Shown: positions 1 through 64,000 of the stretch, one piece after another | How positions within the stretch are numbered: position 1 is the first letter of the stretch | Layout: each line of letters opens with the position of its first letter | NCBI GenBank assembly: GCA_010093605.1 | Contig: MU004181.1 | Location: forward strand, 310,001 to 374,000 | Source: Lophium mytilinum | Taxonomy: Eukaryota | Reading direction: 5' to 3' | Length of the DNA: 64,000 bases | Translations under genes and position numbers: made by a program | The notes under the pieces: model-generated | What the model was told of the DNA's origin: nothing | What the model saw: the letters and a program-made list of their open reading frames with translations, nothing else | Databases searched by the model: none

Positions 1-2130
1 TCGACCTCGTGCACATGGAACCTGTCATTCTATTCCCAAGAAACCCCCGTCAACTAATGCTGGTCTGCTTTTCAAGCATAATCGTGCAACGGCGCTCATA
101 CTCAAATCTGGCACCCGTAGTTGATTCCGCACCCAGGACATCGCCGCTCATACAACCAGTATCACCTCGAACATGCGCGACAGTCCGAGAACCTCCCTTT
201 GCAAGTTCGTCGCCTCATCGCCGTTTCGTTCCTCGTTTCTCGTCCCTCGTCCCCTCAACACCTGGCTACCGCGCTCCACCTCTACACGTTCCCAGAATTG
301 CACCACCACGGTCCTCGTTTGCCCGTCCAAACTTTACGTTCGAAGCCCATAGCATCGCCAATCTCGCATTCAGAAGGGTGCAAAACTACTGAATTAGGGC
401 GTCCGCCCAAATACAACTGCCCCGATGAGGAGGAGCTCGAATGGAGACGGGTCCTCCGCTTCGCTTCGGATATCTCTATGTCTTTCTCCGGCGTTATTGC
501 GGCTCGATACGACCCATCCAATCCTGAGAATATCCATCGGCAGTAGGCTTCAAGATTGAAAGGGCCGGCACTTCGTGGGGACACAATACCAACATTCCAT
601 TTCTTGCGATAGAGCTCGTTCTCAAGCGCCGAGCCGGCATCGTGCTTGGCCACCCGCGAAAAGAGGACATTCTTCGCGCGCACTATAGCCTCATGGCTGT
701 AGGTGGGATGAACACCATGCGCATCCTCGCTCGCTGGAAGCTTCACGACGACCGCGGAGAGCAGGCTGCCGATCGTTTGAGCCGACGTTTCAGCATGACC
801 TCGTGACAAGTTTGTGGAATTCCGTTCACCTGCCGAAGGTGACCGGGATGGCGGCATTGGGCATTGTGAGGGGAGAGGCATTCTTCCGTCTGCGCCTCAA
901 CTTGCGCAGCTTCGACGTCGCCGACAATCGGGTCGCTGACCGTGTGGGGAATCTGTTTCCACTCTTCCTTGAGTTCGTGACGGGTTCTGCTGAAATGGAA
1001 TGGAACACTAGATGAGGTTTGGCTCTGTGTACCACGTCAGATGCTAGGTTGGAAACTCCTTCACGCTGACGGTTTTGAGGATGATGGGGAGGGCGAAACG
1101 GAGGGGAGTGAGGCACAGCATGGTGTGACGGTCACTGAAAACGAGGAAAGAGAAAAGAGACTTCACTCAAGGTTGAGTAGGAGTCATTGAGGGGGTAGTT
1201 TGATGCTGGAAATGTTGTCTTTCTTGCTTCCCTTTCCATCTTTCCTTCGTTTTCTCATGAAAATAGGAAGGTTTCCAGCAGAACTACTCTCCCTTTCATT
1301 CAGGGCCGCAGAATCCCTCGCAAGGAATGCACCCTTAAGATCAGCCTCGTGATGCGCGATGATTGCCAACTAGCTAACACCGTCAACATATTCCTGAGAA
1401 TGCGTAAAGATGGGATGTATACTTCACCGGGGACAGGTTCAGGAATGGAGATGCGTCATTCGCCACACCAATATAGAGGACCTTCGCAAAGACATGGTAT
1501 TTAAGTAAGCAGATGATCTCAGTACTCTCATGTCGATGTTGAAGATTTGGAAATTACCGTAAAGTTCATCACCTTTTACCAGATTTGAAAGCCGCCAATG
1601 ACCTTCCAACGTCGCAAAAGGGCGAACCATTCCGCCTCTGCGATGGGCTCGTATGAAGAAGATGCGAGAATCGTTCCTCTCTAAGAGCAAGGGCTTCCGC
1701 TTCAATGTCGTAGTGTAGCGATCGTCTGCAGTTGGCGACGGGGTTGGCGGCCAGGCTGCGCTGCCGGGGGTGTCCTCCCCGTCTAGCCTACGCCCCAGAC
1801 ATGCCGACCAAGCGCCTATATACAATGGATCAATGGATTCTCATCCTCATCAGAGGTGCCATCGAAGGCTTTGCTGCTGCGCAGCGTAATCCTCACCTGC
1901 CCAGTGCTCCCTCTGCCATACCGCCCGCCCACCGCGGGGGCTCGCCCCAACCCCGTGACCCTCCCCAAAACCCCGATGACGTCCCCAACTCCCCCAAACC
2001 GCACACGGCAAGCACCACACCCGCACCCCGGCTCGGGTGGGGCCTCCCTTCCTCCCCAGTCGCAAATCTCTACCAGGCGTCAGGGCTCCTGCCATATATA
2101 CAGCAACATTCGACGAATCTCCAAATCAAC

Positions 2131-2211
2131 GGTTGAGTGGCGCAGTGGGAGCGCACCCGTCGCTTACTGGGTTGCGACGGGAGGTTGCGGGTTCGATTCC
2201 CGTCTCAGCTC
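2131..2211 (+). tRNA. tRNA-like element (aberrant anticodon arm; probable Pol III promoter/leader, not a decoding tRNA)
   Basis: Acceptor stem GGTTGAG/CTCAGCT. D arm GCGC-AGTGGGA-GCGC with A box TGGCGCAGTGG. T arm GCGGG-TTCGATT-CCCGT with B box GGTTCGATTCC. Anticodon arm is an 8-bp stem CCCGTCGC/GCGACGGG with a 10-nt loop and no U33. TATATA lies about 30-35 nt upstream. Confidence 0.8.
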
Positions 2212-2264
2212 AAGTCTAGGTGCTATGGTCGATGACCCGTCAGCCATAGCACCTAGATTTTTTT
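2212..2264 (+). ncRNA. pre-miRNA-like hairpin immediately 3' of the tRNA-like element, ending in an oligo-T Pol III terminator
   Basis: Perfect 14-bp stem TCTAGGTGCTATGG (2215-2228) / CCATAGCACCTAGA (2244-2257), extendable to about 22 bp with G.U pairs and one mismatch. T7 run at 2258-2264. Confidence 0.7.
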
Positions 2265-2957
2265 CTTTTTGGATTTTTGTTACCAAGCGTGGGGATGGGG
2301 AATCTTTTTTTGTGGTGGAGGGCATTCTTTTTGGTGGGAGGGATGCTTTTTGGTGGGGTGAGGCGGGCGGGGGATGAGGCGGGAAGGTAGGTACGGGGAT
2401 GGGCGGGGGTGGATTGGGGCCGCGGAGGTGCAATGCATCTACTGGCACCACCCCATAAGCGTTTAAAGGTCTAGATAGATGATGCACATGTATTGGGCTA
2501 CCATTTGATTGGTATAGGAGTTCGTCGCTGAGGTGCTCCTCACAGTGGTGTCGTGCGAGCATGGGCGGAGCCCAGGCAGAGAGATATCCGCGTGCCTAAG
2601 AGTCTCATCAAGTGATGTGTGTTAATATGTTAGCTGAAAGCAGCGCTCTTTATATCTACCCTCGCAATAGAGCGTTCTGCAGAGGATCAAGGTTGCTTGT
2701 AGGGAGACACGGTGAGTCTTGCTGGCACCGACGTCAACCACATGATCAGAACACCAGCTGCATCTCACGATACTGATCATAGGTCTCAAGCTTCATTACA
2801 GGCCAAAATAAAGAAGCTCAAGTAATCTAGGATCTCTCGTGGAAGGAATGCATCACCCCAAGTTTGATCTTTCATCCGTCAACCATTTCCGGGCATTACG
2901 CAACATCAGGGTCCCACAAACTTTCCATGACTCGCGCAGATCCTAAGCCCAGAAGAT

Positions 2958-4227
2958 CTAATACAGACAGCGAGAAGTCGGGTGAGCGACATGGGCCACT
3001 ACCCAGAGACGAGCCCGTCTAGGAGTATGCCCTTCCAGCATGGCCCGGTTGTAAACGTCGAAGAGCCCGGGGAAGTCTTCGGCCAGCTTCTTACACCGCC
3101 AGGCAATTTTGAGCGCGTCTAGGTCTTGGGCCGACTGGTTCGTATACACTCCGTCGTAATCCGCTTCGAACCCCAGTCTTCCACTGTTCCTGAGGCCTTG
3201 CAGGTAGAGGCCGATACGCTCAACGAGAGCCCCCACGTACCAAGAGAGGCCTTTGGCAAACCAATCGCCACGTCCGTTCCATTCGTTGTTTGAGTTCCCT
3301 GCAAAGGTGAGCATCTTGAGGGCTGGGGACGCCTCGAGAAGCGCGATAGCCTCCCGAGCGTTCGTCATCGACACGGCATAATCGAGAATGACGACCTTCT
3401 CGATTTTGCGCGCAGGCAGCGTAGTGACCAGGGACGACGAAGCCGCGGGCTTGTAGAGGCGAACGACGTCCGCCCAGTCTCCCTCGGAGTGGGTCACCAG
3501 AGCCCAAAAGCGGTCCTCGACCTCTTTTTCTTCAAAGAATCCCCCCTCATGGTATCCCTTGAAGTGCAGCAGAGTTCTGTAGGTGACGACGGGTGTGGGA
3601 TTCCCAGAGATTGTAAGCACCCATGGTCCCGAGCTTGTCTTGACATATTTTAGGACGCCCGGCTGCTCGTCCTTGAAGATAAAGGTTAGGGTGTTCATGC
3701 GGAGCTCCGCCGGAAGGTCTCTCAAGGGGAAGAGAATGGCTTGTAGTAGGGCAGGGGCGTCGACCTGGTGCTGAATTAGCATGACCACCATCGCGATGCG
3801 GGGAAAATAGGTCTTACTGCGCTGATGATCTGAGAGGCCGCCGCATTGGCCTTGAAGAGGCGGCCATGGCGCTTCACGCTGCGCTTTGGGGTGCTCTGCT
3901 TGCGCGCGCTCTTCGAGACATAGAGGCACTGCGCAGCCTTCGAGAGTCGGCCACGGAAGAGGATGGCTCTCTTCCGGAAGACGCTCGCTTTGAAGTCGAG
4001 TCCTTTGGCATTGCGGGGCGAAGGACGGCGAGTGGCTCCAGCGCGGCAGACAACTTGCGCGGGCATCGTCGTTGACTGTCACGTATTAGACCCAGCGGGC
4101 TCCTAGGCTTTGTTGCTGAAGTACGTACGGGGGAGGCCAGTGGCAGCGGGGCCAAGTCCTGCTCACGGTCTGCGACCATGGCGGCGGGGCTTGGTGAAGT
4201 AGTTTTCGGAGTCAACGACGGGGCCAT
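2958..4227 (-). CDS. F-box-like protein, family A (divergent member), 3 exons
   Basis: ATG 4227. Phase-0 introns 4128-4076 (GTACGT..CTAAT..CAG) and 3817-3771/3765 (GTAAGA..GCTAAT..CAG). Spliced ORF about 387 aa with LRDLPAELRMNTLTFIF motif. Confidence 0.65.
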
Positions 4228-4810
4228 ACTGAGGATGATAGACCTGCGCAGGCGGAGGATGAGGGATTGGTGTGGTGGAGTGGAGGGTAGGGGAAGGAGG
4301 TTGAGGTGGAGAATTTGGCGGCGAGCTGCGGCGGCGGCGCGGGGGTGGTCTCGAGAACGCGTCGGTCACTGGATCAACGACCAAGGCTCGAAGCACTCAG
4401 CATGCCTAGTCACCTAACACAGAGGCCATCATGAAGCACTGTATGAGATAAAGCGAGATATGCTACAGCAATAAGACTTACTTGCTTAACTGATGGAGAT
4501 TGGCTGAAGACGTGACCTGCCATCAAAGTCACGGGGTCTTCCCAACCTACACGATGGTGCGTAGACGTTCGAACTCTAGCTAATCATTCTCGAAAGATGT
4601 GCAGATCGCCTCTTTGATAGCTCAAGAGCAGACAGACTTTAGTCGCCTACGTGTGCTGCAACGCGCATCTATGTTCAAGCAGGCGTACCTATATACCAAG
4701 ACAGTATCGAGCAAGAGCGGGTGTAGTTCGGGGGGATGTTGGTGGGGCTATTCGTAGCACGTGCAGCTAGCCCGGAAACGGTTCGTCAAAACAACGCCCC
4801 ACTCTAAGGG

Positions 4811-4817
4811 TATATAT
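4811..4817 (+). promoter_or_regulatory. TATA box of the U6-like gene
   Basis: TATATAT 30 nt upstream of the U6-like 5' end. B-box-like GGATCGAGCC at 4982-4991 downstream of the terminator, as in fungal U6 genes. Confidence 0.6.
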
Positions 4818-4840
4818 TTACTTTATTTTCGAATCCTCCC

Positions 4841-4943
4841 GCCTTCGGGCATTTGAGTCGTATTGAAACCAGCCGGAGAAGATTAGCATGGCCCCTGCAC
4901 TAAGGATGACACGCCCTATCAAAGAGGTTGCTTCAAATTTTTT
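4841..4943 (+). ncRNA. U6: U6 spliceosomal snRNA variant (ACAGAGA box replaced by CCGGAGA)
   Basis: 5' stem-loop GCCTTCGGGC. Core GAGAAGATTAGCATGGCCCCTGCACTAAGGATGACACGC matches fungal U6. AAAGAG helix II segment and oligo-T end (4938-4946) present. Confidence 0.9.
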
Positions 4944-6623
4944 TTTCTTTTTTGCTTTTGCATGCGTGCGCGAGGGATTGGGGATCGAGCCTTAGAGGCT
5001 GCGGCTTTCTTTTTGTACAAACGGTGCTTTATGTTCTTGTATCTGAGTTCCTGGTCGTTGGCGAGCCGACGAAGGTGCTGCGTTTACCTTCAACACTCAT
5101 CTGATCCACACGATTCTTTTGCTTCTGACCTTTTTACTTCATCGATCTCTTGAGCATGCATTACCCTGGCTGAGTGGTCAGGTAGTTGCAAAACGCTTCT
5201 TTTTGGGTTGAAATTACTGAGGACGTACTTATCCCGACTCGCAACCCAGAACCAGACTAGGCAATAAAAGACATTTACATCACACATCAGCTCTCCTTCT
5301 CTACAGCCAAACTTCAGGAAATAGATCCTGCATCAGCTACATGCTACTGATTCTCAAACACGATGCGCGTCCTCCGTGAAAGCAGTTGTTGTAGCATAGC
5401 GTTTGGCGCTTTCTACAATGTCCGCCGAATCCGCCTCTGGAACGGGAACAACGGATCCGCCTCGTTGATAGAGATGCTAATTGATAATGGGTGGGATCAT
5501 GGTACTCATATACTTCGGCTAGCGCCCCCTTTATCACATTTGGCTCGCAAGAGCGATGCTGGAGTAGCAGAGAATGGTCACTTGCAATGGACGTCAGGGA
5601 AGAATGAGCTGGAAACCGTGGATGAAGGTGAGGTTATATACAAGATAGCTCCCACCGCTACTCCCTAACATTGTCGCATATCCATCGGCGCAGTGCGACG
5701 CTTCTATCGCGATGTGTGACCCCCTTTTTAAGCTCCTCCTAGATAATGTGCCATTCCAGACCATAGATGTTCACAAGCTGTACAAGCTCCTTGACTTAGA
5801 AGTGGTGGGGAGACCCTTCAGGTCGTCGTTGCGGAGGGCATAGTGAAAAGGTAAGGAGCTCATGTTCTCAAATACGAGAGGGACTTCTCGACCCGCTTCA
5901 GGCTCCGTGACGTTCTGGGTCGGCATAGCTTCGTTCCACTCTTCTGCTTCGCCTGAATTTGTAGAAGTGCGTTCAGAGAGCCCGTTGGCGAAAACATTAC
6001 ACGTATCACACGCAACGGCTCGAGCTTGGAAAGGTGATTGCAGCGCATCATGCCAGCGTTCTGCGCCAGATGCGTCAGAGCTGGGCTAGTGAGAGCAGAG
6101 CATGGCGCTGATGCAGAGCTCATACGTCAGCAGTTGGCCTTGTCTAATTGACGAGACGAGGGCATGCTTCTTGCCCCTCCGCTTGTATGGTGATGGCCAC
6201 CGGTGAATGTCGAGTGCATGAATTGCAGCTACGTGGCGTTGGGTTCGATGATATAGCTTGTGTATGGGGAAGAAGAGGTTGATCGGAGAAGGAGTGGTAC
6301 CTACCTGTGTACTTACTATCCGGCCCCTCTACTACCCGTTACTTAGCATGTCGGTATTGCGAAAGGAGGTCGTTGATTAGGAATCGGGCTATGGAAATCT
6401 AATGAACTTCATTCGTAGGCAATTTTCGCGTTAGCACAGAAAGATGTTGATTGTGTAATCTTCATGTGATTGTTGTTTTAGCTACATTCCCTAGAGGAAA
6501 TATGCCATGACTATGGAAAGGGGTGCAGGAGCTAGACCGAGTAATCAGAAAACAGAGAGAGCAGCCTACCTCCTCCCCATCCCCCCTCGCAATGCTCGGC
6601 TTCATGTCCTGAAGCGCAAGAAG

Positions 6624-7593
6624 CTAGTCGGCTGCCGAAGTCTCCTTGCTCAATCGCTGAGCACGACCTTGCTCAAACCTGTTGTCGAGGCAGCGGGGGA
6701 CTCTTCCTGCCATCTCCAACACTCGCACACTCTCCTCCTTGTTGTGATATATATGTGTGTGCCAGTTGACGACTGACATGTGTACATTACTCAGGTACCT
6801 CAGTTTGTACTCATCACTCGCTTTAGCTTTTAGCATGGATAGGGGTGCGGTCGAGAGGATGAGTGCCCGCTGGTTCTCCTCACGTTGGTACCACATGTCT
6901 CTCCCGCGTTTGTATGTAGGGTCCGTCGGCGCCCCAACCGTCAGCGACGTCGGCGAAGCGTCTTCGATCATCGCCCAAATCGTCGCCCAACTCGGGCCTT
7001 GAGGATTGTCGAACTCCATGACCTCGACGTGGCGGGCACGTTCAGATCTGACGATGCGCGAGTCGCTGTAGTAGTTGTAGAGGGCGCTCATGTTGGAGAA
7101 AGCATGAGGGACGAAGCGTAGCTCTTCCTTCTTCACAATTTCTTGGAGGGACGGCGCGGCCTGCACTAGGCTTGCAATACCGGGCAGAATGTTGGCAGCC
7201 TGCCACGTGCCGGATTGGACGAATATGGGGCCGTCTCCTTCTAAGCACGCTGCGCAGATTGTACCCAAGGTTTCGGCGGGAAGTTTCAGGAGCTCCTCCG
7301 GTTTGCACCTTGAGTACGACGGGGCGCTGATTGGGGACATTGGGGCGAGGATGAGGCGGCTCTCGGAGCCAGTGACTCGAGCCCAGAGGGTCTGCGCGAG
7401 GGCGGCGAGGAACAGATACATCCTAAAGATGAAGCTCTTTTGATCATATTAGCAAGACTGTGTTAGTGTCAAAGTTAGGACCTGGAGCACATACCGCATC
7501 CGTTTCTGCTTCTTGCTTGACAGCAGGGTCACTGGCAACGGACTGGCCATTGGGGTGAAGAGCCGAGGGAACGAGATCCGACGGAGGCGCCAT
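6624..7593 (-). CDS. F-box-like protein, family A
   Basis: ATG 7593. 99-nt exon 1, then intron 7494-7437 (GTATGT..GCTAAT..AAG; acceptor uncertain). Motifs LLKLPAETLGTIC, IWAMIEDASPTSLTV, EYKLRY and LDNRFEQ are shared with paralogs. Confidence 0.65.
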
Positions 7594-8568
7594 CTGAGCT
7601 GAGTGTGTTGATGATGGGCTGAGTAGAAGGACGATCAGGTAGATGGAGGCTGTGGAAGTAGGAGGACGCGGGGCTGAGGAAGTTCGAAGCCGCAACGAGT
7701 GCTCGCGCGATATGCAAAATGTCTGCCAAGCTAAAGGGCTTTGTGCAGCCGGCACAAGCACATGCAAAGCCGCATCAGGCCATAGGATGAACGAGCAGGA
7801 GGATGACGCAATAGCAGTTTTCTGGGAGAGGGGTGAAGGTGCTGCAGTCAATGTGACAGTCGCAGCGCGCTCGACAAGCATACCCCTCTTCAGTGCCAAA
7901 TACTTCCACTGGGGACGCAAGGGATGGAATCAGAAACGCCCTTCCAAAGATGGTTGAGTATGATAGCTTTGAGCCTCAATTACACTGTTCCTTCTACCAA
8001 TAGCGCCAATTTTGACAGGCACCGTTTCCTCGGTCCCACAAAGATACCTTTGTGTCACACATCAAAACATGATGAAGAGATCACGTTCGCTGTTGGTTTG
8101 CCAGCGCATTGAAATCTCCTCCAATATAGCATCTCATTGGCGCCCAGCATGATACCGTCAAGTCCGGCAGGACCATGCAATCGAGGCAATAAACTTTGTG
8201 ACTGATAATAATCTCATTTGCTTGCATCCCATTCCCTATCCACCCATTCATCCCCCCAATTCGGCCTCCAATTGCGAATGGCTTGGTGCATGATACCCAT
8301 CATTAAATCCATCCTGCCTATGCAAACACCATGCAAGATCATCGCAAAGTGAAGTCAAAACGAGAATTAAGATGAGGATCAAACCAACACAGCCTAACAC
8401 GACAGTCCGAGACGGAGTTCAGAGCTCGGAGGGGCGCAATCGTCCAAGGAAAGGAGACCAATTGGACGACCTTAGGAATCCGTAAAGCCCCGTCCGAGCG
8501 ATTGCCTCTCGCCATTTTGTGAGGACGATACTGTCTCCATGGTTAGTTGCAGTTTCGTCTCCACATTC

Positions 8569-9039
8569 TCACGTGGCATTGTCGTCTAATTGATCTTCCT
8601 CTTCCTCGTGCTTCCTAGCAAGATCAGTGCACGCATCTCGGACTTCTTGGAGCGCGGGCGTCTCCCTTTCAGGCAGATCTCTCTCAAACCCTCGAGCTTG
8701 ACTTTCGTATCGTCCAAAAAACCTTTCAATACTCTCAACGCGTACCACTACCGGCGAAATCAAGGCATGGGACAGTAGAAATCGACAGAATAGCAGCGTC
8801 TTGGTCTGCCCAATATCCTGGAGAAGGCAATCGATTTCGTTGTCGGGCATTGGAGTCGATTTCCCAATCGATTTGAATATCATTGCAATCGTTCGAGTCC
8901 AAGTGGCGTTCTGGTGTATCGCAGCGAGGAGGGCGGACGCGGGGACCGACTCTGTAGCGCCATTGTCTTGCTGAGCTGTGATATGGGTAGGACGTTCGCG
9001 ATCACGGGATGGTCCCAGAAACTGGGTAGAATCCAGCAA
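8569..9039 (-). pseudogene. fragment of a conserved fungal hypothetical protein
   Basis: LLFCRFLLSHA...PALQEVRDACTDL resembles a motif I recall from a fungal uncharacterised family; only a short piece is present. Not verified. Confidence 0.35.
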
Positions 9040-9399
9040 ACAAGTCGTTGATGAGTTGTGCTTCGACCAGAAACGATACCTACAAGCAAGTCAGCCGGGT
9101 AGAGCAGCGGCGCCAGATGGGTAATTTCAGGCTGCCCAAGCCAGTCTAGGAAACTTACATGGTAAAGAATGCACAGGAGAAAAAGACCATCCAGAAGAAG
9201 CCGCGTCCAAACCGCACCACACCCAAACCAAACACTCAATCACCTTTAATCCCGTACGCCAGGGGCACGTGCTGGAGATCTAGGAACCCTCATCTCTGAT
9301 CTCTTGCGTGCACATGGGCTGGAATCGTTTCCACATCATTGAAGCTGTCGCGGAGTGGCTTGGTGGTCGTCTCCCCGTCTACGCTACGACACGCCATTA

Positions 9400-10370
9400 T
9401 CACGCCCATGTTTCACCTGTCGGGTTTAATGGAGATTCGGAAAGGTGAGAAGGAGAGTAGAATGTAAGGAAGGCTGGTGTTGATATACGCATCCGGCATG
9501 AATGTGAGGGCCATGCGGACGATTGGCTCGAACATGGTGCGGACGACATTATCGCTGATGCAGACCTAAAGGTTACTGCAATTCGCATCTTCCCAATTCT
9601 CGTCCCACTTGCGGTGCTTCTCTTGCGCCCATCAGTTATTTCCAGGGCTCGGCCACCAGTCCCACATGACTCGTTTCTCAAACTCGGTCTTGCGTCCGCC
9701 AACTTCTTCCCATAGTGCAACTTGCACGTCGTCAATGTCCTCCCAAGCCGTCAAGCGAGCGCTCTCTGGAAGCGAGGCACTATGTCGCATTCGAAACCGG
9801 AACGGTGGCGGATCAGGAAGCAGCCAAAAGCGAGTGGACTTCGCCGTCAACACACTCCAAAGAGATTGCAAGAAACCAATCCATCATCCATTCGCTCGAT
9901 CAGAGAGCCATTGTCTAGAGGCAGCAAGATCTCGCAATCAAGGTCGAGTTAGTCTCCGGTCTCGTCGCCATCGTAATTCATTTCGTCTAAGCCAGCGCCG
10001 TCGCCACTATTGCCGGCAGTATCTTCATACGACTCTTGCCCTTGATACTCTTTTCCATGCCCTTGGTCACCTTTTTGGAAGTTGTAATGGCCTTCCTCGA
10101 GATCTGGCGCATGATTCTTGTCAAAGCCATCACCAGAGTAAAACCCAGCTTCGTGCTCGAACTAGCCTGCCTGCTGCGTATTGCCAAGCTTATAGGGCTA
10201 CTCAGATCCGCCTTTAACATCTTGCTCTGTGTCGTGCTTGGTACCGGTGTTCAACGGTTGTGCAACCTCTTTCTCGAATTTGAAGTCTCGGTCGTAATCG
10301 TCCTCTCTTTTCTGCTACCGATGCCGGCATTTTGGATGGGTGCTTGCCGGAGCAGTCATCGTCGGGTGGG
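9400..10370 (-). pseudogene. degraded coding-like sequence, acidic, with several in-frame stops
   Basis: Protein-like frames (…EREDDYDRDFKFEKEV…, …AWEDIDDVQVALWEEV…) are interrupted by TAG/TGA/TAA. Confidence 0.3.
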
Positions 10371-11229
10371 TGGTGGCGGCCTTTTCCATGGTCTGGGGGC
10401 GGCGTGTGAGGAAGATGCAGTAGTTGTCTTGATTAGCTTCGGCGGAGAAGGTTCTTGGATAGTCTCATACGGAACGTTGTAGGGAGCTTCGGACGGGATG
10501 AGGGGATTGCCATCTTGACGCGGTTAGATTGGCTTTCGCGATGTCCTTCATGTCCCCTAGGCTATTTGGAAGGATGAGAAGACTTGGATCTCGATCTTGA
10601 CCTGTGCTGTTCTCCATCAATAGGTTTGGGGACTGCAAGATTGAAGAGCGTCCGGTTGCCTAGCCGTCGAAAGAACACTTCTGCTTTCGCTTTTACGAAC
10701 CTCTAGGGACCTGTCCACCGGAGCCTGACTTGTGGCGATCCATGATTGCTGGCTGGGACGACCTGGGATGGGGGGTGGAATTGACTAAAGCGCAAGATTC
10801 GGTTGACGAGAGGAGGTTCCTCCTGAACATGCCCGCGGTATGTTCGATGGATTGCTCATTGCTCGATGAGCACGTCGGCCATGCATTGTGCTGAAGGTGT
10901 TACCATTTGTATTGTTCCTGAGCCTCTTAATAATCTTAGAGCGTCGATGGCTAATACCGCGAACCATTAGGAATCCCAAAGGTACCCTGTGAATTCTTTC
11001 CACAGTCGCATGTCTCAGCGGTATGAGCCAGTCTTCAGAAGCCATCCCCACAGAAGCTATTCCCCGCGACGCCGTCGCCCCCGAGACTTTGTTGTAGCGA
11101 GTGGCTGGATGAAGTTTCCCGTCACGAAACACTGTTCCTTCGAGAAGAAGGTTCAAGCCGCTGAAGATACTTGCGGCAAGTCCCCAAGATGGCAGGTAGG
11201 TTTGCAGCGGGCGCGTCGACCGAGATGAG

Positions 11230-11532
11230 GATTCCCATACCAAACTGCAACTTGTTGCGGTAAGCTGCATCTCCGGTAACTGTTTCCGTAGTTCCTAGAA
11301 CACGGGGTCTTTTAGATCAGTGGCCCAAGGTCGGAGGTGAAGATTTACTCACGGTTTGCTTCAACTCTACACGCGCGCGTTCGTAGACAATTACCTTCTG
11401 TCGCATCACTTCGAGGTCGTTACGCTGTTCGCGGAGGTTTTGTTCGGCTTTCAAGAGCTGTGAGTGTTTAACTTCTAGAACGTTGAGCTGGCTTTGAAGA
11501 TGTTTCCCCTCTTCCATAGCGTCGGCCTCCAT
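11230..11532 (-). CDS. 5' exons of a hypothetical coiled-coil protein (3' end unresolved)
   Basis: MEADAMEEGKHLQSQLNVLEVKHSQLLKAEQNLREQRNDLEV has a heptad pattern. A GTGAGT donor near 11351 is followed by an in-frame exon ELRKQLPEMQ. Confidence 0.35.
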
Positions 11533-12268
11533 GTCAAGCGCTATGAGACCATGCACAGTAAGGGAGAAAGGTAGGCAACTCCTAGGTTCAGGAAGCTGCA
11601 AAATACAAGGGAGTGGTCAGTAAGCGAGAAGATGGGGCGGACGCAAATGCTTGTTCCGCGCTTGAAGTTACAGTGAAATGACAGTGGTGAAGTGAGTGCT
11701 CCTCGCTTAACAGTAGGTGAGATGAAAGGGGTGAAGTGTGAATCACATTATTCCAATGGTAAAGGCTATGCGAGTAAGACGTAGTGACTACTACGCAGAG
11801 TTTGAAATTGAGCAGCGCCGGCCAGGCACATCAAGTCTTCTTGTGGCGTTCCCAGTGTTCCTTCTGACAGGCCTTTGAGTAACACTTGACGCATGAGTAG
11901 CCGGTGCAGATGCGGAGGCCTTCGGGTTCTCGCAGACGCGGTAGCATAGTCGAGGTTCGGGGGAGTAGACAGCGTAGGGGTGCAGATTGATGCCCGAAAA
12001 ACGGAACGTCGCCGCAAGGAAATACAAGATGAGCCTCCGGGCCGGACGGAGAGGTGCCACATGAGCACGCCGACTGGACGGCGTCGCGCAGAACATGCGG
12101 GGTGAGCTTGTTCTACGGCGCACACGACATGGGGCGTGAGCTTGTTCTGCGTTACCCCGGTCTGCGGCGTCAATTTGTTCTCTAGGCCTCGGGACAGTCG
12201 TAGTAGTATCTCGAGCTGGTAGACGCAGCGGACGTGTCGGACGCGTCGCAAACTTCGGCATGGACACG

Positions 12269-12430
12269 CTCGAAGGCAAAGGTGAGGTGTCCGGCAGACA
12301 TGATGAATGGCTGCAGGTTCTGCGAATGACTAGATGTCGGTGAGAGGGACTCGAAGGCGAAGGTGAGGTGTCCGGTAGACATGATGAATGGCTGCAGGTT
12401 CTGTGAATGACCAGATGTCGATGAGACGGA
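12269..12430. repeat. tandem duplication, 81-bp period x2
   Basis: CTCGAAGGCRAAGGTGAGGTGTCCGGYAGACATGATGAATGGCTGCAGGTTCTG at 12269 and 12350. Confidence 0.9.
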
Positions 12431-12812
12431 CGAAGATTTTCGAGAACTTGGCGGAGAGGTATACCGCTGGAATTACCATGGGCGTGCGCGATACGGGCGA
12501 GTGACCTAGTGACATGGAGGATGAGCGCGAGTCGTTCCATGATCATGAAGGTGGACAAAAGGAGTGGAACCGTGCTTGCTGAGAAGGAGGTGCGCTTTGT
12601 AGCAAAGAGAAAAACGGAGGTGCGGTGACAAGGACTTGTATCTGCTCCGGGACAACCCCGGCTATAAGCGAGCCTCTAACTCTTTTTGGCTGGATATCAG
12701 AGAAGCTGAGTTCGTGGAGAACTTACCTTCGTGCTGTACTCTGACAGGCTACAAGACTGGGCACACTATTTCGCCACTGCCGGGGGTTCTCCACAGCATC
12801 TTGAAGATCCAA

Positions 12813-13036
12813 GGGTGATGTCGAGGTTCAAGGAGTGCAAACTGGACTGCCTCTTGACTAAGTGGCTTCTCAGGTGCCAGGCTACCCCCAACAGGGGTGT
12901 CAAGTGAGCCAATTGGATCCAAGCTATATTGGGGGGTGATGTCGAGGTTCACAGAGTGCGAATTGGACTGCCTCTTGACTAACTGGCCACTCATGAGCCA
13001 GACTACCCCCGACAGTGGTGTCCAGTGAGCAAGTTG
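12813..13036. repeat. diverged tandem duplication, 121-bp period x2
   Basis: GGGTGATGTCGAGGTTCA...TGGACTGCCTCTTGACTAA...CTACCCCC at 12813 and 12934. Confidence 0.85.
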
Positions 13037-13398
13037 CAGGCCCAAAGGCTACGATTTTCCAGCCACCGTGGATACCGACAAGTAGGCTGCGGCTCTCAAG
13101 TTTTCGGTGTCCCCCCAGGTCATAGTACAATTCACCACATTTTGCATCATGACTCGCGTAGCCCTGGCCAAACATGTGGCCACCAATTCGAAGAACCACG
13201 TTCAATGATGGATAGAACACTAGCTAGGCTCGGTATTGTAGTTGAGTTACGGAATTTACTTTGATTTGTGACTAGTTGTCTAAAGCTTAGACCGGAGGGT
13301 ACTTTCGCAGCCACGCAATGCCACAGCGAATTGCAGAATGAGAAGACGCTTTTGAAAGAAGGAAATTGTGGAAATCCGCTCATTGGCCTAGAATCTAC

Positions 13399-14179
13399 TC
13401 ATTCTTCCATTTCGGTATCTGGGTCTTGCCTCATGACCTGTAGTTAATTAGCCACTCGGCGTTCCAAAGATGTGAATCCGAATACTCACGTTGTCCCCCT
13501 GACCAGCTCCAGAGGCACCGGCGGTAACACTCAATTGAGCAAATGCTTCGTCAAGATCGACCTCTTTGACAACTCTGATGAGCGGCAGATGTTGTGCCCC
13601 GGCCACATCGCCGGCTGGAGACTGCCAGCCGCAGTCGTGGTTGTGTGTTGAAGGGCAGAAGAATTTGATGTCGCCTGCAACGAGTCGCGGGTGTCCTCTG
13701 ACCGGTTCCAACTTGTGCGTAAGCCACCCGTGGATACACGCAGCATTCTTCTCATCGCGGTTGAGTTCCCCGGTCGTTGCATCCACGATCCCAACCCAGC
13801 TTGCGGTTTCCAAAGAGAGCAAGTGGTCTAGCAGGTCTCGGCAGAAACAGTCCTTGCTGGATGCATTCTCCAGGACCCAAAAGCCAGAGACGCGAGGAAC
13901 CCACTTTCTCGGCATCGCCCACATAGCACACAGGGCGTCAAACAGGCCATTCTTGAATACCATGTTGTCCGTGTGCTGGTTGGCCTCTAGCAAATCCGCT
14001 TGGTCTTCCCACAAGAACCGGAACGTTGTCTCGCTATCTTCCTGTGTAGTAGTTAGTAATCAGCTATGGTTTGAGTTGTAACTGGTGTTTCTCCTTACGT
14101 CTGGAATTCCGCTCATGTGCAACGAACAGCTTTGCTCACGCGCATGACCCTGACTGGGTTGCTGGGCGGCAGATGCCAT
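13399..14179 (-). CDS. Cys/His-rich hypothetical protein, family B, copy 1
   Basis: Exon ending CSLHMSGIPD|GTAAGG, core exon EDSETTFRFLW..WAMPRKWVPR..CFCRDL..ACIHGWL..FCPSTHNHDCGW, last intron GTGAGT..CTAAT..CAG, then VMRQDPDTEMEE*. Start may lie further upstream. Confidence 0.65.
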
Positions 14180-15450
14180 GGCTGGGTTTGAAGCCAGAGG
14201 AAGTGCTTCTGGCTGTGATCGTTCCGGAAAGGATCGTGTGCGGCTCGTAAACTCCGCAGTGTCTTTCGCAGAGGTCGCGCGTGGTATTCACTGGATATCT
14301 TTCAGTCGTAAGCATCGTAAGCGTTGATTTGGCGACAAGGAAAAGTCTTACCATGAGAGGAATGGAGAGCGGCAGTGCGAGGTCGACGCGAACCCGGCTG
14401 GCGGTGACGTGCGGACGGTGCGTCCTCGATGATGCTTTGCCAACAGGAAGATTCGAAAAGAGTGGAGGGTCGGGGTGCAAGGGCTGGTCTCTCGCGAGAG
14501 CGCAGATGGTGTTGAGGTGTGGTGTCGTTGGCGCTAGCGCTCGCGCTAAAGGAGTTTGAAAACCGCTGCCTCAACGCGGAGCGCAGTAACCTTTCTCCGT
14601 AGAAGGTCTATTACGGGTAGCTAGACGTACAGAGGCGTAAGCTATCAAGAAGGATAGCGAGGGGTACTTAGACTTACACTAGGCTCGTCCCTTCGTGCTT
14701 TTTTGAATCCGAATTTCTGATGCCGTGTTCGAACCGAAGAAGGGGCCGATCAAACAGCCAGCTAAGACGTAGCGTATATGCAAAACTATGTCCTGAAACA
14801 TACGATATCATGAATTCAAATCCAGCCACACTCGCTCTTCAGTTCCCAGTCCAGGAAAGCCGAGGCTGATTTGAGGTATATCAAAGAAGTAGGTGAATGC
14901 TCGCACAGCTTCAAGGTAGAGGGAATGTCTCTTCCTCGCCGTTCTGATATACAATCGAGAACATTTGCACCCCCTCGAGCTTCCTTGATTGCTCCGTTCT
15001 ACGAATGGAAGACTCCCATATTAGGCAGAGTCTGGAAAATTCTTTTTGGAAATTTTGGGTGTATACAAGGCAATTTCGGTCGTGTACTATTGGCGTGACA
15101 TAGCATGTCGATAGAAAATCACCGACCAGTCTTAGCGGCTACATTCATTGAAGTTCTAAATGCACGTTTGAACTACGCCGACGGTATCTACTCCACCAAG
15201 GGTCTAACCTCAGACATCCCACACAAGTCCTAGCCACAAGCAAAGAACCCATCCATTTTCTAGCATACCCGTCGTGCCGAAGCCCAGAAATGCAAAAGCT
15301 AAGAGTGATACCCACTACTGCTAAGCCTTGCCAACATCTCGTGTAATTGCCAGGTACTATGAGCCCCGTTTGAGAAACATCCTACGATGAGCCTCATTCG
15401 CTATGTAGTATATCAGCAGACCTTCCCTCCAGTGATTGCCGCAAAGAAAC

Positions 15451-16453
15451 TTACATTCGCATCGCCTCCGACAGCACCCATCGCTTCTTCGCCGCCTTCC
15501 ACTTCTCCAATTCCTGCGCCCATCGTTCGGCAAAGCCCTCCTCTATCTGCACTATCTTTCCCAGGCTGAGGCCGTCAGTCCGCGGCCCTTCGCCACTGGC
15601 ATACTCCCCACGGATGTCGGAGAACTTGAGATGGTGGAGGATGTTCGAGGCCCAGCACAGGCGAAGCTTGCCATTGGCCACGCGGGGGTGGTCGAGAATC
15701 GGGCACACCATCGACAATACCTTGTCTTGTGCGGCGTGGGTCTCTGCTTCGATGTCGCGCCACGAAGACAGCTTGGCCGAGAACGTGATCTTCTTGGACG
15801 TCTCGCGGCTCGCGAAAGCCTGCATGGCGTTGGCGCAGGGATGGTTGACGGGTTTCGCTTCTTCTATCTCGTCGCGATGCGGCGTCTCGATGATTCGGAC
15901 GCTGTGGATGTACCGAGCGAGGACCTCGGGGTAGCGCGCCAACCATCTGAACGCTTCCGCCACGCCGCCGGCCTCCAACCAGGGGGTGTTTTGGAAGAAG
16001 CGAGGCAGTTCGTCAGCTCTGCCAGGCCATGCGGATTCGAACTGTGACAGACTCCAGCGCTAGAAGAGTCGAGTCAGTCATTTTTCCTCGCGACGATAGC
16101 TTGAAGAGATCGCTCACAGTCGGGAGACGGCGGCCAGTCTTCTCACACTTTCCGTCGATGGTGTACGAGCAAATGGGCTAAAGGAACAATGGTCAGCTTC
16201 AGGTGCAAAGGAGACGCGTACGCGCGGTGCTTACTCCGACGAGAGGTTCGCCCTGGGCCATCTCGTTGAAGCCCTTGGAGTGGGCAGCGAGTATCTCCTG
16301 GTACAAGGCTGGGCGATTGCGGGCGGGTAGAGCCCGAGCGGCAGCTATTCCCCCCGTGATCAAGCTCTGGGTCGGCTGGGCCTGTCGGCGGGCGAAGGAA
16401 GGGGGAGAGAGTGGCTCCATCTCAAGAACAGAAGTGGCAATACGTGAAGACAT
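15451..16453 (-). CDS. hypothetical protein, 3 exons
   Basis: ATG 16453. GTAAGC and GTGAGC donors with CTGAC branch sites and TAG acceptors appear to link to the 15451-15978 ORF; exact phases not checked. Confidence 0.5.
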
Positions 16454-17041
16454 GCTGTGCTGTCGCCACGATGCGGAGCTGTTGGTGTTGTTGTGGAAAT
16501 GATTTTGGAAAATTCGATTGCGGGCTTGTGATCAAGTGGCCAATGCCACATCTCGGACCGAGTTTGTCCTAGCGTACTCTGGTGGTCACCGCCGAGGACG
16601 CGCACCTCGAGAAACCGGGTACAAGTGGCGCTATGGTCACTCGCCGCTATGTCACTGGTACACCACGAGGAGCTGATGAGTGCAAAAAGATGGAGTCCGT
16701 AGATAATATCACCAATCAATGTTGAATTCCATATGAAGTACCTGAATTTGGAAGATTTTGTTCCTCGAAACCGCGAGTAGCAGTATTCAGCAGCATTTGG
16801 GAGGTGTGAATAGTGTACTTTTGAATTAAGGAAGTCTCATATGGGTGAGCTATGGCACCAGAAACCAGTCTACAGAATAAAGAGAAACCGCCAGGGTGAA
16901 TGGGTTTTGTGAGGGAATGAAAATGTCATCGTGGGGAATGGGCAGGACCTCAAAACCATTTTTACCAACTCTTCTTGCATTGGGGATTTCGAATCCAGCT
17001 TCCTTCCAGCTTCCTTGGTGGACTTCTTTTGTCGTCTCACG

Positions 17042-17907
17042 TCACTCCGTGTCCAGCTCCTGAAAACGCAGTCAGTTGGCTTCTATTTACTCCAAGATAG
17101 CAGATATAGGCACTCACCATGCCTTCTCCACTGCCTTCAGCGTTGCCGTCTGTCACATTCATTTGCATTTGCGCCAGTATTTCGTCGAGTCCTGGAGGTC
17201 TGATGAGCGGGGTCTGCTTTTCAACTCGGCGCTCGTTGTAGGTTTTCTTCGTCCAGTCGCACTTGTGATTGTGGTCAGAGGGGCAGAGGAATTGAAAGCT
17301 GCCCGACTCAATCCGAGGATCTTCCCAAACGAGGTTCAAGTCCAGCCTATGCACAAGCCATTCGTGGGTACAAGCGGCTGCTTCTGGATTTGGCGGAAAG
17401 GGGTTAGCAGCAGTGTCGATGAAATTGACGCAGGGCAGATTCTCGAGCGAAAGCATATGGGAAATCAGATCCCCACAGCAGCACGCTTGGTTGGTAGCGT
17501 TCTCCCAAATCCACAACCCGCCAAAACGAGGGAGCCAATCGACGGGCATAAGCCAGAGGGCCATCAGCGCCCCGAGCAAGCCTCCAGAATATAGAAGGTA
17601 GTCGACGAATGTGTTATGCTCGAACAACTCCGCGATGCCGGGCCAGAAGGTGGTGAACGCTTCCCGGTCATGCTTCTACATCATGGTGAGTCCCAGCGTC
17701 AAGAAGATTAGGGCGTTGCCGGTACTTACGGCGGGGAGTCCGTGAAGTCCAAAGTTGCATAGTCCCTGACTCGTATCCGTCTAGATTCCTGATAAGAGTC
17801 TAAATATTGACCGGAAAGGCAGACTGGCTTACATCCTTGAACCCCAGCTGTGCAAAGGGGCCTATGCCGGAGCCGGCACTGCGCGAGAAGTCTGTCGAGG
17901 AGGACAT
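17042..17907 (-). CDS. Cys/His-rich hypothetical protein, family B, copy 2 (4 exons)
   Basis: ATG 17907 with 75-nt exon 1, 51-nt exon TDTSQGLCNFGLHGLPA, core exon ..WLMPVDWLPR..CCCGDL..ACTHEWL..LCPSDHNHKCDW, last exon ELDTE*. The introns flanking the core match copy 1. Confidence 0.7.
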
Positions 17908-19243
17908 GTTGCCAGAGATGTTTGGCGGCGGGGGTGATGTCGAGCGATCGATAGGTCGCCGGGGGACGCGGACTACCGTGTGTTTAGTTAATTATCAAAC
18001 TCAAACGCGCAGCGGAGGAAGAAAGGCGTACAGCGCAAAGTTCCAGTGTCTGCAGCTCCGATTTTTGAGCCTGGCAGGCGATGGGGTGGGGGATCGGGAG
18101 GCAACGCGACGCCCTATCAGCGCAATGGCAGAAAGTCGGTCGGTTGCTGGCCGGATAAAGGGAAGGAGGTGGAGTAGAGGTGGGCGGAGTTGCATCGCCT
18201 TCGGATTGTCGATGTTGTTGGAGTGGGGTGCTGCTGGCGCTGGTGAGCTTCCTAGATCCAAAATCGCAGAAGCGGAGCGCAGTAACAATTTCCCGTGCGA
18301 TTCCCATTGCGATTGTATCGCCTCATTCAAAATGGACATATCTACAAATCTGGAGAGCTAAAGAGAGTACTTGCGTTACATGTATTGGGGTCTTTTTATC
18401 AAGCCTATGGCTCGTTTCGAACTTTGTTTGGACCGGGCATAGAAACGGAGTTTTCAACGAGACTGGCTGGCAGCTCTTTAGGCCCGCTCTCGGCCCCCCA
18501 GCACAAATTCAACGCTATGAGATTGGATGGGGCTCTGAATATACTACCTCGATATCTCCCTCAAACCCACCCGCTGCATATCATACTTCGGGCCCCTGAC
18601 GTTCAGCCACCTCCGTCTCAACTGCGAAATCTCCTCCAAACTCCGGCATAGTTTCCCTAAAGACTTCCCTCTTTGCTTCAGGACGCCCGCGCAGTCTACT
18701 TGAAGCCTTGAAGTACGCGCGCAGTGTGCTAGGAACGAAAATTGCTCGCGACAACGCAGCCTTCTTTGCGTTCTAGCATACCTCTCCCGCTAGATCTTTT
18801 CCCTTACCAATTCCAATCAGTGCCTAAATCAGCACAGCGTAAGCTCCGATAGATCCCCTCAGACGCCCTGTTTCCAGTACTTTCTCTGTCCGGGAAAATC
18901 TCCGCAGAATAGTAACGCATGCTTCTATTCTTTACGGAGTGTTCACCGCCTGCAGACTTCTGCGCGCGCCATATGGGTCGAGGGAATGTGTACGACACAC
19001 CGCAGCTACACGAGCTACCGGCTGTCGAAAGAAGCGGTGGCCTCACACAAGGTGCCTCGAGGCGCGCCGATTATGGAGTTTGTGATACCTCCAGCCCAAT
19101 TCTTCAACCCTATCCCCGTTTGTTCCCCAGGCGAGTTGGTGCTGATGGCAGGACTCCGCGTTCTTTACTCCATAAAAAGGGGAGCATTCGGCTCATATCT
19201 GCGGGCTGGAGGGGTTCAGCGAAGCCGGTAACTCGGCAGCTTG

Positions 19244-19440
19244 TTACCTTCCTGGCGCGTTCGTATGTGGTAGCTCGATCTCGTCCAGCGGCGTCGATGT
19301 TTGATATTGGGGATGCCGCAACGCGTATCCTGAGGGATCATTTTGTATTGAATTTGAGAAAGAAAGGTCATCTTTTATAAAAATTCCGACGATATCGTCC
19401 CAGATCTCTTTCGGGAACGTGCCGAAACGCACACCTGAAT
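19244..19440 (-). pseudogene. possible F-box-like remnant
   Basis: RFGTFPKEIWDDIVGIF resembles the family A PxEIW motif; no continuous model could be built. Confidence 0.3.
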
Positions 19441-20769
19441 CCCGCGAGGCTCTGGAAGCTTGACGCTACCGACCACAAGCTGTGTACCCATGTCGTCTAA
19501 ATTCTTGTCGCGGACACCGCCTGAAGTGTAAGGTGCGCCTGAGGCAACTCCGTCCGACGCTTGGTGCATCAGCGGTAGTGGAGCAGTCGATACCGCCGGC
19601 CTTGATAGGAGGGTCGTCTTTGTCGACATTGGCCTCGATTAAAAGCAGGAGACGTGTCGGATGTTCGTCGAGATGAGCTCGTCGCCGGTAGGCAAACGAG
19701 GTTGCGATGCTGCCGATTCTCCGAGAACATGTACTCAGATGCTGTCAGCTCAGTCCATGTAACACTGCGAGTAGGACACCTACCTGGAATACCTCTGTGA
19801 CCACAGCCGTGCCTGTCATCCCTTTCCTGGACTCGAAAGCGTCAGCATGTGGGCTGACTGGGGCCATACTCTGAGGTTAGGCCCTTGGACCTCCTGCGCT
19901 AGGAGGGATAAGCCAACACCCCGAAGGTTCGTTCTGCTATCCAGCAGACCCCAGTCTGAAGACGCGGAGGGGAGGGAGCCAATAAGGGCGACATTACGAG
20001 TCTTTCAAGAGACTGGCGAAAGCTCAGACGTGAGTGTGGCAGCTGGGAGCAGACCAGTGGCGGCAGATTTGACCTCCATCCACACAGTGTAGCTAATGAC
20101 GCACCTCTCAAGGCATTGCTACTCCATCAGAGACACGCGATGGGAGCTGCCAGCTGCGCGCCATACAAAGAAGCCCACAGTCGCGCCTCAACTTTCCCAT
20201 CGCGACGCGCGCCGGCGGGATCTGGCGCGTCAACAAGCACGAAGAGAGATAGTACCACAGCAAGGAAATCAGTTGTCACGATCACATAGCACGACAGGAG
20301 CTTGTTGCAAGAAGAAACATGTTCATTGATATCACGAAGCAAACTTTGTTTATAAAAATGTATGAAAACAGTCTCAATTCCAGGTCCAATGTATAGAAAA
20401 TTAACAGAGAACAGATCGGAACGAGCATCATGAATGGACAGCCTTGTCAACTCACCGAAGTGAATGCCACGCGCCAAGTATTATTCTCCTCCCGAGAAGA
20501 TGCCGATAAGGTACTGATCCCGCCCTTACCCAAGCATGAAAGGAGTTGTAGCTTGAAGAAGAAGAAAAGGCTTTGTGGCTCGCGAAAAGATATTTATTGG
20601 GGCCAGCAACCGAGCTAGTTCCAATTGCGTTAGCGTATTTTATCACGTGCTGCCACATCACTGCTCGATACTGGCCGTCTTCTTGGACCAGTCGTCAAGT
20701 CAAAGCGGCTGTGACATCCGCCAGCTCAGATCTCGCAAACGACCCTTCTTCACACCACCAAGAGCAGAA

Positions 20770-21615
20770 ATGGCACCGTCAGTTCCTGCCCCTGAGCCCG
20801 CGAACGTGGCAGCAAAGCTTCAGGTAAGCATTCTTCCACTATGAGACTGCTTTCCCGCATCCAGACTGACACTGCGGGGACAGCATACCGTGTTTTCTCC
20901 TGCGCCCGAATCTGCGGTCTTTCGCACTCCAATCGAGATGTGGAAGCACATCGTGGAAGACGCCGACGAGTCGAACACGCCGATCTTCCTCAAGTACGAG
21001 CTTGCCAGCTACGGAGTGTCCAGAAAGAGCAGCATCGACGATGAGGCCCGCTCCGGTGTGAAGACCCTACTCTCTCTGCGCAAGACGGAGCACTTCCTGG
21101 GTGAGATGGCAGGCTGCGTGCTCCTCAACGACCGCCCCTACTTCTTCAGCGACCTGAACCAACTCGCTTGGTTCTACGACGACTGCGCTCCCGGCCGCGA
21201 GAACGAGCTTTGGGAGATCAACGTTCGCGGCGTGTACTCTTCCACCACCACACCCACCCCGAACGACAAGACGCCTGCGGAGATATGGGGGATAATCGAG
21301 GCCGCCGGACCCCGCTCTCTCACCCTTCTTCCTGTTTACCAGCCTGTTGACACCCTCTTCGGCCGCGCATACCAGGAGCAGCAGAGGATGTTGGATGATA
21401 TCCCGATCAGCCTGCTGGGAACGAAGGTCAAGGGCGAATACGTGGTTCGCTACCATATGCAGGAGAACTTGGAGGTGCTGGGCTTGGGTGCCAAGGAGAG
21501 ACACTACGCAGGCGTCCTGAACGACCGGTTTGAGAAGATGCGGCGCACCAAGCTGGGTTTGGAGGGTGGGTTGACCTCGTGGCGGGCTATGGGTCTCTCT
21601 GATACTCCTGTTTAG
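20770..21615 (+). CDS. F-box-like protein, family A
   Basis: ATG 20770. Phase-0 intron 20824-20883 (GTAAGC..CTGAC..CAG). Motifs FRTPIEMWKHIV, IWGIIEAAGPRSLTL, GEYVVRY, LNDRFEK. Confidence 0.8.
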
Positions 21616-23033
21616 CCGGGGCGAGGCTGCTCGGGAGGGGACTTCGTATGTGAAGGATTCTGTTGGCAGAGGGGGAAGCGTGAGGGCGGGCATAAGCGCA
21701 GACTGCAGTAGACAGGGTGGTACATCGGGCTAGAGGGGAAGATTACGCGGAGATTTCTAGATTTTGGGTGGGAAAAAAGGACAATTCATCACAGACGCCT
21801 TGGGAGAGACTCCAGTGTTCCTCAATGCAGTTCTACTCGTATTACTCTATCTCATGATTAGCATAACTACTAAGTGAGCCCTTCACATGTCTGACATGCT
21901 AAGATCTCCATCGTTGCAAAACTTGTACGATTTCCCCGTTATGACGGCGCCAAAATGCGGTTCCATCAGAACGATGACCTGCTCGGGGATAGAGCTGGCT
22001 CTGTATCTCCATATCAAAAGAAGTGCCTATAAAACAACGCCGCCAGCGCGCCCCGGAGAACCATACCGCGTTCTCTCAACTGCGGTAGCTCGAGTAAAGC
22101 CAGGCACATCTACGCCGCCGTCAACGCGTTCACGCAGCCTCGCCGACCGGCGACAGCAAGGTCGCGGAAATCATGAAGCAACAAGACACATGTGATGACA
22201 AGGCAAAGGTTCGGAGTCACAACAGCAAGGTGTCACAAGATAAAATGTATGAGCAATCTTTTGGAGCGAACGCGTTATGGAGAGAACGCGATCGGACACG
22301 TATAGCTCACTGCACCGAAGTACATCAATCTTCTCACAAGCAACCAGCGGAAAAGAAACGAATATCCAGTCCCGCAGTTGGAGTGCTACAGTGAGTTTTG
22401 GAAACAACGAGGGAGAGAAGAGGGACGGGGCGCGACGGCCTTGATATACGCGAGCGAGGTGTGTTAGCGGCTTGGCAATGACCACCTCCGATCACCGAGG
22501 CAGCTTCGAAAGGGACAGAATGGTGCTCTGGTATCGAGCATGCTCAATGGTAAAGTTTCTCTGGTGATCCGCACTGGCCATTGCCAAGGAAGTGGCAATC
22601 CCGCGCGTATATGGCAATGGGCGCGCTCGCAAGGAGACCAGATGGTAGGAGGGCGTGCAAGGGGCGAATTACATTCACAGAGGGGCTTCCTTGGAAAATC
22701 AGATTCCAATTGCATTTTTGAACTTAGGGAACATGCCTTCTACAGGCAGGTTACAAACAGTATAGGATCAAGATCTAGGAGAACATTCGCAGCAGTCTGA
22801 TGTCGTTCACGGGCTGCCCCATCACTTCACCATTGTGGCCGCGTTCAGCCGCTCACGGCCCAAATAAGCTCTCAGTCACTTCGGACTCGGCTGCTGCTTT
22901 GCCGCACTTATCGCTTCAAACGTCCACACAATTCTGGACTCGATCCTCACAGCTTCAGCTCGCGCCCCGTCAACGCCAACGACATCGACATAAACTCTTC
23001 CATCACCCCGATATATCCCGTTCCTCCATCACC

Positions 23034-23759
23034 ATGTCGCAGCAAGCTACGCCTCAAGTACGCCTTCGAGACCTCCAGCCTCTGCGTCCCCAAGCTAACA
23101 GGTCATAGAGCCGTGCAATCAACCTCGTGCCGACGGAGATATGGCACTACATCTGCGAGCTAGCCCAGGAAGAGCCTGAACCCGTGCACCTCGTATACAC
23201 CTTCGAGAGCATGGGCGCGCATCCGGTCAGCAAGCTCCGCCGAGGCGATGCCGCGAGCCTCAAAACCATCCTCTCCCTGTGCCTTGTCAACAAGAAAATT
23301 GGACCGGTCGCGAAGCGCATTCTCTACACAGGACGCGCATACTTCTTCAAGGACTTGTTGCAGTTGTTCTTCTTCTATGGCGCCTATCTACGCGGCTGCG
23401 AAGACCTCCTCTGGCATATCGCCGTCACGGAGCGGTTCATCTTCTACACTTTCGGACCCGTTACTACCATCACCCTTGAGATGATCTGGGCGGTCGTCGA
23501 GCAAGCCGAGCCACACTCTCTCACCTTATTCTCCACCCCCCATCATTTGCATGGGTTCTCCATCTCTTACGCTCGGAATCATGTTGCTATCACCGCCGGC
23601 ATTCCCGTATCCTTCCTCAGACGACGCATTGCTAGCACTAACGAGTTCGTCGTCAAGTACGGCACGGCAAATTCTGCCGGGCAGCGTGCTGGAGTTCAAT
23701 TAGTTGCTAATCATGTGACCGCTAGGGTGGAGACGAGGTTCGAACAACGTCGCCCATGA
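23034..23759 (+). CDS. F-box-like protein, family A
   Basis: MSQQATPQ, intron 23058-23108 (GTACGC..GCTAAC..TAG), then SRAINLVPTEIWHYICEL, IWAVVEQAEPHSLTL, EFVVKY, VETRFEQ. Confidence 0.8.
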
Positions 23760-24654
23760 GGGCTACGCGGGGGAGTTGGTATGGAGAAGCTTGGTGAGTA
23801 CTTGAGAGAACAAGGAGGGGATCAAGGTTGCATTGGGGACTTTTCAAGGCGAGATTAGCCGGCTTCTTCTTCTGGCGATAGACCTAATATTCAAAGCTCT
23901 CCACTCTCCATCATGAATCTGTTCGTTCGACGGTGACATTTGATGTCGGCATGACGGTGTAAGACTGTCTTCATGGAATCCTGTTCGACTTCGATGTAAT
24001 ACTACGGTTAGAAGATGCATATCGGAAGCGGTGAGCTGGAAGTGGTACTACAGCAACATGGCGGGACTTGGAGGACCTTGACAAGTCCATTCGAATGTGC
24101 ACACTCTCAGACTCTAGCGCATTGCAAATTAGAGTATCACTTGCTTCATACCTTCACATGTAATATACATCTCGTAGTGGCTGCAGTAGCTAGAATTATG
24201 TTGAGTACCTCCTGAACCTTCTATAAACTGCTCTTCTTAATATAGAGATTGCCACAGTGCCTGTCAAGAACACTCCTCCATGATGGCCAGATTGAAGATC
24301 CAAACGGAGTAGCATGCACCTACCCCGGAACTGCCGGTATGCTTACCACCACCTCCCATATCTAATCCTTCCTCCGGATCACCTACAACCCTGGGAACCC
24401 CTTCGAGACACCCCTGGACCAGCTAAAATCTCTTCATCATGATTCGACAACCCAAGCCTTCGATATGGCAATCAACTCGGAGCTATGCCGTTCGCCTCAT
24501 CAACCCTTTGAACCGAAACCCCCGCCTTCTTCTGCGCTCTCGCCATATCCTGGCAACTAGATGAGCAATAGTACCCGGATCGTCTACCCGGCGGCGCTAC
24601 GTTCTCACACTCCGGAAGAGCGCATTGACGGTTATCCAGGCCGGCAGGATGTGG

Positions 24655-26010
24655 TTAGGTCCGTCGAGGTTGACCGGATACCGTGTCTATGGTAGAAACG
24701 GCACCTTTTGCGCGGCTGCGGCGGGGAGTTCCTCCAAGTTGCTGACATGCGTAGCTGCAATAACGACCGTAGCCCAAGCCTGGTGGAGCCGTGCCAGAGC
24801 ATCCCTCTGCGAGGCAAGGGCGTTGGTCCAGAAGCTCTGGGTGAACGCCGGGCTTCCGACGCGTTGAAACAGCCCTCGGTCTGTTCTTTAGGAGACCGGA
24901 GGGAGATGAAGAGGCGGTACTCTTAACGTGCCCCATTCTAGGAGCTAGGGTACGAAGAGCGGCTGTAGAGCCTGCAGGAGCTAGCGGCGTCGAAAATGCG
25001 TGTTGGTTGAACACAGGTCCATTACCTGGTTGGCGAGGCTGCTGTTGATTGCTGTGAGGATCAGGGTAGTCCGATGATGTGGATTGGCCCGTGACTTCCT
25101 CATGCTGTCCCAGTTGGAAGTTTTGCCGCTCCCCAACGACGACACGGCCCTCGGGTTGGTAGCCCAAACCAAGTCCACCGTAGACTCCTGTGGAAGCATG
25201 GACGGTTCCTGCGGGTGCCAGAAGTCCGTCCTGAAGAGGACTGCAAAAGCTTTCCCATGTTGCGGGAATTCCATTTTCGTCCGTCAATCCATCTTCAGGA
25301 GGCATGACGGCATTGCGAAGTCCAACCCTGTAAGCACGGCCGGCCGCCTGGTCGATGTCATGGAGCTCAGAAGGGCTTTCAACTTGACCAAGCGTCCCAG
25401 GGAAAGGGGATATGGGGATGCCGTTCTCGAAAGCCCATGTCTGATAGGCAGCTCCTGAGATGTTGTCCTGAGGTAGTTGTTGCAATTCACCGGTAATAGA
25501 CATGCGACTTCCCGCATAACCTGGCGGGCCATACGGCATGGCTGATACAGGAGCGTCCTGCATGTCTGCACCAGCTCCATAGGGTACAGAGTCGTCGTTC
25601 TGGAGGTGGGAATGGTGATTGGCGAGCGAGTCTGACCCCATATCTGATGCCGCGGCGGTGTAAGCAGCGCTCGGCGTGTGCGCAAAGGGGCTAAATGGGA
25701 AAGGTCGGAAAGAGCCCTCGAAATCATGGTGCAGCGGATTGTTGATGGCGCGTGGGGTGGCCATTTCGGTCGAGAGGGTACGGAGACTTGGATTCTGGCG
25801 CTCATGCGCAGAAGGTTGTTGAGTGCCGCGGAGTTGCGATTTACTGCTGCCAGCAGAATTTTGACCAGCATTCGGCTCAGGCTGTGCTCCTTTGACCACC
25901 TTCGTGGCTCGAGCTGGCGCTGGGATCTGTCCTGGAGGATTGGTGGAGCTCGCTTGGGCCGCTTGGAACTCAGGGGGAAGAGACATGTCATATCCTCTGC
26001 CGCGCCCCAT
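24655..26010 (-). CDS. low-complexity hypothetical protein with C-terminal Cys4 motif
   Basis: 451-aa ORF, S/P/Q/G-rich, containing CLAEGCSGTAPPGLGYGRYCSYAC. Confidence 0.65.
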   Translation of the reverse strand: MGRGRGYDMSLPPEFQAAQASSTNPPGQIPAPARATKVVKGAQPEPNAGQNSAGSSKSQLRGTQQPSAHERQNPSLRTLSTEMATPRAINNPLHHDFEGSFRPFPFSPFAHTPSAAYTAAASDMGSDSLANHHSHLQNDDSVPYGAGADMQDAPVSAMPYGPPGYAGSRMSITGELQQLPQDNISGAAYQTWAFENGIPISPFPGTLGQVESPSELHDIDQAAGRAYRVGLRNAVMPPEDGLTDENGIPATWESFCSPLQDGLLAPAGTVHASTGVYGGLGLGYQPEGRVVVGERQNFQLGQHEEVTGQSTSSDYPDPHSNQQQPRQPGNGPVFNQHAFSTPLAPAGSTAALRTLAPRMGHVKSTASSSPSGLLKNRPRAVSTRRKPGVHPELLDQRPCLAEGCSGTAPPGLGYGRYCSYACQQLGGTPRRSRAKGAVSTIDTVSGQPRRT

Positions 26011-26368
26011 GGCTGCGGTGATGATGGATCGTTGAGGATGGCGGTATCAATTCGCGGATCGAATGGAGGTGGATAGAAAAGAAGCTTGAGGCACGAAGTC
26101 ATAATGACGCTATGCCGATTCGGGCCGGTAAGCCCTGCGGGCAAGCCCATCACTTCTCGTTTGCAGCTCCGCTCTAACCCTCATCGTCCAGCCTGTACTA
26201 AGATCTCGTCGATTGTTGTCATTGATTTGCTGGACCGACCTTTAATCCTCCCTATCTTACTCGCACGGCTCCACTGCACCTTCACCCGACGCAGTCATCG
26301 GCAGCGGCGAAGCCGCCAAAAAGCATCAACTACTCCACCCGCCTGCAGAACGTGGTTTTAGCAAAAGG

Positions 26369-26891
26369 ATGGCACAGAACGTTGCGCCGCAGGTATGTCA
26401 TCGACCTACCTCTCTCCGTGAAAACCTCAGTTAACGTCTCAAAGGACCGCGCTATCCTTCACGTCACTGGCATGATCTGTGACTATATAGTCATCTACGC
26501 TCTAGGAAGCACCGCTGCGTGGGACTTCATCTTGACCCTCGACGACACCATCGACCACATCGCCACCACCAGCTCTGCGGTTGCCGCAGGCCTTCGGACC
26601 CTGCTCCACTTCCCGCTTCTTTACGGCGAAACTGGACTGGACGTCGAGCGCGTCCTGTGCAAAGCTTGCGTGTTCAGAGTACAGGAACTCCCTACTCAGC
26701 TGTTGTTCTATGAAGTCCACCGCCACGGTCTCGACCATCTCTTCCGGCACGTCATCGCGGTATGCGTGTACCCCCTCTTCCCCCGTCACCGCGTCCTGGC
26801 CTTCGTTGTGATTTGGTACATGCTTCAGCTGCGCAGCCGCCACACTGATCCGCTCCGCTTGGTGATGCTGTTGTATCACTACTACGTTTAG
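26369..26891 (+). CDS. family A member, degenerate F-box and C-terminally truncated
   Basis: MAQNVAPQ, intron 26393-26444, then DRAILHVTGMICDYI. AGLRTLL..VERVL..FY..GLDHLFRHV aligns with the 23034 and 20770 products. Confidence 0.6.
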
Positions 26892-27682
26892 AGGGCGATG
26901 GAGTCTACCTCGTCCTCCACGCTCCTCGCCCATCACTCATCCGTTGCGCTGGTAGCTAGTACATATTGAAACTCTCCTCTCCAGCTACCTTATATCTCAT
27001 TGCATGATTGTGAGGTTTGATATCGATGTGACGCTGTGAGGCTGCTTTCGACACATCATTTTGCATCACAGCATTATCTCATCACTTGAGAATATAAATC
27101 TAGCGCTATGGTTGAAGGATGAATTGCACCAAGATGGTTGAAGATTGCGTCTCACAAAGCAAGACAGCATCCGCAAGCCCCTAGTAGCTAGGTCTGGAGC
27201 TGAATACAGACGAATGATCGCCTATATGAGTTTTGCAAAGATACCAGGTCCAAGATTTGACATCACTCATATCCATATCGCTGGCCATTGGAATTGCCAT
27301 ACCTCAAAATTCTGTGAAGGCTGTCTGGCCTATCTACGAGGCTCGTGCAATGAACCATAATCTACCGCACCAAGAGCCAAAACCCCCTCCATGCCGGTAC
27401 CAAAAACAGCTGCTCTAACCTCGTTCCAGATCCGTGAGCCTTTTAGGACCCATATTACACCTCCATTGGGGATATCAGGGGCTCGTGCCATGTGGAGTGC
27501 AGTACCGGTAACCATTCCTAACGCCCCTGACCCTTCCAAAGACTTCTTACCAAAACCCCACCCCCTGTTTCTTGATATCGACTTTCCATCCAACTGGATA
27601 TCGTGACCATGGACAAGGAAAGCCTGCGTGAAACATGTCAGCAACACTCCTCACATGAGGCCTGGAGAATCGACCCACCCTA

Positions 27683-28591
27683 TCAGACATTTCCACCCAC
27701 AGTCTCTCCCGTGTCTTCTCCCTGGCCCGGCTGGGAGGAGACCCAACCAGCAGCCTCGTTGCGCGCTCGAATTTCCGCCGCAGTGCGCACTGTAAAGTCC
27801 GGCCAAACGCGCTGTTCCTGGGTCGAGATGTTGGCCTTTCCATGGCAAGCACTACCGCTCATTCCAAGTTCCTCGCAAGTGTGCCGTCGAACATATCTAT
27901 CAATGCATTCTTGCAGGTCAGGGTAGAAGTTGGGGCCCTCCAACTCGCCTCGGAGGAACTCTTCATACTTGTCCGCGCGCCCTAACCACACGCCCTCATA
28001 ATGCAGCGGACGGTTGTAGATGTCCATGGGGCCGGTCACGAAAGCACCAGTTATGTCTCGGCGTACGGGAATTGGCGAGACGGCCGGTGTTTGTTCAGGC
28101 GTAAGGGAAGCAGCATAAGACCTTGAAAGGCGGTAGTACAAGGCGATGGATCTGGCAGAAGGGCCGGTCGGCGGCTTGGACTTCGCCGGCCGCTTGGAAA
28201 TCGCAGGCCGCTTGGAAACCGCAGGCCGCTTGAGGTTCGCGAAGTTCACGGTCCGCTTGGCGATCGCAGGTCTCTTGTATTTTGGGCTTCCTTCAACCTG
28301 AGAATTTTGGAGCGGGTGGTAGTGGCTTTGGAGGGTACAAGACTTTGATGAGCATATTTTCCTGGTGTGTTCCCTTCGAGAGTGCGTTTTCTGCTTTGTG
28401 CCTGGCGAGTTCACGGCAGACGGAGAGATTTGCTTCGAAGCAGCTGTGGTGGGGACGTGGCCTTCTTGGCCATGTCGCGGAGATTCGAAATGGTCTATGT
28501 TCAACGTGCTGCCAGGCTGAAGCCGCGGATGAAAAGTGCTCTGGAGTTGCCGCTCGACAGGGCGGGTGTCGTCTTCGGCGCTGGGCTTCAT
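27683..28591 (-). CDS. basic hypothetical protein with KRPA repeats
   Basis: Long ORF; probable start MKPSAED at 28591; KRPAIAKR/KRPAVSKRPAISKRPAK repeats. Confidence 0.5.
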   Translation of the reverse strand: MKPSAEDDTRPVERQLQSTFHPRLQPGSTLNIDHFESPRHGQEGHVPTTAASKQISPSAVNSPGTKQKTHSRREHTRKICSSKSCTLQSHYHPLQNSQVEGSPKYKRPAIAKRTVNFANLKRPAVSKRPAISKRPAKSKPPTGPSARSIALYYRLSRSYAASLTPEQTPAVSPIPVRRDITGAFVTGPMDIYNRPLHYEGVWLGRADKYEEFLRGELEGPNFYPDLQECIDRYVRRHTCEELGMSGSACHGKANISTQEQRVWPDFTVRTAAEIRARNEAAGWVSSQPGQGEDTGETVGGNV

Positions 28592-28782
28592 CTTTGCGGT
28601 GGTGGACGATGAGTAGCGGACTTTGATGTCCTGGAGGTAGGCGGATCTTTGCACCTCTACTGGAAGTGAGAGTGCTGAAATACGATTTGGAAACTGGTGT
28701 GTGGAAAAGTCTATCGACGTGCAGGCTAGCCCTCCACCAACACTAGCTCCTCCGTCACCGCAGAGACCGGTCTCCTCAAGCC

Positions 28783-29320
28783 ATGGCGCAGAATGCCCCC
28801 CAACAAATGCCTCTGTCCGGATCTTCTCTTTACTCATGAGCTCTAGCTGACCACCTTAGACACGCGCCATCCGCCCTTTTCCGGAATCGGCTTGGTACTG
28901 AATCAGCCACTGCGCTCAAGACACCAACTCCCATCTCTGATCCTCTAGACCACGCTCGTCGACAAACGCACATGCACCGTCTACCACCGCACCGCCGCGG
29001 GCCTCCAGATCCTGAGGAACATGCAGCGCGTCTATCGCGACATGGGCGACCGCGCCGAGCGCGTGCTCTTCCACTGCCGGCTCCTCCAGTTCCTCCAACT
29101 GCTTCAGTCCATGACCGTCTACCGCTATTTCCTCCCCGGTTGCAACCACCTTGTGTAGCACATTGAGGTCCAATGCGTGTTTTCGGTGTTCCGCCACAAC
29201 TTCTATCTCCCGCTTGCCTAGGTACATCTGACCTGGACCGGTATTGCGCACGCCAATCCCCAATTCACCACGCTACGGCTGGTCATGCAGCCGCTGGCTA
29301 CGCTCTCCTCAGCAAACGTG
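28783..29320 (+). pseudogene. family A pseudogene
   Basis: MAQNAPQ (donor lost), GCTGAC..TAG, TRAIRPFPESAWY*ISHCAQD, frameshift, AAGLQIL..AERVLF..FLPGCNHLV*HIEV..LA*VHLTWTGIAHANP. TAG stops at 29156 and 29219. Confidence 0.75.
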
Positions 29321-30094
29321 GGCCGCGCAGTGGCAGACCTTCACACACATCCTTGGGACGCTCCCCGGGTAGCAGAACGATAGCGGCGGCTATGTGCTGA
29401 ACTACGACATCGTGCTCCGCGATTTGGCAAGCTGGCTTGTCCACCCCAGTCTGGTGACGAACAGCTGGGCGGCGGCTGTCTTGGTCGTACGATTAGAGTA
29501 GCGCCGTGCCGACGAGGTGAGCGGTCGGCGAGGGATGGATGATGGAGGTACGGAACGGAGGAGGTTTCGGAGGAGGTGTGATGACTTAGATGAGAAAAGG
29601 GGGGAACATCTAAGTATTCATTCTAGGCTAGATACTTGAAACTCATATCTTTACCATCTTGTTTCTCCTTGAATGAGTGTGAGCTTTGACATCGAGTTGA
29701 TGCCGTTAGACTATTCTCAATAGACTATCTTTCAGCGAAGGAAGTTATCAACGACTACGGAACGCATACCAGAAAGTTAGGAATGCTTATGCTATTTCGG
29801 AGGTTCCAAGCTACGGCAAGGAGCACTTAAGGCCATATTTAGTCATTATACATCCATCAACCAAGAGGGTGCATATTAAAGTCTCATCTTTCCCAAACTG
29901 GCTTTTGTATCTGGATTACTAGTAGAGACGTCTGCCGTACCAAAAGACCCATCAAAACTTTTGCTGACAGTCCATGAATCTCGTGCAAGAGTTTGTCCAT
30001 CACCGCTTGATGTCTTGACCCCAAAAGCATCCCCTCCAAAAACCTTCTCACATGCTCTCAATATCAAGGGCGTAGTCCCCACAGAGCCCGCCTC

Positions 30095-30826
30095 CTACAC
30101 CCTCGCTCCATCAGCACCCTCGTCGTCCCCATCCTGAGCACTTTGCACCGCGGCAGGAACTGCCTGACCAGTCTCGTTTGCTTTACGGACGCATACCCAA
30201 GTACAAAATAGGCCGCTGTCCCCGCTCTTCGGCGCAGGTTCACTGCAACCCTCTCTCGCGCACCTGCGAACAGCCGGGTCAAGCTTGGCGGCTTCAACCC
30301 TACACTTGCGGGAGCAGAAGCGGCCTTTCTTGACCCTCGGCGCCAGATTGTTGCAACCCTCTCTAGCGCAGAGGCGGGTGGTGCCGGGGTCAGCGTGGAG
30401 CTTAGTGGTGCTGCTGCCGTTGATAGATGGTGGGGGGATATGCACGGCGAAAGATGAGTTTGGGGAGGCGGAGACGGTGACGTTTGGCCCGAGACCGAAG
30501 GCATTCAGACGGGGGGGAGGAGAATGCTGGAGTGGTTCGGCTGCTAGGGGGAGTGTGTTGATCCAGTCCAACGCGATGGACCCGCTTGGAAACTTCGTCG
30601 TATTAGTCTTCGTCATGGGGTAAGACATTGCTGTGAAGCTTACCAGGTCGCTAGCTTGAAGGTTAAAATCCAAAATGCAGCTCCATTCTGCATCCGTGAT
30701 GATGGGAGTAGCAGGCGTGTATGAGGCATTCGATAGCCCCTGAGGCGTGTCCAACTCTCCCAAGGACTGCTCCTCCTCTCCCGGCAGAGAATAGTGCCCA
30801 GAGGAGTCGGAGCGACGAGGTGTCAT
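30095..30826 (-). CDS. hypothetical protein with two tandem Cys4 motifs
   Basis: ATG 30826; CAREGCNNLAPRVKKGRFCSRKC and CAREGCSEPAPKSGDSGLFCTWVC. Confidence 0.65.
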   Translation of the reverse strand: MTPRRSDSSGHYSLPGEEEQSLGELDTPQGLSNASYTPATPIITDAEWSCILDFNLQASDLVSFTAMSYPMTKTNTTKFPSGSIALDWINTLPLAAEPLQHSPPPRLNAFGLGPNVTVSASPNSSFAVHIPPPSINGSSTTKLHADPGTTRLCAREGCNNLAPRVKKGRFCSRKCRVEAAKLDPAVRRCAREGCSEPAPKSGDSGLFCTWVCVRKANETGQAVPAAVQSAQDGDDEGADGARV

Positions 30827-31337
30827 AATTGCAGCGGTGGATGCCCAGTGAGCTGAACGAGGGGCCTGCAGTCCTGTAGGGCGTGAGTACGAGGATGATG
30901 CAGTGTGATGACAGACCATTGAAAGGGTTTTGTGGAGAGCACGCACTGTATCGACGAGTGGGCTACCTACTGGTTGCTGTACTCGTTGTGGTGATATCAA
31001 TTAAGCAGGACTGGAGGATGCTGTGCGGCACGCTTGCGACAGTGACCCGCAGTCGTGCAGTCTCAAAGCGAAAACCACCACGAGCACGGGCGTGGCCGGG
31101 TATGGCGCGGGGCGTGGGCTCAGTCAAAAACAACACGGGCACGGTTGTGGATGGGGTGGTGGTGGGGCGTGGCCGTTGTCGAGCGCGGTCTTATCAGTGC
31201 GGCAGCAGGTGTGCGTCCTGTCCGGCTCGCCGTGGCCGAGGGCACCAGTGCGCGGACCCATCTCCGTACAGACCCCTCCAATGCTGTTCATATCTTTGGT
31301 GACAGAATGGGGGTATATATACCTAACATTTTGAGGA

Positions 31338-31530
31338 CCTCTCACCTTTAAAGGGACTCCCACTCGGTGCAGTGGCTGAGTGTACATAGTTTGCCTTGTC
31401 TTGCCTTTGCCTTCTTTCGGAACAACGCTAACACAAATATAGAGTTCGAGTAAAAATCCGCCCGGGGGTTTTTCTGGCCCCGTCCGGGGGGTGTCTTTTT
31501 GCATTTTTTGTTTGCGGGGATCTCCTGTTT
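31338..31530 (+). ncRNA. candidate U1-like snRNA variant containing a spliceosomal intron (31382-31442)
   Basis: TATATATA 31314. CTCACCT at 31341-31347 (canonical U1 is CTTACCT). Helix H AAAG/CTTT closes three stem-loops. Sm-like ATTTTTTG at 31503-31510, then a 3' stem-loop. Intron is GTACAT..GCTAAC..TAG. Confidence 0.5.
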
Positions 31531-34090
31531 GCGCTCTGCAACACCACCACGCTGACTATATATCTATATAGATAGCGGAGCTTTTTTTTCACATCTATTG
31601 AAACAAGTTTTGTATACATTGCGAGATGAAATTACTGCTGTAGTGTTGATGGGTGACAACTTTCGTTCCAGCAGCGCAGCTTCGGGAACACGCTTCGTCG
31701 ACACCAGCCGTCTTTTCAGCCCGCACAACCATTGGCCGGCTCTGCAGTGCCTCTGGGACACTCAACGCGTCTCTCTGTCTGTCGCCCCAGAAAGTCGGCC
31801 ATCAATTACCTTTCCTCATCACCCACCGGCAGTCAAGAGTCAGCCGTCCGGGCACAAGGCCGAAATTCTACGCCATCACCGCGCGGAAACAGCTCATGAT
31901 ACGGTCATTCAGCTGCCAGAAGTTCTTCACGAACACCCAGCAGCTCGCCGTCGAACTGCTCACTGGGAGTGTTACGAATCCATCATATCCAGAAGACCCT
32001 TCGCCCCCCTCGCCTCCCGCCTCAGCATCAGTGCCCCAAGTGGAGGCCTCTGTAAGCACCATAGCGGCAATCTCTCCAACAATCAATCTCCAAATCACAA
32101 CAGTAGGTTCATTCATCTCAAGGTTTCTCCTGTTCCTCTTGGCTAATTGATTGTACCTAGCCTACCCATCTGCACCTACATCCAGCCCGTCATCCAGCAA
32201 TCGGCGCCATCGCCGCAGACATTAGGCTCCATCTCCGTCAATGAAAGTCTCATCGAGCTCACCAACTACCATATCATCATCATCTACATCAAAAAGAACA
32301 CCCCCGCCTCTCCCTCACCCAGCCCGTCCACCTCGCCGGACCGAACAAACCCCCTTCATTCGCGCATGCCTGGCTAACGGAGTCCTACTCCTCGACGCAA
32401 ACCGCCCCATCCGCCTTCCCTCCCTCCGCGTAACCTCCCTCGATCTGCTGAAGCGGGCCCCCGCCGAGCGTCTCCCCTGTGAGGGGCTGGATCACACCCT
32501 CTCCGTCCGCCGCCTGTACACCGCGGTTGACTACGACCTTGCTGCTAGCCAATCAGCCACACCCCTCCCCAATCCTCCGCGCCAGCCTGCACAACCTCGA
32601 TCTGCGGGATTACTCGCGCATGAGCTGCCCGGAGTCGATCGTGATCCGCCCCCTCGTGCGCACTCTACAGAGCTCGACAAGAGGGCGTCGGTGGAGCAGA
32701 ATCGGCGTTCTAGCCTCACAGCGCGAGTCCCGACAGGAGCGGGCGCAACTGCCCTCATGCCGTTCCTCCTCTATGCCACCAGGAAAGAGGTCTTAACGTT
32801 TAAGGGGTGTCGTGGGAGATGTTTCGTCAGAAGCGTGGCGGACGGTATGTGATATGGTATCAACTCGAGGTGGAACAGGTGATTGCTTGGGTTAAGGAGG
32901 AGTGGCGGATGGAGGAGTTCTGTGGTGTTAAAAAGTAGGACTTGGGAAGGTTATAGGCGCCCGACCGTACCGCCCGGCTCATCTCGAGGCGCACGGTATC
33001 GTGGCGACCTGCGTATTTGCCTATCGCGTCCTGTAAAAGGTGAACCTGCTCGCTGTGGATTGGAAGTTCATGTTGCAGCTTCAAGGCTGCCATTACCCAT
33101 AGGTGCGCTGCCGTCTGCAGCGTTTGTGCCAGCAGTTTCTGGATGGGGCCTGCATCCGTCTTTACCAACTGCCATGCAGCCTCTCCGTGGTTGGTGCGAG
33201 CGTGGACGATGCGCGCCGCTGTTCGATGACGAGACGCATGTCGTGTCGGAGAACAAGAAGGTGGAGATCCGGGAGGGGGTGGCGTAGTATAGTGGCGCGC
33301 GTACGATGCGTTCGGGGAGAAGGGTTTGGAGAGGCCTGTTGCTCCAGATGGGAGGCAGAGGCCCCGTCTGTCTTTGGCATTGGGAACATGAAATAGTAAG
33401 TGAATGAAGCCACCTCAAACGGTGCTGCGATGTGTGATAGAGCATTTGGCAGATTGAATATTTGAATAGTATCTTGATTCAGAACAACTACAGCCCCCAT
33501 ATCTCCTCGCTCTGGCATGCGCCATTGGGAATAGCCCAAATATCATATCCAAACCAAAGGATGATCCTGCCGATCTTTCGACTTCACGCTGAGGCCTAAG
33601 TCTCCGTCTGCTTCGCTGGTCCAGTGCCTGTCAGCGATTGATCATCAGAGAGAACATCAGAGTACACATACCTGCTGCAGAAGTACGCGACTGGAAAGAA
33701 GAGCTGAAGTTGGCCCCATGCGACTGCAGGAGGGAATGTGGCTTGCGGCCAGACGTGTCTGTAGGCTGATAAGGCAGCGTGCGAAGCCTGTACCTGCAGT
33801 TTGTGCCCGGGTTTGTCTTCCGTCCGCTTCTTCTAGTGCGAACTACTAGAGCCTTGTTATCCACAGCGGTATCCAGGGCGGGCTTCTCCGTGATGCGTTG
33901 GAGAGCAGGATTCTGTCTTGGTTGCGATGGGTGATCTCTGCAAATGTGCTCGCGTCATCTTTCCCTTCCGCGTTACGCTCGCTGCTCAAACGAAATTCGA
34001 CGTACGTGTTGGAGCCATTTTCGGGAAGGCCACAGGTGTGGGATGGTGACAAGCTGTCGTGGTATGGAGGACTTCGTGACGCAACTTCCC

Positions 34091-34246
34091 GCCACACACG
34101 ACTTCTGAATCTCCTCGGATCATGTAGAGAGCCTGGTCAGCCTTCGATCTCCTCTCCCCGCTGTCGGCTGGCACGATGATGCGCTCGACGGTGTCTTGTA
34201 GGGCGATTTTGGTGTTCTGGTCGCAATTGATGAGGGTGCCGTACGA
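34091..34246 (-). pseudogene. LSM8: LSM8 (Sm-like, U6 snRNP) gene fragment
   Basis: YGTLINCDQNTKIALQDTVERII...LYMIRGDSEVVCG carries Sm1 and Sm2 motifs typical of fungal Lsm8. Confidence 0.7.
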
Positions 34247-34402
34247 CTGCGGTAAGGCGGGAGAGACCGCACCATCTGGAAGGGCAGGGATTAGCTCAGA
34301 AGACAAGTCATCGAAGATGTACAAGACACGTTGGGATCATACCATAGTGATAGAGGGCGAATCTCAATTCTTCAGGTTGCGAAAGAGAGCATTGGGCTCG
34401 TC

Positions 34403-34599
34403 GAATCGTTGAAATGTGTCCATGAGCACCTTCTCGTCCACGATAGGATCCAAATTTCCGACCAAAAGCTCCGCGCCAACTTCAACCGTCTTCAGCTTGT
34501 CTGCTGATGCCTTGTTGACCCGAATTCGCTTTTGGTAGACCCGGATTTCGCTCATGATTTTGGCGCATATTCGGCCCCGTCTTCACTGCGGAACTCAAA
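34403..34599 (-). pseudogene. SF3B4: SF3B4/Hsh49 (U2 snRNP SAP49) gene fragment with frameshift
   Basis: FEFRSEDGAEYA / frameshift / KIMSEIRVYQKRIRVNKASADKLKTVEVGAELLVGNLDPIVDEKVLMDTFQRF corresponds to the end of RRM1, the linker and the start of RRM2. Confidence 0.85.
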
Positions 34600-35282
34600 C
34601 TGCCGCATCGTCTTGCCGGCAGCTTGGTGTGGGTACTTTTGCACCACTGGGTGGAGGGTGTCGAAAGTGTCGAAGGAGGCGCGGATCTCTGCAACCGAGT
34701 AATTGAGTAGCGCGCGACCAACTTCGTTAAGGCCGGATTGTGTTGCTCCCACCTTACCGTTGCCGTCGCGGATAAGTGGTCCGCGAAGGGCATAGACGGC
34801 GATGCGGAAGCAGGCGTGGAGGTCTTAGAGGCGTTGGTACAGGCGTAGGCGAGTGAAACAAGATCTGAGTGGGTCGGGTGTCTCTGGACTACGACATCCT
34901 TACGGCCTCTTGCTGTCCAAAGCTCCCATCAACGCCAACGACATCTGCAGTGAGGTGGTTGCGTCCGCAGTGAGGAAGATGCGTTCACAGTGAGGAGGTT
35001 GCGTCCGCAATAAAGAGGTTGCGTGTTCATGCTTCGGACGTTTTCACTCATGCCCCTTCGTCGATGTAAATAGTACTGTGCAGCGCGAGGCTGTAGAGAG
35101 GCCAGAAGTGGCGACCTCGCATCGGGTGGGGGTTCGGGCAACGGGTGTCTGGCTAGGAGAGGAACTTCTTGAGGGGGTGGTATGGGCGAGGCTGAGCACA
35201 GCAGTCTGGGCCAGAGGTGTATCATCGGCGGGATGATGGCGCGGCGAAGGAAGGACAGATCGCTGTGACTCGATGTATCATA

Positions 35283-35500
35283 CGATCGCGGGATTGTTTC
35301 CGGGCTTTGAGGACCGTGTTATCACTGTTGTGACGCCTGCGGAGGTGGCATAGGGAGCTGTCCTGATCTTCGTCGACAATCGCGGGATCGTTTCCAGACT
35401 TCGAGGACTGTGTTATCACTGTTGTGACGCCTGCGGAGGTGGCATATCGAGCTGCCACGATCTTGTTCGACGATCGCGGGCATGTTTCCAGGCTTCGAGG
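35283..35500. repeat. tandem repeat, 94-bp period x2.3
   Basis: GAGGACYGTGTTATCACTGTTGTGACGCCTGCGGAGGTGGCATA at 35309 and 35403. Confidence 0.9.
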
Positions 35501-35935
35501 CGGGTTTATCCATGCCTCTTTGTGGTGGAGAGTATGTGGTGTAAGTTTTGATGCTTACACCACTACTGTTGACCATGAAGGGGCATGAATTGCATCGTTC
35601 TGCTGTCAAGTTGGAGGGGAGTGCGGATGCACCGCTAGGTGGAAGTGGAGGAGGTTCTGGATGGTGTTAAAGGAGGCGCGGAAGGCAGGAGGTCAAACCC
35701 TCAGCCTTGGCGAGGTCAGTCAGGTCACGTGGAGCTTCCCATTCTACAGCACCGTCCACCTCTAGATGCGACAAAACATCGACCATATCTTTCTGCATTG
35801 ACCCTTCGTCTAATATGCAGACTCCACTTTTTCGCCGCTAGATTGGTTCCAAACCACGGATCGTCTACCGGCCCTAACAGCGCACCGGCGCCATCTGGAC
35901 CGCGGCACGCCTCGCAACCGACCGAAGCTTGATTC

Positions 35936-36253
35936 AACATCATTTTCCTCTCTAAACGCTAACGTAGTTGATATCAGACTACCTTTTGGCACAGGAAATG
36001 TCTGCTAACTGGGGTATTCCTTACAGTGGGGTCGATTGAGCAAGAATAGAGCGAAAGCAATGGCATATCTAGGTGCTCAAATTTATGTCGTAGAACATCA
36101 TTTTTTCGCATCTAAAGGCTGACGTAGTTGATATCAGGCTACGTTTTGGCGCGGGAAATGTCTGCTAACTGGGGTCCTCCTTACGGTGGCGTCGATTTAG
36201 CAAAAATAAAGCCAAAGCAATGGAATATCCATGTGCCCAACCCTTATCTCATA
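35936..36253. repeat. tandem duplication, about 158-bp period x2
   Basis: AACATCATTTT..GCTRACGTAGTTGATATCAGRCTAC..GGAAATGTCTGCTAACTGGGGT occurs twice. Confidence 0.9.
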
Positions 36254-36493
36254 GCAGTGTAGTTAGAGGTGTGAATTAGCATGATCATTATGTCCAATAA
36301 TAGAAATGCAGCATGAAATCACAAATGTAAAATTCACCACGCGGAGTGCATCTTCACAATGCTGTGCATGTGACGCCTAACGCTGGCTCTGAGAATTTGC
36401 ATTAAGGTTCAACTTTCTAGCATTACGTGCATTAGAGCTCAGTAGAAAAGAACAAAAGTGAGTCAAGTCCAAGACCGAGTCATATTGTAGCAG

Positions 36494-37679
36494 CTAGAAT
36501 TCTTCGTCTTCTTCATCTTCTTCGTCTTCTGAGTCTTCGAAAGCTGAATCGTCCGAGTATTCGTATATGACTATTACTGTGAGTTAGAATACAAATATCG
36601 ATGACACGGAGGGAGTACGTACATTCTGTTGGAACATCGTCGATTCCGTCGTGTTCCTTTGGTTCGTACCGCTGAGGCTGATTCAAAATATACTGGGCTC
36701 GATGGTATTCGAACCTGTCGTGGAGAGCGGTGATGTGTGTAGCAATGTGTGGACGTATGGCGGGGTCGTTCATCCTCAGTTCAAGATCATTGCCTTGGGC
36801 ATCGAGGACAATGATTCCTCCGTCGCTGTGAGCTAGGACGGACTCCACGTCTAGGTCGTACTGGATTACGTATTCACCGTTGTGCTTCAGACGGAATATG
36901 TCCTTGGGAGGATCTGCCCGGCCGCCCTTGAAAGCCCTATCGACATCGGATGCAGACTTTAAGAAGAAGGCCTCTGCGTCTCTGTATTTAGGACGAACTT
37001 TGATGGAATGGGGGTTTGCTTTCAAAATTCCAAGCCACAATTCCTCCCAATCTTCGTTCATCTCTTCCAGAATCGGAAACTTCTTTCTGTACGTGGTGTG
37101 GATACGCTTGACCACTAACTCCTTAGGGCCGGGCGTGTTGGATCCTTTGCAGTAGGTCGAGAGAAACCACCGAATGCCGTCGGGGGCATCTGAGTAAAGA
37201 GTGCGTGGCGTGACGAAAGCACGGAAGGCCTCCGGTCCCAGGGCACGGCTGAGGAGTCGGCGCTGGAGAAGCTCCTTGGACCCAGAGAGCGCAAGGCGAG
37301 GTTCTAACTCCACGGTATCCCACCAGATCGATATGGACAGGTCGGTGTCGATGTCGTTGCCCATGTTGAAGATCTTGCTCCATAGCTCGTTAGGAAGATG
37401 TGGAATGTGTCTTAAAGTCGTCTCTGGGTTCTTGGAGCGTTTCTTCTTGGAGCGTTCCTTGCTCGGCGTGGTAGCCTAGAGTCAATTAAACATTGCCTAC
37501 ACTTGAAGTGATAGAGAGCCTACTTCTCCGTCCTCGGTGTCTCCGTCTGCCGTTCTCGTTATGCTGGTGCCGGCGGCGTCGAGCCTCGCCAATGCTGCGC
37601 GCACGCGCTTCTTTGTACCGCTGGGAAGAGGGGGGCGCAACGTAGCAGTGTGCACGCGGCGCGGGGGAGGAGCCACCAT
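36494..37679 (-). CDS. F-box-like protein, family A, acidic tail, 3 exons
   Basis: ATG 37679; introns 37523-37476 and 36622-36577. Motifs IPHLPNELWSKIF, LWLGILKANPHSIKV, GEYVIQY, LHDRFEY; ends ..EDEEDEEDEEF*. Confidence 0.8.
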
Positions 37680-38905
37680 GTTGATGGATTGGTGGACGAG
37701 GTTGTGGAAATGATTGTGGGTGTAGAGGGTTGGTGCGTTTTGGAGGGCGAGGCGTCTATCAACATTACGCCCGGCTTAGGCGACCTGCAGATCTCCGCTC
37801 GCCGTGCGGCTCCTCCACCACACCTACGCTAGACTTCGCCGCATATTGGGTCCCTCCTCAGTACAGACTACTATCTTCTTCATTCCCTTCCTACTGCATC
37901 ATCGTTGCTGGACTTGCCTAAAACCACGGCTCCGCAGCCGCTCGCTCGAACGGCTCGACGGAGCCTCGCAGAACCACGGAACGCCTGGCACCCTACCAGA
38001 AGCCTGAACTGACATCGCAGCATGCCTCTGCTTGCGCTCCACCCTCTCGACCAGCCCCTCTTTGTCCCGCGGAAGAGTCCTTGTTTGAGGCCGCCTGCCG
38101 CACCGTCCTGCGCACTTGGCAGACGGGCAGGGGAGCCCCTGACACCGCCGGGGATGGGTCAACACGGTTCATATATAGGCAGGAAAGAGACGGGACATCA
38201 CTATGACAATGTGGGAAGCTTCCCTTGACCCCCTACAGATAGGCATATATATGATATGACGGGATGAGGCGTGCAGCTGCGCTGGGAGGTGGGTTATGTA
38301 GGCGGGACCGTGAAGCAAACGATCGCCCTAGAAAGGCGGGACAGCAAACATATATATGCTTCAAGCGTTCTGAAGTATTCAAACATTCGAGATATGCTAT
38401 CTAATTCTCTAGTTGGGCCAATTTTCCCCATCTCCTCGCCCTGGCAAGATTCAAGGCCGTGGTTGCTGGGGAACTGCTCACCCCTCTATCCCCCGAGGGA
38501 GCTCGCCGCTGCCATATTCTCTCAATGACTAAACTAATTGCGCAGGATGATACCTTGTTGAGAATCCTCATGCGCGTTGGGGGCCGCCTCGTCGCTGCTA
38601 TCTTGGTTGGGGGCGAAGTCCTCGCCGATATCATCTGCCCCTTGCGAGCTGCCTCCCTTCCTCTCCTCAACACCACGCTCTCACCACCTCCTCAACACAC
38701 CCTCTTCATCAACTTCATCATTGCATCTGTTTTCTGCCCTCTCAAGTCATCCTGTACAATGGCTCCTCCTCGCCCTCCTTTCCCCTCGCTCGCTGCCCAC
38801 GACGATCGGGGACACCTCCACCGCCCTATACATATCCCACCAACCCTCGCCGACCACCACAGCCCCAACCACCCCTTTAAGCCTGAGGTGTGCACACATC
38901 GTACT

Positions 38906-39040
38906 GTTTCCGCGAGGTCCATTGCTTCTTTGAAGACCAGCATTGTTAGCCTCATCGGCTATCTCCACGAGAACCCGGATACCACCCTGCCGAGCTTGTC
39001 ATACACCACCACTGCCCGCCGCATGCAACATCACTATAGG
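38906..39040 (+). pseudogene. non-reducing PKS fragment (KS-AT linker)
   Basis: VSARSIASLK..LIGYLHENPDTTLPSLSYTTTARRMQHHYR. Confidence 0.8.
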
Positions 39041-39246
39041 CCCGACCGTACCACCGCCAGTTCAGAAACCATCAGAGGTTAGACTTCACCATCACTGAAA
39101 GCACTGTCGGCGGCGAGGCAACGATCAGCCCAGCCAGCGGCAGGACGGCTCTCGGCGACCTGCTCTCGCCCTCGCAAGAGGTAGTCTTTCATTCTTCTAG
39201 TAAGTCCTCACTCCTTTCTCACCCGTCCAATAACTGCTGTTTCCCC

Positions 39247-39821
39247 GTGCTAACCAGTGAGTCGTCATGGCAGCCTGCGCTGGTCGGGCCGCTGAGCGAC
39301 CGCCCAGGCTTCGCACATAAAAGGACCTTCTGGCACCCTCCTACCGCAAGACGAGAGCGAGCAAAAGTCGCTGCTCTGCCGCCTTCTTCATCGTTGCCTG
39401 CTGCTCGTTGGAGTCTTCTCGGCCACCATCAAGGCCGTCTCCACCTACACGACATCCAGACCTGCAATATCCTCATCGTGAGCATCGATCCTCCCCCTTC
39501 ACTCCTCCAACAACTGCTGCTTCACTGTGCTGACCAGTGAGTCGTCATGCAGGCTACGCTCATCGAGCCGCTCAGCGACCGCCCAAGCTTCGCACATAAA
39601 AGGACCGAGTGTCGCCCTCCTACCGCAAGATGAGAGTGAGCGGACGACGCTACTCTGCCATCTCCTTGACGGTAGCTTGCTGCTCGTTGGAGCCCTCTCG
39701 GCTACCATCAAGGCTATTTTCCGCCTTGCCGACATCCAGCCCTACAATGGCATCATCGTGAGCATCCACCCTCCTTCTTCACTACTCCAACAACTGTTGC
39801 TTCACTGTGCTGACAAGTGAG
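39247..39821. repeat. tandem duplication, 280-bp period x2 plus start of a third
   Basis: GTGCTRACMAGTGAG at 39247, 39527 and 39807 with similar bodies. Confidence 0.85.
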
Positions 39822-39867
39822 GTGTAGTATCAGCTCCATTGCTCACCGAGCTGCTAGACGACTGCCC

Positions 39868-39957
39868 GGCCGTACACTCGTCGGCATCCTCATCAGCTGC
39901 GACCACAACACCAACATCGTTCTACAAGACACCATCGAGCGCATTATTGTGCCAGCC
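39868..39957 (+). pseudogene. LSM8: second LSM8 fragment
   Basis: GRTLVGILISCDHNTNIVLQDTIERIIVPA; shares the IVPA continuation with the 34.1 kb copy. Confidence 0.75.
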
Positions 39958-40347
39958 TACCGCGGGACAAAAGAGAAATGGCAAGCAGGACAGGTGAGAC
40001 CGTGCTGGACGAGACAATATGTGGAGTTGTTGGTGGAGAAGTCTTTCAGTATTCTTACGTTTGGTACTGTTTCAATATCATCCTGTCCCCGTTCTAGCCC
40101 TCGGGCCCCTGCCGAGCGGAAGTGAGTGATGCACTTGCGAACGACAATGCGGCGTCTTTCCAGCCCGCGTCTCAAGGTACGCTTCAATCCCCTCTTTACA
40201 CCTCTAGACATCAACTGACTTCGAACAGACCGACCTCCTCCTTCGACCGTCCTCCGATCGATTCTCAGCATCGCGACGACGATGTCCACACTCACCCTCC
40301 CCCTTTGACCATAGCACCTAGATACATACCTTTCGCTGCCGATCTTG

Positions 40348-40401
40348 GCAGCGAAGGGATTCAAAGCGACCAAGCTTAACGTACCTTTTGCATTCCACTC
40401 T
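40348..40401 (+). pseudogene. non-reducing PKS fragment (AT domain)
   Basis: AAKGFKATKLNVPFAFHS contains the AFHS motif. Confidence 0.75.
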
Positions 40402-40719
40402 TCGTGTGGAAGTTTCATTCCAGTACGAAGTTTTCTATGCATTTCTGCTGGCGCCTGGAGGCAAAGGGATTCGGAAACGGTCAATTTGTTGCTTGTTGCC
40501 TCACGGCTAGCAAACGGGCGAACTAATGGGAGGGAGTCTGGGCCTGTGGTAGGTCGATCCGCATCGACCATAGCGCCTAGATGGAAATCTTTCGCTCGGG
40601 GCCTGGGCCCGAGCCCAACAACGTCCGCTGTTGTCAGCGATGGTAAGAAGACTCCAAAGTTCGTTGGGCGCTCAGAAAGCTAACTTCGAGAGAGAGCAGG
40701 GGATCAAGCTGCCGGAAGA

Positions 40720-40960
40720 CTGGCATTCCAGTGTCCAACCAGGCCTACGTTAGCGCCGTGAGCGTGATGGTCCTGACGATCAGCGGACCTCCCTCGACGA
40801 CCAGGCGCCTATTCAAGGAATCCGAGCAGTTCAGCAAAAACCACCGCGTTCCGATTCCCGTCTACGCTCCTTATCACGCGCAGCATCTATACAACGACGC
40901 TGAAGTCGCACGAATCATCGACCCGAAGACACGAGAATTCCTCAGGGAGTACCGCCCATT
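40720..40960 (+). pseudogene. non-reducing PKS fragment (SAT domain, C-terminal part)
   Basis: GIPVSNQAYVSAVSVMVLTISGPPST..RVPIPVYAPYHAQHLY. Confidence 0.8.
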
Positions 40961-41807
40961 GTGGTTGGAGGAGGAGGGGCTGTCGTATGATGGGCGCAGT
41001 TCGCGACTACTTGGTAGTACCATAATGAAATCCTTTTTCCCTTCTAGCCCTCGGGCACCTGCCGAGTGGAAGTGAGTGATCTGCTCGCGACTGACAACAC
41101 CTCGACGAACTGAAGCTGAGTCCTCTCGCCCGTCCGTTCAACCTTTTATTCTCCTCCGGGGTTCTTGTTTCGACGTTAACTTTTTCAAGCGGTCAAGGAA
41201 AGTAAGTAAGCTTCAATTGGGTCACCCACGGAATTTAACTCTTCTACAGGTGAAGCGCCGGCAGTTGAACTGGCTGGACTTCTCCTGCTTATCGCTGCAG
41301 TGCGGTCTTCTCCTCCACCAAATTTGCAGCCAGAATTAGCTCCATTCGCAGCAGTCAAAGACGGTAAGAAAACTCACACACTTCACTTTGCAAAGGCTAA
41401 CCCAGAAAGAAGTGAAGCGCTTCTCCTTCGTTTGCTTGAAGCTTGCAGACGAGCTTGGGGGTCTTTGTCCAAGTGACAGACCTCTACCGACCGCGTCCAA
41501 ATGCATCACGCCTGGACCGGATAGACGACTCGACCAACCCGAGCCTTCACCCGAACTGCTTGTTGCAGCCTCAGAATGAAGCCTCAGATCGAAGAACCTT
41601 GTAACACCCAGGTCGATTTCACTCCGAAAACGGTCTCCAAACAGCTGCCTGTCGCTTTTCCTGCTCCTAGCCAACACGCTAGTCAACAAATCGACGGTGT
41701 TGAGGTGATCCATCACCTGTACATGCACCTCTAGTACTTCGCTTGGATGGACGACCATCCGCCTGATCATCGATTCGCTGAGAGGATCTGTTGATCGCCA
41801 AGGCATG

Positions 41808-41996
41808 GTGACACTGGCACAGCTTGCGCACTACATCAGGTGCACAGCTTTCGCACTACATCGTGTACGTACGCCATCTGAATGTTCGAGGGCTTGACTA
41901 ACTCTTTCAGGTACTACGACGAGAACCCAACCGAAATACCAGCACCTTCAACCGCGCGGATCCTTGGATCGTGCACTGGTCTTCTCGCAGGGGCAT
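41808..41996 (+). pseudogene. non-reducing PKS fragment (SAT domain, GxCxG region) retaining an intron
   Basis: VTLAQLAHYI-R, intron 41840-41910 (GT..CTAAC..CAG), YYDENPTEIPAPSTARILGSCTGLLAGA. Confidence 0.75.
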
Positions 41997-42037
41997 CCTC
42001 TCTCCTCCGTCGTCTACTTCACTTCCTCTTCACCTGT

Positions 42038-43335
42038 GGCTCTGCGTATGGAGGGCATGCCAGACCGCGCACCCACCTTGGAAGACGGAAGCTTGTGTCC
42101 GGAGGCGCACAAAATGAAGCAAGAGACGGACCAGGCAGTGAGTAGGTCCAGCGGGCACTTCAACCTCAGCCTTCTCTCTCGTCTCATGTCTGGCTCGGTT
42201 CTGGCTACGTCAATTGCTTCTTATCACCACCTGGCCACTTGCTGAAAGACCGTTTCGTCACCCGGTAGAAGCAAGAGACAGATCTTGTGGTGGGCTGTGG
42301 GCTTGTGTGCTCCGCGATTCCGACGAGTTCAGTTCCCGACTCATGTTCGGAGACCTCACCTAGGCGCAAAAGATCTCGTGGTCCCCCGTCTTCTGCAACG
42401 TCTAGCTCGCCCAACATACGTCGGAAGCCGTCGAACAAAACGGCGGACGAGACGACGGATTTGGCGTGGGCAACGCATGATGAAAGCTTGTCTCCGGAGG
42501 CGCACAAAATAAAGCAAGCCGTCTGCTCCTCAATCATTTGAGCTCAGTTCCAGACTCGTCCTCGGAGTCCTCCCGAAGTTGCAAGAGGAAGCCGTCAACT
42601 GCGATGACGGGAGAGACGATGGATTTCGCTTGGGCTTGTCACACCACAAACGTACAACAGCAAGCTTGTGCTCCGCGAATCCTACGAGTTCAGTTCCCGA
42701 CTCCTTTTCCGAGTCTTCTCGTAGTCGCAAGAGGAAGCCGTCAACTGCGATGAAAGAAGAGACCACGGATTTCGGGTGGGCAACGCATGAGGGAGGCTTG
42801 TTTCCGGCGGCGCACAGACTGAAGCACGAGACGGACTCGGCGGTGCACGCCATGGGACCGCAGATGGGGCCTCAGTTTTCCTAAGACTTTAGGGTCCCGA
42901 AGAGTCCGGATCTTCTGCTGCCGTAGGAACAAACCATCACGCCCTCGAAGTTGCAGCAGAACCTTGTCACCGGCAACGCATGAAGTAAAGCAATGGACAG
43001 ACCAAGCGGCGGACGCCATAGGAACGCGAGATGACCTCTCAATTCCCAGACGTCAGTTTGTCGAACAGCCCAGACCCTCTGCTGCCGCAGGAGCAGACTG
43101 TGACACCCTCGACCGCGATGACGGGAGGGATGATGGGCTTCGGGTGGGCTTGTCACGCCGGAAACGCGGATGGCCTCTCAACTCCCAGACATCAGTGTCC
43201 CGAATAGCCCGATTCTCCGTTGGCGCAGGAGCAGACCAGCACGTCCTCGAAGTTGCAGCAGATGTTTGGGATGAGGAACCAAGTGCCGAACTTTGTGGCT
43301 CTGCGTATGGAGGGCATGCCAAACCGCGCATCCAC
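42038..43335. repeat. patchwork of short internal duplications
   Basis: GGCTCTGCGTATGGAGGGCATGCCA near 42038 and 43297. GCTTGT-TCCGG-GGCGCACA near 42091, 42486 and 42796. TGCTCCGCGA-TCC-ACGAGTTCAGTTCCCGACTC near 42308 and 42669. Confidence 0.8.
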
Positions 43336-45344
43336 TATGTGCGAACCTGGTATCTCAACATCAGGGCCTAGTTGTTTTGCCGCTTTTGGGATAGCCTCGC
43401 CGCTGCAAACCCTTTCGACAACCTTTCGCGTTTGCTTCTTCACCTTCGTCCAACCTGCGACCACCACTTCACTTCTAGCTCCTCACAAGCTCGCAGCCGA
43501 GTGAAAGACTACCGTTTCTGGCTCCTGAACAACTTTCGCGCCTGGAAAAGCCACCCTCATCGATCAGACGCCTGAGAAGAGATTCTTCGCTCCAAGCCCG
43601 AGCCCAGCGATGTCCGATGCTGTCAGACCAAGGCCCGCGGTTGCCAGCACTATCTGGCATTTGTAAAGATTGACAAGCTACCCAGAGAACATAAGGTTGA
43701 ACTTCAATCGACGGGTCCACCCCATCGACCATAGCGCCTAGATGCAGATCTTTTTCTCCGGGGCCCGAGCCCAGCAATGTCCAATGTCCGCTGTTGCCCG
43801 GACTACTTGGCATTTGTAAAGATTGACAAGCTAGCCAGCGAAGAAAGGTTGAGCTCCATGTTCCGGGAGAAGCAAGGTTGAGCTTCATGTTCCGTTGCGG
43901 TCGGGACTCCATGGCATGTCGACAAGCTATCGGCGAACGAAAGGATGGCCTGCGGTCGACTTGCCCACCCCATCGACCATAGCACCTAGATACAAATTCT
44001 CGAGTCTCGGCTCGAGTTAGAACGTCTGCTGTTGTCAGGACTACCTGGCATTTGTCAAGATTGATAAGCTACCCGGGGAACGCAAGGTTGAGCTTCAAGG
44101 TCCGCTGCGGTGTGGACTACCTGCATTTGTCAAGATTGATGAGCTGGCCGGCAAACGAAAGGTTGAATTGCAATCCAGTGTCGCTTCTGTCAAGACTACA
44201 CGGCATTTGTCAAGATGGATGCTCTATTCGGCGAACGAAAGGTCGAATTGCAATCCGCCAGCCCGCCCTCTAGCATCGACCCATCCGCTGAACCAACCTC
44301 TTCATGCAGTCACCAGAAGCTCCAATGCTTCCAGCTTCGAGTTCAATGCAGAACATGAACACTACCGCGAGATCGAATCCAATCGGGGCTTCGATCCCGG
44401 CTCCTCTGAAGCTTGAGCCTCGCAATCCGCATATGAACTACGATGCTTCAATTCCAGACCCTAGTGCATACTTCGACCAACGCCGCTGAAGAAGCACCCA
44501 CGATCCGCGATCGCCATTTCTGGCTCCTTTACAGCCTCGCGCCCCACGGCACTAGGCTGGCATCCCGGGAGTGTTTGCACCTCGAGATTGCCGTCGCGGA
44601 CAGTCACCCATCGTCTGGTATGTCAAACATGTGTTTTCGCTTGGTTCCGTTTACTGACGAATGTCATGCAGGGGTATCAATGAGGGCAGGCAGTGTGCAG
44701 GCGACGTGGACTTTTTCCTTAGCGGAGTAGGCAGCATGCTTCCGGTTACTGGAGGCATCGTGAAGAGTGCTCCTTATGTTGCTTTTTCTGGCGAGAATTA
44801 GGTAGTTACTCATGGTGGAAATGGTGACGGTAGTACCGGAGAGCGCGGTTTTTAATGGTGGTTTTCAATGGCGGTTTTCCGAACAACCAGTATTTAGTTC
44901 AGCATAAGTAACTGCAGAGCGTGATATTCAGGCAGGTCTGGTGGCGCCAGGCGTCGGAGGGCTTTGGATCGCGTGCAGAAGTTTCGTAGATATGAACAAA
45001 ACCCAGTCTCACCAGGCGCTCACCGTGAGCAAGGCCAATCGCATGCGGAGGTGCTGAAAATTGATGGATGTTGGCCGCAAACGCAACCCTCCTCGGCCGA
45101 CTCTCCCCCGCCGACTCTCCCCCAAACAACAACCCTCCGCAACAGGTACTACTGCAAACAACTCTAGATCCGCTAGCAGTCTAGCTAACCGTGCGCGCGC
45201 TTTAGACAAACCGTAACCCAGCGTCAAGCAGCTCGCGCACCATCACTCCTCAAAGCACCCGTTGCCGCAACCGCCTCCCGCCGCCGCAACCGCCTCCCGC
45301 CTCCCGCCTCTCGCCTCCCACGCACCCAACACCCACCTCCTGCA

Positions 45345-45480
45345 ATGGCCTCCGCCCGCGACACGATCTACGAGCTCCGCGACAAGGCCATCACCTTCGC
45401 CAGAGACCATCGCAAGTACATCCTCCTCAGCCTCGTCGTCGCCATCGGCCTCTCGTTCGTCATCGTGCTCGTCGTCTCTC
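45345..45480 (+). CDS. first exon of a hypothetical protein with an N-terminal transmembrane segment
   Basis: C-rich leader, ATG 45345, YILLSLVVAIGLSFVIVLVV, GTAAGT donor at 45481; downstream exons unresolved. Confidence 0.45.
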
Positions 45481-48400
45481 GTAAGTGCCACCCCGCGCCT
45501 TGAAACCGCGCGCAATCCTACATCATGAGTCTGGGCACACGGAATCAGCACTGCTTGGCTGGAGTCCTGCAGACTGAGCGCCGCTGTAAAGGGGAGCCTA
45601 GCTGCCGCGCAGCCGGTCGGTCAAGAGGGGGTCTGATCTTCGCTGCTTGGGCCTCGACATCGGCCGCGAATTCGAGGGACTCCAAGAAGTGGCGGACGAG
45701 TGTGCACAGACTATGAGCTGTCGTTATGATATCAGTGCTAACGACGCGCAGGCCGCTAGACCTCGCTGCGCTCCTTCGGCGTTGGACCTCTCCAAGCGAC
45801 GCACCCGCGCCAGGAGGACCTGTGCCAGTCTTCGCCGAACATGATGTTGGAGCTGCGCTCAGCGAGACGTCCCGCACCAGGAGAAACCTTCCTGGCATCA
45901 CCGAAGACGGTGTTGGATCTGCCCGGAGTGACACCGCGCATGACAGACGTTGATCCGGACGACCTTCCTTGGCGGGAGAAGAACGAATCGCCAACCTCGT
46001 GCCTGCAGAAGTCTATCGAAGTTCCCAGTGCATTTCTCGACCGTGAGGATCCTACGTACGCCAAAGCACGGCAAGACAATGGCGCACCCGCGTCAGAAGG
46101 ACCTGTGTCAGTCATTGCGAAAGACGCCGTTGGAGATGCGCTCAGCGACACGTCCGGCACCAGGACCAACGTCGGCACGGCCGGTCGAGGTGCATTCGTG
46201 TGAATTGTCGCGCGATCATCGGGAAGACAATAACATGCCATCTGTGAAGATGGTTGATATTGGCCGGAAAAGAGTGCGGGGAAAGTCGTGCTTAAGGGGA
46301 AGTGTTGTGCTGGGCTGCGCTCAGCGACATGTCCCGGGTCGAGCTGCTTTCGCCGGACAGACTAGGTGACTACGAGGAAGACAACAACATGCCATTCGTG
46401 AAAATGGTTGATGTTGGCCGGAAAGGAGGGCGGGGAAAGTCGTGCTTGAGGGGGAGATTCATGCTCATCGGGGAAAGTCGTGCTTAAGGGTACGATCCAC
46501 CAAAACCTTCGTCTTCGACTTTGCTAACGTACCATGCCTGCAGACTGGGTTTGTTCGGATGTGGAACATGGCGCAAGAGCTGCGGAGACTTTAGGATTCC
46601 CTTATTCGAAAAGCTTCCCTGTCGCTCACGTTTTGTGCGTGTTGATTTGTTTGCTTGACTTTGCTTGGTTGCTGTGCTTCATGATGTCTCCGTCTCGTTC
46701 TTTTCACATCTTCCTTGCTTACGACCATTGCCCGAAAAGCGTCTCTCCTTGGTACAGTACCGAGACGTAATTCTGGGCACCCGACATAGCACTCCGCCGG
46801 TTCCAATCTTGATCACGCGATGCCACCGTCATTAGTGGCCCGGCCAGCAAGTCGTCGGCAGGTCAAAGGGTTGCCTGTGCAACACTGCATCGAGCTTTAC
46901 GTCGTCTTCGGAGTTACATCGTCTTCGGAGAATCAAAAGCCATAAGCGTACCTGAAGCGGCCCCAGAAACTAAAACCCCCCATGACAACCAAGGTCGCGG
47001 AGCACAACGACAAGAAGGGTATGAAGAATGCCGAGAGGTAAGCGTCTCCCCACAGGAAGAGCAATGTAAGACGAGGAGATGCTGATACCAAAATACTCCA
47101 CCGGGGCCAGGAACGATCGCCCTCGAGAACCTACCACCTCCGTTACCAACCTCCCACCTTGCAACCTGACCGAGCCCCATCCTCATCCCCACAAGGCCAT
47201 GCCTCTGCCTGCCCAGCCGCGACACATCTAACCACCCCGCATCATACCCGCGAAGAAAGCGCGAAATCGGTGTACTTCGAATGCGAGATGGAGAATAACC
47301 ATGTGGAAGATTAGCGACGAGAGAACAACGGGCAACCTACATGCGAGAGTGGGGCCCATTCAAAGAGTGAGCAGAGTCATCGAGGCGGGGACGGAGACGT
47401 GGTTGGACAAATGGATTGCGAACATGAAGGATATACATACCTTGGTAACCTCTCCCCTCCTGGTACAGACTTCGACAAAAGCCGATAGTTAACAGATTGC
47501 AGGTGGATATGAAAAAAGGACTTGAGCGTTGAAAGCAGAGCGACGCAAAAATACCTGCTGCAAAAGAAAGGCGAAGTTCGGATAAAACCAAGTTGGAACG
47601 CTCAGATTGCACGAAATGACTTGACAGCTTGACGTAGTTGATCATCTGTGAGTATGACTGGGAGACAAGGAGACGCGCAGAAGGACTGACTGGTGGAAGG
47701 AATATGACGATACGAAAGCTGAGTGGAAATCATGGTTACCTATACGGCTGAACAAAGTACTGATTGAGTTTGCAGGAGCTCGCATGAAAGAGGGCCTCAA
47801 CAGCAGGTATTCGAAGAACGAGACTAGGATGAAGCCAATGAGGAGATCAGTACGAGACACCTACCTTGACAAGATGAAGCGAGGTCGAGCCGGGGATGAA
47901 ACCCATGAGATGATCAGTAAAAGATGCCTACATTCACAAGATGAGACGAGAACGAGACTGGGATGAACCCGATGAGAAGATCATTACGAGACACCCACCT
48001 TTACAAGATGAAGCGAGATCGAGGCTGGGATAACCCCGATGAGGAGTTGAGTCCGACAGTTGAGTAAGGGACACCCACCTTTCTCAGATCAGAATGGTAT
48101 GCGACAGGCTGACCCCCAAGCAGAAGTTTTTACCTCAAGCATCGCAGCGTTGACACATGGACTGACGTGCAATTCCAAAAGATCATGAGAGGCGCGAAAC
48201 CAGACGAAGAAACGACCTACTAGTACGCATCCCACCCATCAGCCAGAGGCGAGAAAAGAACGCGATCAAACGAAACATCGCCAGAGGATTGGATACTCAT
48301 TGAGCCAGAATGAAGCTGATAGAAACCTACGATCGGGAGAAATGCGACGACCTGAAAGATAAGTAAGACCGGAGAAAGGTACCTGTACATGAGCTGTTAT

Positions 48401-48699
48401 GCTTTGCAGATCCAAAGCGGCGCCGCTAGCATCGTAGAAAAGGTTTCCGCGCATCAAACCTATCCATTCCCACCTGTAGATCAAGAGAGCCATTGACGAC
48501 CACGCCAGAGTTTCGTGAATGACGAGAACGAAAGTTGAGCAAGGACGGAGAGACCTACATTCATACTTGCTGACCTGGCTTGCAGGCCAAACCATCGCCA
48601 ACAAAGTCGCGGAACGAGGGCCTTCGAGCATCAAACTGCTCATTTCCGGAACCCCACTCACCCACTCACCCACTATCGAGGTAGTGGACACATAGACGA

Positions 48700-48862
48700 T
48701 GACGCAAGAGGATCGAGAGCGACGAAAACGACGAGAACGAGGAGGACGGTGAGGACGAAGAAGAAGACGAAAATAACGAAGAGAACGAAAACGACGAAGA
48801 GGACTAAAATGACGAGAACGACGAGGGTGACGAGAACGACGAGGGTGACGAGAACGACGAAA
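48700..48862. repeat. low-complexity GACGA/GAACGA tract with an 18-bp unit repeated about 3 times
   Basis: TGACGAGAACGACGAGGG repeated at 48810-48860. Confidence 0.85.
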
Positions 48863-49499
48863 AAGAAAGCTGAGTAAAAGCAGAGAGACCTCCATGGGTA
48901 TTTACTGATAAGGCTTGCAGGCCCAAAGAAAAAAGGACAAAGACAATGCGAGAGGAAAGAAAATCTAGACCCTGGCCTTCTCACCTTCTTCGGGCCCAAG
49001 GATGAAAAGAAAGACGCTGAGCTCACAAGAGTATCGCAAAAGGAAATTCGAAAGCTGAGTGAGAAGTGCAGGCATTTACCGGATCCATCCACTGACTGAG
49101 ATTTCAGATTCATGAGAACATCGCAGACCGAAGAACACGAGCAGAGATCACTAGCGACTTACATGCGCGACTTGCCTACCGATCGATCGTAGACGGAAAG
49201 CATCACGCGAAAGGAGGTTTCGGATTTGAAGATTGAAAGCTGAGTGGGAAGCTCGAAATCTTACCGAGATCCATCGCTGACTTCACAGTGTAGACTGATG
49301 TGGGAGCTGCTTTAATTTGATTTGAAAGAGCTTATGAGATTGAAGCGGAATTGGATATGGGAACACCTACATTGAGGTAAACTCAAATTGCCAGAAGCTG
49401 AAAAAGAAACGATGATGCTTGGATTTTGCCAAAATCATGCTGATGTCTTCGAAGTACGTTGAGCAGCAAAGACCTACCGCCGTGAGAAAAAATGGGCTG

Positions 49500-49740
49500 A
49501 CTGAAAGCAGGACGCAAAGAGCAGGACCCCTATCGGATACCTTGGTAGCGACGAAGAAAGCAACTGCCGCATGGAATTGACAAGTTGAGAGCAGGACGCA
49601 AAGAGCAGGACCCATACCAGATATCTCGAAAGCGACGTGGAAAGCGACTGCAAGCTGAAACCGACTGATTGGGAGCAGGACGTAAAGAGCAGCACACCTA
49701 CGGGATATCTTGAAATCGACGAAGAAAGCGACTGAAAGTT
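49500..49740. repeat. about 84-bp degenerate tandem repeat x3
   Basis: GCAGGACGYAAAGAGCAG near 49507, 49591 and 49675. Confidence 0.8.
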
Positions 49741-50329
49741 TTGGAACCAAACGACAAAGAAGTCTTTGAGATGGTTTACCGTGAGCAAGAAATGGATATG
49801 GTAGAGACTAACTGGAAAGCAGAAGCGCCTACCTTGGGGAGCAGAAAGCAGATATCGAGAGGACTCGGAGATTCAAGAAGCAAGACACAGAAAGTGAGTG
49901 TAGAGTCGAGATCACCCACCTCCGAGGATCATGAAAAGGAAGCTGGTATATCCAACACAGAAGACCCACCGGGAGACACATAAGACCTACCTGAAGAAGG
50001 TAACGCGGGCCCTGAGTCAAAGGACGAGGGAAAGAAAGAGAGGGAAGTCGAACGATTTACGAATGAAGCTGAGTAGCACGAACCGCACTTACCGTTGCAA
50101 GGAAACTGACGAGCAAGAATGATGACAGCGACAGACCGCGAACTGATACGGAGATCAAATCTTCAGAGAAATATTAAGCAACCGCGGGCAAGGAATGAAA
50201 GGATGGCACTTACCGCACTCACCATTGCAACGATATCGACGAGAAGAGACGACGTTGAAGAAAGACTGCGAGCTGAGTACGGAAATCAAGCCTTTCAAAG
50301 AGGAAAAAGCCACCTCGGGTAAAGATCTG

Positions 50330-51490
50330 AAGGGAACTTGTACCAAAGCTTGACAAGAAAATGAAGCAAAGACGACTGACGCTGGCATAGCCCTGCACAT
50401 AGGAACTTCGCGCCGATCATCCAAATTCACCTACCTTCGAAGAAATCTGATGAGACGACGACGCATAAAACGAGACTTCGAACGGGATGAGAGTTCTGGA
50501 AGGGTTCAAGAACCTGAAAGCGAGAGAAATGGGTTGCTGACCCTGGGAAACATGAGAGCTGACTCGACATTGCTAGGGACGTAAGAAATCCGCGAAAACT
50601 ACTCACATTTACCTACCTCTCAAGCGGAGTGGTACGAGGTGACGACCTGCAGAAAAAGCCTTTGAACGGGAACAGAGTTTTGGAAGGAATCAGAAAGTTG
50701 ACAGAGAGGGACAAGGTAGGTTGAACCCAAGAGACATATATGAAAGCTGACTTGGCATTGCTATGAACATAGGAAATCACTGCGACTAACTGCCTCTCAC
50801 GGGGATTCGGACGAAACGATGACGCAAAGAACAAGATTTCGAACAAGGCGAAAAGGGTTCATGGACCTGACAGCAAGCGATAAGATGGGTTGAACCCAAG
50901 AGACATATGAGAGCTGACTCGGCATTGCCCAGGACATGGAAAATTCGCGCCGATCACTCAGAATCACCTACCTCTTACGAGAATCCGGACGAGACGATGA
51001 CGCGTGGAACGAAGCTTCGAGCGAGATGAGAGATCTGGAAGGGTGCATGAGCCTGAAAGCGAGAGATGAGTTCCGCCAAACCTGAGCAAATGATGAGGGC
51101 TGATCCGGCACTGTCATGGACATAAGAAAGTCACGCCAACGACCTAGATTCACCTACCTATCAACGATTCAGACGAGAAGATGACGCGTAGAACAGAACT
51201 TCGAAAGACATGGAGAGGCTCGGAGGGTTAATGAACCTGGAAGCGAGAGATGAGTGCCGCCAAACCTGTATAAATGATCAGAGCTCACCCGGCATAGCCA
51301 TGGACGTAGAAAATTCGCACCGACCACCTAGATTCACCTACCTATCAGAAATTTCGGATGAGAAGATGACGGTTTGGAGGAGACTCGGACAGGAGGGATC
51401 TGAAAGGGTTTACAAACCTGGAAGCAAGAGGAAAGCAAGGTTCGCTGAACCTGGGAAGCATATGAGAGCTGACTTGGCATCGCCGTAAGC
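50330..51490. repeat. about 180-190-bp degenerate tandem repeat, about 6 units
   Basis: Recurring TYACCTACC at ~50428, 50610, 50965, 51150 and 51335, plus recurring GAGCTGAC..GGCAT and CCTGRAAGCRAGAG blocks. Confidence 0.75.
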
Positions 51491-54400
51491 ATAGGAGATT
51501 CGAGGCTGGACCACTTACTGTCGCGAGAAACCCGAGGATCGGCGAAGACTTCCAAGATTTGAAAGTTGTATCGAGAACACTTACCTAGGAGCAAAATCGA
51601 GGAGCAGAAAGTAGATGAGCACCAAGCTTGGCTAGATATGAGGAAAGCTGGCTTACCAAAGATAGGATGGGACCTGGCCGGCCGGAGGAGATGAAAGCTG
51701 ACTCGGCATGGCCGCAGACAAAGGAGATCGAAACTTGCTCCGCCTACCTTACGGCGGAGATGCGGGAGCTGAAGAGAGATTGAGAGGTCGGTGGATTTCC
51801 AACTGGTTGCGGAGCAAGACTGCGAGTTGAAAAAGAGAGTGAGCATGCCCGCGTGAGGGTCAGAGATCAAACCGTAAGAGAGAAAAAGAAACTGCTGATA
51901 TGGCATCGCCGGACATAGTGATTGTAGGAACCCGCGAACAGAAACCTACCTTCACCTGAGGAATGGATAAACGACGCAGTGAGATCAAACCTTGGTGAAA
52001 GAAATGGCCTCCGACGCGGCATTGCTGGACACAGGAAACACGAAACGTACTGTTAGTCAATGATATTTGGAGGACACGAGCAGAAGTGGAAAGCACAGAC
52101 GAGAGCCTACCGTTATCGAGAGAAGCATGGGTGGGAAATAAGGAGCATGAATCACAGAGATGAGTGAAATGAGATTCGCCGGGCAACCTGGCCACCGCTG
52201 ACTTGATAGGCATTGCCTTGGATAAAGTGAACCACCCACCTTTGACGGAAGACTAACGAAAGGGCGGTGCCCACGAGACGAAGGGAATCGCAGAGATGAG
52301 TGGAAAGAGATTCGCCGAGTAACATGAAGATCGCTGACTTGATATGTATCGCATCGGACATGGGAGATTCCCTACCTTTCATCGGACATCGACGAAGGAA
52401 CGAGATACTGAAGGGGCTGTGCCCATGAGAAGGAAGAAATCACCCACCGCATTCCAAGAAGCGAGCTGACGTAGACGCAAGCAAGACGAGAACGAGAAGC
52501 ACCACAAGGAGTCCTCACCTTTGTTGAGAAGCTGAATATAGAAGAAGAAAAGAAAACAGAAGATGGAAGTGCTGAGGCTAACGGGATAAGAGAATACTCA
52601 CCGAATGCGACCAGGCCGCACGAACTCGATCCCGATAAAAAGGCGATAAACGATTGCCGTGGACATACGGAATGACTTACCGTCTAGGAAAATCGACGGA
52701 GAAGCGCATGAAGATGTGAAGGAAGCGCTGACGGAGGTGTGCGGACAAGAACGAAAAATGGAAGCAGCGCAGATATGCAAGGGCGAAGCCCAACGAGCAA
52801 GCGAGAACACTCACCGGCTATGAGAAATTGGAGTGACGGTGAAATGGTTGTCAAGGATGGATATCCAACGAGGAATGCCTACCTGCGGGTGGTGTAATGA
52901 GTCGATGCCGAGACGATCGCCTCGATGGAAAAGATAAGACACAGAACTCATACCTGCAGAACGATGAGCTGACTCAATAGGGACGAAAGAAATCGAAGAG
53001 GCAACCGAGACAAACGAGATTGCCTACCAGGTGCGCGTAACATGAGAGATGAGGCTTCGCTGACTGCACGGAACGCATAGATCGCTCACCAACTTCAAAC
53101 TCCTACCTGCTGAGCCGGAAATCAATTGATCAGCGATGACAGTAGCGACAAAGAGAAAAGATGCGAAGGAGATCCCCTACCAGGTGTTCGAAATGGACTG
53201 ATGCGGAGAAGGAAATCCGAGAAACGAGCCTAGATTCCAAGACCTCACCTACTCTTGGAAGAGACTGAGCGACGCCGACGGCAATAACGAAGGCCAAGGA
53301 ATGAGAAAGCTCACCCACCAGGTATGCAGAGATTAAGAAGACGAAGCTTGAGGGAGTGCTCAAATACAGACGTAGAGATTGCACTTGGACTTGGAGAACC
53401 TACCTTTCGACTAATGGGGAGCGACTGAAAAACGACGATGGCAAATGCTAGTGAGTCAAAGGAGACGCCTTACCTGGACATTCGAGATGACTGACTGGGA
53501 AATGAAGGTATCCAACTAACGTGGGGAAAGGACTTCAAACCAAAGATCGATCCTAACTTGGGAGCAAGCACGTGACTTGAGGAATGTGGACTGACAAAGA
53601 CAAGGAAGTAGGAGCGGAGCAAGGGGAGCTTACTGGTGAGGGCTGTCAGACGAGCAGAAAAGGAAGGGAAGTCCAACCCAGATCAAAGACTGCGATCACG
53701 AGATTGACACGTGACATAGTCCAATGCCCAGAAGACCGAGAAATTAGGAGATTCTCACCGTTTCAATAGGGAAGAAGACGCTAAGAACTCGACCGCAATG
53801 ACAAGACAGGGAGGCCTTGCGAGGGCCGACTCAGGAGGACGATAAAGCGCCTACCTTTCCACGCTGAGAAAAATGATAGTAGAACCAACTTGTGTGACCA
53901 CGACGAAGGGGATCATACCTGATTTTGGACGTCTGGAATTGAAGGCAAGCACACGAACGCAATGACAGAGAAGCCGAAAGCGTTGACATTTCCAATGGCT
54001 TGGTGCCAGAGAGACAGACATGACGATTACCTTGCTTAGGAAAGATGCGACGTTCGCGGGACAAATGAGATTCTTACCTTTTTTCCAGAACGATGCGACG
54101 GTGGTATGAGATGAACGAAGCATGGCGCTTATCAGAAAGATCTAGGAAAAGGTCACCTCGTTCGAGACACCTGCGACTGTGGACAGGCGACTCGGGCAAC
54201 ACTCTGCAGACAAAGGAGACACTTGCCGTGTGGAAGAAAAGACTGACTGCAAGAATGATGCGACGACGGTACGAGAAGGACACTAGTGAAGGAAGCCCAT
54301 GATACATGTCAGATGCTTACCATGACCAGGGAAAATGCGAGGGTGATGCATTCGTCTCGAATTAACGACATGAGCCGACGGCAGAGAAAGATGTTAGACG

Positions 54401-57400
54401 CCTACCGTGCTGACGAAAAGATGCCGCACTGATGAACACAACGATGGAGGACGATGTCAAGTAGACGTAGGAGATACCCACCGTGGTCAAAAAGGATGTG
54501 AGTAGTTTGGGAGAGACCATGGGTCAACCCGCATGAGACAAAAGAGACACTTACAGTACCAATTGGCACGGATGAAGAGAGCGACAAGGGACAATGCCCA
54601 GAACACTGATGAGAGACGCTCACCGTTCCGGAAGTATGCAACGTCAAGGACACTGAAGGACGAAGAAAGCTTGGCGGATGCTAGGAGAGAGACTCAGAAG
54701 AAACGGTCACCTGGACTGAATACAGGAAGGGTTACGACGGCAACACAGATGACGGAAGAGACCTATCGTTTCTCGGGAGCACGACGACGAAAAGACTTGA
54801 GGAGACGACTTTTTGCAAAGGAAGACACGATTTGAGAAAATGAGAGCGGAGCGAAGTCAAATGACTCAAGAAATCTGACTAGAGTGGGAGCATACTCGAC
54901 CGAGAAGCAGGCATAAACGAAGGAGTTCGAGAATCGAAAAGACAGGAGGTACTTGACCCAGAAGACGTGATGAAAGAATATCCAACTGATACATACATTG
55001 CTTACCTGAAAGACGAGAGACAAACCACGAGAACGTACCGATGGTGGAGACAACATGAAGCACGCTGAGCTGTGAGACGAGATGAGTATGGCGGGTTAGT
55101 GAAAAGTTGAAGGCGGTGGCAATTGGTGCCATCCGAAAACAGACCCAAGGACAGCAGCTGACTTGCCACAGAACTCCGAGGATCCAAAAAGCCGGATGGG
55201 AACGACACCGAAGACATCGTGCAAGCCTGCGGATAGCCGGGATCATTTCGAAGTCCGTGGGTCCATGGTGAATGAGAGAGGCGCCAACGAAAAGGCCTCG
55301 CCGACGCAGGATCAGACGAGAATGCCGAAAAGGAAAACACATACTCCACCAAGACCTTGGCCATGGATGACCAACGCCCATGTCCGCGACGTGGATGTCG
55401 AAAGCACGGTCGTGCTGATAGGGTCCTTGATGCCAGCGAACGGCCACGGGCCATTCGGAACCACGACTGCCGGCACGCCGCAAGCAACTTGAAACAGCAC
55501 TGGCCAGTGATTATGTATGTCCTCGAAGAGCTTGGAAAGCTGGAAGGAGGGTCGTCGACGGGGTTCGACGCGAAATGAGGACGAGGTTCAAAAGAACAAG
55601 ACTGTCACTCGATCTTGATTAGTACGAGATGGAGAAGATGCAGGAGGAGAGAGCTTACCGAGATCAAAAATCTGTTGGAAGAGTGGACCAAATCGAAGAA
55701 AGTGCTCGAGAGGCCAGCAGATATGCCGTGTAAGTTCGCTGACCTGCGCATGCCGCGACATGAAAGCACGGCCCGCCAGAGGAAGACCGCTTGTTCAAAC
55801 CTTGGGTATCATGATCATCATGTTCCCAGGCTAGGTCAGCAAACCCTGAGAGTTTTCCGAGGCTGCTGGATGTTTCGTTGACGCCCAGCCCGGCACGGCA
55901 GACTAGGCATCCAGATGAAGATCCGGTATCTGAGGGACAGCGTCAAGCACACCCGGCCCGAGGCTCAGACTAGGCATCGTGCTGAGTATCCGCGAAGAAA
56001 GACGTGGTGTTGAGGACGCCCAGCCAGAGGGATCAGACCAGACATCGTACTGAGAAGCACCCGTCAGGGACTTGGTGTTGAGGATGCCCAGCCAGACAAG
56101 ACGACCGACCAGACATCGAGCCCCGGCCCAGCACGTACTGAAGGAGTGTACTTCCACGTCCCCGGGCCGAGGGAAATCATGATCGAAGACGTTACTGAAC
56201 GCACTCGAGTGCTGTCGAGAGTCGATGTCGTGGGGACCGCCAGCTCACGCGAGGCCCTCCAGGAAAGAGTCATACCCGGAATCTTCGAGCGGTCCGCATG
56301 GAAGTCGACCTAACGAAGGGATAAAAGAACTCACCAATACTGCTGCCGTAGTGTGTGGTGTTGAGGATCGTCTCGAGCCTGCCGCTGCTTAGACTCTCAG
56401 GGCTGCCGCAAAGACCGGTGGGTGGGTAAGGAGCGTCATCGAGCTGGTGCCTAATGTCGACGCCGTGACAAAGCTGCAGCTGTTAGACGATGCTTGAAGA
56501 GATGAAGAGGTGATGGGAGTGTCAGGGCAGGCGTTGCTGCCCTGGGGTGGATGGGGCTGAGGTCGTTGCTGCTGCCTCTCCACAGCCAGGACGCCCCTGG
56601 CATCAGGAGACGGTGGCAGCGACGTCCAGACATGGCGAGGAGATGAAGGAAGAAGACTTACTTGTGTTTGAAGCTCTGCCGATGATGGCAGAGGCGTTGA
56701 GGACTCGATGAGGTGGGCTGTCGAGTGAGATGACTCGAGGAAGCCGCCGCCTCCACACCCGCCCCTGAGCCCTCCCGTGGGCCAGACACAGCTGGAAGAC
56801 GGTCATATCGAGCTGCAGATGAGGAAGAAGGTGAAGAAGGAGGTAGGGCGGGTTCGTTGTCGTTGTGAGAGGGGGTGAGGGGAGGATGGGTGAGGTGGTG
56901 TTGAGGTTGGGTTTGAGTTGGGGGCCAGAAATTATTTTGGCTTGGCTAGGAACGAGAGGGGCAGCCCATTGCCTCGCAGCCCGGAATGGTATTCACCCCC
57001 CTAATATTGGCTATCCGGACACCGGTATACCTGGAGCAAGGCCATATCATCCTCTGTATTGAGGTCCGAAGACGCCGGAAGGGGTTGTGGAGGTGAAGGA
57101 GTACCGCCGGGCATCGAGACGAGGGACAGCTGGCATGCCAGGGAGCTTGAGCTTGGGCCGTCTCCGCCTCTCCAGCAGCCTCAACACCACGACCCTGGGC
57201 TCGAGCAGTATTAGAAGGAGCCGCTGGAGCTGCAGCAGACCCTGGGCAAGAGGTATGGGCATCACTAATGGCAAAGGGGCAGCTACCGACGGTATTCGAG
57301 CCAGCAACGCCGGCGGGCAGCAGAGAACAGCGAGCTCGATCCCCCCTCCTCACCTCCCTCGAGTCCCTCGACTCCTCGAGACGGCCTGCTGATACCTATA

Positions 57401-59236
57401 CAACTTCTAGGATGGGCATAATACCTCGTACCTGATCGTAGGGGGTGTGTGCCGTCGTCTGCAGGCTGCTTCGGTGGTTTCACAGCGACTCGGGATCTCC
57501 GCCTCCGCCACGACCCCTTCACCAGCCTAGCCATCTACCTACACTGACAAGATGCCTCAGGGGGAACCCTCACAGCCTTCAGGGAACTACAAAGCTATAC
57601 ACTCGATCTCTCTAGACTATGCGGCCATTTGCAGCACGACCGCCGCAGCAGACCGATACCTAGAGATCCCGAAATCCGCACATCTCTCCCGAACCTACCT
57701 ACTTCGAAACACCCTCCTACTCGAGCCTACAAACCTTCATATCCCCGGGGAAGTTACTGAAGACGGCCTCCATTCGAATTTCACTCCTCAGCGGAAAGTA
57801 ACTCAAAGGGAACGTGCAAAGAGGCACACATAGCACGGCAAGGGTACAAGGAAGGCACAAATTCAGTCACTGCAGGGTTTAAGAGTAGCTTTCGACAGCC
57901 TACACGTAATGAGCATTGCTAGTAGTGAACGGACAAGGGATGTGAGAGCGTTGGTGTGACATCAAGCAACATTTGTGCTGGTTACCTAGGTAGGGGGCTC
58001 AAATTGGCCAATAATTTAACGCTGGGTGATCTTGGGGAGTGTATGAGCTTGTCTTTTAGGAGAAAGGGAAGGTAATTGCGGATACCCGGCAAGGGACAAT
58101 TTTACGGTCAGTCGGGCTTCCAAATCGCGAGGAAAGTAGATCATTAGGTCGCAATTGACTTACGAGGGCGAAGGGTAGGGATACTGACATGGCAGGATGG
58201 AGATTCAGTGGAAATGAGGTCATCATCGAATCACAATGTGGGTCTTGGCGTTGATGTTGCGTTGGGATGAGGGAAGTCGTTGCAGAAATTCGATATCACG
58301 TGAGCCGCTAAGCTGACACACCAAGTTCATCCATCCCCTGTGAATGTCTTCAACGTCAAAGTTTCTGCTCACATTGTCTATGTAATTCAATCAAGCCATG
58401 GTCATCATTTTTGGAATGGGTTCGGTGGTTTGCGCTTGGGAGCGTCATGTCACGTGAGCATCACATTCACCGCCAATCACCAATCTCTCCTCATCACTTT
58501 GTAAAAGGGATTCGATGGCACATCAGATTTCATTTCGAGTGTCAAAAGATCCCTGGGATCATACGACATTCTCGATAATTGGATTGAGATGTCATCGCTG
58601 AGAATAAAGGTCACGTGATTACAGGTTCCAGTTTACGAGGGTGCCTTAACCCATGCTATCGTTTCTATTACTAGCTAGAGCTTCCAGGAGAGCTCTACGT
58701 TCTCCGAGATACGAATTTACCTCGGTATGATTCAATGTACTTTTGGAGCTGTCACGTGTACTGCCAAGAGATTTCGAAGCTCGTGGTAAATTAGGCTGGT
58801 CGAATCCCAATGCCTCATGAAGCTCTAGATTCCATCATCTACGGATATGTGACCGTTGGAAAGTAGCGACGTCAGCTATCCATCGTGGGGCCTCGTATTC
58901 TGCATTTCCATCATAGGGCTCCACTATAGTCCTTAGCTTCATCTGGCCAGAACCTCCTCGATTTATGGGTCGTTCACGATTTCACTCCGAGTTTAGGAGA
59001 TGCTTCAGGCTTTGACTAATTGATTCCATTAATCGCATTCAGCTTGACTAGCTTTCCCTCGGAGAACCTCGACTGCAGAGTATATGAAGATCGTCCCGCC
59101 TTCGTCTCTCCGCACTCCATTTCCCTTGCAATTCTCTCAGACGATCTTTTTCATCTTCCAACGAAGGAATTTCGACACCGCTCAGCTTCTCCATTCCACG
59201 TCGCATCTCCGTTGTCCTTGGCTCTCCACCCCCTAC

Positions 59237-59473
59237 ATGGCCATGAGCCGCCGAAGCCGCGCCAAGACCGTTGCATCGAGAATTGGTGACGTGGCACTCG
59301 CAGCGTTAGAGTATGCAATCGTGGCCTGCTGCATCTGCTGCATAGTCCCCCATTGCATAGTCGAAGAATGGCACAACAATGACCGTATCTACTATTTCGT
59401 GGATGAAGACGGCTACGACCCAAAAGCCAAGCTTGAAAAAGACGCCAGGGTCAGTCACCGCGGACACCAGTGA
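59237..59473 (+). CDS. short ORF, possibly the truncated N-terminus of a DUF7730-like paralog
   Basis: ALEYAIVACCICCIVPHCI resembles the Cys-rich hydrophobic N-termini of the 62421 and 62784 genes. Confidence 0.35.
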   Translation: MAMSRRSRAKTVASRIGDVALAALEYAIVACCICCIVPHCIVEEWHNNDRIYYFVDEDGYDPKAKLEKDARVSHRGHQ

Positions 59474-59499
59474 CCCGGACGCCTATCCCTCTGCCGTTC

Positions 59500-60740
59500 T
59501 CACTCCTGCGACATCCCCCCCGCACTGCTTTCGATACGCCACGTCTTGCCTCCAACCTCTACCGATCCAGCTGATTGATACGGCACCCTGAACCGGAACT
59601 CCGTGAGAGGCGTCGTGAGTTTGCGAACGGGTGCGAGGATATACGGCTCATTTACCGCAAACTTCTCTGCGTCCCAGAAGCCACTCAACGTCAGTTCAAC
59701 GAAAAGAGATCGCAGCCCCTGCATCCCCGCCATCACTCTCCAAACACGGTGCCAATCGCGTTCCGCTTCGGGGTCGTCGTCCTTTGCAACCACTTCCGCC
59801 TCCATGAAGGCGTTGAAGAGCGAGTACTCGAAGTTGAGCGAGCGAATCTGATGGAGCCGTTGCGTCACAAGGAGGAGGGGCAGCTGCATGAGGGGATCGG
59901 CCTGGCGGAGACAGAAGGTGTTGGCGGTGTAGAGAAGGTCGATTGATTCGGTGTATCTGGCATGTAGTGTTAGCAATGGGCATATCAAGTTCCTTGCGGC
60001 GAAATCTATGTTCCCTATCAACTAGCCAAACTTCTGCCAAGGGGGCTGCCCCTAGGCGCAGCCTCCGACTTCCATAGGAGGGCTCAAATAGTGCTGCACC
60101 TATGGACCACGTCCTCGGGTCGATGTCTTACTACTCACATTTGGCGACAGCTCAGCAAGAAGTGCAGCCGATTCAATCCTACGTTCGCCTTCGTCCCGTG
60201 CGCATCTCCGCAAAGCGACCTTTCTTCGGCCACGCACTCACAGCTGTAGAACCATCGAAAATAGGACCCCACCAAACGTATCCCCGAGTCTCCAACAACG
60301 TGCCGAAATATCTCTTGGCGAAGCTCAAGGGGCAGCTTATACAGCAACGACGCCGATGGCTGCAGTTTCGGCTCTCCAATGACAACTGGCGCTGGCCTAT
60401 AGGGTGCAGGGTTTCGAACTCGCTCTTGTCGGTCTTGCGCTTCCTCCTCGATCTTCTGCGCCGTCGGTGTATTCCTTTTCCTGCCGCTTTTGGTGGGCGA
60501 ACCATACCCAAAAAAGCTCAGAAGATAGGCCGTCCACCCTTCTTCTTGCTTTTCTGGTTCAGTGGGTGGTAAAACCGTGCTATACTTCTCCCAATAGGTA
60601 ATGTAGGGGGAATTTGTGACATCTTTCCAGACTGATTTGTCGGGCGGCGAGTACTGAATACGGCCGATGTAGGCGCGCCTTTCTTTTTCATTTAGATCCG
60701 GGTTGTTTCGCAGCCTTGTGACTGCTGGTGTGATCTCCAT
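59500..60740 (-). CDS. DUF7730-like (F-box-like) fungal protein
   Basis: ATG 60740; QPSASLLYKLPLELRQEIF..FLLSCRQ, phase-2 intron 60138-59957, YTESIDLLYTANTF..IRSLNF..W..MAGMQGLRSL. Confidence 0.8.
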
Positions 60741-61472
60741 AGGGGGGGTCGTAAAGTTGGACAAAAGTTGAGATGGGATGGTATTCGTATGCATGCAGGT
60801 GGCAGCCTGGGGCGGAAGTGGCTCAGTGGCGCAGATTGTGGCAGTGCTGCACGTGACCCCACCTAAGAAGCCACCCCCTCTTCCTGAAATTGGATGACGG
60901 ACTTGCTGCACTGACTTGATTGTATTTACAACGCAGTGGGTGTTTTTGTTCCTTAGATAGATGGCTAGCACTAAGCACTCCAATCCCGAGTATGTTATCT
61001 CACGTGACCTTCTCGCCTCGAATGCTACGCCGAACCTTATCCAAAACACCATCATCCATCTCAACATCCACAAGATCGCATCTATCACCGCTCCAAAGGC
61101 GCTCTTCCCAGTGGCGTGTGTTCAGGGATGCGGTGTGCAAGATCGGGCTTTTTACAGACTCGAGGCCAGCTTGCCTCGCGAATGTCTTGAATCAGATCTG
61201 GCGTGTTTCGACTCAACGTCGCATGTTCAGTTTTCATAGCAACGCGAAGAATCTCAGATGACTTCGTCGACACTATTGATCAAGAATGTACTCGTGGTTC
61301 CGATCTAGAGCCTCAGAGATAGGACTTCCGTATAAGCTTTTCATGACAACTCGCAGGACTCCTAACGATGGCGTCACCTATCAAAACTGCATTTTCCAAG
61401 TCCTAAATTCCACTCCATTACTTTAGCAGCCCTTTCGGCGCATTCGAATTGGAGTGCCGGACAAGCTGTTTT

Positions 61473-62421
61473 CTATTCCAAATAGTACGCCTTGCCCCCA
61501 AGTGTCAACACTTCCTCAGACTCCCAGGGTACCCTCATCCGGAAAGACTTCAGCGGGGTAGGTAGGGCCTTCAAGGGCTCTAGGATCTCAGCCTCCCTGT
61601 CAGCATAGAGCTGCGTAACGGTCTCTCTAGATACCGGAGAAAAGTCCCTCTCAATCACGAAATCGACTACGAGATGCCGCAATCCACCCAACGCGGCGAC
61701 ATTCTCCCACATCGACATTATGGCCCGCAAGTCCTTGACAATAATGATCCTTGTGGTGGTAGGGAGCTCCTCAATCTCCGGATTTAGGGTATACCTTATG
61801 CTGATAGAGCGGATTACTGGACGACGCACGCGTAAAGCGAAGGTGACGATGTGGGGAAAGGTGTTGCGGTATCCTTGCTTAACGTTGAGGCAGAAGGTGT
61901 TGCTGGAGTAGAGCGATTCAATGGCCTCGGTGTAGCTATGATATGCAATCAGTCCCACACCTTCACACGCATGGTAGTAGTGTGTTCGAGACTTACATTT
62001 GACGGCACGTTAGGAGCAGAGAAATTCGCCACAGGGATACTCGGCCCTTTTCAACCCCCTTGTGAAGGTATAGGAGCTGCGCGCATTTGCAGAATGGCTC
62101 ATCCGCATCTGACCAGCACTCGCGGCCTCCGGCCCCTATAACCGCAGAGCCCCAGACATGAATGGCAGAGCCGCCCAGAGCGTATCCGTAGATCTCTTGG
62201 CGGAGTTCGAGTGGCAGCTTTTGAAGAAGTGATGACAGTGACTGGTGGAGTGGCATGCCAATGCGCGGCGGTAGACGGCGAGCTGCGCGAACCGCGAGCT
62301 GGGTCTCCTTCTCTTCGTCTTCTGCCTTATACCTTCTCCTCTGGCCAGGCCATTGGTATAGAAACAAGCACGGGAAGCAGAGGAAGGTGACGATCAGCTG
62401 GAAGACTTTGTAAAGGCTCAT
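61473..62421 (-). CDS. DUF7730-like (F-box-like) fungal protein
   Basis: ATG 62421; QSLSSLLQKLPLELRQEIYGYALGG..LLLTCRQ, intron GTAAGT..CTGAT..TAG, YTEAIESLYSSNTF. Confidence 0.8.
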
Positions 62422-62783
62422 GATGATGATGTGTTGTTGATTGCACAAGCACAGAGTAAAACAGGACGCAAGCGACTTGAAGTAATGCAGTCACGGCCGT
62501 AAAACACCCACCTTCACTATCATGAGAGAAGAATGTGGCGCATACATGTGGCTCTCACGTGACCTCCGCGACAGGCCAAACGCCCAGGCGCTGGGCCACA
62601 TTCGACAGCTTTTAGGAGACGCTTTGTGGATTTGCGGAAGGTCCTCACGTCTCGAATCTCGTACAGAAAGTTGGCGCACCACGCAATGGGAGCCACGTGA
62701 CTGAGCTTTGCCGCTTGCTGTGCCGCAATCTCGATGCCCCTCATCTTTCGTGTCTCTGCATGCCACATCTCCATTTTCAAAAT

Positions 62784-63928
62784 ATGTCAGACCCTTTAAT
62801 TCTCCTGGCCGCAGCCAACAGTCAGAATCGCGAACCACCGAGAACCGTCGGGGGAAAACTCAAGCATGTGCTACAATGCTCGCTTGGCATTTGCGTCTGC
62901 GTGCCCTACATTTGCATAACCTCCTGTTGTGATGTCTGGAATTATAAGATCAGGAAAAGGCCGGACCGGAGAGGTTGGTGTGGCACTAGCAGACTCGGGC
63001 CAGTCCGTAGGCAAAGGTCAAATGAGCAACCACCGACGCGCCGCGAAGCTCGGATCGATATCGAGTTTGCGTGTCAGGAACCCTTCAAATTCGAACCTCC
63101 TCCACCTCCATCATTGTACCGGCCTCATTCACCAAGAGAACGCAAGTTGACTATTATGAGGGCCTCAGACGTGAACGAGCATCACGACGTCAATAGCCAA
63201 AAGGGTTCGATGCTCTTCAGCAAATTGCCTCCAGAACTCCGGCTGCTCATCTACCGATATTCGCTGTGTGGGTGGGTATTCCATCTCGAGGCCTGGAATG
63301 AGGATACGTGTCCTTGTTTACGTGCAGTTCGTTGTACAGCGTCCAATGACCTCCCATCTCGGGCGCATGGATGCTGGAAATACGGATTGCCTGAGCACCC
63401 GCCGCCCATGCCACCACTTTCATTACTATTAAGCTGTAAGAGAATGTAGGTATCTGTATCTTCCTAAAGGTTGTTATGCTAAATACAGATAGCTATTCTG
63501 AAGCAGTTGATAGTCTCTACCATAACACCTTCGACTTCCGCGACCCAAAGCAGTTTTTCAAGCTCCCTTTGCTTATCCTCCCGCAACGCTTCCACGCCAT
63601 TCAATCTCTTCAATTCGACTATTGCATGGGTGATGGATTTGATGGTCAATGGGACTGGCCTTTCAATCTCTGGGACCTCGTCGCATCTATGAAAGGCCTT
63701 GAGCAGCTCAGAGTCCGATATCTGGTGGGAAAAGACCATCAGAGTTATTGGTTTCGCTTTCAGGATCATTATTTGCAGCCGCTGATCGAGGCGGAAATTG
63801 CAGCGGATGTGGAGATCATCCTGCCTTTCGCGGCGTGTGAGAGAGCTAGGATTGGGAAATCGAACTTCAGAATCACCATACCAGAGATGGATGGTTACCG
63901 GATGGTCGAAGCTGAAAGAGACGTATGA
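62784..63928 (+). CDS. DUF7730-like (F-box-like) fungal protein
   Basis: ATG 62784; QKGSMLFSKLPPELRLLIYRYSL..LLLSCKR, intron 63446-63492, YSEAVDSLYHNTF..MKGLEQL. Confidence 0.85.
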
Positions 63929-64000
63929 AAAGAGACGGGTACGGCTAAGGAATAAAATAAATCGATATTATCGGGAACCCCGCTCGCAAAGATACATCTA

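Follow-up and report, generated by a model that had tools for sequence, protein, structure and literature searches.

A tRNA-like gene followed by a 22-pair hairpin in Lophium mytilinum, a candidate Pol III source of a microRNA-like RNA complementary to nearby repeats

The 64-kb stretch of Lophium mytilinum contig MU004181.1 analysed here (the window) was found to carry a compact cassette at positions 2095–2264, in which a TATA box, a tRNA-like gene, a hairpin and a run of seven T (T7) could be read from the sequence in this order. The 5' arm of the hairpin is antisense to four copies of a conserved block located in non-coding tandem repeats at 40.3–44.0 kb. It is tentatively proposed, with a confidence somewhat short of an even chance, that the cassette gives rise to a Pol III transcript from which RNase Z releases a pre-miRNA-like hairpin, in the manner of Neurospora crassa milR-4 and the TMERs of the herpesvirus MHV68.

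Anatomy and copy number of the cassette

The features of the cassette are as follows.

2095–2100, + strand: TATATA upstream element, −36 to −31 from the first tRNA base (sequence read)
2131–2211, + strand: tRNA-like gene (ARAGORN; Rfam RF00005), with C2211 as the discriminator
2138–2148, + strand: A-box-like TGGCGCAGTGG (sequence read)
2156–2181, + strand: over-long, non-decoding anticodon arm of 8 pairs and a 10-nt loop, without U33 (cmscan and fold)
2190–2200, + strand: B-box-like GGTTCGATTCC (sequence read)
2212–2234, + strand: hairpin 5' arm, the predicted guide strand (fold); 2215–2234 antisense to the repeat block
2235–2237, + strand: 3-nt loop, ACC (fold)
2238–2260, + strand: hairpin 3' arm, in the sense of the repeat block, from which it departs at 2239, 2242 and 2243
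2258–2264, + strand: T7 run resembling a Pol III terminator, its first three T closing the hairpin stem (sequence read)

The tRNA-like gene scored 48.4 bits with Rfam RF00005 across model positions 1–71, against a gathering score of 29, and thus belongs to this family. The acceptor (7 pairs), the D stem (4 pairs) and the T stem (5 pairs, 7-nt loop) were read directly, and TGGCGCAGTGG and GGTTCGATTCC fit the A-box and B-box consensus. The TATATA, the tRNA fold, the intact boxes and the acceptor, D and T arms are therefore all where the original prediction had placed them. The TATATA has about the same spacing as the TATA-type run GTATATATTT of the U6 snRNA gene found by Rfam 2.6 kb from the cassette in the same window, which lies ~30 nt upstream of the U6 start. 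No run of four or more T occurs inside 2131–2257, and the T7 is backed up by a further T5 at 2266–2270. At the level of sequence, the cassette thus combines a TATA box, A and B boxes and a T7, as would be expected of a Pol III unit.

The anticodon arm has 15 nt at the place where the tRNA model has 6, an excess of 9 nt (cmscan), and folds with an energy of −15.0 kcal/mol; no anticodon loop of 7 nt with both U33 and an anticodon fit for use was obtained, either directly or after removal of an intron at 37/38. These features bear out the arm's predicted failure to decode, and it is very unlikely that the element is a decoding tRNA with a short intron, whose trailer would just happen to hold a hairpin before the terminator. 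Its score is far over the tRNA gathering score and an intron of 9 nt is plausible in a fungal tRNA, but removal of 9 nt at the canonical 37/38 position gives C-G-C-U-U-A-G, with G33 in place of the U33 that is near-universal in tRNAs. The finding that a normal intron-containing tRNA was present would have spoken against the original prediction, and this is not what the sequence holds. An alternative Ser(ACT) model, the only one that ARAGORN offered with intron options, was rejected as forced, for it needs a mispaired D arm and has no long variable arm of the kind found in serine tRNAs.

A relative was detected in leaf-litter run X3 as a 130-nt piece which aligns to 2092–2221 with 11 differences and keeps the tRNA-like body. 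It is the sole relative seen, and as it ends at 2221 the comparison covers 2092–2221. Six of the differences were located, all of them at 2162–2174, namely in the anticodon-arm insert, while the other five are near the ends of the piece at positions that the tool did not locate. The altered anticodon arm still folds. For a decoding tRNA, a change of six bases exactly here would mean that the two 'anticodons' differ.

The hairpin stem starts one base after the discriminator C2211 and comprises 22 pairs across 2212–2260 when G-U pairs and the AA/UU ends are counted, around a perfect Watson-Crick core TCTAGGTGCTATGG / CCATAGCACCTAGA (2215–2228 with 2244–2257). A hairpin of ~22 bp ending in the T7 terminator had been foreseen, and indeed the T7 closes the stem; its predicted start 4 nt after the tRNA had to be corrected to 0–3 nt, depending on whether the G-U/A-U end pairs are included. 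The folding energy is −32.3 kcal/mol (z −10.57, with none of 200 shuffles folding as well), so that the hairpin has the stability of a microRNA-like precursor. When the entire window was searched for stems of at least 12 perfect pairs with loops of 3–30 nt, three rows were returned, all of them this hairpin. The + strand RNA folds better than the − strand RNA (−32.3 against −25.6 kcal/mol), and this gain of 6.7 kcal/mol is due to G-U pairs: of the four positions at which the sequence departs from a perfect palindrome, three form G-U pairs in the + strand RNA. Three of the four arm substitutions retain pairing and three are in the 3' arm, numbers too few for significance. A larger foldback spanning the flanks of the cassette was considered and rejected, since the C-rich left and G-rich right flanks are not an inverted repeat (score 22; shuffle mean 21.7, sd 3.3).

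ARAGORN and Rfam scans of the window revealed a single unit of a tRNA-like element with a hairpin. In the two source-genome runs, X1 and X2, a single contig each covers 2014–2441 at 80% likeness, and the depth of the cassette contig is flat and that of a single copy (162 and 147.5), whereas U6 bins in the same comparison pile up to ~2500–2980. No close paralogue or parent tRNA of the tRNA-like gene was present at 80% identity or more in the source-genome contigs, and this makes a young pseudogene or a SINE less likely. It is extremely improbable that the cassette is one copy of a tRNA-derived SINE whose tail is constant: the tRNA-like head, the Pol III boxes and the T-rich end would suit such an element, but neither X1 nor X2 has a second contig on 2014–2441, in contrast to the many found for U6, and the blocks at 40–44 kb are without a tRNA part and have only ~20 nt in common with the hairpin. 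Many dispersed copies are already contradicted at 80% identity or more by the single-copy depth. The original prediction had named a high-copy SINE as an outcome that would speak against it, and the one contig per run disposes of this objection. A metagenome scan with a 22-nt word from the variable loop and T arm returned at least 116 loci; among the matches listed none of the 116 had the 5' half or the tail of the window's element (best ungapped 5'-half identity 0.40), and these were set aside as unrelated tRNAs and SINE-like elements.

The surroundings of the cassette are cellular, with the U6 snRNA gene, a spliced neighbouring gene and fragments of a fungal-type PKS and of DUF7730. Run X4, which is guessed to be RNA, has pieces of U6 and a contig that aligns in spliced form to the neighbouring gene, and no contig on 2095–2300; these are assembled contigs of an unspecified library type, with no bearing on expression. 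A scan for bacterial-type promoters and terminators gave 0 sites and is irrelevant to a eukaryote. We infer that the cassette is a single-copy Pol III gene in a fungal nuclear genome.

Repeat blocks complementary to the 5' arm

A 20-nt pattern search of the window gave six matches, two of them within the hairpin (the 5' arm and, read on the − strand, the 3' arm) and four at distant sites.

40303–40322, + strand: repeat block complementary to the 5' arm, 2 mismatches
40562–40581, + strand: repeat block complementary to the 5' arm, 1 mismatch
43723–43742, + strand: repeat block complementary to the 5' arm, 1 mismatch
43971–43990, + strand: repeat block complementary to the 5' arm, 0 mismatches in 20 nt

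Four sites with 0, 1, 1 and 2 mismatches in 20 nt compare with 0.02 expected by chance. The block of 20–21 nt is the best-conserved part of its repeat units, which carry the sequence of the hairpin 3' arm in the same orientation. Beyond these ~20 nt the hairpin and the repeats have nothing in common, except that a TCTTT stands at the same offset downstream of the block in the cassette and in the repeats and may also align. The hairpin shares ancestry with the repeat family. No recognisable gene extends over the repeat sites (Pfam at E up to 1 gave nothing), and they are degenerate non-coding repeats. A coding reading of the blocks was rejected, as two long minus-strand frames read the block in two different frames and resemble no protein. 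The block ATCGACCATAGCRCCTAGA had 0 matches in the metagenome scan and 0 in viral contigs, and its three matches in prokaryote genomes, against ~9 expected by chance in 596 billion bases, have no meaning.

This kinship can also be taken to mean that a palindromic module of the 40–44 kb repeat family was inserted or duplicated between a long-standing tRNA-like gene or pseudogene and a T-rich stretch, directly behind the former; the product might be transcribed and yet have no small-RNA role, the complementarity reflecting common descent. We regard such passive capture as possible but doubtful. It accords with the homology and common orientation of the hairpin 3' arm and the repeat blocks, with the TCTTT at the same offset and with the degenerate, non-coding nature of the repeats. 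It accords also with the copy at 40562, where the adjoining upstream sequence forms a weak, imperfect second arm (−24.6 kcal/mol, z −1.88); together with the kinship to the repeat family, this second arm is the reason why the cassette copy could be a passive insertion. Against it stands the very exact fit of the hairpin, whose stem starts right after the discriminator and finishes within the T7. The cassette copy is, moreover, the sole well-formed hairpin, the other three of the four repeat copies showing no fold (z 0.06 to 0.33), and no tRNA relic was found beside the repeat copies at E up to 1. Finally, the tRNA-like body has no partner at 80% identity or more in the contigs, yet keeps all its stems and both boxes, and in the X3 relative it is unchanged outside the anticodon insert wherever differences could be located, which suggests constraint rather than decay.

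Possible maturation of the hairpin and comparison with known systems

In the tentatively favoured reading, that of a Pol III precursor cut by RNase Z, the upstream TATA and the internal A and B boxes would drive a transcript of ~140 nt, consisting of the non-decoding tRNA-like leader and the 22-pair hairpin and ending at the T7. The intact acceptor/T-arm helix would be recognised by RNase P and RNase Z, and RNase Z, by cutting after C2211, would release a hairpin of ~51 nt that begins with a 5' phosphate at A2212 and carries a short 3' U overhang, a molecule with the shape of a pre-miRNA or short-hairpin RNA. Dicer, or slicing by Argonaute as for short hairpins, might then produce a ~20–23-nt RNA; that the hairpin, with its 22 pairs and 3-nt loop, lies near the lower size limit of Dicer substrates counts against this reading. 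The 5' arm would be expected to guide Argonaute to + strand transcripts of the repeat block at 40.3–44.0 kb, where any silencing would take place.

The original prediction had regarded the tRNA part as a promoter and processing signal for a microRNA-like RNA, and the anatomy described above fits this. Its supporting argument from a 5' U has become weak: a U is present at 2215, but an RNase Z cut after C2211 would leave A2212 as the 5' end, three bases before it. A guide starting at A2212 would also have its first two bases unpaired with the repeat sites, and G2214 would pair only as G-U. The seed match would thus be imperfect, and the 5'-U argument fails unless there is extra trimming.

According to PMC3547838, milR-4 of N. 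crassa derives from a Pol III transcript containing tRNA-Ala, and formation of its 5' end needs RNase Z. The cassette resembles it in being a fungal nuclear locus with a Pol III-type unit in which a tRNA is directly upstream of the stem bearing the small RNA, in having a T-run terminator just past the small-RNA sequence and, as predicted here, in that the small RNA would owe its 5' end to cleavage by RNase Z at the 3' end of the tRNA. milR-4 lies between two genuine tRNA-Ala genes, with the star strand downstream of the second tRNA (PMC3547838), whereas in the cassette only one tRNA-like leader, itself unable to decode, precedes the stem, and the 22-pair hairpin is compact and self-contained. 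The likeness is one of layout, the cassette being known here through its DNA.

The TMERs of MHV68 consist of a tRNA-like element and pre-miRNA hairpins processed by tRNase Z and Dicer (PMC4838037). Shared with them are a hairpin directly after the tRNA-like element and then a Pol III stop, and a tRNA-like element that is not aminoacylated and acts both as a promoter for Pol III and as a signal to tRNase Z, a role which for the cassette is predicted. The TMERs are viral units of 200–250 nt with two hairpins each, eight of them clustered (PMC4838037). The cassette, in contrast, is cellular, fungal and single-copy, ~135 nt long with one hairpin, and the 64 kb hold one such unit in place of the cluster of a gammaherpesvirus genome. 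It may be conceived as a TMER-like natural shRNA gene, in which the tRNA look-alike would be kept only as a Pol III promoter and RNase Z handle, the 5' arm of the 22-pair hairpin would guide Argonaute to the repeat block 38–42 kb off, beside polyketide-synthase fragments, and the gene would have been born by inverted copying of its own target. As judged from the sequence features, this fuller picture is possible, with the balance leaning against it.

MHV68 also offers a precedent for another outcome, as TMER4 is described in PMC4838037 as acting through its vtRNA and one stem-loop of non-specific sequence, independently of miRNAs and as a ~150-nt intermediate. By analogy the tRNA-like part and the stem-loop might stay joined as one stable Pol III RNA of ~135 nt, with a role by shape, such as protein binding or localisation, and not by guide sequence. 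The tRNA-like and hairpin anatomy would fit equally, but the identity over 20 nt between the complement of the 5' arm and the four repeat copies would then be explained only by common descent. Moreover, the intact acceptor/T-arm helix and the non-CCA trailer resemble an ordinary RNase Z substrate, judging from established tRNA processing, and we consider the joined RNA unlikely.

Two further comparisons bear on cleavage by RNase Z and on the form of the hairpin. Typical tRNA 3' trailers are short and unstructured. The segment from 2212 to ~2262, between the RNase Z site and the Pol III U-run, matches tRF-1 and other 3'-trailer RNAs (e.g. PMC10191329) by position only. It differs from tRF-1 in being a ~50-nt hairpin trailer to a tRNA that is not a working one.

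Engineered tRNA- or U6-promoter shRNA cassettes combine a Pol III promoter with a ~20-pair stem, a very short loop and a T-run giving a 3' UU overhang. Promoter elements, the stem length, the short loop and the T-run are all found here; in contrast to such constructs, the cassette is natural and genomic, sits beside U6 and spliced genes, and has an arm that matches endogenous repeats.

Implications for small-RNA genes in fungi

To our knowledge, tRNA-linked Pol III routes to microRNA-like RNAs are limited to one herpesvirus family and one Neurospora locus. The layout found in L. mytilinum is of a kind already known, and what is new is the complementarity of the 5' arm to four nearby repeat copies. 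Should the hairpin be inert, it would be a tidy case of a repeat module which, placed behind a Pol III gene, mimics a small-RNA gene. If the proposed reading is true, the cassette would be a cellular counterpart of the herpesvirus design, in which a cellular tRNA part takes no part in decoding and serves only as a promoter and cutting signal, and this compact design would have arisen independently in fungi. It would also serve as a natural model for expressing hairpins behind a tRNA in filamentous fungi. A single locus would then reveal where a Pol III microRNA-like gene came from and what it targets: the hairpin arm, its decayed relatives and the candidate target sites are all within 64 kb, and with these in one stretch the cassette would clearly exemplify the birth of a gene from its own target.

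Structure of the tRNA-like gene and its trailing hairpin

The cassette at 2095-2264 was originally predicted to join a TATATA and a tRNA fold, with A and B boxes and acceptor, D and T arms, to a hairpin of about 22 bp ending in T7. All the promoter and tRNA parts were found at 2095-2211 by reading of the sequence, ARAGORN and Rfam, and the hairpin has 22 pairs.

2095-2100, plus strand: TATATA, read from the sequence
2131-2211, plus strand: tRNA-like gene, from ARAGORN and the Rfam tRNA model
2138-2148, plus strand: A-box-like word TGGCGCAGTGG, fitting the Pol III A-box consensus
2190-2200, plus strand: B-box-like word GGTTCGATTCC, fitting the Pol III B-box consensus
A2212-U2260, plus strand: hairpin stem, from folding; A2212 is the base directly after the discriminator
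2258-2264, plus strand: T7 run, giving the last three pairing U of the stem

The tRNA-like gene scored 48.4 bits against the Rfam tRNA model (gathering score 29) and is the sole tRNA match in the 64 kb; by their fit to the consensus strings, TGGCGCAGTGG and GGTTCGATTCC are presumably the Pol III A and B boxes. Direct reading gave an acceptor stem of 7 pairs, two of them G-U, a GCGC/GCGC D stem and a T arm of 5 pairs with a 7-nt loop, while the variable loop is 5 nt long and C2211 is the discriminator. In the anticodon arm, which is abnormal, cmscan fits 15 nt to a part of the model that has 6; folded alone, this arm closes a 10-nt loop with 8 pairs (-15.0 kcal/mol). The Ser(ACT) identity given by ARAGORN, unchanged with intron options, was rejected, as it depends on a mispaired D arm.

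In the hairpin, a stretch of 18 pairs is separated by a single C x A mismatch from 4 further pairs that close a 3-nt loop, 19 of the 22 pairs being Watson-Crick and three G-U. Its folding energy is -32.3 kcal/mol (z -10.57); none of 200 shuffles folded as well, and further folds agreed. The reverse strand is weaker (-25.6 kcal/mol, 14+3 pairs), its G-U pairs turning into A x C. When the whole window was searched for perfect stems of at least 12 pairs enclosing loops of 3-30 nt, the three rows obtained were all this hairpin. The structure of tRNA-like gene and hairpin is confirmed and goes far beyond what chance would give.

Directly 3' of the T7 run, at 2266-2360 (plus strand), five further T5-T7 runs lie amid a G-rich unit present three times (roughly TTTTTGGTGGGAGGGAT). 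C makes up 43% of the cassette's left flank (1800-2094), and G 39% of its right flank (2265-2560); tested as an inverted repeat, the flanks are not one.

Copy number, relatives and decoding

Contigs of four runs were placed on 1800-5000 at 80% likeness. In the two runs probably derived from the source genome (X1 and X2), 2014-2441 was covered by one contig alone at flat depth (162 and 147.5), whereas the bins of the U6 snRNA gene, which follows the cassette on its own strand 2.6 kb further downstream, gathered many contigs, with summed depths of about 2500-2980 (X1) and 1650-2500 (X2). Diverged U6 copies are thus numerous in the source-genome contigs (about 1650-2980 against a single-copy depth of 148-162). 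Neither a second cassette copy nor a parent tRNA was found at 80% or more in the X1 and X2 contigs, which rules out a high-copy SINE, the outcome that could have undone the original prediction, and argues against a young pseudogene; given the single contig at flat depth beside the U6 pile-up, a SINE is given next to no credence. The cassette structure is real, rare and single-copy. At 2533-2570 the contigs of X1, X2 and a further run, X4, include additional partial ones, which raise the depth to about 205-220; this short element is probably a small dispersed repeat.

One relative, a 162-nt contig, came from a leaf-litter metagenome (X3), its 130-nt insert aligning to 2092-2221 with 11 differences. 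The tool pinpoints only differences away from piece ends; all six so located (2162, 2163, 2165, 2166, 2173 and 2174) fall in the anticodon-arm insert, the other five lying near the piece ends and not being placed. The X3 anticodon arm folds too (6+3 pairs, -10.0 kcal/mol). As the contig stops at 2221, reaching the first trailer bases only, it is uninformative on the hairpin. Two metagenome scans gave no orthologue of the cassette among the matches listed, and scans of viral and prokaryote sequences yielded either nothing or matches in the number that chance would give.

A decoding tRNA with an intron was also considered. With an assumed 9-nt intron at 37/38 the window gene reads C-G-C-U-U-A-G, with G33, and the X3 relative has a different triplet, so that under this assumption decoding is not the conserved property. 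Together with the over-long arm, this bears out the claim of a non-decoding anticodon arm, and an intron-containing decoding gene is very unlikely.

Repeat blocks and genomic surroundings

With up to 3 mismatches allowed, the 20 nt of the 5' arm at 2215-2234 matched six places in the window, where 0.02 would be expected by chance. One match is the arm's own position and another is the 3' arm, read on the minus strand; the remaining four lie far off and have the arm's complement on their plus strand.

40303-40322, plus strand: block, 2 mismatches
40562-40581, plus strand: block, 1 mismatch
43723-43742, plus strand: block, 1 mismatch
43971-43990, plus strand: block, 0 mismatches

The tandem repeats that hold the sites are degenerate, their units measuring about 150-250 nt and being 73-85% alike; the best-conserved part is the block CCCCATCGACCATAGC(A/G)CCTAGAT. 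No recognisable coding was found in these repeats from long frames over the blocks and Pfam, and no tRNA relic near the four blocks. The blocks share the sense of the 3' arm, which departs from their sequence at 2239, 2242 and 2243, and the 5' arm is their exact complement over 20 nt. Set against a perfect inverted copy, the arms depart at four places; at three of these the change is A-to-G, and pairing survives as G-U in plus-strand RNA. Such a pattern would be expected for a 5'-arm guide and a 3'-arm passenger, though n = 4 changes do not reach statistical significance. Of the repeat copies, three form no fold (z 0.06 to 0.33) and the one at 40562 gives a weak one (-24.6 kcal/mol, z -1.88). 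By these matches and folds, hairpin and blocks have a common ancestry, and the hairpin would most simply have arisen by inverted copying of a repeat unit; by its sequence the cassette is tied to the nearby repeat. That a palindromic repeat module was passively captured downstream of an old tRNA-like gene is a possible, if doubtful, alternative. Two nested inverted-repeat pairs flank the region of the four blocks, 34157-34241/39882-39966 (86% complementary) and 35071-35124/44501-44554 (80%).

The window looks like fungal nuclear DNA.

2958-4365 (approximate), minus strand: gene for a protein without Pfam family, hosting the intron below
4076-4128, minus strand: 53-nt GT..AG intron, spliced out in an X4 contig
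4841-4942, plus strand: U6 snRNA gene (62.9 bits with Rfam), preceded at about 30 nt by a TATA-type run and followed by the terminator T9-C-T6
near 38.9-39.0 kb, plus strand: CurL-like C-terminal PKS piece (E 6.6e-07)
40.7-40.9 kb, plus strand: SAT domain tail, last 57 positions only (E 1.6e-15)
59.5-63.9 kb (59500-63928), both strands: four DUF7730 frames (E 6e-30 to 3e-08), a small paralogue cluster

DUF7730 and SAT-type PKS genes would indicate filamentous ascomycetes; 33 of the 39 frames scanned have no Pfam family. The CurL-like and SAT pieces are fragments of a non-reducing polyketide synthase, isolated (38405-41075, plus strand) amid non-coding DNA with local duplications, which suggests that a secondary-metabolite locus was broken or rearranged here. 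At 48000-56000 the plus strand is strongly A-rich and G-rich (AT skew 0.33, GC skew 0.13-0.15), with tandem arrays of 84-nt units (49.5-49.75 kb) and about 184-nt units (50.4-51.7 kb), and with neither a long open frame nor, among the frames scanned, a Pfam match.

Predicted processing and known systems

Most likely, by analogy, a Pol III precursor would be handled by RNase P and RNase Z in tRNA fashion. Stopping after about five U would leave a 2-nt 3' overhang, and the RNase Z cut would free a hairpin of about 51 nt that bears a 5' phosphate and, at its 3' end, a U overhang, a candidate substrate for Dicer or an Argonaute-slicing route. The predicted product begins at A2212, its first two bases unpaired with the repeat sites, and not at 2215 with the U start foreseen for the 5' arm. 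A structural RNA of about 135 nt in which tRNA-like part and hairpin stay joined is an unlikely alternative reading, for which TMER4 of MHV68 offers a parallel, acting through its vtRNA and one stem-loop independently of its miRNAs (PMC4838037).

The proposed RNase Z route has direct precedents. In Neurospora crassa, milR-4 is a Pol III co-transcript with tRNA-Ala that requires RNase Z for its 5' end, and its authors compare it to MHV68 (PMC3547838), whose TMERs combine a tRNA-like element with two pre-miRNA hairpins processed by tRNase Z and Dicer (PMC4838037). In the literature on fungal tRNA-linked hairpin small RNAs, as far as its accessible text goes, milR-4 was the sole tRNA-linked, Pol III, RNase Z-dependent case found, which is not proof of absence in print. 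Compared with both systems as described there, the cassette would stand apart as a single, non-decoding, cellular tRNA-like leader with one minimal hairpin.

Follow-up and report, generated by a model that had tools for sequence, protein, structure and literature searches.

A variant U6 snRNA gene with a rewritten donor-reading box, and its candidate role, in the amplified U6 family of Lophium mytilinum

The ACAGAGA box with which U6 snRNA reads the 5' splice site is described as strictly conserved, and to our knowledge the only well-known U6 paralogue with a box of its own is U6atac. Lesser and Guthrie (1993) and Kandels-Lewis and Seraphin (1993) reportedly found that changes in the U6 box alter splice-site specificity. 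Comparison of 240 yeast and outgroup species, using the best copy per species, gave an invariant ACAGA, and the central A of the box faces intron position +4 (PMC10581693); in yeast, whose U6 numbering we use, the U6-A47G mutant is viable (PMC4081067; here and below, PMC-numbered sources are cited from the parts of their text that were available). U6 methylated by METTL16 carries the motif UACAGAGAA (PMC7927073). Some fungi carry as many as 20 U6 copies, and fungal U6 promoters are flexible, the A block being absent in some cases and not always identifiable; the role of diverged U6 paralogues is described as poorly understood (PMC5855946, with Canzler 2016 as its source for the copy number). 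The available part of a survey of fungal U3 copies has no diverged paralogue families (PMC5832005). Our literature searches turned up no fungal example of a natural U6 paralogue with a changed box; the fungal survey of Canzler 2016, cited here through PMC5855946, may already record such genes.

The gene described here, L012, lies on the plus strand at positions 4841-4942 of a stretch of 64,000 nucleotides of Lophium mytilinum DNA (the window; GenBank assembly GCA_010093605.1, contig MU004181.1, positions 310,001 to 374,000), in a genome of 43.4 Mb on 49 contigs. It is a complete, intronless U6 snRNA gene that the Rfam model RF00026 matched at full length (model positions 1-105) with 62.9 bits (cut-off 44) and an E-value of 1.6e-13, which bears out the U6 identity claimed in a preliminary description of the locus. 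The U6atac model RF00619 gave nothing over its cut-off among the 45 scored of 1743 candidates and no match at the L012 locus; the internal stem-loop (ISL) is of the U6 type. Contigs built from DNA-read run X1 (covering 1-4905) and run X2 (1-4885), both onward to 10000, had 0 differences from the window; the two runs are one sample, possibly the source of the assembly, and their agreement excludes assembly error, which had been named as a possible refutation of the altered box, rather than establishing independent occurrence. The features are as follows.

4811-4816 (+): TATA box, TATATA, at -30, from the sequence.
4841-4942 (+): U6 snRNA gene, variant copy L012, from Rfam RF00026.
4841-4850 (+): 5' stem-loop, unchanged, from sequence, copy comparison and fold.
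4854-4865 (+): linker where the internal A box would stand, with 1 insertion and 3 substitutions and no match to the A-box consensus.
4870-4879 (+): rewritten donor-reading segment CAG-CCGGAGA, with A47C and A49G in the box and 2 changes ahead of it.
4880-4914 (+): catalytic core (U2 helix I segment, AGC triad, U6-type ISL, U4-pairing segment), identical to the majority copy.
4886-4910 (+): U6-type ISL, from the sequence.
4926-4936 (+): 3' telestem / U2 helix II arm; its GGUUG, itself changed, is paired in the minimum-energy fold to the CAGCC within the rewritten segment.
4938-4946 (+): Pol III terminator, a run of nine T, from the sequence.
4983-4991 (+): B-box-like element GATCGAGCC, 41 nt downstream, followed by a second T run at 5006-5014.

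Around the box (4865-4887) the letters read GAAAC-CAGCCGGAGA-AGATTAGC, the invariant ACAGAGA being replaced by CCGGAGA with the GAGA that forms the catalytic triples intact. The METTL16 motif is absent from L012 and present in 3 of 21 U6 copies. Judged by its sequence, L012 is therefore a variant U6, homologous to U6 and no standard member, in that it lacks both the invariant box and the METTL16 motif. The preliminary description had spoken of four substitutions in the donor reader next to an untouched catalytic core. The core is indeed that of the majority copy and the four changes are clustered, but just two lie in the 7-nt box, two precede it, and L012 has 13 differences overall from the canonical copy L014 and 11 from its nearest copy, L018. 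It had also taken GAT-ACAGAGA as the canonical form, which is found in 3 of the 21 copies, AAC-ACAGAGA being the commonest (13/21) and the other 5 having a changed box; a canonical U6 elsewhere in the genome, which it proposed to look for, does exist, with ACAGAGA kept in 16 of the 21. As for the promoter said to be preserved, the parts of a Pol III type II gene present at L012 are the TATA box at -30, the B-box-like element and the T run, but the match to the internal A-box consensus has been lost. A processed U6 pseudogene (retrocopy) was considered and rejected, as the TATA box and the downstream element lie outside the transcript and are common to sister copies. Elsewhere in the window, a tRNA-like gene stands at 2131-2260 (ARAGORN Ser, anticodon ACT; Rfam 48.4 bits; TATA at about -30) with a long perfect hairpin and a T run directly behind it, low-threshold ARAGORN output was discarded as noise, and the AT skew is strong, reaching 0.35, along some 8 kb at positions 48000-56000.

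L012 belongs to an amplified family. At least 21 U6 matches exceed the Rfam cut-off (48 scored of 2221 candidates), pattern searches add two U6 remnants, and a loose end of runs X1/X2 at window position 4924 leads into another U6 3' end, which is of the common fungal type but belongs to none of the 21 copies, so that at least one more U6 copy or remnant must exist. The other snRNA matches number 16 for U1 (all below the Rfam cut-off, yet clearly U1 by sequence), 9 for U2 and 6 for U4; spliceosomal introns occur in many of the snRNA copies, and many copies lie grouped together close to contig ends, namely those of C1, C4 and C23. U6 copies have just about 100 bases of flank per side in common, which argues that U6 spread as short DNA cassettes with their promoter and not as retrocopies. 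TATATA stands at -29 to -31 in 19/21 copies, an internal A-box match in 18/21, and a B-box-like element downstream of the intronless sister copies except L009. Four of the five changed-box copies carry A47C (L010, L012, L013 and L017); all four have a TATA box at -30 and a B-box match, three lack the A-box match, and two, L010 and L012, have a fully unchanged core. A box-masked tree puts the A47C copies in two places, with a single clade not rejected (p-AU 0.29), and A47C has accordingly either persisted for long or arisen twice.

Several further peculiarities of the snRNA genes were observed. The motif UACAGAGAA is missing in 18/21 U6 copies, mostly because the majority type has C before the box, and the three copies that have it either lack a TATA box (one) or have core changes (two); the bulk U6 of this fungus may thus be unmethylated, although its core genes are dominated by A+4 donors. 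An inverted half U6 copy (L022, C1:1758427) lies beside the genome's canonical intron-bearing U6. Introns (loci L042-L063 and L087-L095) interrupt U1 inside its donor-pairing segment, U2 once or twice and all six U4 copies, some of them with GC or otherwise weak donors. One U2 copy has a changed branch-pairing sequence (L093) and another lacks it (L095), and five U1 copies (L060-L063 and L047, at C1:86k, 190k and 531k, C4:216k and C2:1692k) have rewritten 5' donor-pairing ends, mostly sitting in the same contig-end compartments as the U6 variants.

Duplexes computed with the genome's own U4 (L054) and U2 (L089) gave L012 the same energies as the canonical copy for U4/U6 (-33.5 kcal/mol each) and for U2 helix I (-5.3 each), with U2 helix II slightly weaker (-10.2 versus -12.7 kcal/mol). 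The telestem of L012 reaches -9.4 kcal/mol with its own arms versus -3.5 with the consensus 3' arm, an energy that 4-6% of 1215 random four-change variants equal; since the majority 5' arm pairs equally well with the L012 3' arm (-10.1 kcal/mol), the telestem has been kept, not built or improved. The minimum-energy fold contains the telestem, reaching into the box, but the centroid does not; taken as a whole, L012 folds no better than shuffled sequences (z +1.3). Telestem arms covary in L007-L009, L011, L013 and L017, whose own 3' arm pairs better than the consensus arm, a pattern that selection or template switching could explain.

Box positions 47-49 stand opposite intron positions +6, +5 and +4, and the CCG of L012 would pair fully with GUACGG and GUAUGG, at two positions with GUACGU, GUACGC, GUAUGU and GUAAGG, and at one with GUAAGU, GUGAGU and GUAAGC. 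The GUN(C/U)GG-like preference first proposed for L012 thus follows from the base-pairing rules, but no genome-wide intron class goes with it: GTACGG intron patterns number 95 against about 77 by chance (a local expectation from 734 kb of the 43.4 Mb; a reversed-pattern control of 177 was set aside as not composition-matched), genome-wide, 40 donors are complementary out to +10 where the control has 45, and G+6 shows no enrichment near the gene and in the compartments (13/75) versus the core (13/100). GTACGT patterns number 513 against about 81 by chance. Predicted donors in the DNA examined, 390 kb from the core and 344 kb from the compartments, are ordinary, and the sampled donors are of the ordinary U2 type. 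The notion that the genome is unusually rich in introns, with odd donors, was given up; an apparent GTAAGG enrichment (8 versus 1.3 in a first count) came down to 2/100 after reading-frame filtering.

Among predicted introns, C+4 donors were commoner, at 24/75 in the snRNA-rich compartments versus 11/100 in the core (p 0.001), or 15/34 versus 7/51 under a stricter filter. As the comparison was post hoc and about a quarter of the predicted introns are false calls (reversed controls 25 and 19), this excess is a hint only, and it counts the less for L012 because U6 acts in trans. The compartment C+4 donors (C1:110-374 kb and C4 samples) are mostly GTACGT, at about three times the core rate. Beside L012 and divergently oriented lies a DUF7730/2EXR-like gene (window 2958-4180, minus strand) with a 53-nt GTACGT intron at 4076-4128; a contig of run X3, probably an RNA run, has this intron spliced out and is otherwise identical in its letters and of the same species. 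DUF7730/2EXR clusters resembling the neighbour's protein are mostly ascomycete. None of the X3 contig pieces listed reaches over 4841-4876, but with a depth of just about 50-65 even in the U6 core common to the copies, this gap carries no weight for or against transcription of L012. A 322-letter X3 piece was considered as mature U6 from L013, which it fits by mismatch count, and rejected because it runs far past the U6 start.

The reading that we favour, tentatively and with a probability of about 45%, is that L012 is a live, non-essential variant U6 paralogue with a shifted donor preference, whose transcription, assembly and effect we infer from its letters. The U1, U2, U4 and U6 genes would have been amplified as short self-contained cassettes (the roughly 100 bases of shared flank per side), Pol III would transcribe L012 from its TATA and B boxes despite the damaged A box, and the RNA would enter U4/U6 normally. 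After activation, C47-C48-G49 would face intron +6, +5 and +4. Donors with G+6 and C/U+4 would then be the best partners of L012, and the common U+6 donors poorer ones. The 16 ACAGAGA copies would do the bulk of the splicing, with L012 a tolerated or mildly favoured minor allele that might help odd donors rather than head a separate intron class. Pairing with U4 and U2 is intact and box changes are viable elsewhere, so a box-changed U6 can plausibly work.

The distribution of changes is consistent with a live gene, as the 5' hairpin, GAGA and core, 50 nt together, contain none of the 11 differences from L018 (P 3e-4 for an even spread) and 4 of the 11 are packed into 6 nt (P 1e-3, or about 0.02 allowing for some 17 windows); an even spread is a generous null, since any live U6 puts up with changes in its linker and tail. 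By contrast, a dead-looking U6 remnant at C1:103k has 3 mismatches in 21 nt of the same core. The L012 flanks are at best 68% and 64% alike to those of other copies, and 48-68% alike to those of the other A47C copies, with 49% in a shuffled upstream control. That the changes are "not random decay", as first claimed, is favoured by this distribution, by the TATA and B boxes kept despite diverged flanks and by A47C in three more copies; the claim is weakened by the size of the family, in which a spare copy is far likelier than in a two-gene system because L012 is one of at least 21.

It is accordingly quite possible, if on balance doubtful, that L012 is a dead or dying spare which was an ordinary U6 for long and then suffered A-box loss and a clustered box change in one or two events, its core having been refreshed by gene conversion from its 20 sisters or its decay having gone no further yet. 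A clustered change can be one mutational event. Other U6 copies are plainly damaged (L011 has a T-run insertion in its ISL, L007-L009 have changes in the core, and two copies are halves), and decay is therefore the usual fate in the family; damaged copies also occur among the 16 U1 and 9 U2 matches, and families of up to 20 U6 copies are known in fungi (PMC5855946). The lost A box and the missing genome-wide substrate point the same way, as does the metagenome scan. That single scan, which picks up fungal-type U6 with a non-A at position 47 and is blind to intron-split or ISL-changed copies, returned seven stretches, and CCGGAGA, whose orthologues in relatives the preliminary description suggested seeking, was in 0/7: six are 3'-half copies from another fungal lineage and one is a full U6 with UCUGAGA. 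The full-length one (L083) has a different 5' hairpin; the half copies (L080-L082, L084-L086) are joined to a conserved GC-rich sequence in six contigs, four of which have a canonical U6 a few hundred bases off in opposite orientation. Viral contigs gave 0 matches to the L012 variant. Decay is harder to reconcile with A47C in four copies with diverged flanks, all with TATA and B boxes and two (L010, L012) with unchanged cores, and conversion would have to spare the box yet fix the adjoining core, itself less than 40 nt long.

A candidate substrate for L012 was found in five Pol III small-RNA genes within 264 kb of contig C1, 55-166 kb from L012, in a census covering less than 1 Mb of genome DNA.

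C1:148890 (+), 165531 (-), 175651 (-), 178123 (-) and 259527 (-): small-RNA genes (L119, L121, L122, L130).

Each has a TATA box, a front end like that of U6, a 5' hairpin of 9 bp, a B box inside the gene, a T run and an intron-like segment of 37-39 nt, GTGAGGGTGGT...CTRAY...TAG, in which CTRAY and TAG keep a similar spacing in 5/5 genes and the letters between vary. The segments begin GUGAGGGUGGU, with the first 8 nt locked in a hairpin. Rfam had no match over the 40 kb holding the five genes, and viral contigs searched for the family gave 2 unrelated hairpins. In the copy at 175651, a 15-nt piece equals the stem-loop II region of the U1 variant L060.

L012 forms 6-7 Watson-Crick pairs of 9, in register, with the five GUGAGGGUGGU donors (single-test p 0.03-0.05, uncorrected), versus 5-6 for the majority and 4-5 for the canonical U6, and its duplexes with them come to -9.8 to -11.1 kcal/mol, versus -2 to -5 for canonical and majority U6. 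Of 538 other donor-like sites, 6 pairs are attained at 7 and 7 pairs at none. Every A47C copy has an energy of -6.8 kcal/mol or better with the five donors, which no ACAGAGA copy equals, and the U1 variant L063, on the same contig end, also pairs better with them (-10.8 versus -8.7). These matches, the CTRAY and TAG kept in all five genes, and a genome that does place introns in its U1, U2, U4 and U6 genes would fit L012 as a dedicated reader of a private intron class, gripping positions +5, +6 and +8 to +11/12 of the buried donors and so enabling their splicing. We regard this as unlikely, the target having been found post hoc after other classes failed, in five genes that are one family and not five tests. 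Equally good matches occur in 3-5% of 1215 random four-change variants; the four changes in L012 add a pair in two cases, remove one in another and make no difference in the last, and three of the pairs are also formed by most U6 types. Splicing of the segments is itself a prediction, and they are shorter than the U6 introns of this genome (48-51 nt); since the UGGU of these donors resembles the U6 linker, the match may be a by-product of shared ancestry. The GUGAGGGUGGU segments are best regarded as candidates, the sharpest test of donor reading by L012 rather than its established targets. There is likewise a small chance that a private splicing set is evolving from spare major-spliceosome snRNAs, with A47C U6 copies (L012 the most extreme) and U1 copies with rewritten 5' ends jointly reading G+6/C+4 donors that would include the GUGAGGGUGGU mini-introns; if so, L012 would be a suppressor U6 of natural origin, and a split like that of the minor spliceosome would be at its first step.

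Much less probable is that L012 yields a transcribed non-catalytic RNA, acting by titration as a decoy for U4, Prp24 or Lsm, or by blocking as an antisense partner of the five small RNAs. Its U4 pairing and telestem are intact, the latter extending into the box, with the substrate reader altered, and it does pair strongly with the small-RNA family; but a decoy has no need for a perfect AGC triad, GAGA and U2 helix I, and a genome-wide search for a long antisense target found none, the 22-mer at 4855-4876 having its single occurrence at its own locus when up to 3 mismatches are allowed. An assembly error, with read-derived contigs identical letter for letter, or a U6atac of the minor spliceosome, of which an altered box is a hallmark, with the full U6 model fitting and the U6atac model giving nothing over its cut-off among the 45 candidates scored, is barely credible.

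With four A47C copies, intact cores and a candidate substrate, the function of diverged U6 paralogues becomes testable in this fungus. If L012 is active, it shows how a duplicated and drifting snRNA reader can give rise to a second spliceosome specificity; if it is silent, it cautions that U6 variants which look intact come about as by-products when snRNA genes are amplified.

Among known systems, L012 is nearest to the major-spliceosome U6 of filamentous ascomycetes (RF00026), with which it has in common the 5' hairpin, ISL, AGC triad, U4/U2 pairing, TATA box and downstream B box, and from which it differs by the CCGGAGA box, the lost A box and its coexistence with 16 ACAGAGA copies. U6atac (RF00619) is likewise a U6 paralogue with a changed donor-reading box beside canonical U6, but L012 has no U6atac match, retains the 5' hairpin of U6, has the ordinary U4 and U2 as pairing partners and is without a matching intron class genome-wide. 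Human variant snRNAs (the variant U6 of Tichelaar et al., via PMC5855946; variant spliceosomes, PMC8457000) are diverged paralogues in large families, some of them expressed and, going by the title of PMC8457000, assembled into spliceosomes, U6 genes being left out in the available part of that source. The U6 of Cyanidioschyzon merolae (ACUGAGA) has, like L012, a natural change at the central A facing intron +4 (PMC10158995, PMC10581693); there the change fits the GUAAGU donors of the species (PMC10158995), whereas L012, a minority copy, has two changes in its box and lacks a bulk substrate. The mechanism proposed for L012 is that of the suppressor U6 mutants, which are laboratory constructs, whereas L012 is a natural gene.

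Follow-up and report, generated by a model that had tools for sequence, protein, structure and literature searches.

A tRNA-linked hairpin in Lophium mytilinum and sister copies of its palindrome in a tandem array: a candidate small-RNA gene

The 64,000-nt stretch of Lophium mytilinum DNA analyzed here (the window; all coordinates are positions within it) contains a palindromic module of approximately 47 nt that is present in sister copies, one of which directly follows a tRNA-like gene and is most likely transcribed by Pol III and released by RNase Z (we put the probability of this reading at about 0.55). The first-pass annotation had singled out a 20-mer, the reverse complement of positions 2215-2234 in this hairpin, as the target of a guide RNA, and had quoted a chance figure of 1e-7 for the exact match as evidence of targeting. 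This figure points instead to common descent, given that the arms of sister palindromes are antisense to each other. Since the module descends from a palindrome, each copy has a 5' arm that is antisense to the 3' arms of all the others; and, given the homology of the whole hairpin at 40534-40583 and the relic at 43971, the supposed targets are halves of such sister copies.

The tRNA-like gene (2131-2211, plus strand), identified with Rfam and ARAGORN, has good D and T arms and a non-canonical anticodon arm. The Rfam tRNA model matches it at 48.4 bits (gathering score, 29), and the alignment places a 15-nt insert in the anticodon loop; the arm can be drawn either with this insert or as a 7-bp stem with a 12-nt loop, and in the sole ARAGORN solution ('Ser-ACT') the anticodon stem is mismatched. 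Canonical tRNAs have an anticodon stem of 5 bp and an anticodon loop of 7 nt with U33 and a purine at position 37, after which an intron may follow. Interpretation of 2131-2211 as a canonical tRNA gene was rejected, since it requires the 15-nt insert and since a canonical intron would make position 33 a G. The segments 2138-2148 and 2190-2200 are, by eye and against the consensus, what we take to be A-box-like and B-box-like elements, respectively. A TATA-like A/T run can be read from the sequence at 2094-2100 (plus strand), 31-37 nt before the tRNA-like gene. By comparison with the TATA-like elements of Neurospora milR loci (PMC3547838), it might serve Pol III as an upstream element.

The hairpin (2212-2260, plus strand; 5' arm 2215-2234, loop 2235-2237, 3' arm 2238-2257) was recovered both by folding and by an inverted-repeat search. 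With a folding energy of -32.3 kcal/mol (z -10.6), it is genuine and very stable, as originally described, and no other short inverted repeat in the window is as strong. The 5' arm begins 3 nt past the end of the tRNA-like gene, with no run of four or more T between them, and the first such run after 2131, a T7 at 2258-2264 (plus strand), lies directly 3' of the hairpin, its first three T pairing with 2212-2214 to extend the stem. Established Pol III biology makes this run the presumed terminator. The layout is that of a tRNA-linked microRNA-like RNA (milRNA) locus, with a tRNA-like gene upstream on the same strand and a T-run only after the hairpin. Both arms are homologous to the matched sequence, one in sense and one in antisense, as in inverted duplications. 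In particular, the 5' arm is antisense, at 20 of 20 positions, to the exact site and to the array consensus, whereas the 3' arm is identical in sense to the 20-mer at 17 of 20 positions, 15 of them consecutive. The three differences all fall among the first six bases of the 3' arm. The 5' arm is antisense to the sites on the plus strand, as the annotation had it.

Two Logan contig sets, approximately 44 Mb each, both contain one unbroken contig of 12.2 kb that spans positions 2000-2400. No second contig resembling this segment at 80% or more was found in either set, a comparison that is blind to short copies, as is clear from its failure to report the 20-mer sites of the window itself; both sets come from one sample, which might be the source of the window. 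Judging from these contigs, the tRNA-linked locus would be neither an exact multi-copy repeat nor an assembly slip. Metagenome scans returned 0 matches. No sequencing run recorded as RNA contains the locus, and no contig from a run presumed to be RNA aligned to it.

A search of the window for the 20-mer with up to three mismatches yielded 6 matches, including both hairpin arms, compared with an expected 0.00 from 100 dinucleotide shuffles. This re-search of the sequence reproduced the earlier coordinates and mismatch counts of the 20-mer sites, all five as claimed. The four sites in the array are all on the plus strand: 43971-43990 is exact; 40562-40581 and 43723-43742 each carry one mismatch, in both cases A-to-G at site position 14, which would indeed, as noted at first, give a G.U pair with U2221; and 40303-40322 has mismatches at site positions 2 and 4. 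The sites belong to two subtypes (40303 with 43971, and 40562 with 43723), and this division, together with the single substitution common to the one-mismatch sites, implies that they are not four independent observations; as 3'-arm halves of sister hairpin copies, they cannot stand as the independent targets for which they had been taken. A fifth, decayed repeat head at 43558-43577 (plus strand), identified from nhmmer unit matches and alignment, differs at approximately 5 of 20 positions, including one deletion.

A sign of descent is a second complete hairpin at 40536-40582 (plus strand), detected by folding, duplex prediction, homology and a covariance model, in which the 3' arm is the 40562-40581 copy of the 20-mer. 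Similarity to the tRNA-linked locus had been thought to stop at the 20-mer. In fact, 2212-2260 aligns with 40534-40583 in the same (+/+) orientation over the whole hairpin (approximately 50 nt), with 33 of 52 columns identical. The second hairpin has a folding energy of -24.6 kcal/mol (z -3.9), which none of 500 shuffles reached, and the duplex of its 20-mer with the upstream sequence (-24.9 kcal/mol) is equaled or bettered by 4 of 2935 background windows. In the alignment of the two hairpins, 40 of 42 cells hold standard pairs. Eight pairs differ, namely five one-sided changes that remain paired, two losses of pairing and one double compensatory change, U-A to C-G, which includes the A-to-G at site position 14; a shuffle control of the covariation (255 of 500) is uninformative with two sequences. 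On the plus strand, the mispairs in both hairpins comprise seven G.U (one common to both) versus one C.A, an excess noticed post hoc, for which a binomial estimate gives a p of roughly 0.04-0.06. The covariance model R1, built from the plus strands, scores 57.8 bits on the plus strand versus 11.6 on the minus strand at 40536-40582, and 66.9 versus 47.3 bits at 2212-2260.

Apart from the tRNA-linked copy, this is the only clear hairpin. At 43942-43990 (plus strand), search, duplex prediction and gapped alignment join the exact 20-mer to a marginal 5'-arm relic (43942-43959) across an enlarged loop; the upstream duplex of -14.9 kcal/mol is matched or exceeded by 140 of 2935 background windows, and local alignment gives no significant support for the relic (an equal or higher score in 323 of 2000 shuffles). 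Upstream of 43723 the duplex reaches a non-significant -8.4 kcal/mol, and upstream of 40303 no 5'-arm relic was found, the duplex with the 45 nt preceding it (-2.3 kcal/mol) being at background level. Nor does 5'-arm similarity reach significance when the sequences preceding the five heads are pooled (272 and 224 of about 4000).

The five copies head units of approximately 250 nt in a decayed tandem array at 40.3-44.3 kb and are flanked by homologous sequence on both sides. The body of the units consists of sub-repeats of approximately 78 nt (44021-44256, plus strand; self-blast, nhmmer and peptide motif) with a decayed repeated peptide motif in shifting frames. The heads are divided into two groups by a 2.9-kb patchwork of gene fragments that lack evident function. 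These include a fragment of a polyketide-synthase SAT domain at 40647-41072 on the plus strand (Pfam PF16073, E 1.6e-15), which covers only profile positions 183-239, and a second SAT scrap at 41882-42142. The claim that the 20-mer is the best-conserved part of the repeat holds for the three copies at 40562, 43723 and 43971, where its mean pairwise identity is 0.97, compared with 0.80 for the next best non-overlapping 20-nt window and 0.53 on average; however, the margin shrinks to 0.80 versus 0.75 when the decayed copy near 43558 is added. The unit also holds another block (40621-40637 and its copies) with conservation close to that of the 20-mer, and the 20-mer is not kept in every unit, being decayed at 43558.

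The matches, the second hairpin and the anatomy of the cassette are observed, and what we say on transcription, processing and any silencing is inferred from them. The five array copies comprise a full hairpin at 40536-40582, one with a marginal 5' relic at 43942-43990 and others with the 3' arm alone, either as the 20-mer or in decayed form. The sixth copy (2212-2260) exactly fills the space from the tRNA-like gene to the first T-run and is the only one within an intact-looking Pol III cassette. It is most likely transcribed by Pol III together with the tRNA-like moiety, and an RNase Z cut at 2211/2212, with an end in the T-run, would yield a hairpin RNA of approximately 50 nt with a U tail. 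A small RNA from this hairpin is plausible. Should the 5' arm give rise to a small RNA, its natural, near-perfect plus-strand matches would be the array copies, and the locus might be likened to a young small-RNA gene that arose from the very repeat it targets. The fuller version of this scenario is a natural 'shRNA gene', in which a tRNA-like Pol III gene that no longer decodes caught the array palindrome in its trailer and the 5'-arm small RNA silences the progenitor array, 38-42 kb away on the same chromosome, at the transcript or chromatin level; it is tentative and, in our estimate, improbable. A small RNA that starts at the RNase Z end, 2212, would carry three extra bases and have a poor seed, as only G2214 of 2212-2214 can pair (as G.U) with the T that comes after each of the four sites. 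The stem (approximately 20-23 bp) and the 3-nt loop, both short for a Dicer substrate, also count against the small-RNA reading.

A dedicated guide-target module, in which selection maintains the complementarity of a 5'-arm small RNA that silences plus-strand array transcripts or marks chromatin, appears doubtful to us. It would fit the anatomy of the Pol III cassette, the location of all four sites on one strand and the wobble-type changes, which suit a plus-strand RNA hairpin, as well as the status of the 20-mer as the best-kept window of the repeat. It would also suit a reciprocal asymmetry between the copies: the tRNA-linked copy has kept its 5' arm in full antisense to the array consensus and has 3 changes in its 3' arm, whereas the array copies retain their 3' arms (with 0, 1, 1 and 2 changes) beside 5' arms that are decayed or absent. 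Palindrome descent, however, accounts for the complementarity on its own, and the sites, with their two subtypes and common substitution, are not independent. Moreover, one of the 'targets' is locked in its own hairpin at 40536-40582, the site is lost in the fifth unit, and the array neighborhood offers gene fragments only, with no evident target gene.

A neutral repeat, in which a chance copy of the array palindrome landed behind a degenerate tRNA gene, in its trailer, and has no RNA function, is, we estimate, also rather unlikely. Most of the sister copies are decaying, the surroundings at 38-44 kb are full of fragments and tandem duplications, and the tRNA-like gene, with its non-canonical anticodon arm, could be a pseudogene, all of which a neutral repeat would explain. 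Yet the palindrome fits exactly into the short gap that separates the 3' end of the tRNA from the terminator, where a random insertion would have had very little room to land, and by eye no target-site duplication flanks either 2213-2258 or 40536-40582. The tRNA-linked copy is also far better preserved than the second hairpin (-32.3 vs -24.6 kcal/mol), the mispairs lean toward the kind with which a plus-strand RNA can still pair, and the unbroken contig at the locus argues against an exact multi-copy element. Sites that act in DNA, either attachment-type repeats of a mobile element next to a tRNA gene or an operator-like palindrome for a DNA-binding protein, are very improbable. The palindromic architecture and a 15-nt direct repeat beside the tRNA-like gene that recurs 38-42 kb away (2244-2258 = 40309-40323 = 43977-43991) would be in line with such sites. 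Nevertheless, no Pfam domain of a recombinase, transposase or integrase was detected in the ORFs scanned at 1-48 kb (79 of the 104 with 120 aa or more and 238 of the 309 with 70-119 aa, the latter all up to 47,963), the sites are heads of a tandem array with homologous flanks rather than element ends, and the interval that they would bound contains a U6 snRNA gene, all of which speaks against attachment repeats; the G.U-type changes would weaken pairing in a DNA palindrome.

If the hairpin is expressed and processed, the locus would be a fungal microRNA-like gene near its birth, with the progenitor repeat still recognizable nearby and a tRNA-like Pol III promoter as the expression device, and a single locus would test two ideas, namely the birth of small-RNA genes from inverted copies of their targets and the seeding of fungal small-RNA genes by tRNA genes. 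Should the silencing reading also be true, it would be the first fungal case to unite birth by inverted duplication of the target with tRNA/RNase Z biogenesis. If the hairpin is not expressed, it is an ordinary decaying palindromic repeat and a warning that, within a palindrome family, complementarity of an arm to a site is not evidence of targeting.

Among known systems, MITE-like or other palindromic mobile elements resemble the module in that a short palindrome occurs in several copies; in contrast to them, the palindrome here has no visible target-site duplication, is, to judge from the contigs, not an exact multi-copy sequence, would be unusually short (approximately 47 nt) and has all its other copies in the window in one array. 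The model in which plant miRNA genes arise from inverted duplication of a target sequence reportedly goes back to Allen et al. (2004). As summarized in PMC9641971, it shares with the present case the homology of both arms to the matched sequence, with a drifted sense arm and a complementary antisense arm; the plant cases are Pol II genes with protein-coding targets, whereas the present hairpin would derive from a non-coding tandem repeat and lies in a Pol III tRNA trailer. Hairpins that are linked to a tRNA and from which RNase Z makes small RNAs are already known from Neurospora milR-4 and the TMERs of murine gammaherpesvirus 68 (MHV68), so that the 'undescribed system' of the first-pass annotation is not supported. 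Genes of this class are expected to yield small RNAs of about 20-25 nt, made by RNase Z and Dicer and bound by Argonaute. The TMERs, each a tRNA-like element followed by pre-miRNA hairpins and processed by tRNase Z and Dicer (PMC4838037), likewise have a non-decoding tRNA-like moiety as Pol III promoter with hairpin(s) directly after it; they are viral, 200-250 nt long and have two hairpins, whereas the locus here is cellular, approximately 134 nt long and has one hairpin with sister copies in cis. milR-4 of Neurospora crassa is a tRNA-linked, Pol III-transcribed and RNase Z-dependent microRNA-like RNA, again of a filamentous fungus, with the small-RNA arm directly 3' of the tRNA, Pol III promoter elements and a T-run (PMC3547838). 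With the small-RNA arm directly downstream of the tRNA, RNase Z would set its 5' end. Genuine tRNA-Ala genes flank milR-4 on both sides, and its star strand is located beyond the second of them, whereas the present locus has a single tRNA-like gene, the anticodon arm of which is aberrant, and a single compact hairpin that ends in the terminator. At best, this locus adds a member to a known kind of tRNA-linked small-RNA gene.

The reverse complement of the 5' arm (2215-2234) of the tRNA-linked hairpin, hereafter the 20-mer, has four plus-strand matches: an exact one at 43971-43990, two that differ at a single position (40562-40581 and 43723-43742) and one that differs at two positions (40303-40322). 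The positions and mismatch counts of these four sites agree with the first-pass annotation, and there were no such matches in 100 shuffles. The same A-to-G change is present in both one-mismatch sites, and the flanking sequences define two subtypes, one comprising 40303 and 43971 and the other 40562 and 43723, so that fewer than four independent events are represented. Together with a decayed fifth copy, the sites head repeat units of ~250 nt in a tandem array. The body of this array consists of sub-repeats of ~78 nt, and the array is broken at 40.65-43.5 kb by a patchwork with polyketide synthase fragments. The 20-mer had been described as the best-conserved part of this degenerate repeat. 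It is indeed the top 20-nt window (pairwise identity 0.97, against 0.80 for the next-best window and a repeat mean of 0.53), but with two qualifications, namely that a second well-kept block is found at 40621-40637 and in its copies, and that in the fifth unit head, near 43558, about one quarter of the 20-mer is lost. Metagenome scans returned no matches for either the 20-mer (R at position 14) or the hairpin pattern.

What decides the matter is a second complete hairpin at 40536-40582, of which site 40562 forms the 3' arm. It folds at -24.6 kcal/mol (z -3.9), a stability reached by none of 500 shuffles; the pairing of site 40562 with its own upstream sequence is beaten or equalled by only 4 of 2935 background windows. 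A plus/plus alignment of 2212-2260 with 40534-40583 has identical bases in 33 of 52 columns, and 40 of the 42 cells of the common structure are standard pairs, with a G.T pair at the base common to both hairpins. Among the eight pairs that differ, five carry a one-sided change with pairing retained through G.U, two have lost pairing, and one shows a double change from U-A to C-G. This double change between the hairpins includes the A-to-G of the one-mismatch sites, which had previously been counted as a G.U wobble with the guide. The similarity to the tRNA-linked hairpin, claimed to stop at the 20-mer, extends at site 40562 across the whole hairpin.

A 5'-arm relic with insertions and an enlarged loop is marginal at site 43971 (140 of 2935 background windows are as good) and is not significant in a second test, whereas comparison of pairing with background windows detects no such relic at sites 40303 and 43723 or at head 43558, and a pooled test for 5' arms across all array heads is not significant. 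A covariance model made from the two hairpins recovers only these two training hairpins in the window, with the other heads below the E 10 threshold. Most probably, these are members of a family of sister hairpins, with one copy placed inside a Pol III tRNA-like cassette. The sites are then halves of sister hairpin copies rather than four independent targets, and their common descent from a palindrome accounts for the 20/20 complementarity. The earlier proposal, with the 5' arm as guide and the four sites as its targets, was partly right in anatomy and wrong in logic, since inherited complementarity is not evidence of targeting.

Several other explanations were considered and rejected. A coding reason for the 20-mer fails on the minus strand, where the ORFs read it in differing frames, and on the plus strand, where it lies within a decayed, frame-shifting repeat whose peptide motif is without homologues. 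For the ORF at 44021-44413, a search of proteins of 72-230 residues gave no homologue at E <= 0.01, and no Pfam family matches it; the array units are not coding. A tRNA-derived (SINE-like) origin is rejected because the sequence upstream of the heads is unlike the tRNA-like gene (426-939 of 1000 shuffles score as high), and 39.8-44.6 kb contains no tRNA-like Rfam match, even with E values up to 10 allowed. Helitrons insert at A/T sites, and Helitron-type ends were rejected by eye, as the bases on either side are not those of such a site. Of the marks expected of a mobile element, the hairpin locus shows no target-site duplication by eye, and no internal recombinase was found within the ORFs scanned. 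A short G+C-rich hairpin, the sequence of which varies by unit, is located within ~10-15 nt after each 20-mer (for example, a ~13-pair stem with one G.U at 40329-40358 and a 7-bp stem at ~43999-44016), and may be a further structured element of the array unit.

Gene scraps form a patchwork along the plus strand at 38405-42142, made up of the C-terminal part of a polyketide synthase, a piece of an LSM domain and two SAT-domain pieces that lie apart. The polyketide synthase fragments are at 38405-39079, 40647-41072 and 41882-42142 (all plus strand, Pfam), and spliceosomal-intron signals are visible by eye, e.g., around 40643-40700. With such signals and a U6 snRNA gene, the window resembles nuclear DNA of a filamentous fungus. 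The LSM-domain scrap at 39814-40122 (plus strand) is related to another at 33989-34336 (minus strand), with 85% DNA identity over 93 nt. The remaining Pfam matches in the ORFs scanned across the window are limited to a short RALF-like ORF (32534-32770, minus strand), which is weak (E 4e-4, 21.8 bits against a Pfam cut-off of 22), and a cluster at 59500-64000 in which at least three DUF7730 genes, or pieces of such genes, occupy both strands. In the ~8 kb of 48000-56000, A strongly exceeds T on the plus strand (skew 0.31-0.36), tandem repeats are numerous (periods of 9, 18, 67, 84 and 184 nt), and the large ORFs scanned have no Pfam matches.

The cassette itself starts with a tRNA match at 2131-2211 (Rfam, 48.4 bits) that is obtained only by allowing 15 inserted nt in the anticodon loop. 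ARAGORN offers a single fold, an implausible Ser-ACT whose anticodon stem is mismatched, and by the usual criteria this is not a canonical tRNA gene. Its D and T arms, where tRNA genes have their internal Pol III promoter, appear intact, and an A/T run is present 31-37 nt upstream. The hairpin begins 3 bases past the tRNA-like end and folds at -32.3 kcal/mol (z -10.6), and the T7 directly 3' of it is the first possible Pol III terminator; from this order, the predicted Pol III transcript would consist of the tRNA-like part, then the hairpin, then a U-tail. Positions 2000-2400 are contained, without differences, in one unbroken 12.2-kb contig in each of two Logan sets (~44 Mb each), both of which represent one sample, perhaps the source of the window itself. 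These two sets contain no further contig matching 2000-2400 at 80% likeness, and a third set, guessed to be RNA, contains nothing matching this region; among the sequencing runs recorded as carrying the locus, none is of RNA. Thus, the hairpin locus is neither an assembly slip nor an exact multi-copy repeat; short copies escape this comparison, as it missed the 20-mer sites of the window itself. No convincing larger inverted repeats surround the tRNA locus. A U6 snRNA gene (4841-4942, plus strand; Rfam, 62.9 bits, full length, with a T-run at the end) follows the tRNA-like gene at a distance of 2.6 kb, so that two Pol III genes are close together in a domain-free stretch. The ORFs scanned in 1-32 kb have no Pfam domain at E <= 0.001, and 1-32000 is unusually empty for fungal DNA, with 52-56% G+C and no obvious AT-rich decay.

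Beyond common descent, the hairpin might act through RNA; silencing of the array in particular is possible but, in our view, rather unlikely. The best-preserved copy occupies exactly the gap from the Pol III gene to the terminator, and the decay appears strand-specific: on the plus strand, the two hairpins have 7 G.U-type mispairs, one of them shared, versus 1 C.A, a small, post hoc count for which our own arithmetic gives p of roughly 0.04-0.06. The covariance model, which was built from plus strands, scores the plus strand above the minus strand (66.9 versus 47.3 bits and 57.8 versus 11.6 bits). Such G.U-biased mispairs and strand scores are what one would expect if a plus-strand RNA hairpin had been under selection. 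There is also a reciprocal asymmetry, with the 5' arm of the tRNA-linked copy perfectly antisense to the array consensus and its 3' arm drifted, whereas in the array the 3' arms are kept and the 5' arms are decaying. However, the stem is short and the loop has 3 nt, a 5' end set by RNase Z at 2212 would add bases mismatching the sites, one site is buried within its own hairpin, one array unit no longer has the site, and no functional target gene is evident.

Parts of this account have precedents. In the target-inverted-duplication model of plant miRNA birth, the hairpin derives from an inverted copy of its later target (PMC9641971). Neurospora milR-4 is co-transcribed by Pol III with tRNA genes and requires RNase Z (PMC3547838), and in the TMERs of MHV68 a tRNA-like element is followed by pre-miRNA hairpins that are processed by tRNase Z and Dicer (PMC4838037). 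Small-RNA precursors linked to tRNAs are thus already established, and the designation of the locus as an undescribed system is not tenable. The cassette at 2131-2264, as read from its DNA, has the anatomy of the milR-4/TMER family, and its hairpin copy is probably expressed as a precursor of this type.

Follow-up and report, generated by a model that had tools for sequence, protein, structure and literature searches.

On its minus strand, a 7.8-kb tract of the ascomycete Lophium mytilinum (Dothideomycetes), a wood fungus, carries an array of 5′ splice-site-like motifs, GGTRRG, far denser than expected, and nearly all of them remain in the processed RNA. The array lies at 47300-55100 of the 64-kb stretch of DNA analysed here (the window). 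Our best reading, held tentatively and at a little under an even chance, is that the locus gives a long non-coding RNA, specific to its lineage, in which U1-complementary motifs draw the spliceosome into unproductive engagement.

The minus strand of the array contains 54 GGTRRG motifs and the plus strand 4, whereas 300 dinucleotide-preserving shuffles gave a minus-strand mean of 3.3 (sd 1.8, maximum 8). Each of the four words is in excess (GGTAGG 21, GGTGAG 13, GGTAAG 10 and GGTGGG 10, versus 0.6-1.0 expected for each) and the word order is specific, the same letters when permuted giving a median count of 1. Relative to a first-order Markov model, the 6-mers in greatest excess (the top 12) are all sub-words of AAG/GTRRGT, and GGTRRG is the dominant motif of the tract. 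Shuffles, permutations and Markov 6-mers thus agree that base composition does not explain the density. An earlier note on this DNA, which had reported dozens of minus-strand donor motifs and named a count against shuffled controls as one check, is borne out on this point by these figures. We take the motif to be able to pair with the 5′ end of U1 snRNA; in the U1-donor duplex a purine at +3 and +4 is a Watson-Crick or wobble partner. The surrounding positions mirror the donor consensus (rich in A from -4 to -2, with G at -1 and a T or C at +6), and a scan anchored on the motif from -30 to +90 revealed no conservation outside -4 to +7. On the array minus strand, 27 sites (3.46 per kb) have 8 or more of their 9 positions pairable to the donor consensus, compared with 3 on its plus strand and 0.43 per kb per strand elsewhere in the window. 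As (A)AG/GTRRG(T), the motif recurs in about 54 copies roughly every 75 nt or a multiple thereof; 18 of the 53 gaps measure 60-95 nt versus 7.6 for random placement (P 0.0002), and none exceeds 382 nt.

The strong plus-strand purine skew that the earlier note described is present in each 1-kb bin from 47001 to 55000 (AT skew +0.30 to +0.39), and bins outside 47-56 kb have an absolute AT skew of at most 0.22. Minus-strand base counts in the array are T 2654, C 2208, G 1630 and A 1309. It is the sole sustained pyrimidine-rich tract in the window, and its skew extends to about 55.5 kb. The transcript body (47.3-55.5 kb) is rich in pyrimidines and poor in A, and it folds weakly (-30.2 for the array versus -35.9 kcal/mol in GC-matched 150-nt windows, P 1e-10), and AATAAA does not occur in the array. 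No terminal repeats, Pfam domains, RIP signature or other transposon features were found at the locus. The neighbourhood is a gene-poor, orphan-rich region.

RNA evidence came from contigs of one public run, X1, the RNA nature of which was assumed and is confirmed solely by its joints. The locus has eight joints, all CT..AC on the plus strand and hence GT..AG on the minus strand, from which we conclude that it is transcribed from the minus strand (unspliced contigs carry no strand information). The transcript is about 9-10 kb long and stretches from near 56.9 kb to 46.4 kb or beyond. These limits are contig extents that do not set the true RNA ends: the 5′ limit was deduced from the length of record 5, and the 3′ limit is set by a repeat at which record 2 ends. 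The CT-rich tract that the earlier note placed at 56.8-56.9 kb is indeed there (about 56.81-56.91 kb) and, from its sequence, is possibly a core promoter or leader. All 30 depth bins have cover, so some of the unspliced sequence may derive from pre-mRNA or contaminating DNA.

Table 1 Features of the locus (slashes mark splice-site or segment borders).
Feature	Position	Strand	Evidence or remarks
Transcript, minimum extent	46394..56895	-	Run X1 contigs
Core array	47300..55100	-	62% C+T RNA-like strand; 54 GGTRRG 5′ splice-site-like motifs
CT-rich tract	56810..56905	-	Sequence; adjoins inferred 5′ end (record 5)
Intron, 188 nt	56474..56661	-	GTAAGT..CTAAC..CAG; RNA-supported
Intron, 1265 nt, unusually long	55070..56334	-	GTGAGT..CTAAC..CAG; RNA-supported
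Alternative 57-nt intron inside 1265-nt intron	55658-55602	-	Lower depth
Intron, 68 nt	53851..53918	-	Donor CAG/GTATGA; acceptor is the AG within a GGTAG/G motif
Intron, 74 nt	52954..53027	-	GGTAGG-class donor; acceptor CAG, then immediately GTATGAG
184-nt tandem repeat family	50250..51767	-	7 full copies and 1 partial; internal segment boundaries AG/GT
Gene model P0001, 197-aa 'hypothetical protein'	51161..51906	-	join(51906..51418, 51265..51161); public annotation
Intron, 68 nt	51451..51518	-	A/GTAAGT..CCCAG; within 184-nt family; minor isoform, depth 5.1, side 28
Micro-exon, 33 nt	51418..51450	-	Between the two neighbouring introns; minor isoform
Intron, 152 nt	51266..51417	-	CAG/GTTTGT..ACAG; used by public gene model
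136-nt duplication	52149..52396	-	2 copies, 71% identity; motif kept in both
84-nt tandem repeat	49502..49753	-	3 copies; degenerate motifs CGTAGG, GGTATG, ATAGGG
67-80-nt tandem repeat family	47815..48098	-	4 copies; each starts GT(R)GG and ends AAG or TAG
Intron, 71 nt	47928..47998	-	GGTGGG-class donor; acceptor TGTAG/G in next unit's degenerate motif

Splicing makes little use of the motifs: two serve as donor and one as acceptor. Forty-nine of the 54 are retained, 40 in listed contig pieces and 9 in a piece deduced from the length of a record. Those 9 and 25 in listed pieces (34 in all) belong to contigs that have a joint elsewhere, and 15 sit in a contig without a joint. Two more lie in the 152-nt intron of a minor isoform; this intron has weaker support because its joint falls in 8 repeated letters (side 22). 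Rare isoforms are lost from contigs, so many motifs may be spliced at a low level. Given that the density exceeds what composition yields and that spliced contigs exist, the outcome the earlier note had said would count against it (a density explained by base composition alone, and no spliced reads) is not what was found.

G occupies +4 in 31 of the 54 motifs, which is unusual for working donors (in five RNA-supported introns outside the array, +4 is A in four and G in none), and hence the motif could serve another RNA-binding factor. It would then be bound by some other protein on a CU-rich scaffold RNA, or be a strand-specific DNA element (CCYYACC on the plus strand), and the near-complete retention of the motifs in contigs would fit. 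Animals are known to have CU-rich RNAs that act as sponges for splicing regulators (PNCTR and PTBP1), which provide a precedent. We nevertheless regard this as very improbable: the extended context mirrors the donor consensus, the spliceosome does use instances as donor and acceptor, and the 54:4 strand bias speaks against a DNA site read on both strands.

The partners that a working donor needs are mostly missing. A TCAG lies 45-65 nt after 14 of the 54 motifs versus 10.6 for random positions (P 0.17), so the spacing that the earlier note called typical is at chance. Within the array TCAG is not enriched (77 versus 66.7 expected), nor is CTRAY (17 versus 20.6), the latter in keeping with the earlier remark that CTRAY is mostly lacking. 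CTNAY plus YAG was found at intron distance from 19 of 75 GTRRG sites versus 23.8% of random positions, and with strict CTRAY from 4 of 75 donors versus 5.8%. Complete introns (donor, branch site and acceptor) are no commoner after the motifs than after random positions, and most motif copies are without a matching branch site or acceptor. Two introns that had been put forward as examples, 53473-53425 and 50971-50914, have the sequences described, but neither has a joint in the RNA contigs. The picture of dozens of introns and micro-exons is therefore not borne out, the donor motifs being real and the complete introns at chance; one micro-exon, of 33 nt in a minor isoform, does exist and is the only one with RNA support.

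No coding signal was found in the locus. The longest stop-to-stop ORF in the array is 214 aa, in line with the earlier statement that no long ORF is present, and removal of the seven RNA-supported introns gave no ORF longer than 211 aa. Dynamic programming yielded a best spliced ORF of 1805 nt with 12 introns, which 8 of 40 frequency-matched pseudo-stop sets equalled or exceeded. None of the 51 ORFs of at least 80 aa matched Pfam; the sole match of a 203-aa ORF was the window's own protein (searched among proteins of 111-356 aa), and a 211-aa ORF had one weak match (E 3.3e-5) among 1.84 billion representatives. The publicly annotated P0001 contains three GGTRRG motifs, has no relatives that we found, and runs straight through a 68-nt intron that has RNA support and, if removed, would throw the model out of frame; it is most likely a spurious ORF call on a non-coding RNA. 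The proposal of a very intron-rich protein gene, with dozens of micro-exons overlooked by ORF finders, can draw on this public model and on the single micro-exon, but the pseudo-stop controls, the lack of Pfam and other convincing matches, the short ORFs of the RNA-supported isoform, the frame conflict in P0001 and the retention of 49 motifs leave it largely refuted and scarcely credible. A candidate role for a non-coding RNA in engaging or stalling spliceosomes is compatible with all results.

An intron-definition spliceosome might also proceed through the array about 70 nt at a time, using juxtaposed 3′/5′ sites, removing one or more very long intervening sequences piecewise or recursively, or giving very many rare isoforms, with the unspliced contigs as intermediates. 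AGGT occurs 77 times versus 27.9 expected, YAGGT 50 versus 15.8 and YAGGTRRG 10 versus 0.4. There are 13 dual YAG/GTR[AGT]G sites and nine donor-to-dual-site pairs (seven distinct ends) of 66-102 nt, and one pair, 53027-52954, is spliced in RNA at a zero-length-exon-like junction that regenerates a donor. Two acceptors lie inside a GTAG/G word, and the 60-95 nt spacing peak coincides with the size of local introns. Recursive splicing at zero-length exons is described, in the portions of the literature cited, for Drosophila and vertebrates (PMC5126111) and for two cases in S. pombe (10.1101/226894), the known examples being long introns of functional genes, each with one ratchet point or a few. 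Against this, in the contig with the 53027-52954 joint the regenerated donor and 1434 nt beyond it are unspliced, and no second step is seen; the dominant RNA keeps the array and no joint spans it. Array depth (7.5-29) is within, not below, the 1.7-145 of other bins, contig depth being a poor measure. Dual sites make up only 13 of about 85 candidate donors, and coupling to branch sites and acceptors is at chance. We consider such splicing improbable.

Judged by its sequence, the array is a mosaic of segments that were duplicated locally in tandem long ago (67, 84, 136, 153, 184 and 335 nt, at 60-85% identity); tandem duplications also flank it (44028-44253, 45800-46465 and 55880-56096), and no further array copies exist elsewhere in the 64-kb window. 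The main rival to a spliceosome-engaging RNA is that the locus is a neutral by-product, a transcribed, functionless and decaying duplication array. A short seed, an intron-like unit with AG/GT ends, would have been amplified by serial tandem duplication, with motifs inherited and occasional splicing without function. The mosaic and its flanks fit, as does the failure to find relatives or a known domain. In the 184-nt family, the best sampled with seven copies, the first 8 columns (the donor) are conserved no better than the whole unit, and two families, those of 84 and 335 nt, show a decayed motif. However, when the 54 sites were grouped by flank similarity they fell into 45 clusters, of which 40 are singletons whose flanks do not detectably resemble those of another site, and conservation does not extend past -4 to +7; an intact 6-mer amid decayed flanks would require selection or an implausibly large original array. 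With duplicate families pooled, motif columns are more alike than others (0.76 versus 0.54, one-sided P 5e-4), a test weakened by ascertainment since two families with decayed motif give no motif columns. The even spacing and the uniform strand composition over 8 kb are likewise unexpected from random decay. We think this neutral reading rather unlikely.

The model of intron birth by tandem duplication is reportedly due to Rogers. As far as the cited excerpts go, an AGGT-containing genomic segment is duplicated in tandem (PMC3265369, PMC4974935), and the Lophium repeat units are likewise bounded by AG/GT. The 71-nt intron takes out about one 67-nt unit, as that process predicts and the neutral reading would have it, and the 152-nt intron joins equivalent segments of two adjacent 184-nt units, removing a unit minus a short segment. 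The published cases in those excerpts are single duplications in coding genes in which splicing restores the reading frame, whereas here an 8-kb non-coding array has most units unspliced. Introner-like elements, known from the same class of fungi, are also multiplied short intron-sized units with splice signals, but in the material cited (PMC4457414) they comprise hundreds of near-identical copies that are dispersed in unrelated genes and spliced. The Lophium units are local, tandem, diverged, mostly without branch site and acceptor and mostly unspliced, with no dispersed copy in the rest of the window.

We therefore return to the long non-coding RNA that engages U1, in whose favor stand the excess, strand bias and order specificity of the motif, its persistence beyond simple inheritance, its retention in transcribed RNA, the lack of coding signal, the mostly incomplete introns and the weak folding. 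On the other side are the unexceptional donor columns of the 184-nt family, the ascertainment weakness of the motif-column test, the reliance on one contig-only run and the atypical +4 G. Such an RNA would recruit U1 and early spliceosomes at many sites, where splicing would be slow or never completed. A few units are complete and do undergo splicing, some at juxtaposed AG/GT sites. By analogy with animal 5′ splice-site motifs, the motif-bearing RNA might be held in the nucleus or on chromatin or be marked for decay; it could also buffer free U1.

In Cryptococcus, the SCANR complex reportedly couples stalled spliceosomes to siRNA production from transposon mRNAs. Transcripts with suboptimal splice signals that hold spliceosomes would be common to both (a candidate property here), but the phylum differs and the Lophium locus is without transposon features. 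A further parallel is found in animal RNAs in which, in the passages cited, 5′ splice-site motifs cause nuclear or chromatin retention (PMC4380460, 10.1101/310433, PMC9074902): these too keep consensus-like motifs that lack a productive partner in processed non-coding RNA, and the predicted effector is again the U1 snRNP. Those RNAs, as described there, have one or a few motifs each, whereas the filamentous fungus, known here from sequence and contigs, has 54 in 7.8 kb, quasi-regularly placed on an extreme CU-rich backbone. The locus may thus trap the splicing machinery naturally, or it may be no more than a repeat array in decay.

The minus strand of 47300-55100 carries the donor-like word GGTRRG 54 times and the plus strand four times, against a mean of 3.3 in 300 dinucleotide-preserving shuffles (sd 1.8, maximum 8), so the crowding of donors described in the earlier note withstands shuffled controls. 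Elsewhere in the window the word is found 0-8 times per strand in each 2-kb bin. All four versions contribute (GGTAGG 21, GGTGAG 13, GGTAAG 10 and GGTGGG 10, with 0.6-1.0 expected apiece), and the enrichment is specific to the order of the letters, as letter-permuted versions of the motif had a median count of 1. Relative to a first-order Markov expectation, the top 12 over-represented 6-mers are all sub-words of AAG/GTRRGT (an order-3 background already includes the 4-mers of the motif and was uninformative). Alignment anchored on the motif gave A-rich positions -4 to -2 and a leaning to G at +7, with no other signal above 0.2 bit between -30 and +90. The motifs are evenly spread, with no gap larger than 382 nt; gaps of 60-95 nt are in excess (18 of 53 vs 7.6 under random placement, P 0.0002) and gaps of 30-60 nt are depleted. 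The AG/GT juncture is enriched more widely, with 77 AGGT (27.9 expected), 50 YAGGT (15.8 expected) and 10 YAGGTRRG (0.4 expected).

The backbone in which the motifs lie is strongly pyrimidine-rich (minus-strand T 2654, C 2208, G 1630, A 1309). Plus-strand AT skew stays between +0.30 and +0.39 throughout the 1-kb bins of 47001-55000 and is +0.27 in 55001-56000, whereas its absolute value is at most 0.22 in the 1-kb bins beyond 47-56 kb; in 500-nt bins this is the sole sustained tract with such skew in the 64 kb. A second group of enriched words on the minus strand of 47300-55100 has the form (A/C)(G/C)TCAGCT(C/T)TC, with counts of 16 for AGTCAG, 17 for GTCAGC and 23 for GCTTTC (first-order Markov expectations 3.3, 3.8 and 5.6). 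TCAGC lies 16-20 nt upstream of the acceptor in three of the five supported array introns, and this group might represent a non-canonical branch region.

RNA evidence came from X1, the contigs of one public sequencing run (its kind is a guess), which contain 96% of the region's sampled words. Over 42000-61000 these contigs hold ten splice junctions, eight in the locus and two belonging to neighboring genes. Because all ten are CT..AC on the plus strand, and so GT..AG on the minus strand, spliced RNA is present in X1 and transcription of the locus is from its minus strand. The spliced reads on which the earlier note had made its proposal depend are thus present as junction-bearing contigs in the locus. 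The supported introns are collected in the table, together with the repeats and neighboring genes.

Features of the array and its surroundings, in window positions
Feature	Position	Strand	Details
Intron	56661-56474	minus	188 nt; contig junction
Intron	56334-55070	minus	1265 nt; contig junction
Alternative intron within the 1265-nt intron	55658-55602	minus	57 nt; lower depth
Intron	53918-53851	minus	68 nt; acceptor is the AG of GGTAG/G at 53854
Intron	53027-52954	minus	74 nt; donor is the motif at 53027
Intron	51518-51451	minus	68 nt; contig junction
Micro-exon	51450-51418	minus	33 nt; between introns 51518-51451 and 51417-51266
Intron	51417-51266	minus	152 nt; junction within 8 repeated letters, side 22
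Intron	47998-47928	minus	71 nt; donor is the motif at 47998
Tandem repeat family	50250-51767	minus	184 nt; 7 full copies and 1 partial
Tandem repeat family	47815-48098	minus	67-80 nt; 4 copies
Tandem repeat family	49502-49753	minus	84 nt; 3 copies
Duplication	52149-52396	minus	136 nt; 2 copies
Duplication in array			153 nt; 2 copies
Duplication in array			335 nt; 2 copies
Microsatellite	48720-48863		9 nt; 16 copies; acidic D/E/N reading on the plus strand, interrupted by a stop
8-nt unit	48653-48674		2.8 copies; minus-strand reading is a tandem donor word; adjoins the 9-nt microsatellite
DUF7730 ORF	60135-61121	minus	E 8.3e-5, below the curated cut-off
DUF7730 ORF	62616-63449	plus	E 2.8e-8; divergent to the ORF at 60135-61121

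Few motifs are used. In the X1 contigs two of the 54 serve as donors and one as an acceptor, and two more lie inside 51269-51516, within the 152-nt intron spliced out in a minor isoform. The remaining long contigs are colinear with the genome (46394-47926, 47998-48839, 48831-51268, 51517-52950 and 53918-55069), and 49 of the 54 motifs stand unspliced in contigs, although some cover was seen in 30 of 30 depth bins, so that pre-mRNA or DNA may add to the unspliced stretches. Thirty-four of these motifs lie in junction-bearing contigs (25 in observed pieces and nine in a piece inferred from record length) and 15 in one junction-free contig; such contigs drop rare isoforms and give no strand, transcript ends or reliable level. 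The 5' limit of the transcript would fall at about 56895, within the CT-rich tract marked by the earlier note, as judged from the length of contig record 5. The 1265-nt intron is very long for a filamentous ascomycete and holds 68-nt tandem repeats (55880-56096). Within 42000-61000, contig depth is highest (145) at 45804-46437, a stretch with local duplications (283 and 154 nt) and loose ends at 46085, 46371 and 46423; it resembles a repeated element that is expressed and has further genomic copies, and it obscures where the long RNA ends on its 3' side. The donor-motif array is striking and statistically solid as sequence, and the RNA backs its transcription and sparse splicing, in one species.

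The motifs are not, as a rule, the beginnings of complete introns. The earlier note had placed its donors typically 45-65 nt from a TCAG, an association that did not hold: 14 of the 54 motifs have one vs 10.6 from random positions (P 0.17), and within the array TCAG is not enriched (77 vs 66.7 expected) and CTRAY is at expectation (17 vs 20.6). A donor followed by CTNAY plus YAG at intron distance was found at 19 of 75 GTRRG sites vs 23.8% of random positions, and the strict CTRAY version at 4 of 75 vs 5.8%. Coupling of donors to downstream TCAG, TCAGC, CTCAT or CTNAY plus YAG was in no case significant, the closest being TCAGC at +20 to +70 (17 of 54 vs 11.6, P 0.055). Hence, of the dozens of introns and micro-exons proposed earlier, one 33-nt micro-exon is seen in RNA, but complete introns are not enriched.

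The array might instead be spliced piecewise or recursively, or into very many rare isoforms. It contains 13 dual sites of the form YAG/GTR[AGT]G, in which a 3' splice site abuts a 5' splice site, as the sequence of zero-length exons demands, and rare or transient forms would be invisible in contigs. However, the second splicing step is not seen there: in the contig with the junction 53027-52954 the regenerated donor is still there, as are the next 1434 nt. Zero-length exons are documented in S. pombe (10.1101/226894). We consider piecewise or recursive splicing of this array, or its splicing into very many rare isoforms, improbable.

Splicing also fails to reveal a protein. As the earlier note had observed, there is no long ORF: stop-to-stop ORFs within 45-59 kb reach 214 aa at most, and the 8721-nt RNA obtained by removing seven supported introns has none longer than 211 aa. 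Dynamic programming over 85 GTR[AGT]G donors and 202 YAG acceptors with introns of 45-110 nt gave a best spliced ORF of 1805 coding nt with 12 introns, which was equalled or beaten by 8 of 40 frequency-matched pseudo-stop sets. Splicing thus restores no ORF beyond these controls; the intron-rich protein gene suggested earlier is not supported, and a protein assembled from micro-exons is hardly credible even with one micro-exon present in RNA. None of the 51 ORFs of at least 80 aa in 46-58 kb matched Pfam at E up to 0.01. In a search of 111-356-aa proteins the 203-aa ORF at 51334-51945 had a single match, 99% identical, to P0001, a public 197-aa gene model called a 'hypothetical protein' of Lophium mytilinum at its source. 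P0001 corresponds exactly to minus-strand join(51906..51418, 51265..51161); the model reads through a 68-nt RNA-supported intron, no relatives of it were found, and in all probability it is a spurious call. When 1.84 billion representatives were searched with the 211-aa ORF at 48266-48901, one weak match was obtained (E 3.3e-5, spread over five short stretches). Coding on the plus strand, where the 9-nt repeat would read as an acidic run, was rejected, as that frame contains stops, the junctions are all minus and Pfam is empty. Rfam gave no RNA family in the locus at gathering scores, and relaxing the limit to E 1 added just two archaeal C/D matches below threshold; a host gene for snoRNAs or other small RNAs was discarded, as no known family was found in the introns.

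The array has the structure of a mosaic, made up of old and local tandem duplications; its flanks likewise contain tandem duplications. One flanking repeat, at 44028-44253 (three copies of a 75-80-nt unit, 63-76% identity), adjoins a minus-strand gene with a 49-nt intron (44836-44788). Internal boundaries of the 184-nt unit are AG/GT. Tandem units bounded by AGGT, with splicing of about one unit, were found in both the 67-nt and the 184-nt families: the 71-nt intron excises about one unit of the former, and the 152-nt intron connects short segments that correspond to each other in two neighboring units of the latter. These two introns match a prediction of the tandem-duplication model of intron birth (PMC3265369, PMC4974935).

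Such a mosaic could be a transcribed but functionless array of decaying duplications, an explanation that we regard as a serious, if unlikely, competitor. In the 184-nt family taken alone the donor columns are kept no better than the whole unit. With the duplicate families pooled, similarity is higher in the motif columns than in the others (0.76 vs 0.54, one-sided P 5e-4), a test weakened in that families with a decayed motif contribute no motif columns. When flanks were compared with the motif masked, the 54 sites fell into 45 clusters; because 40 of these are singletons, recent duplication is not the cause of the motif count.

The array is without a copy outside itself in the window, where blastn gave only one 31-nt match, and an nhmmer profile of the 184-nt unit recovered the family plus weak neighbors at 51.7-52.4 kb only. 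A metagenome scan with a 19-letter IUPAC pattern from the best-conserved block of this unit gave 12 loci that are similar at the pattern only (nhmmer likewise) and are without the strand skew or motif density; they were judged chance matches. Introner-like elements differ in being near-identical copies dispersed in unrelated genes; compared with those (PMC4457414), the units of the array are instead tandem, diverged, mostly incomplete and mostly unspliced. On structure and splicing, an array of introner-like elements was rejected, given chance-level coupling of branch site and acceptor and the use of only 2 of 54 motifs as donors. The only terminal repeat found was one weak inverted pair (32 nt at 72%), and the RIP indices (TpA/ApT 0.58, (CpA+TpG)/(ApC+GpT) 1.15) resemble the rest of the window. 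Hence RIP was dismissed as the cause of divergence or skew, as was a transposable element, the array being without notable terminal repeats, Pfam match or RIP signature.

Lophium mytilinum is an ascomycete (Dothideomycetes, order Mytilinidiales), with which the Ascomycota DUF7730 neighbors agree. When the window's 13 largest ORFs were compared with Pfam, DUF7730 was the only match, found twice, and the rest of the window is rich in orphan ORFs. A full-length U6 spliceosomal RNA gene (4841-4942, plus strand; Rfam RF00026, 62.9 bits) lies 43 kb from the array, probably by coincidence. An 81-nt tRNA gene at 2131-2211 (plus strand, Rfam 48.4 bits) was called tRNA-Ser by ARAGORN with anticodon ACT at position 36; as ACT is unusual for Ser, an intron within the gene or a parsing error may be involved.

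Donors pair with the 5' end of U1 snRNA. The degeneracy of the motif (R at +3/+4, G at -1/+5, A at -2) fits such pairing when wobble pairs are counted, we infer. On this scoring, 27 sites on the region's minus strand (3.46 per kb) and three on its plus strand can pair at 8 or more of the 9 positions, vs 0.43 per kb per strand in the rest of the window. That the motif serves some other factor, or is an element acting at the DNA level, seems very improbable. Predicted folding of the region is weak (-30.2 vs -35.9 kcal/mol in GC-matched 150-nt windows, P 1e-10), and AATAAA is absent. Consensus-like donor motifs persist in the processed transcript (49 of 54 retained). G occupies +4 in 31 of the 54 motifs, whereas this position is A in four and G in none of the five supported introns that lie outside the array. 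As G at +4 is uncommon in working donors, many of the motifs may bind U1 yet serve later steps poorly.

Our best reading, which we hold tentatively and somewhat short of an even chance, is a long minus-strand non-coding RNA that would engage U1 and early spliceosomes unproductively at most of its motif sites. By analogy with animals, the consequence could be nuclear or chromatin retention, or decay; the RNA might also buffer U1. Cryptococcus reportedly has a stalled-spliceosome pathway tied to RNAi, and a similar RNAi link, drawn by that analogy, would be a sub-case. In animal RNAs, 5' splice-site motifs act as retention signals (PMC4380460, 10.1101/310433, PMC9074902). The array likewise carries such motifs but differs in their number (54), their regular spacing, the CU-rich backbone and the host. 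A more ambitious version, which we think rather unlikely, is a dedicated spliceosome-landing RNA: 8 kb, unstructured and CU-rich, with about 50 U1-complementary donor motifs at intron-length spacing, most of them unpartnered, titrating or concentrating U1 and early spliceosomes as a U1 sponge or splicing-factor hub, or feeding RNAi, and also exemplifying the creation of introns and zero-length exons from AG/GT-bounded tandem units. Word searches of open-access literature turned up no account of arrayed 5' splice-site motifs in a fungal RNA, which does not prove that none exists.

If the array is only decaying junk its interest is modest, and the public 197-aa model within it serves as a warning to annotators. 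Regardless of function, AG/GT duplication boundaries here serve as splice sites, which bears on intron gain by tandem duplication. Should the motifs prove functional, the locus would be the first case in a fungus of a decoy RNA for U1 or the 5' splice site built as an array. It would then offer a compact natural system for the effects of unproductive 5' splice-site recognition (retention, decay or small-RNA production), for the choice that intron-definition spliceosomes make when dozens of donors are equally spaced and for asking whether free U1 is buffered.
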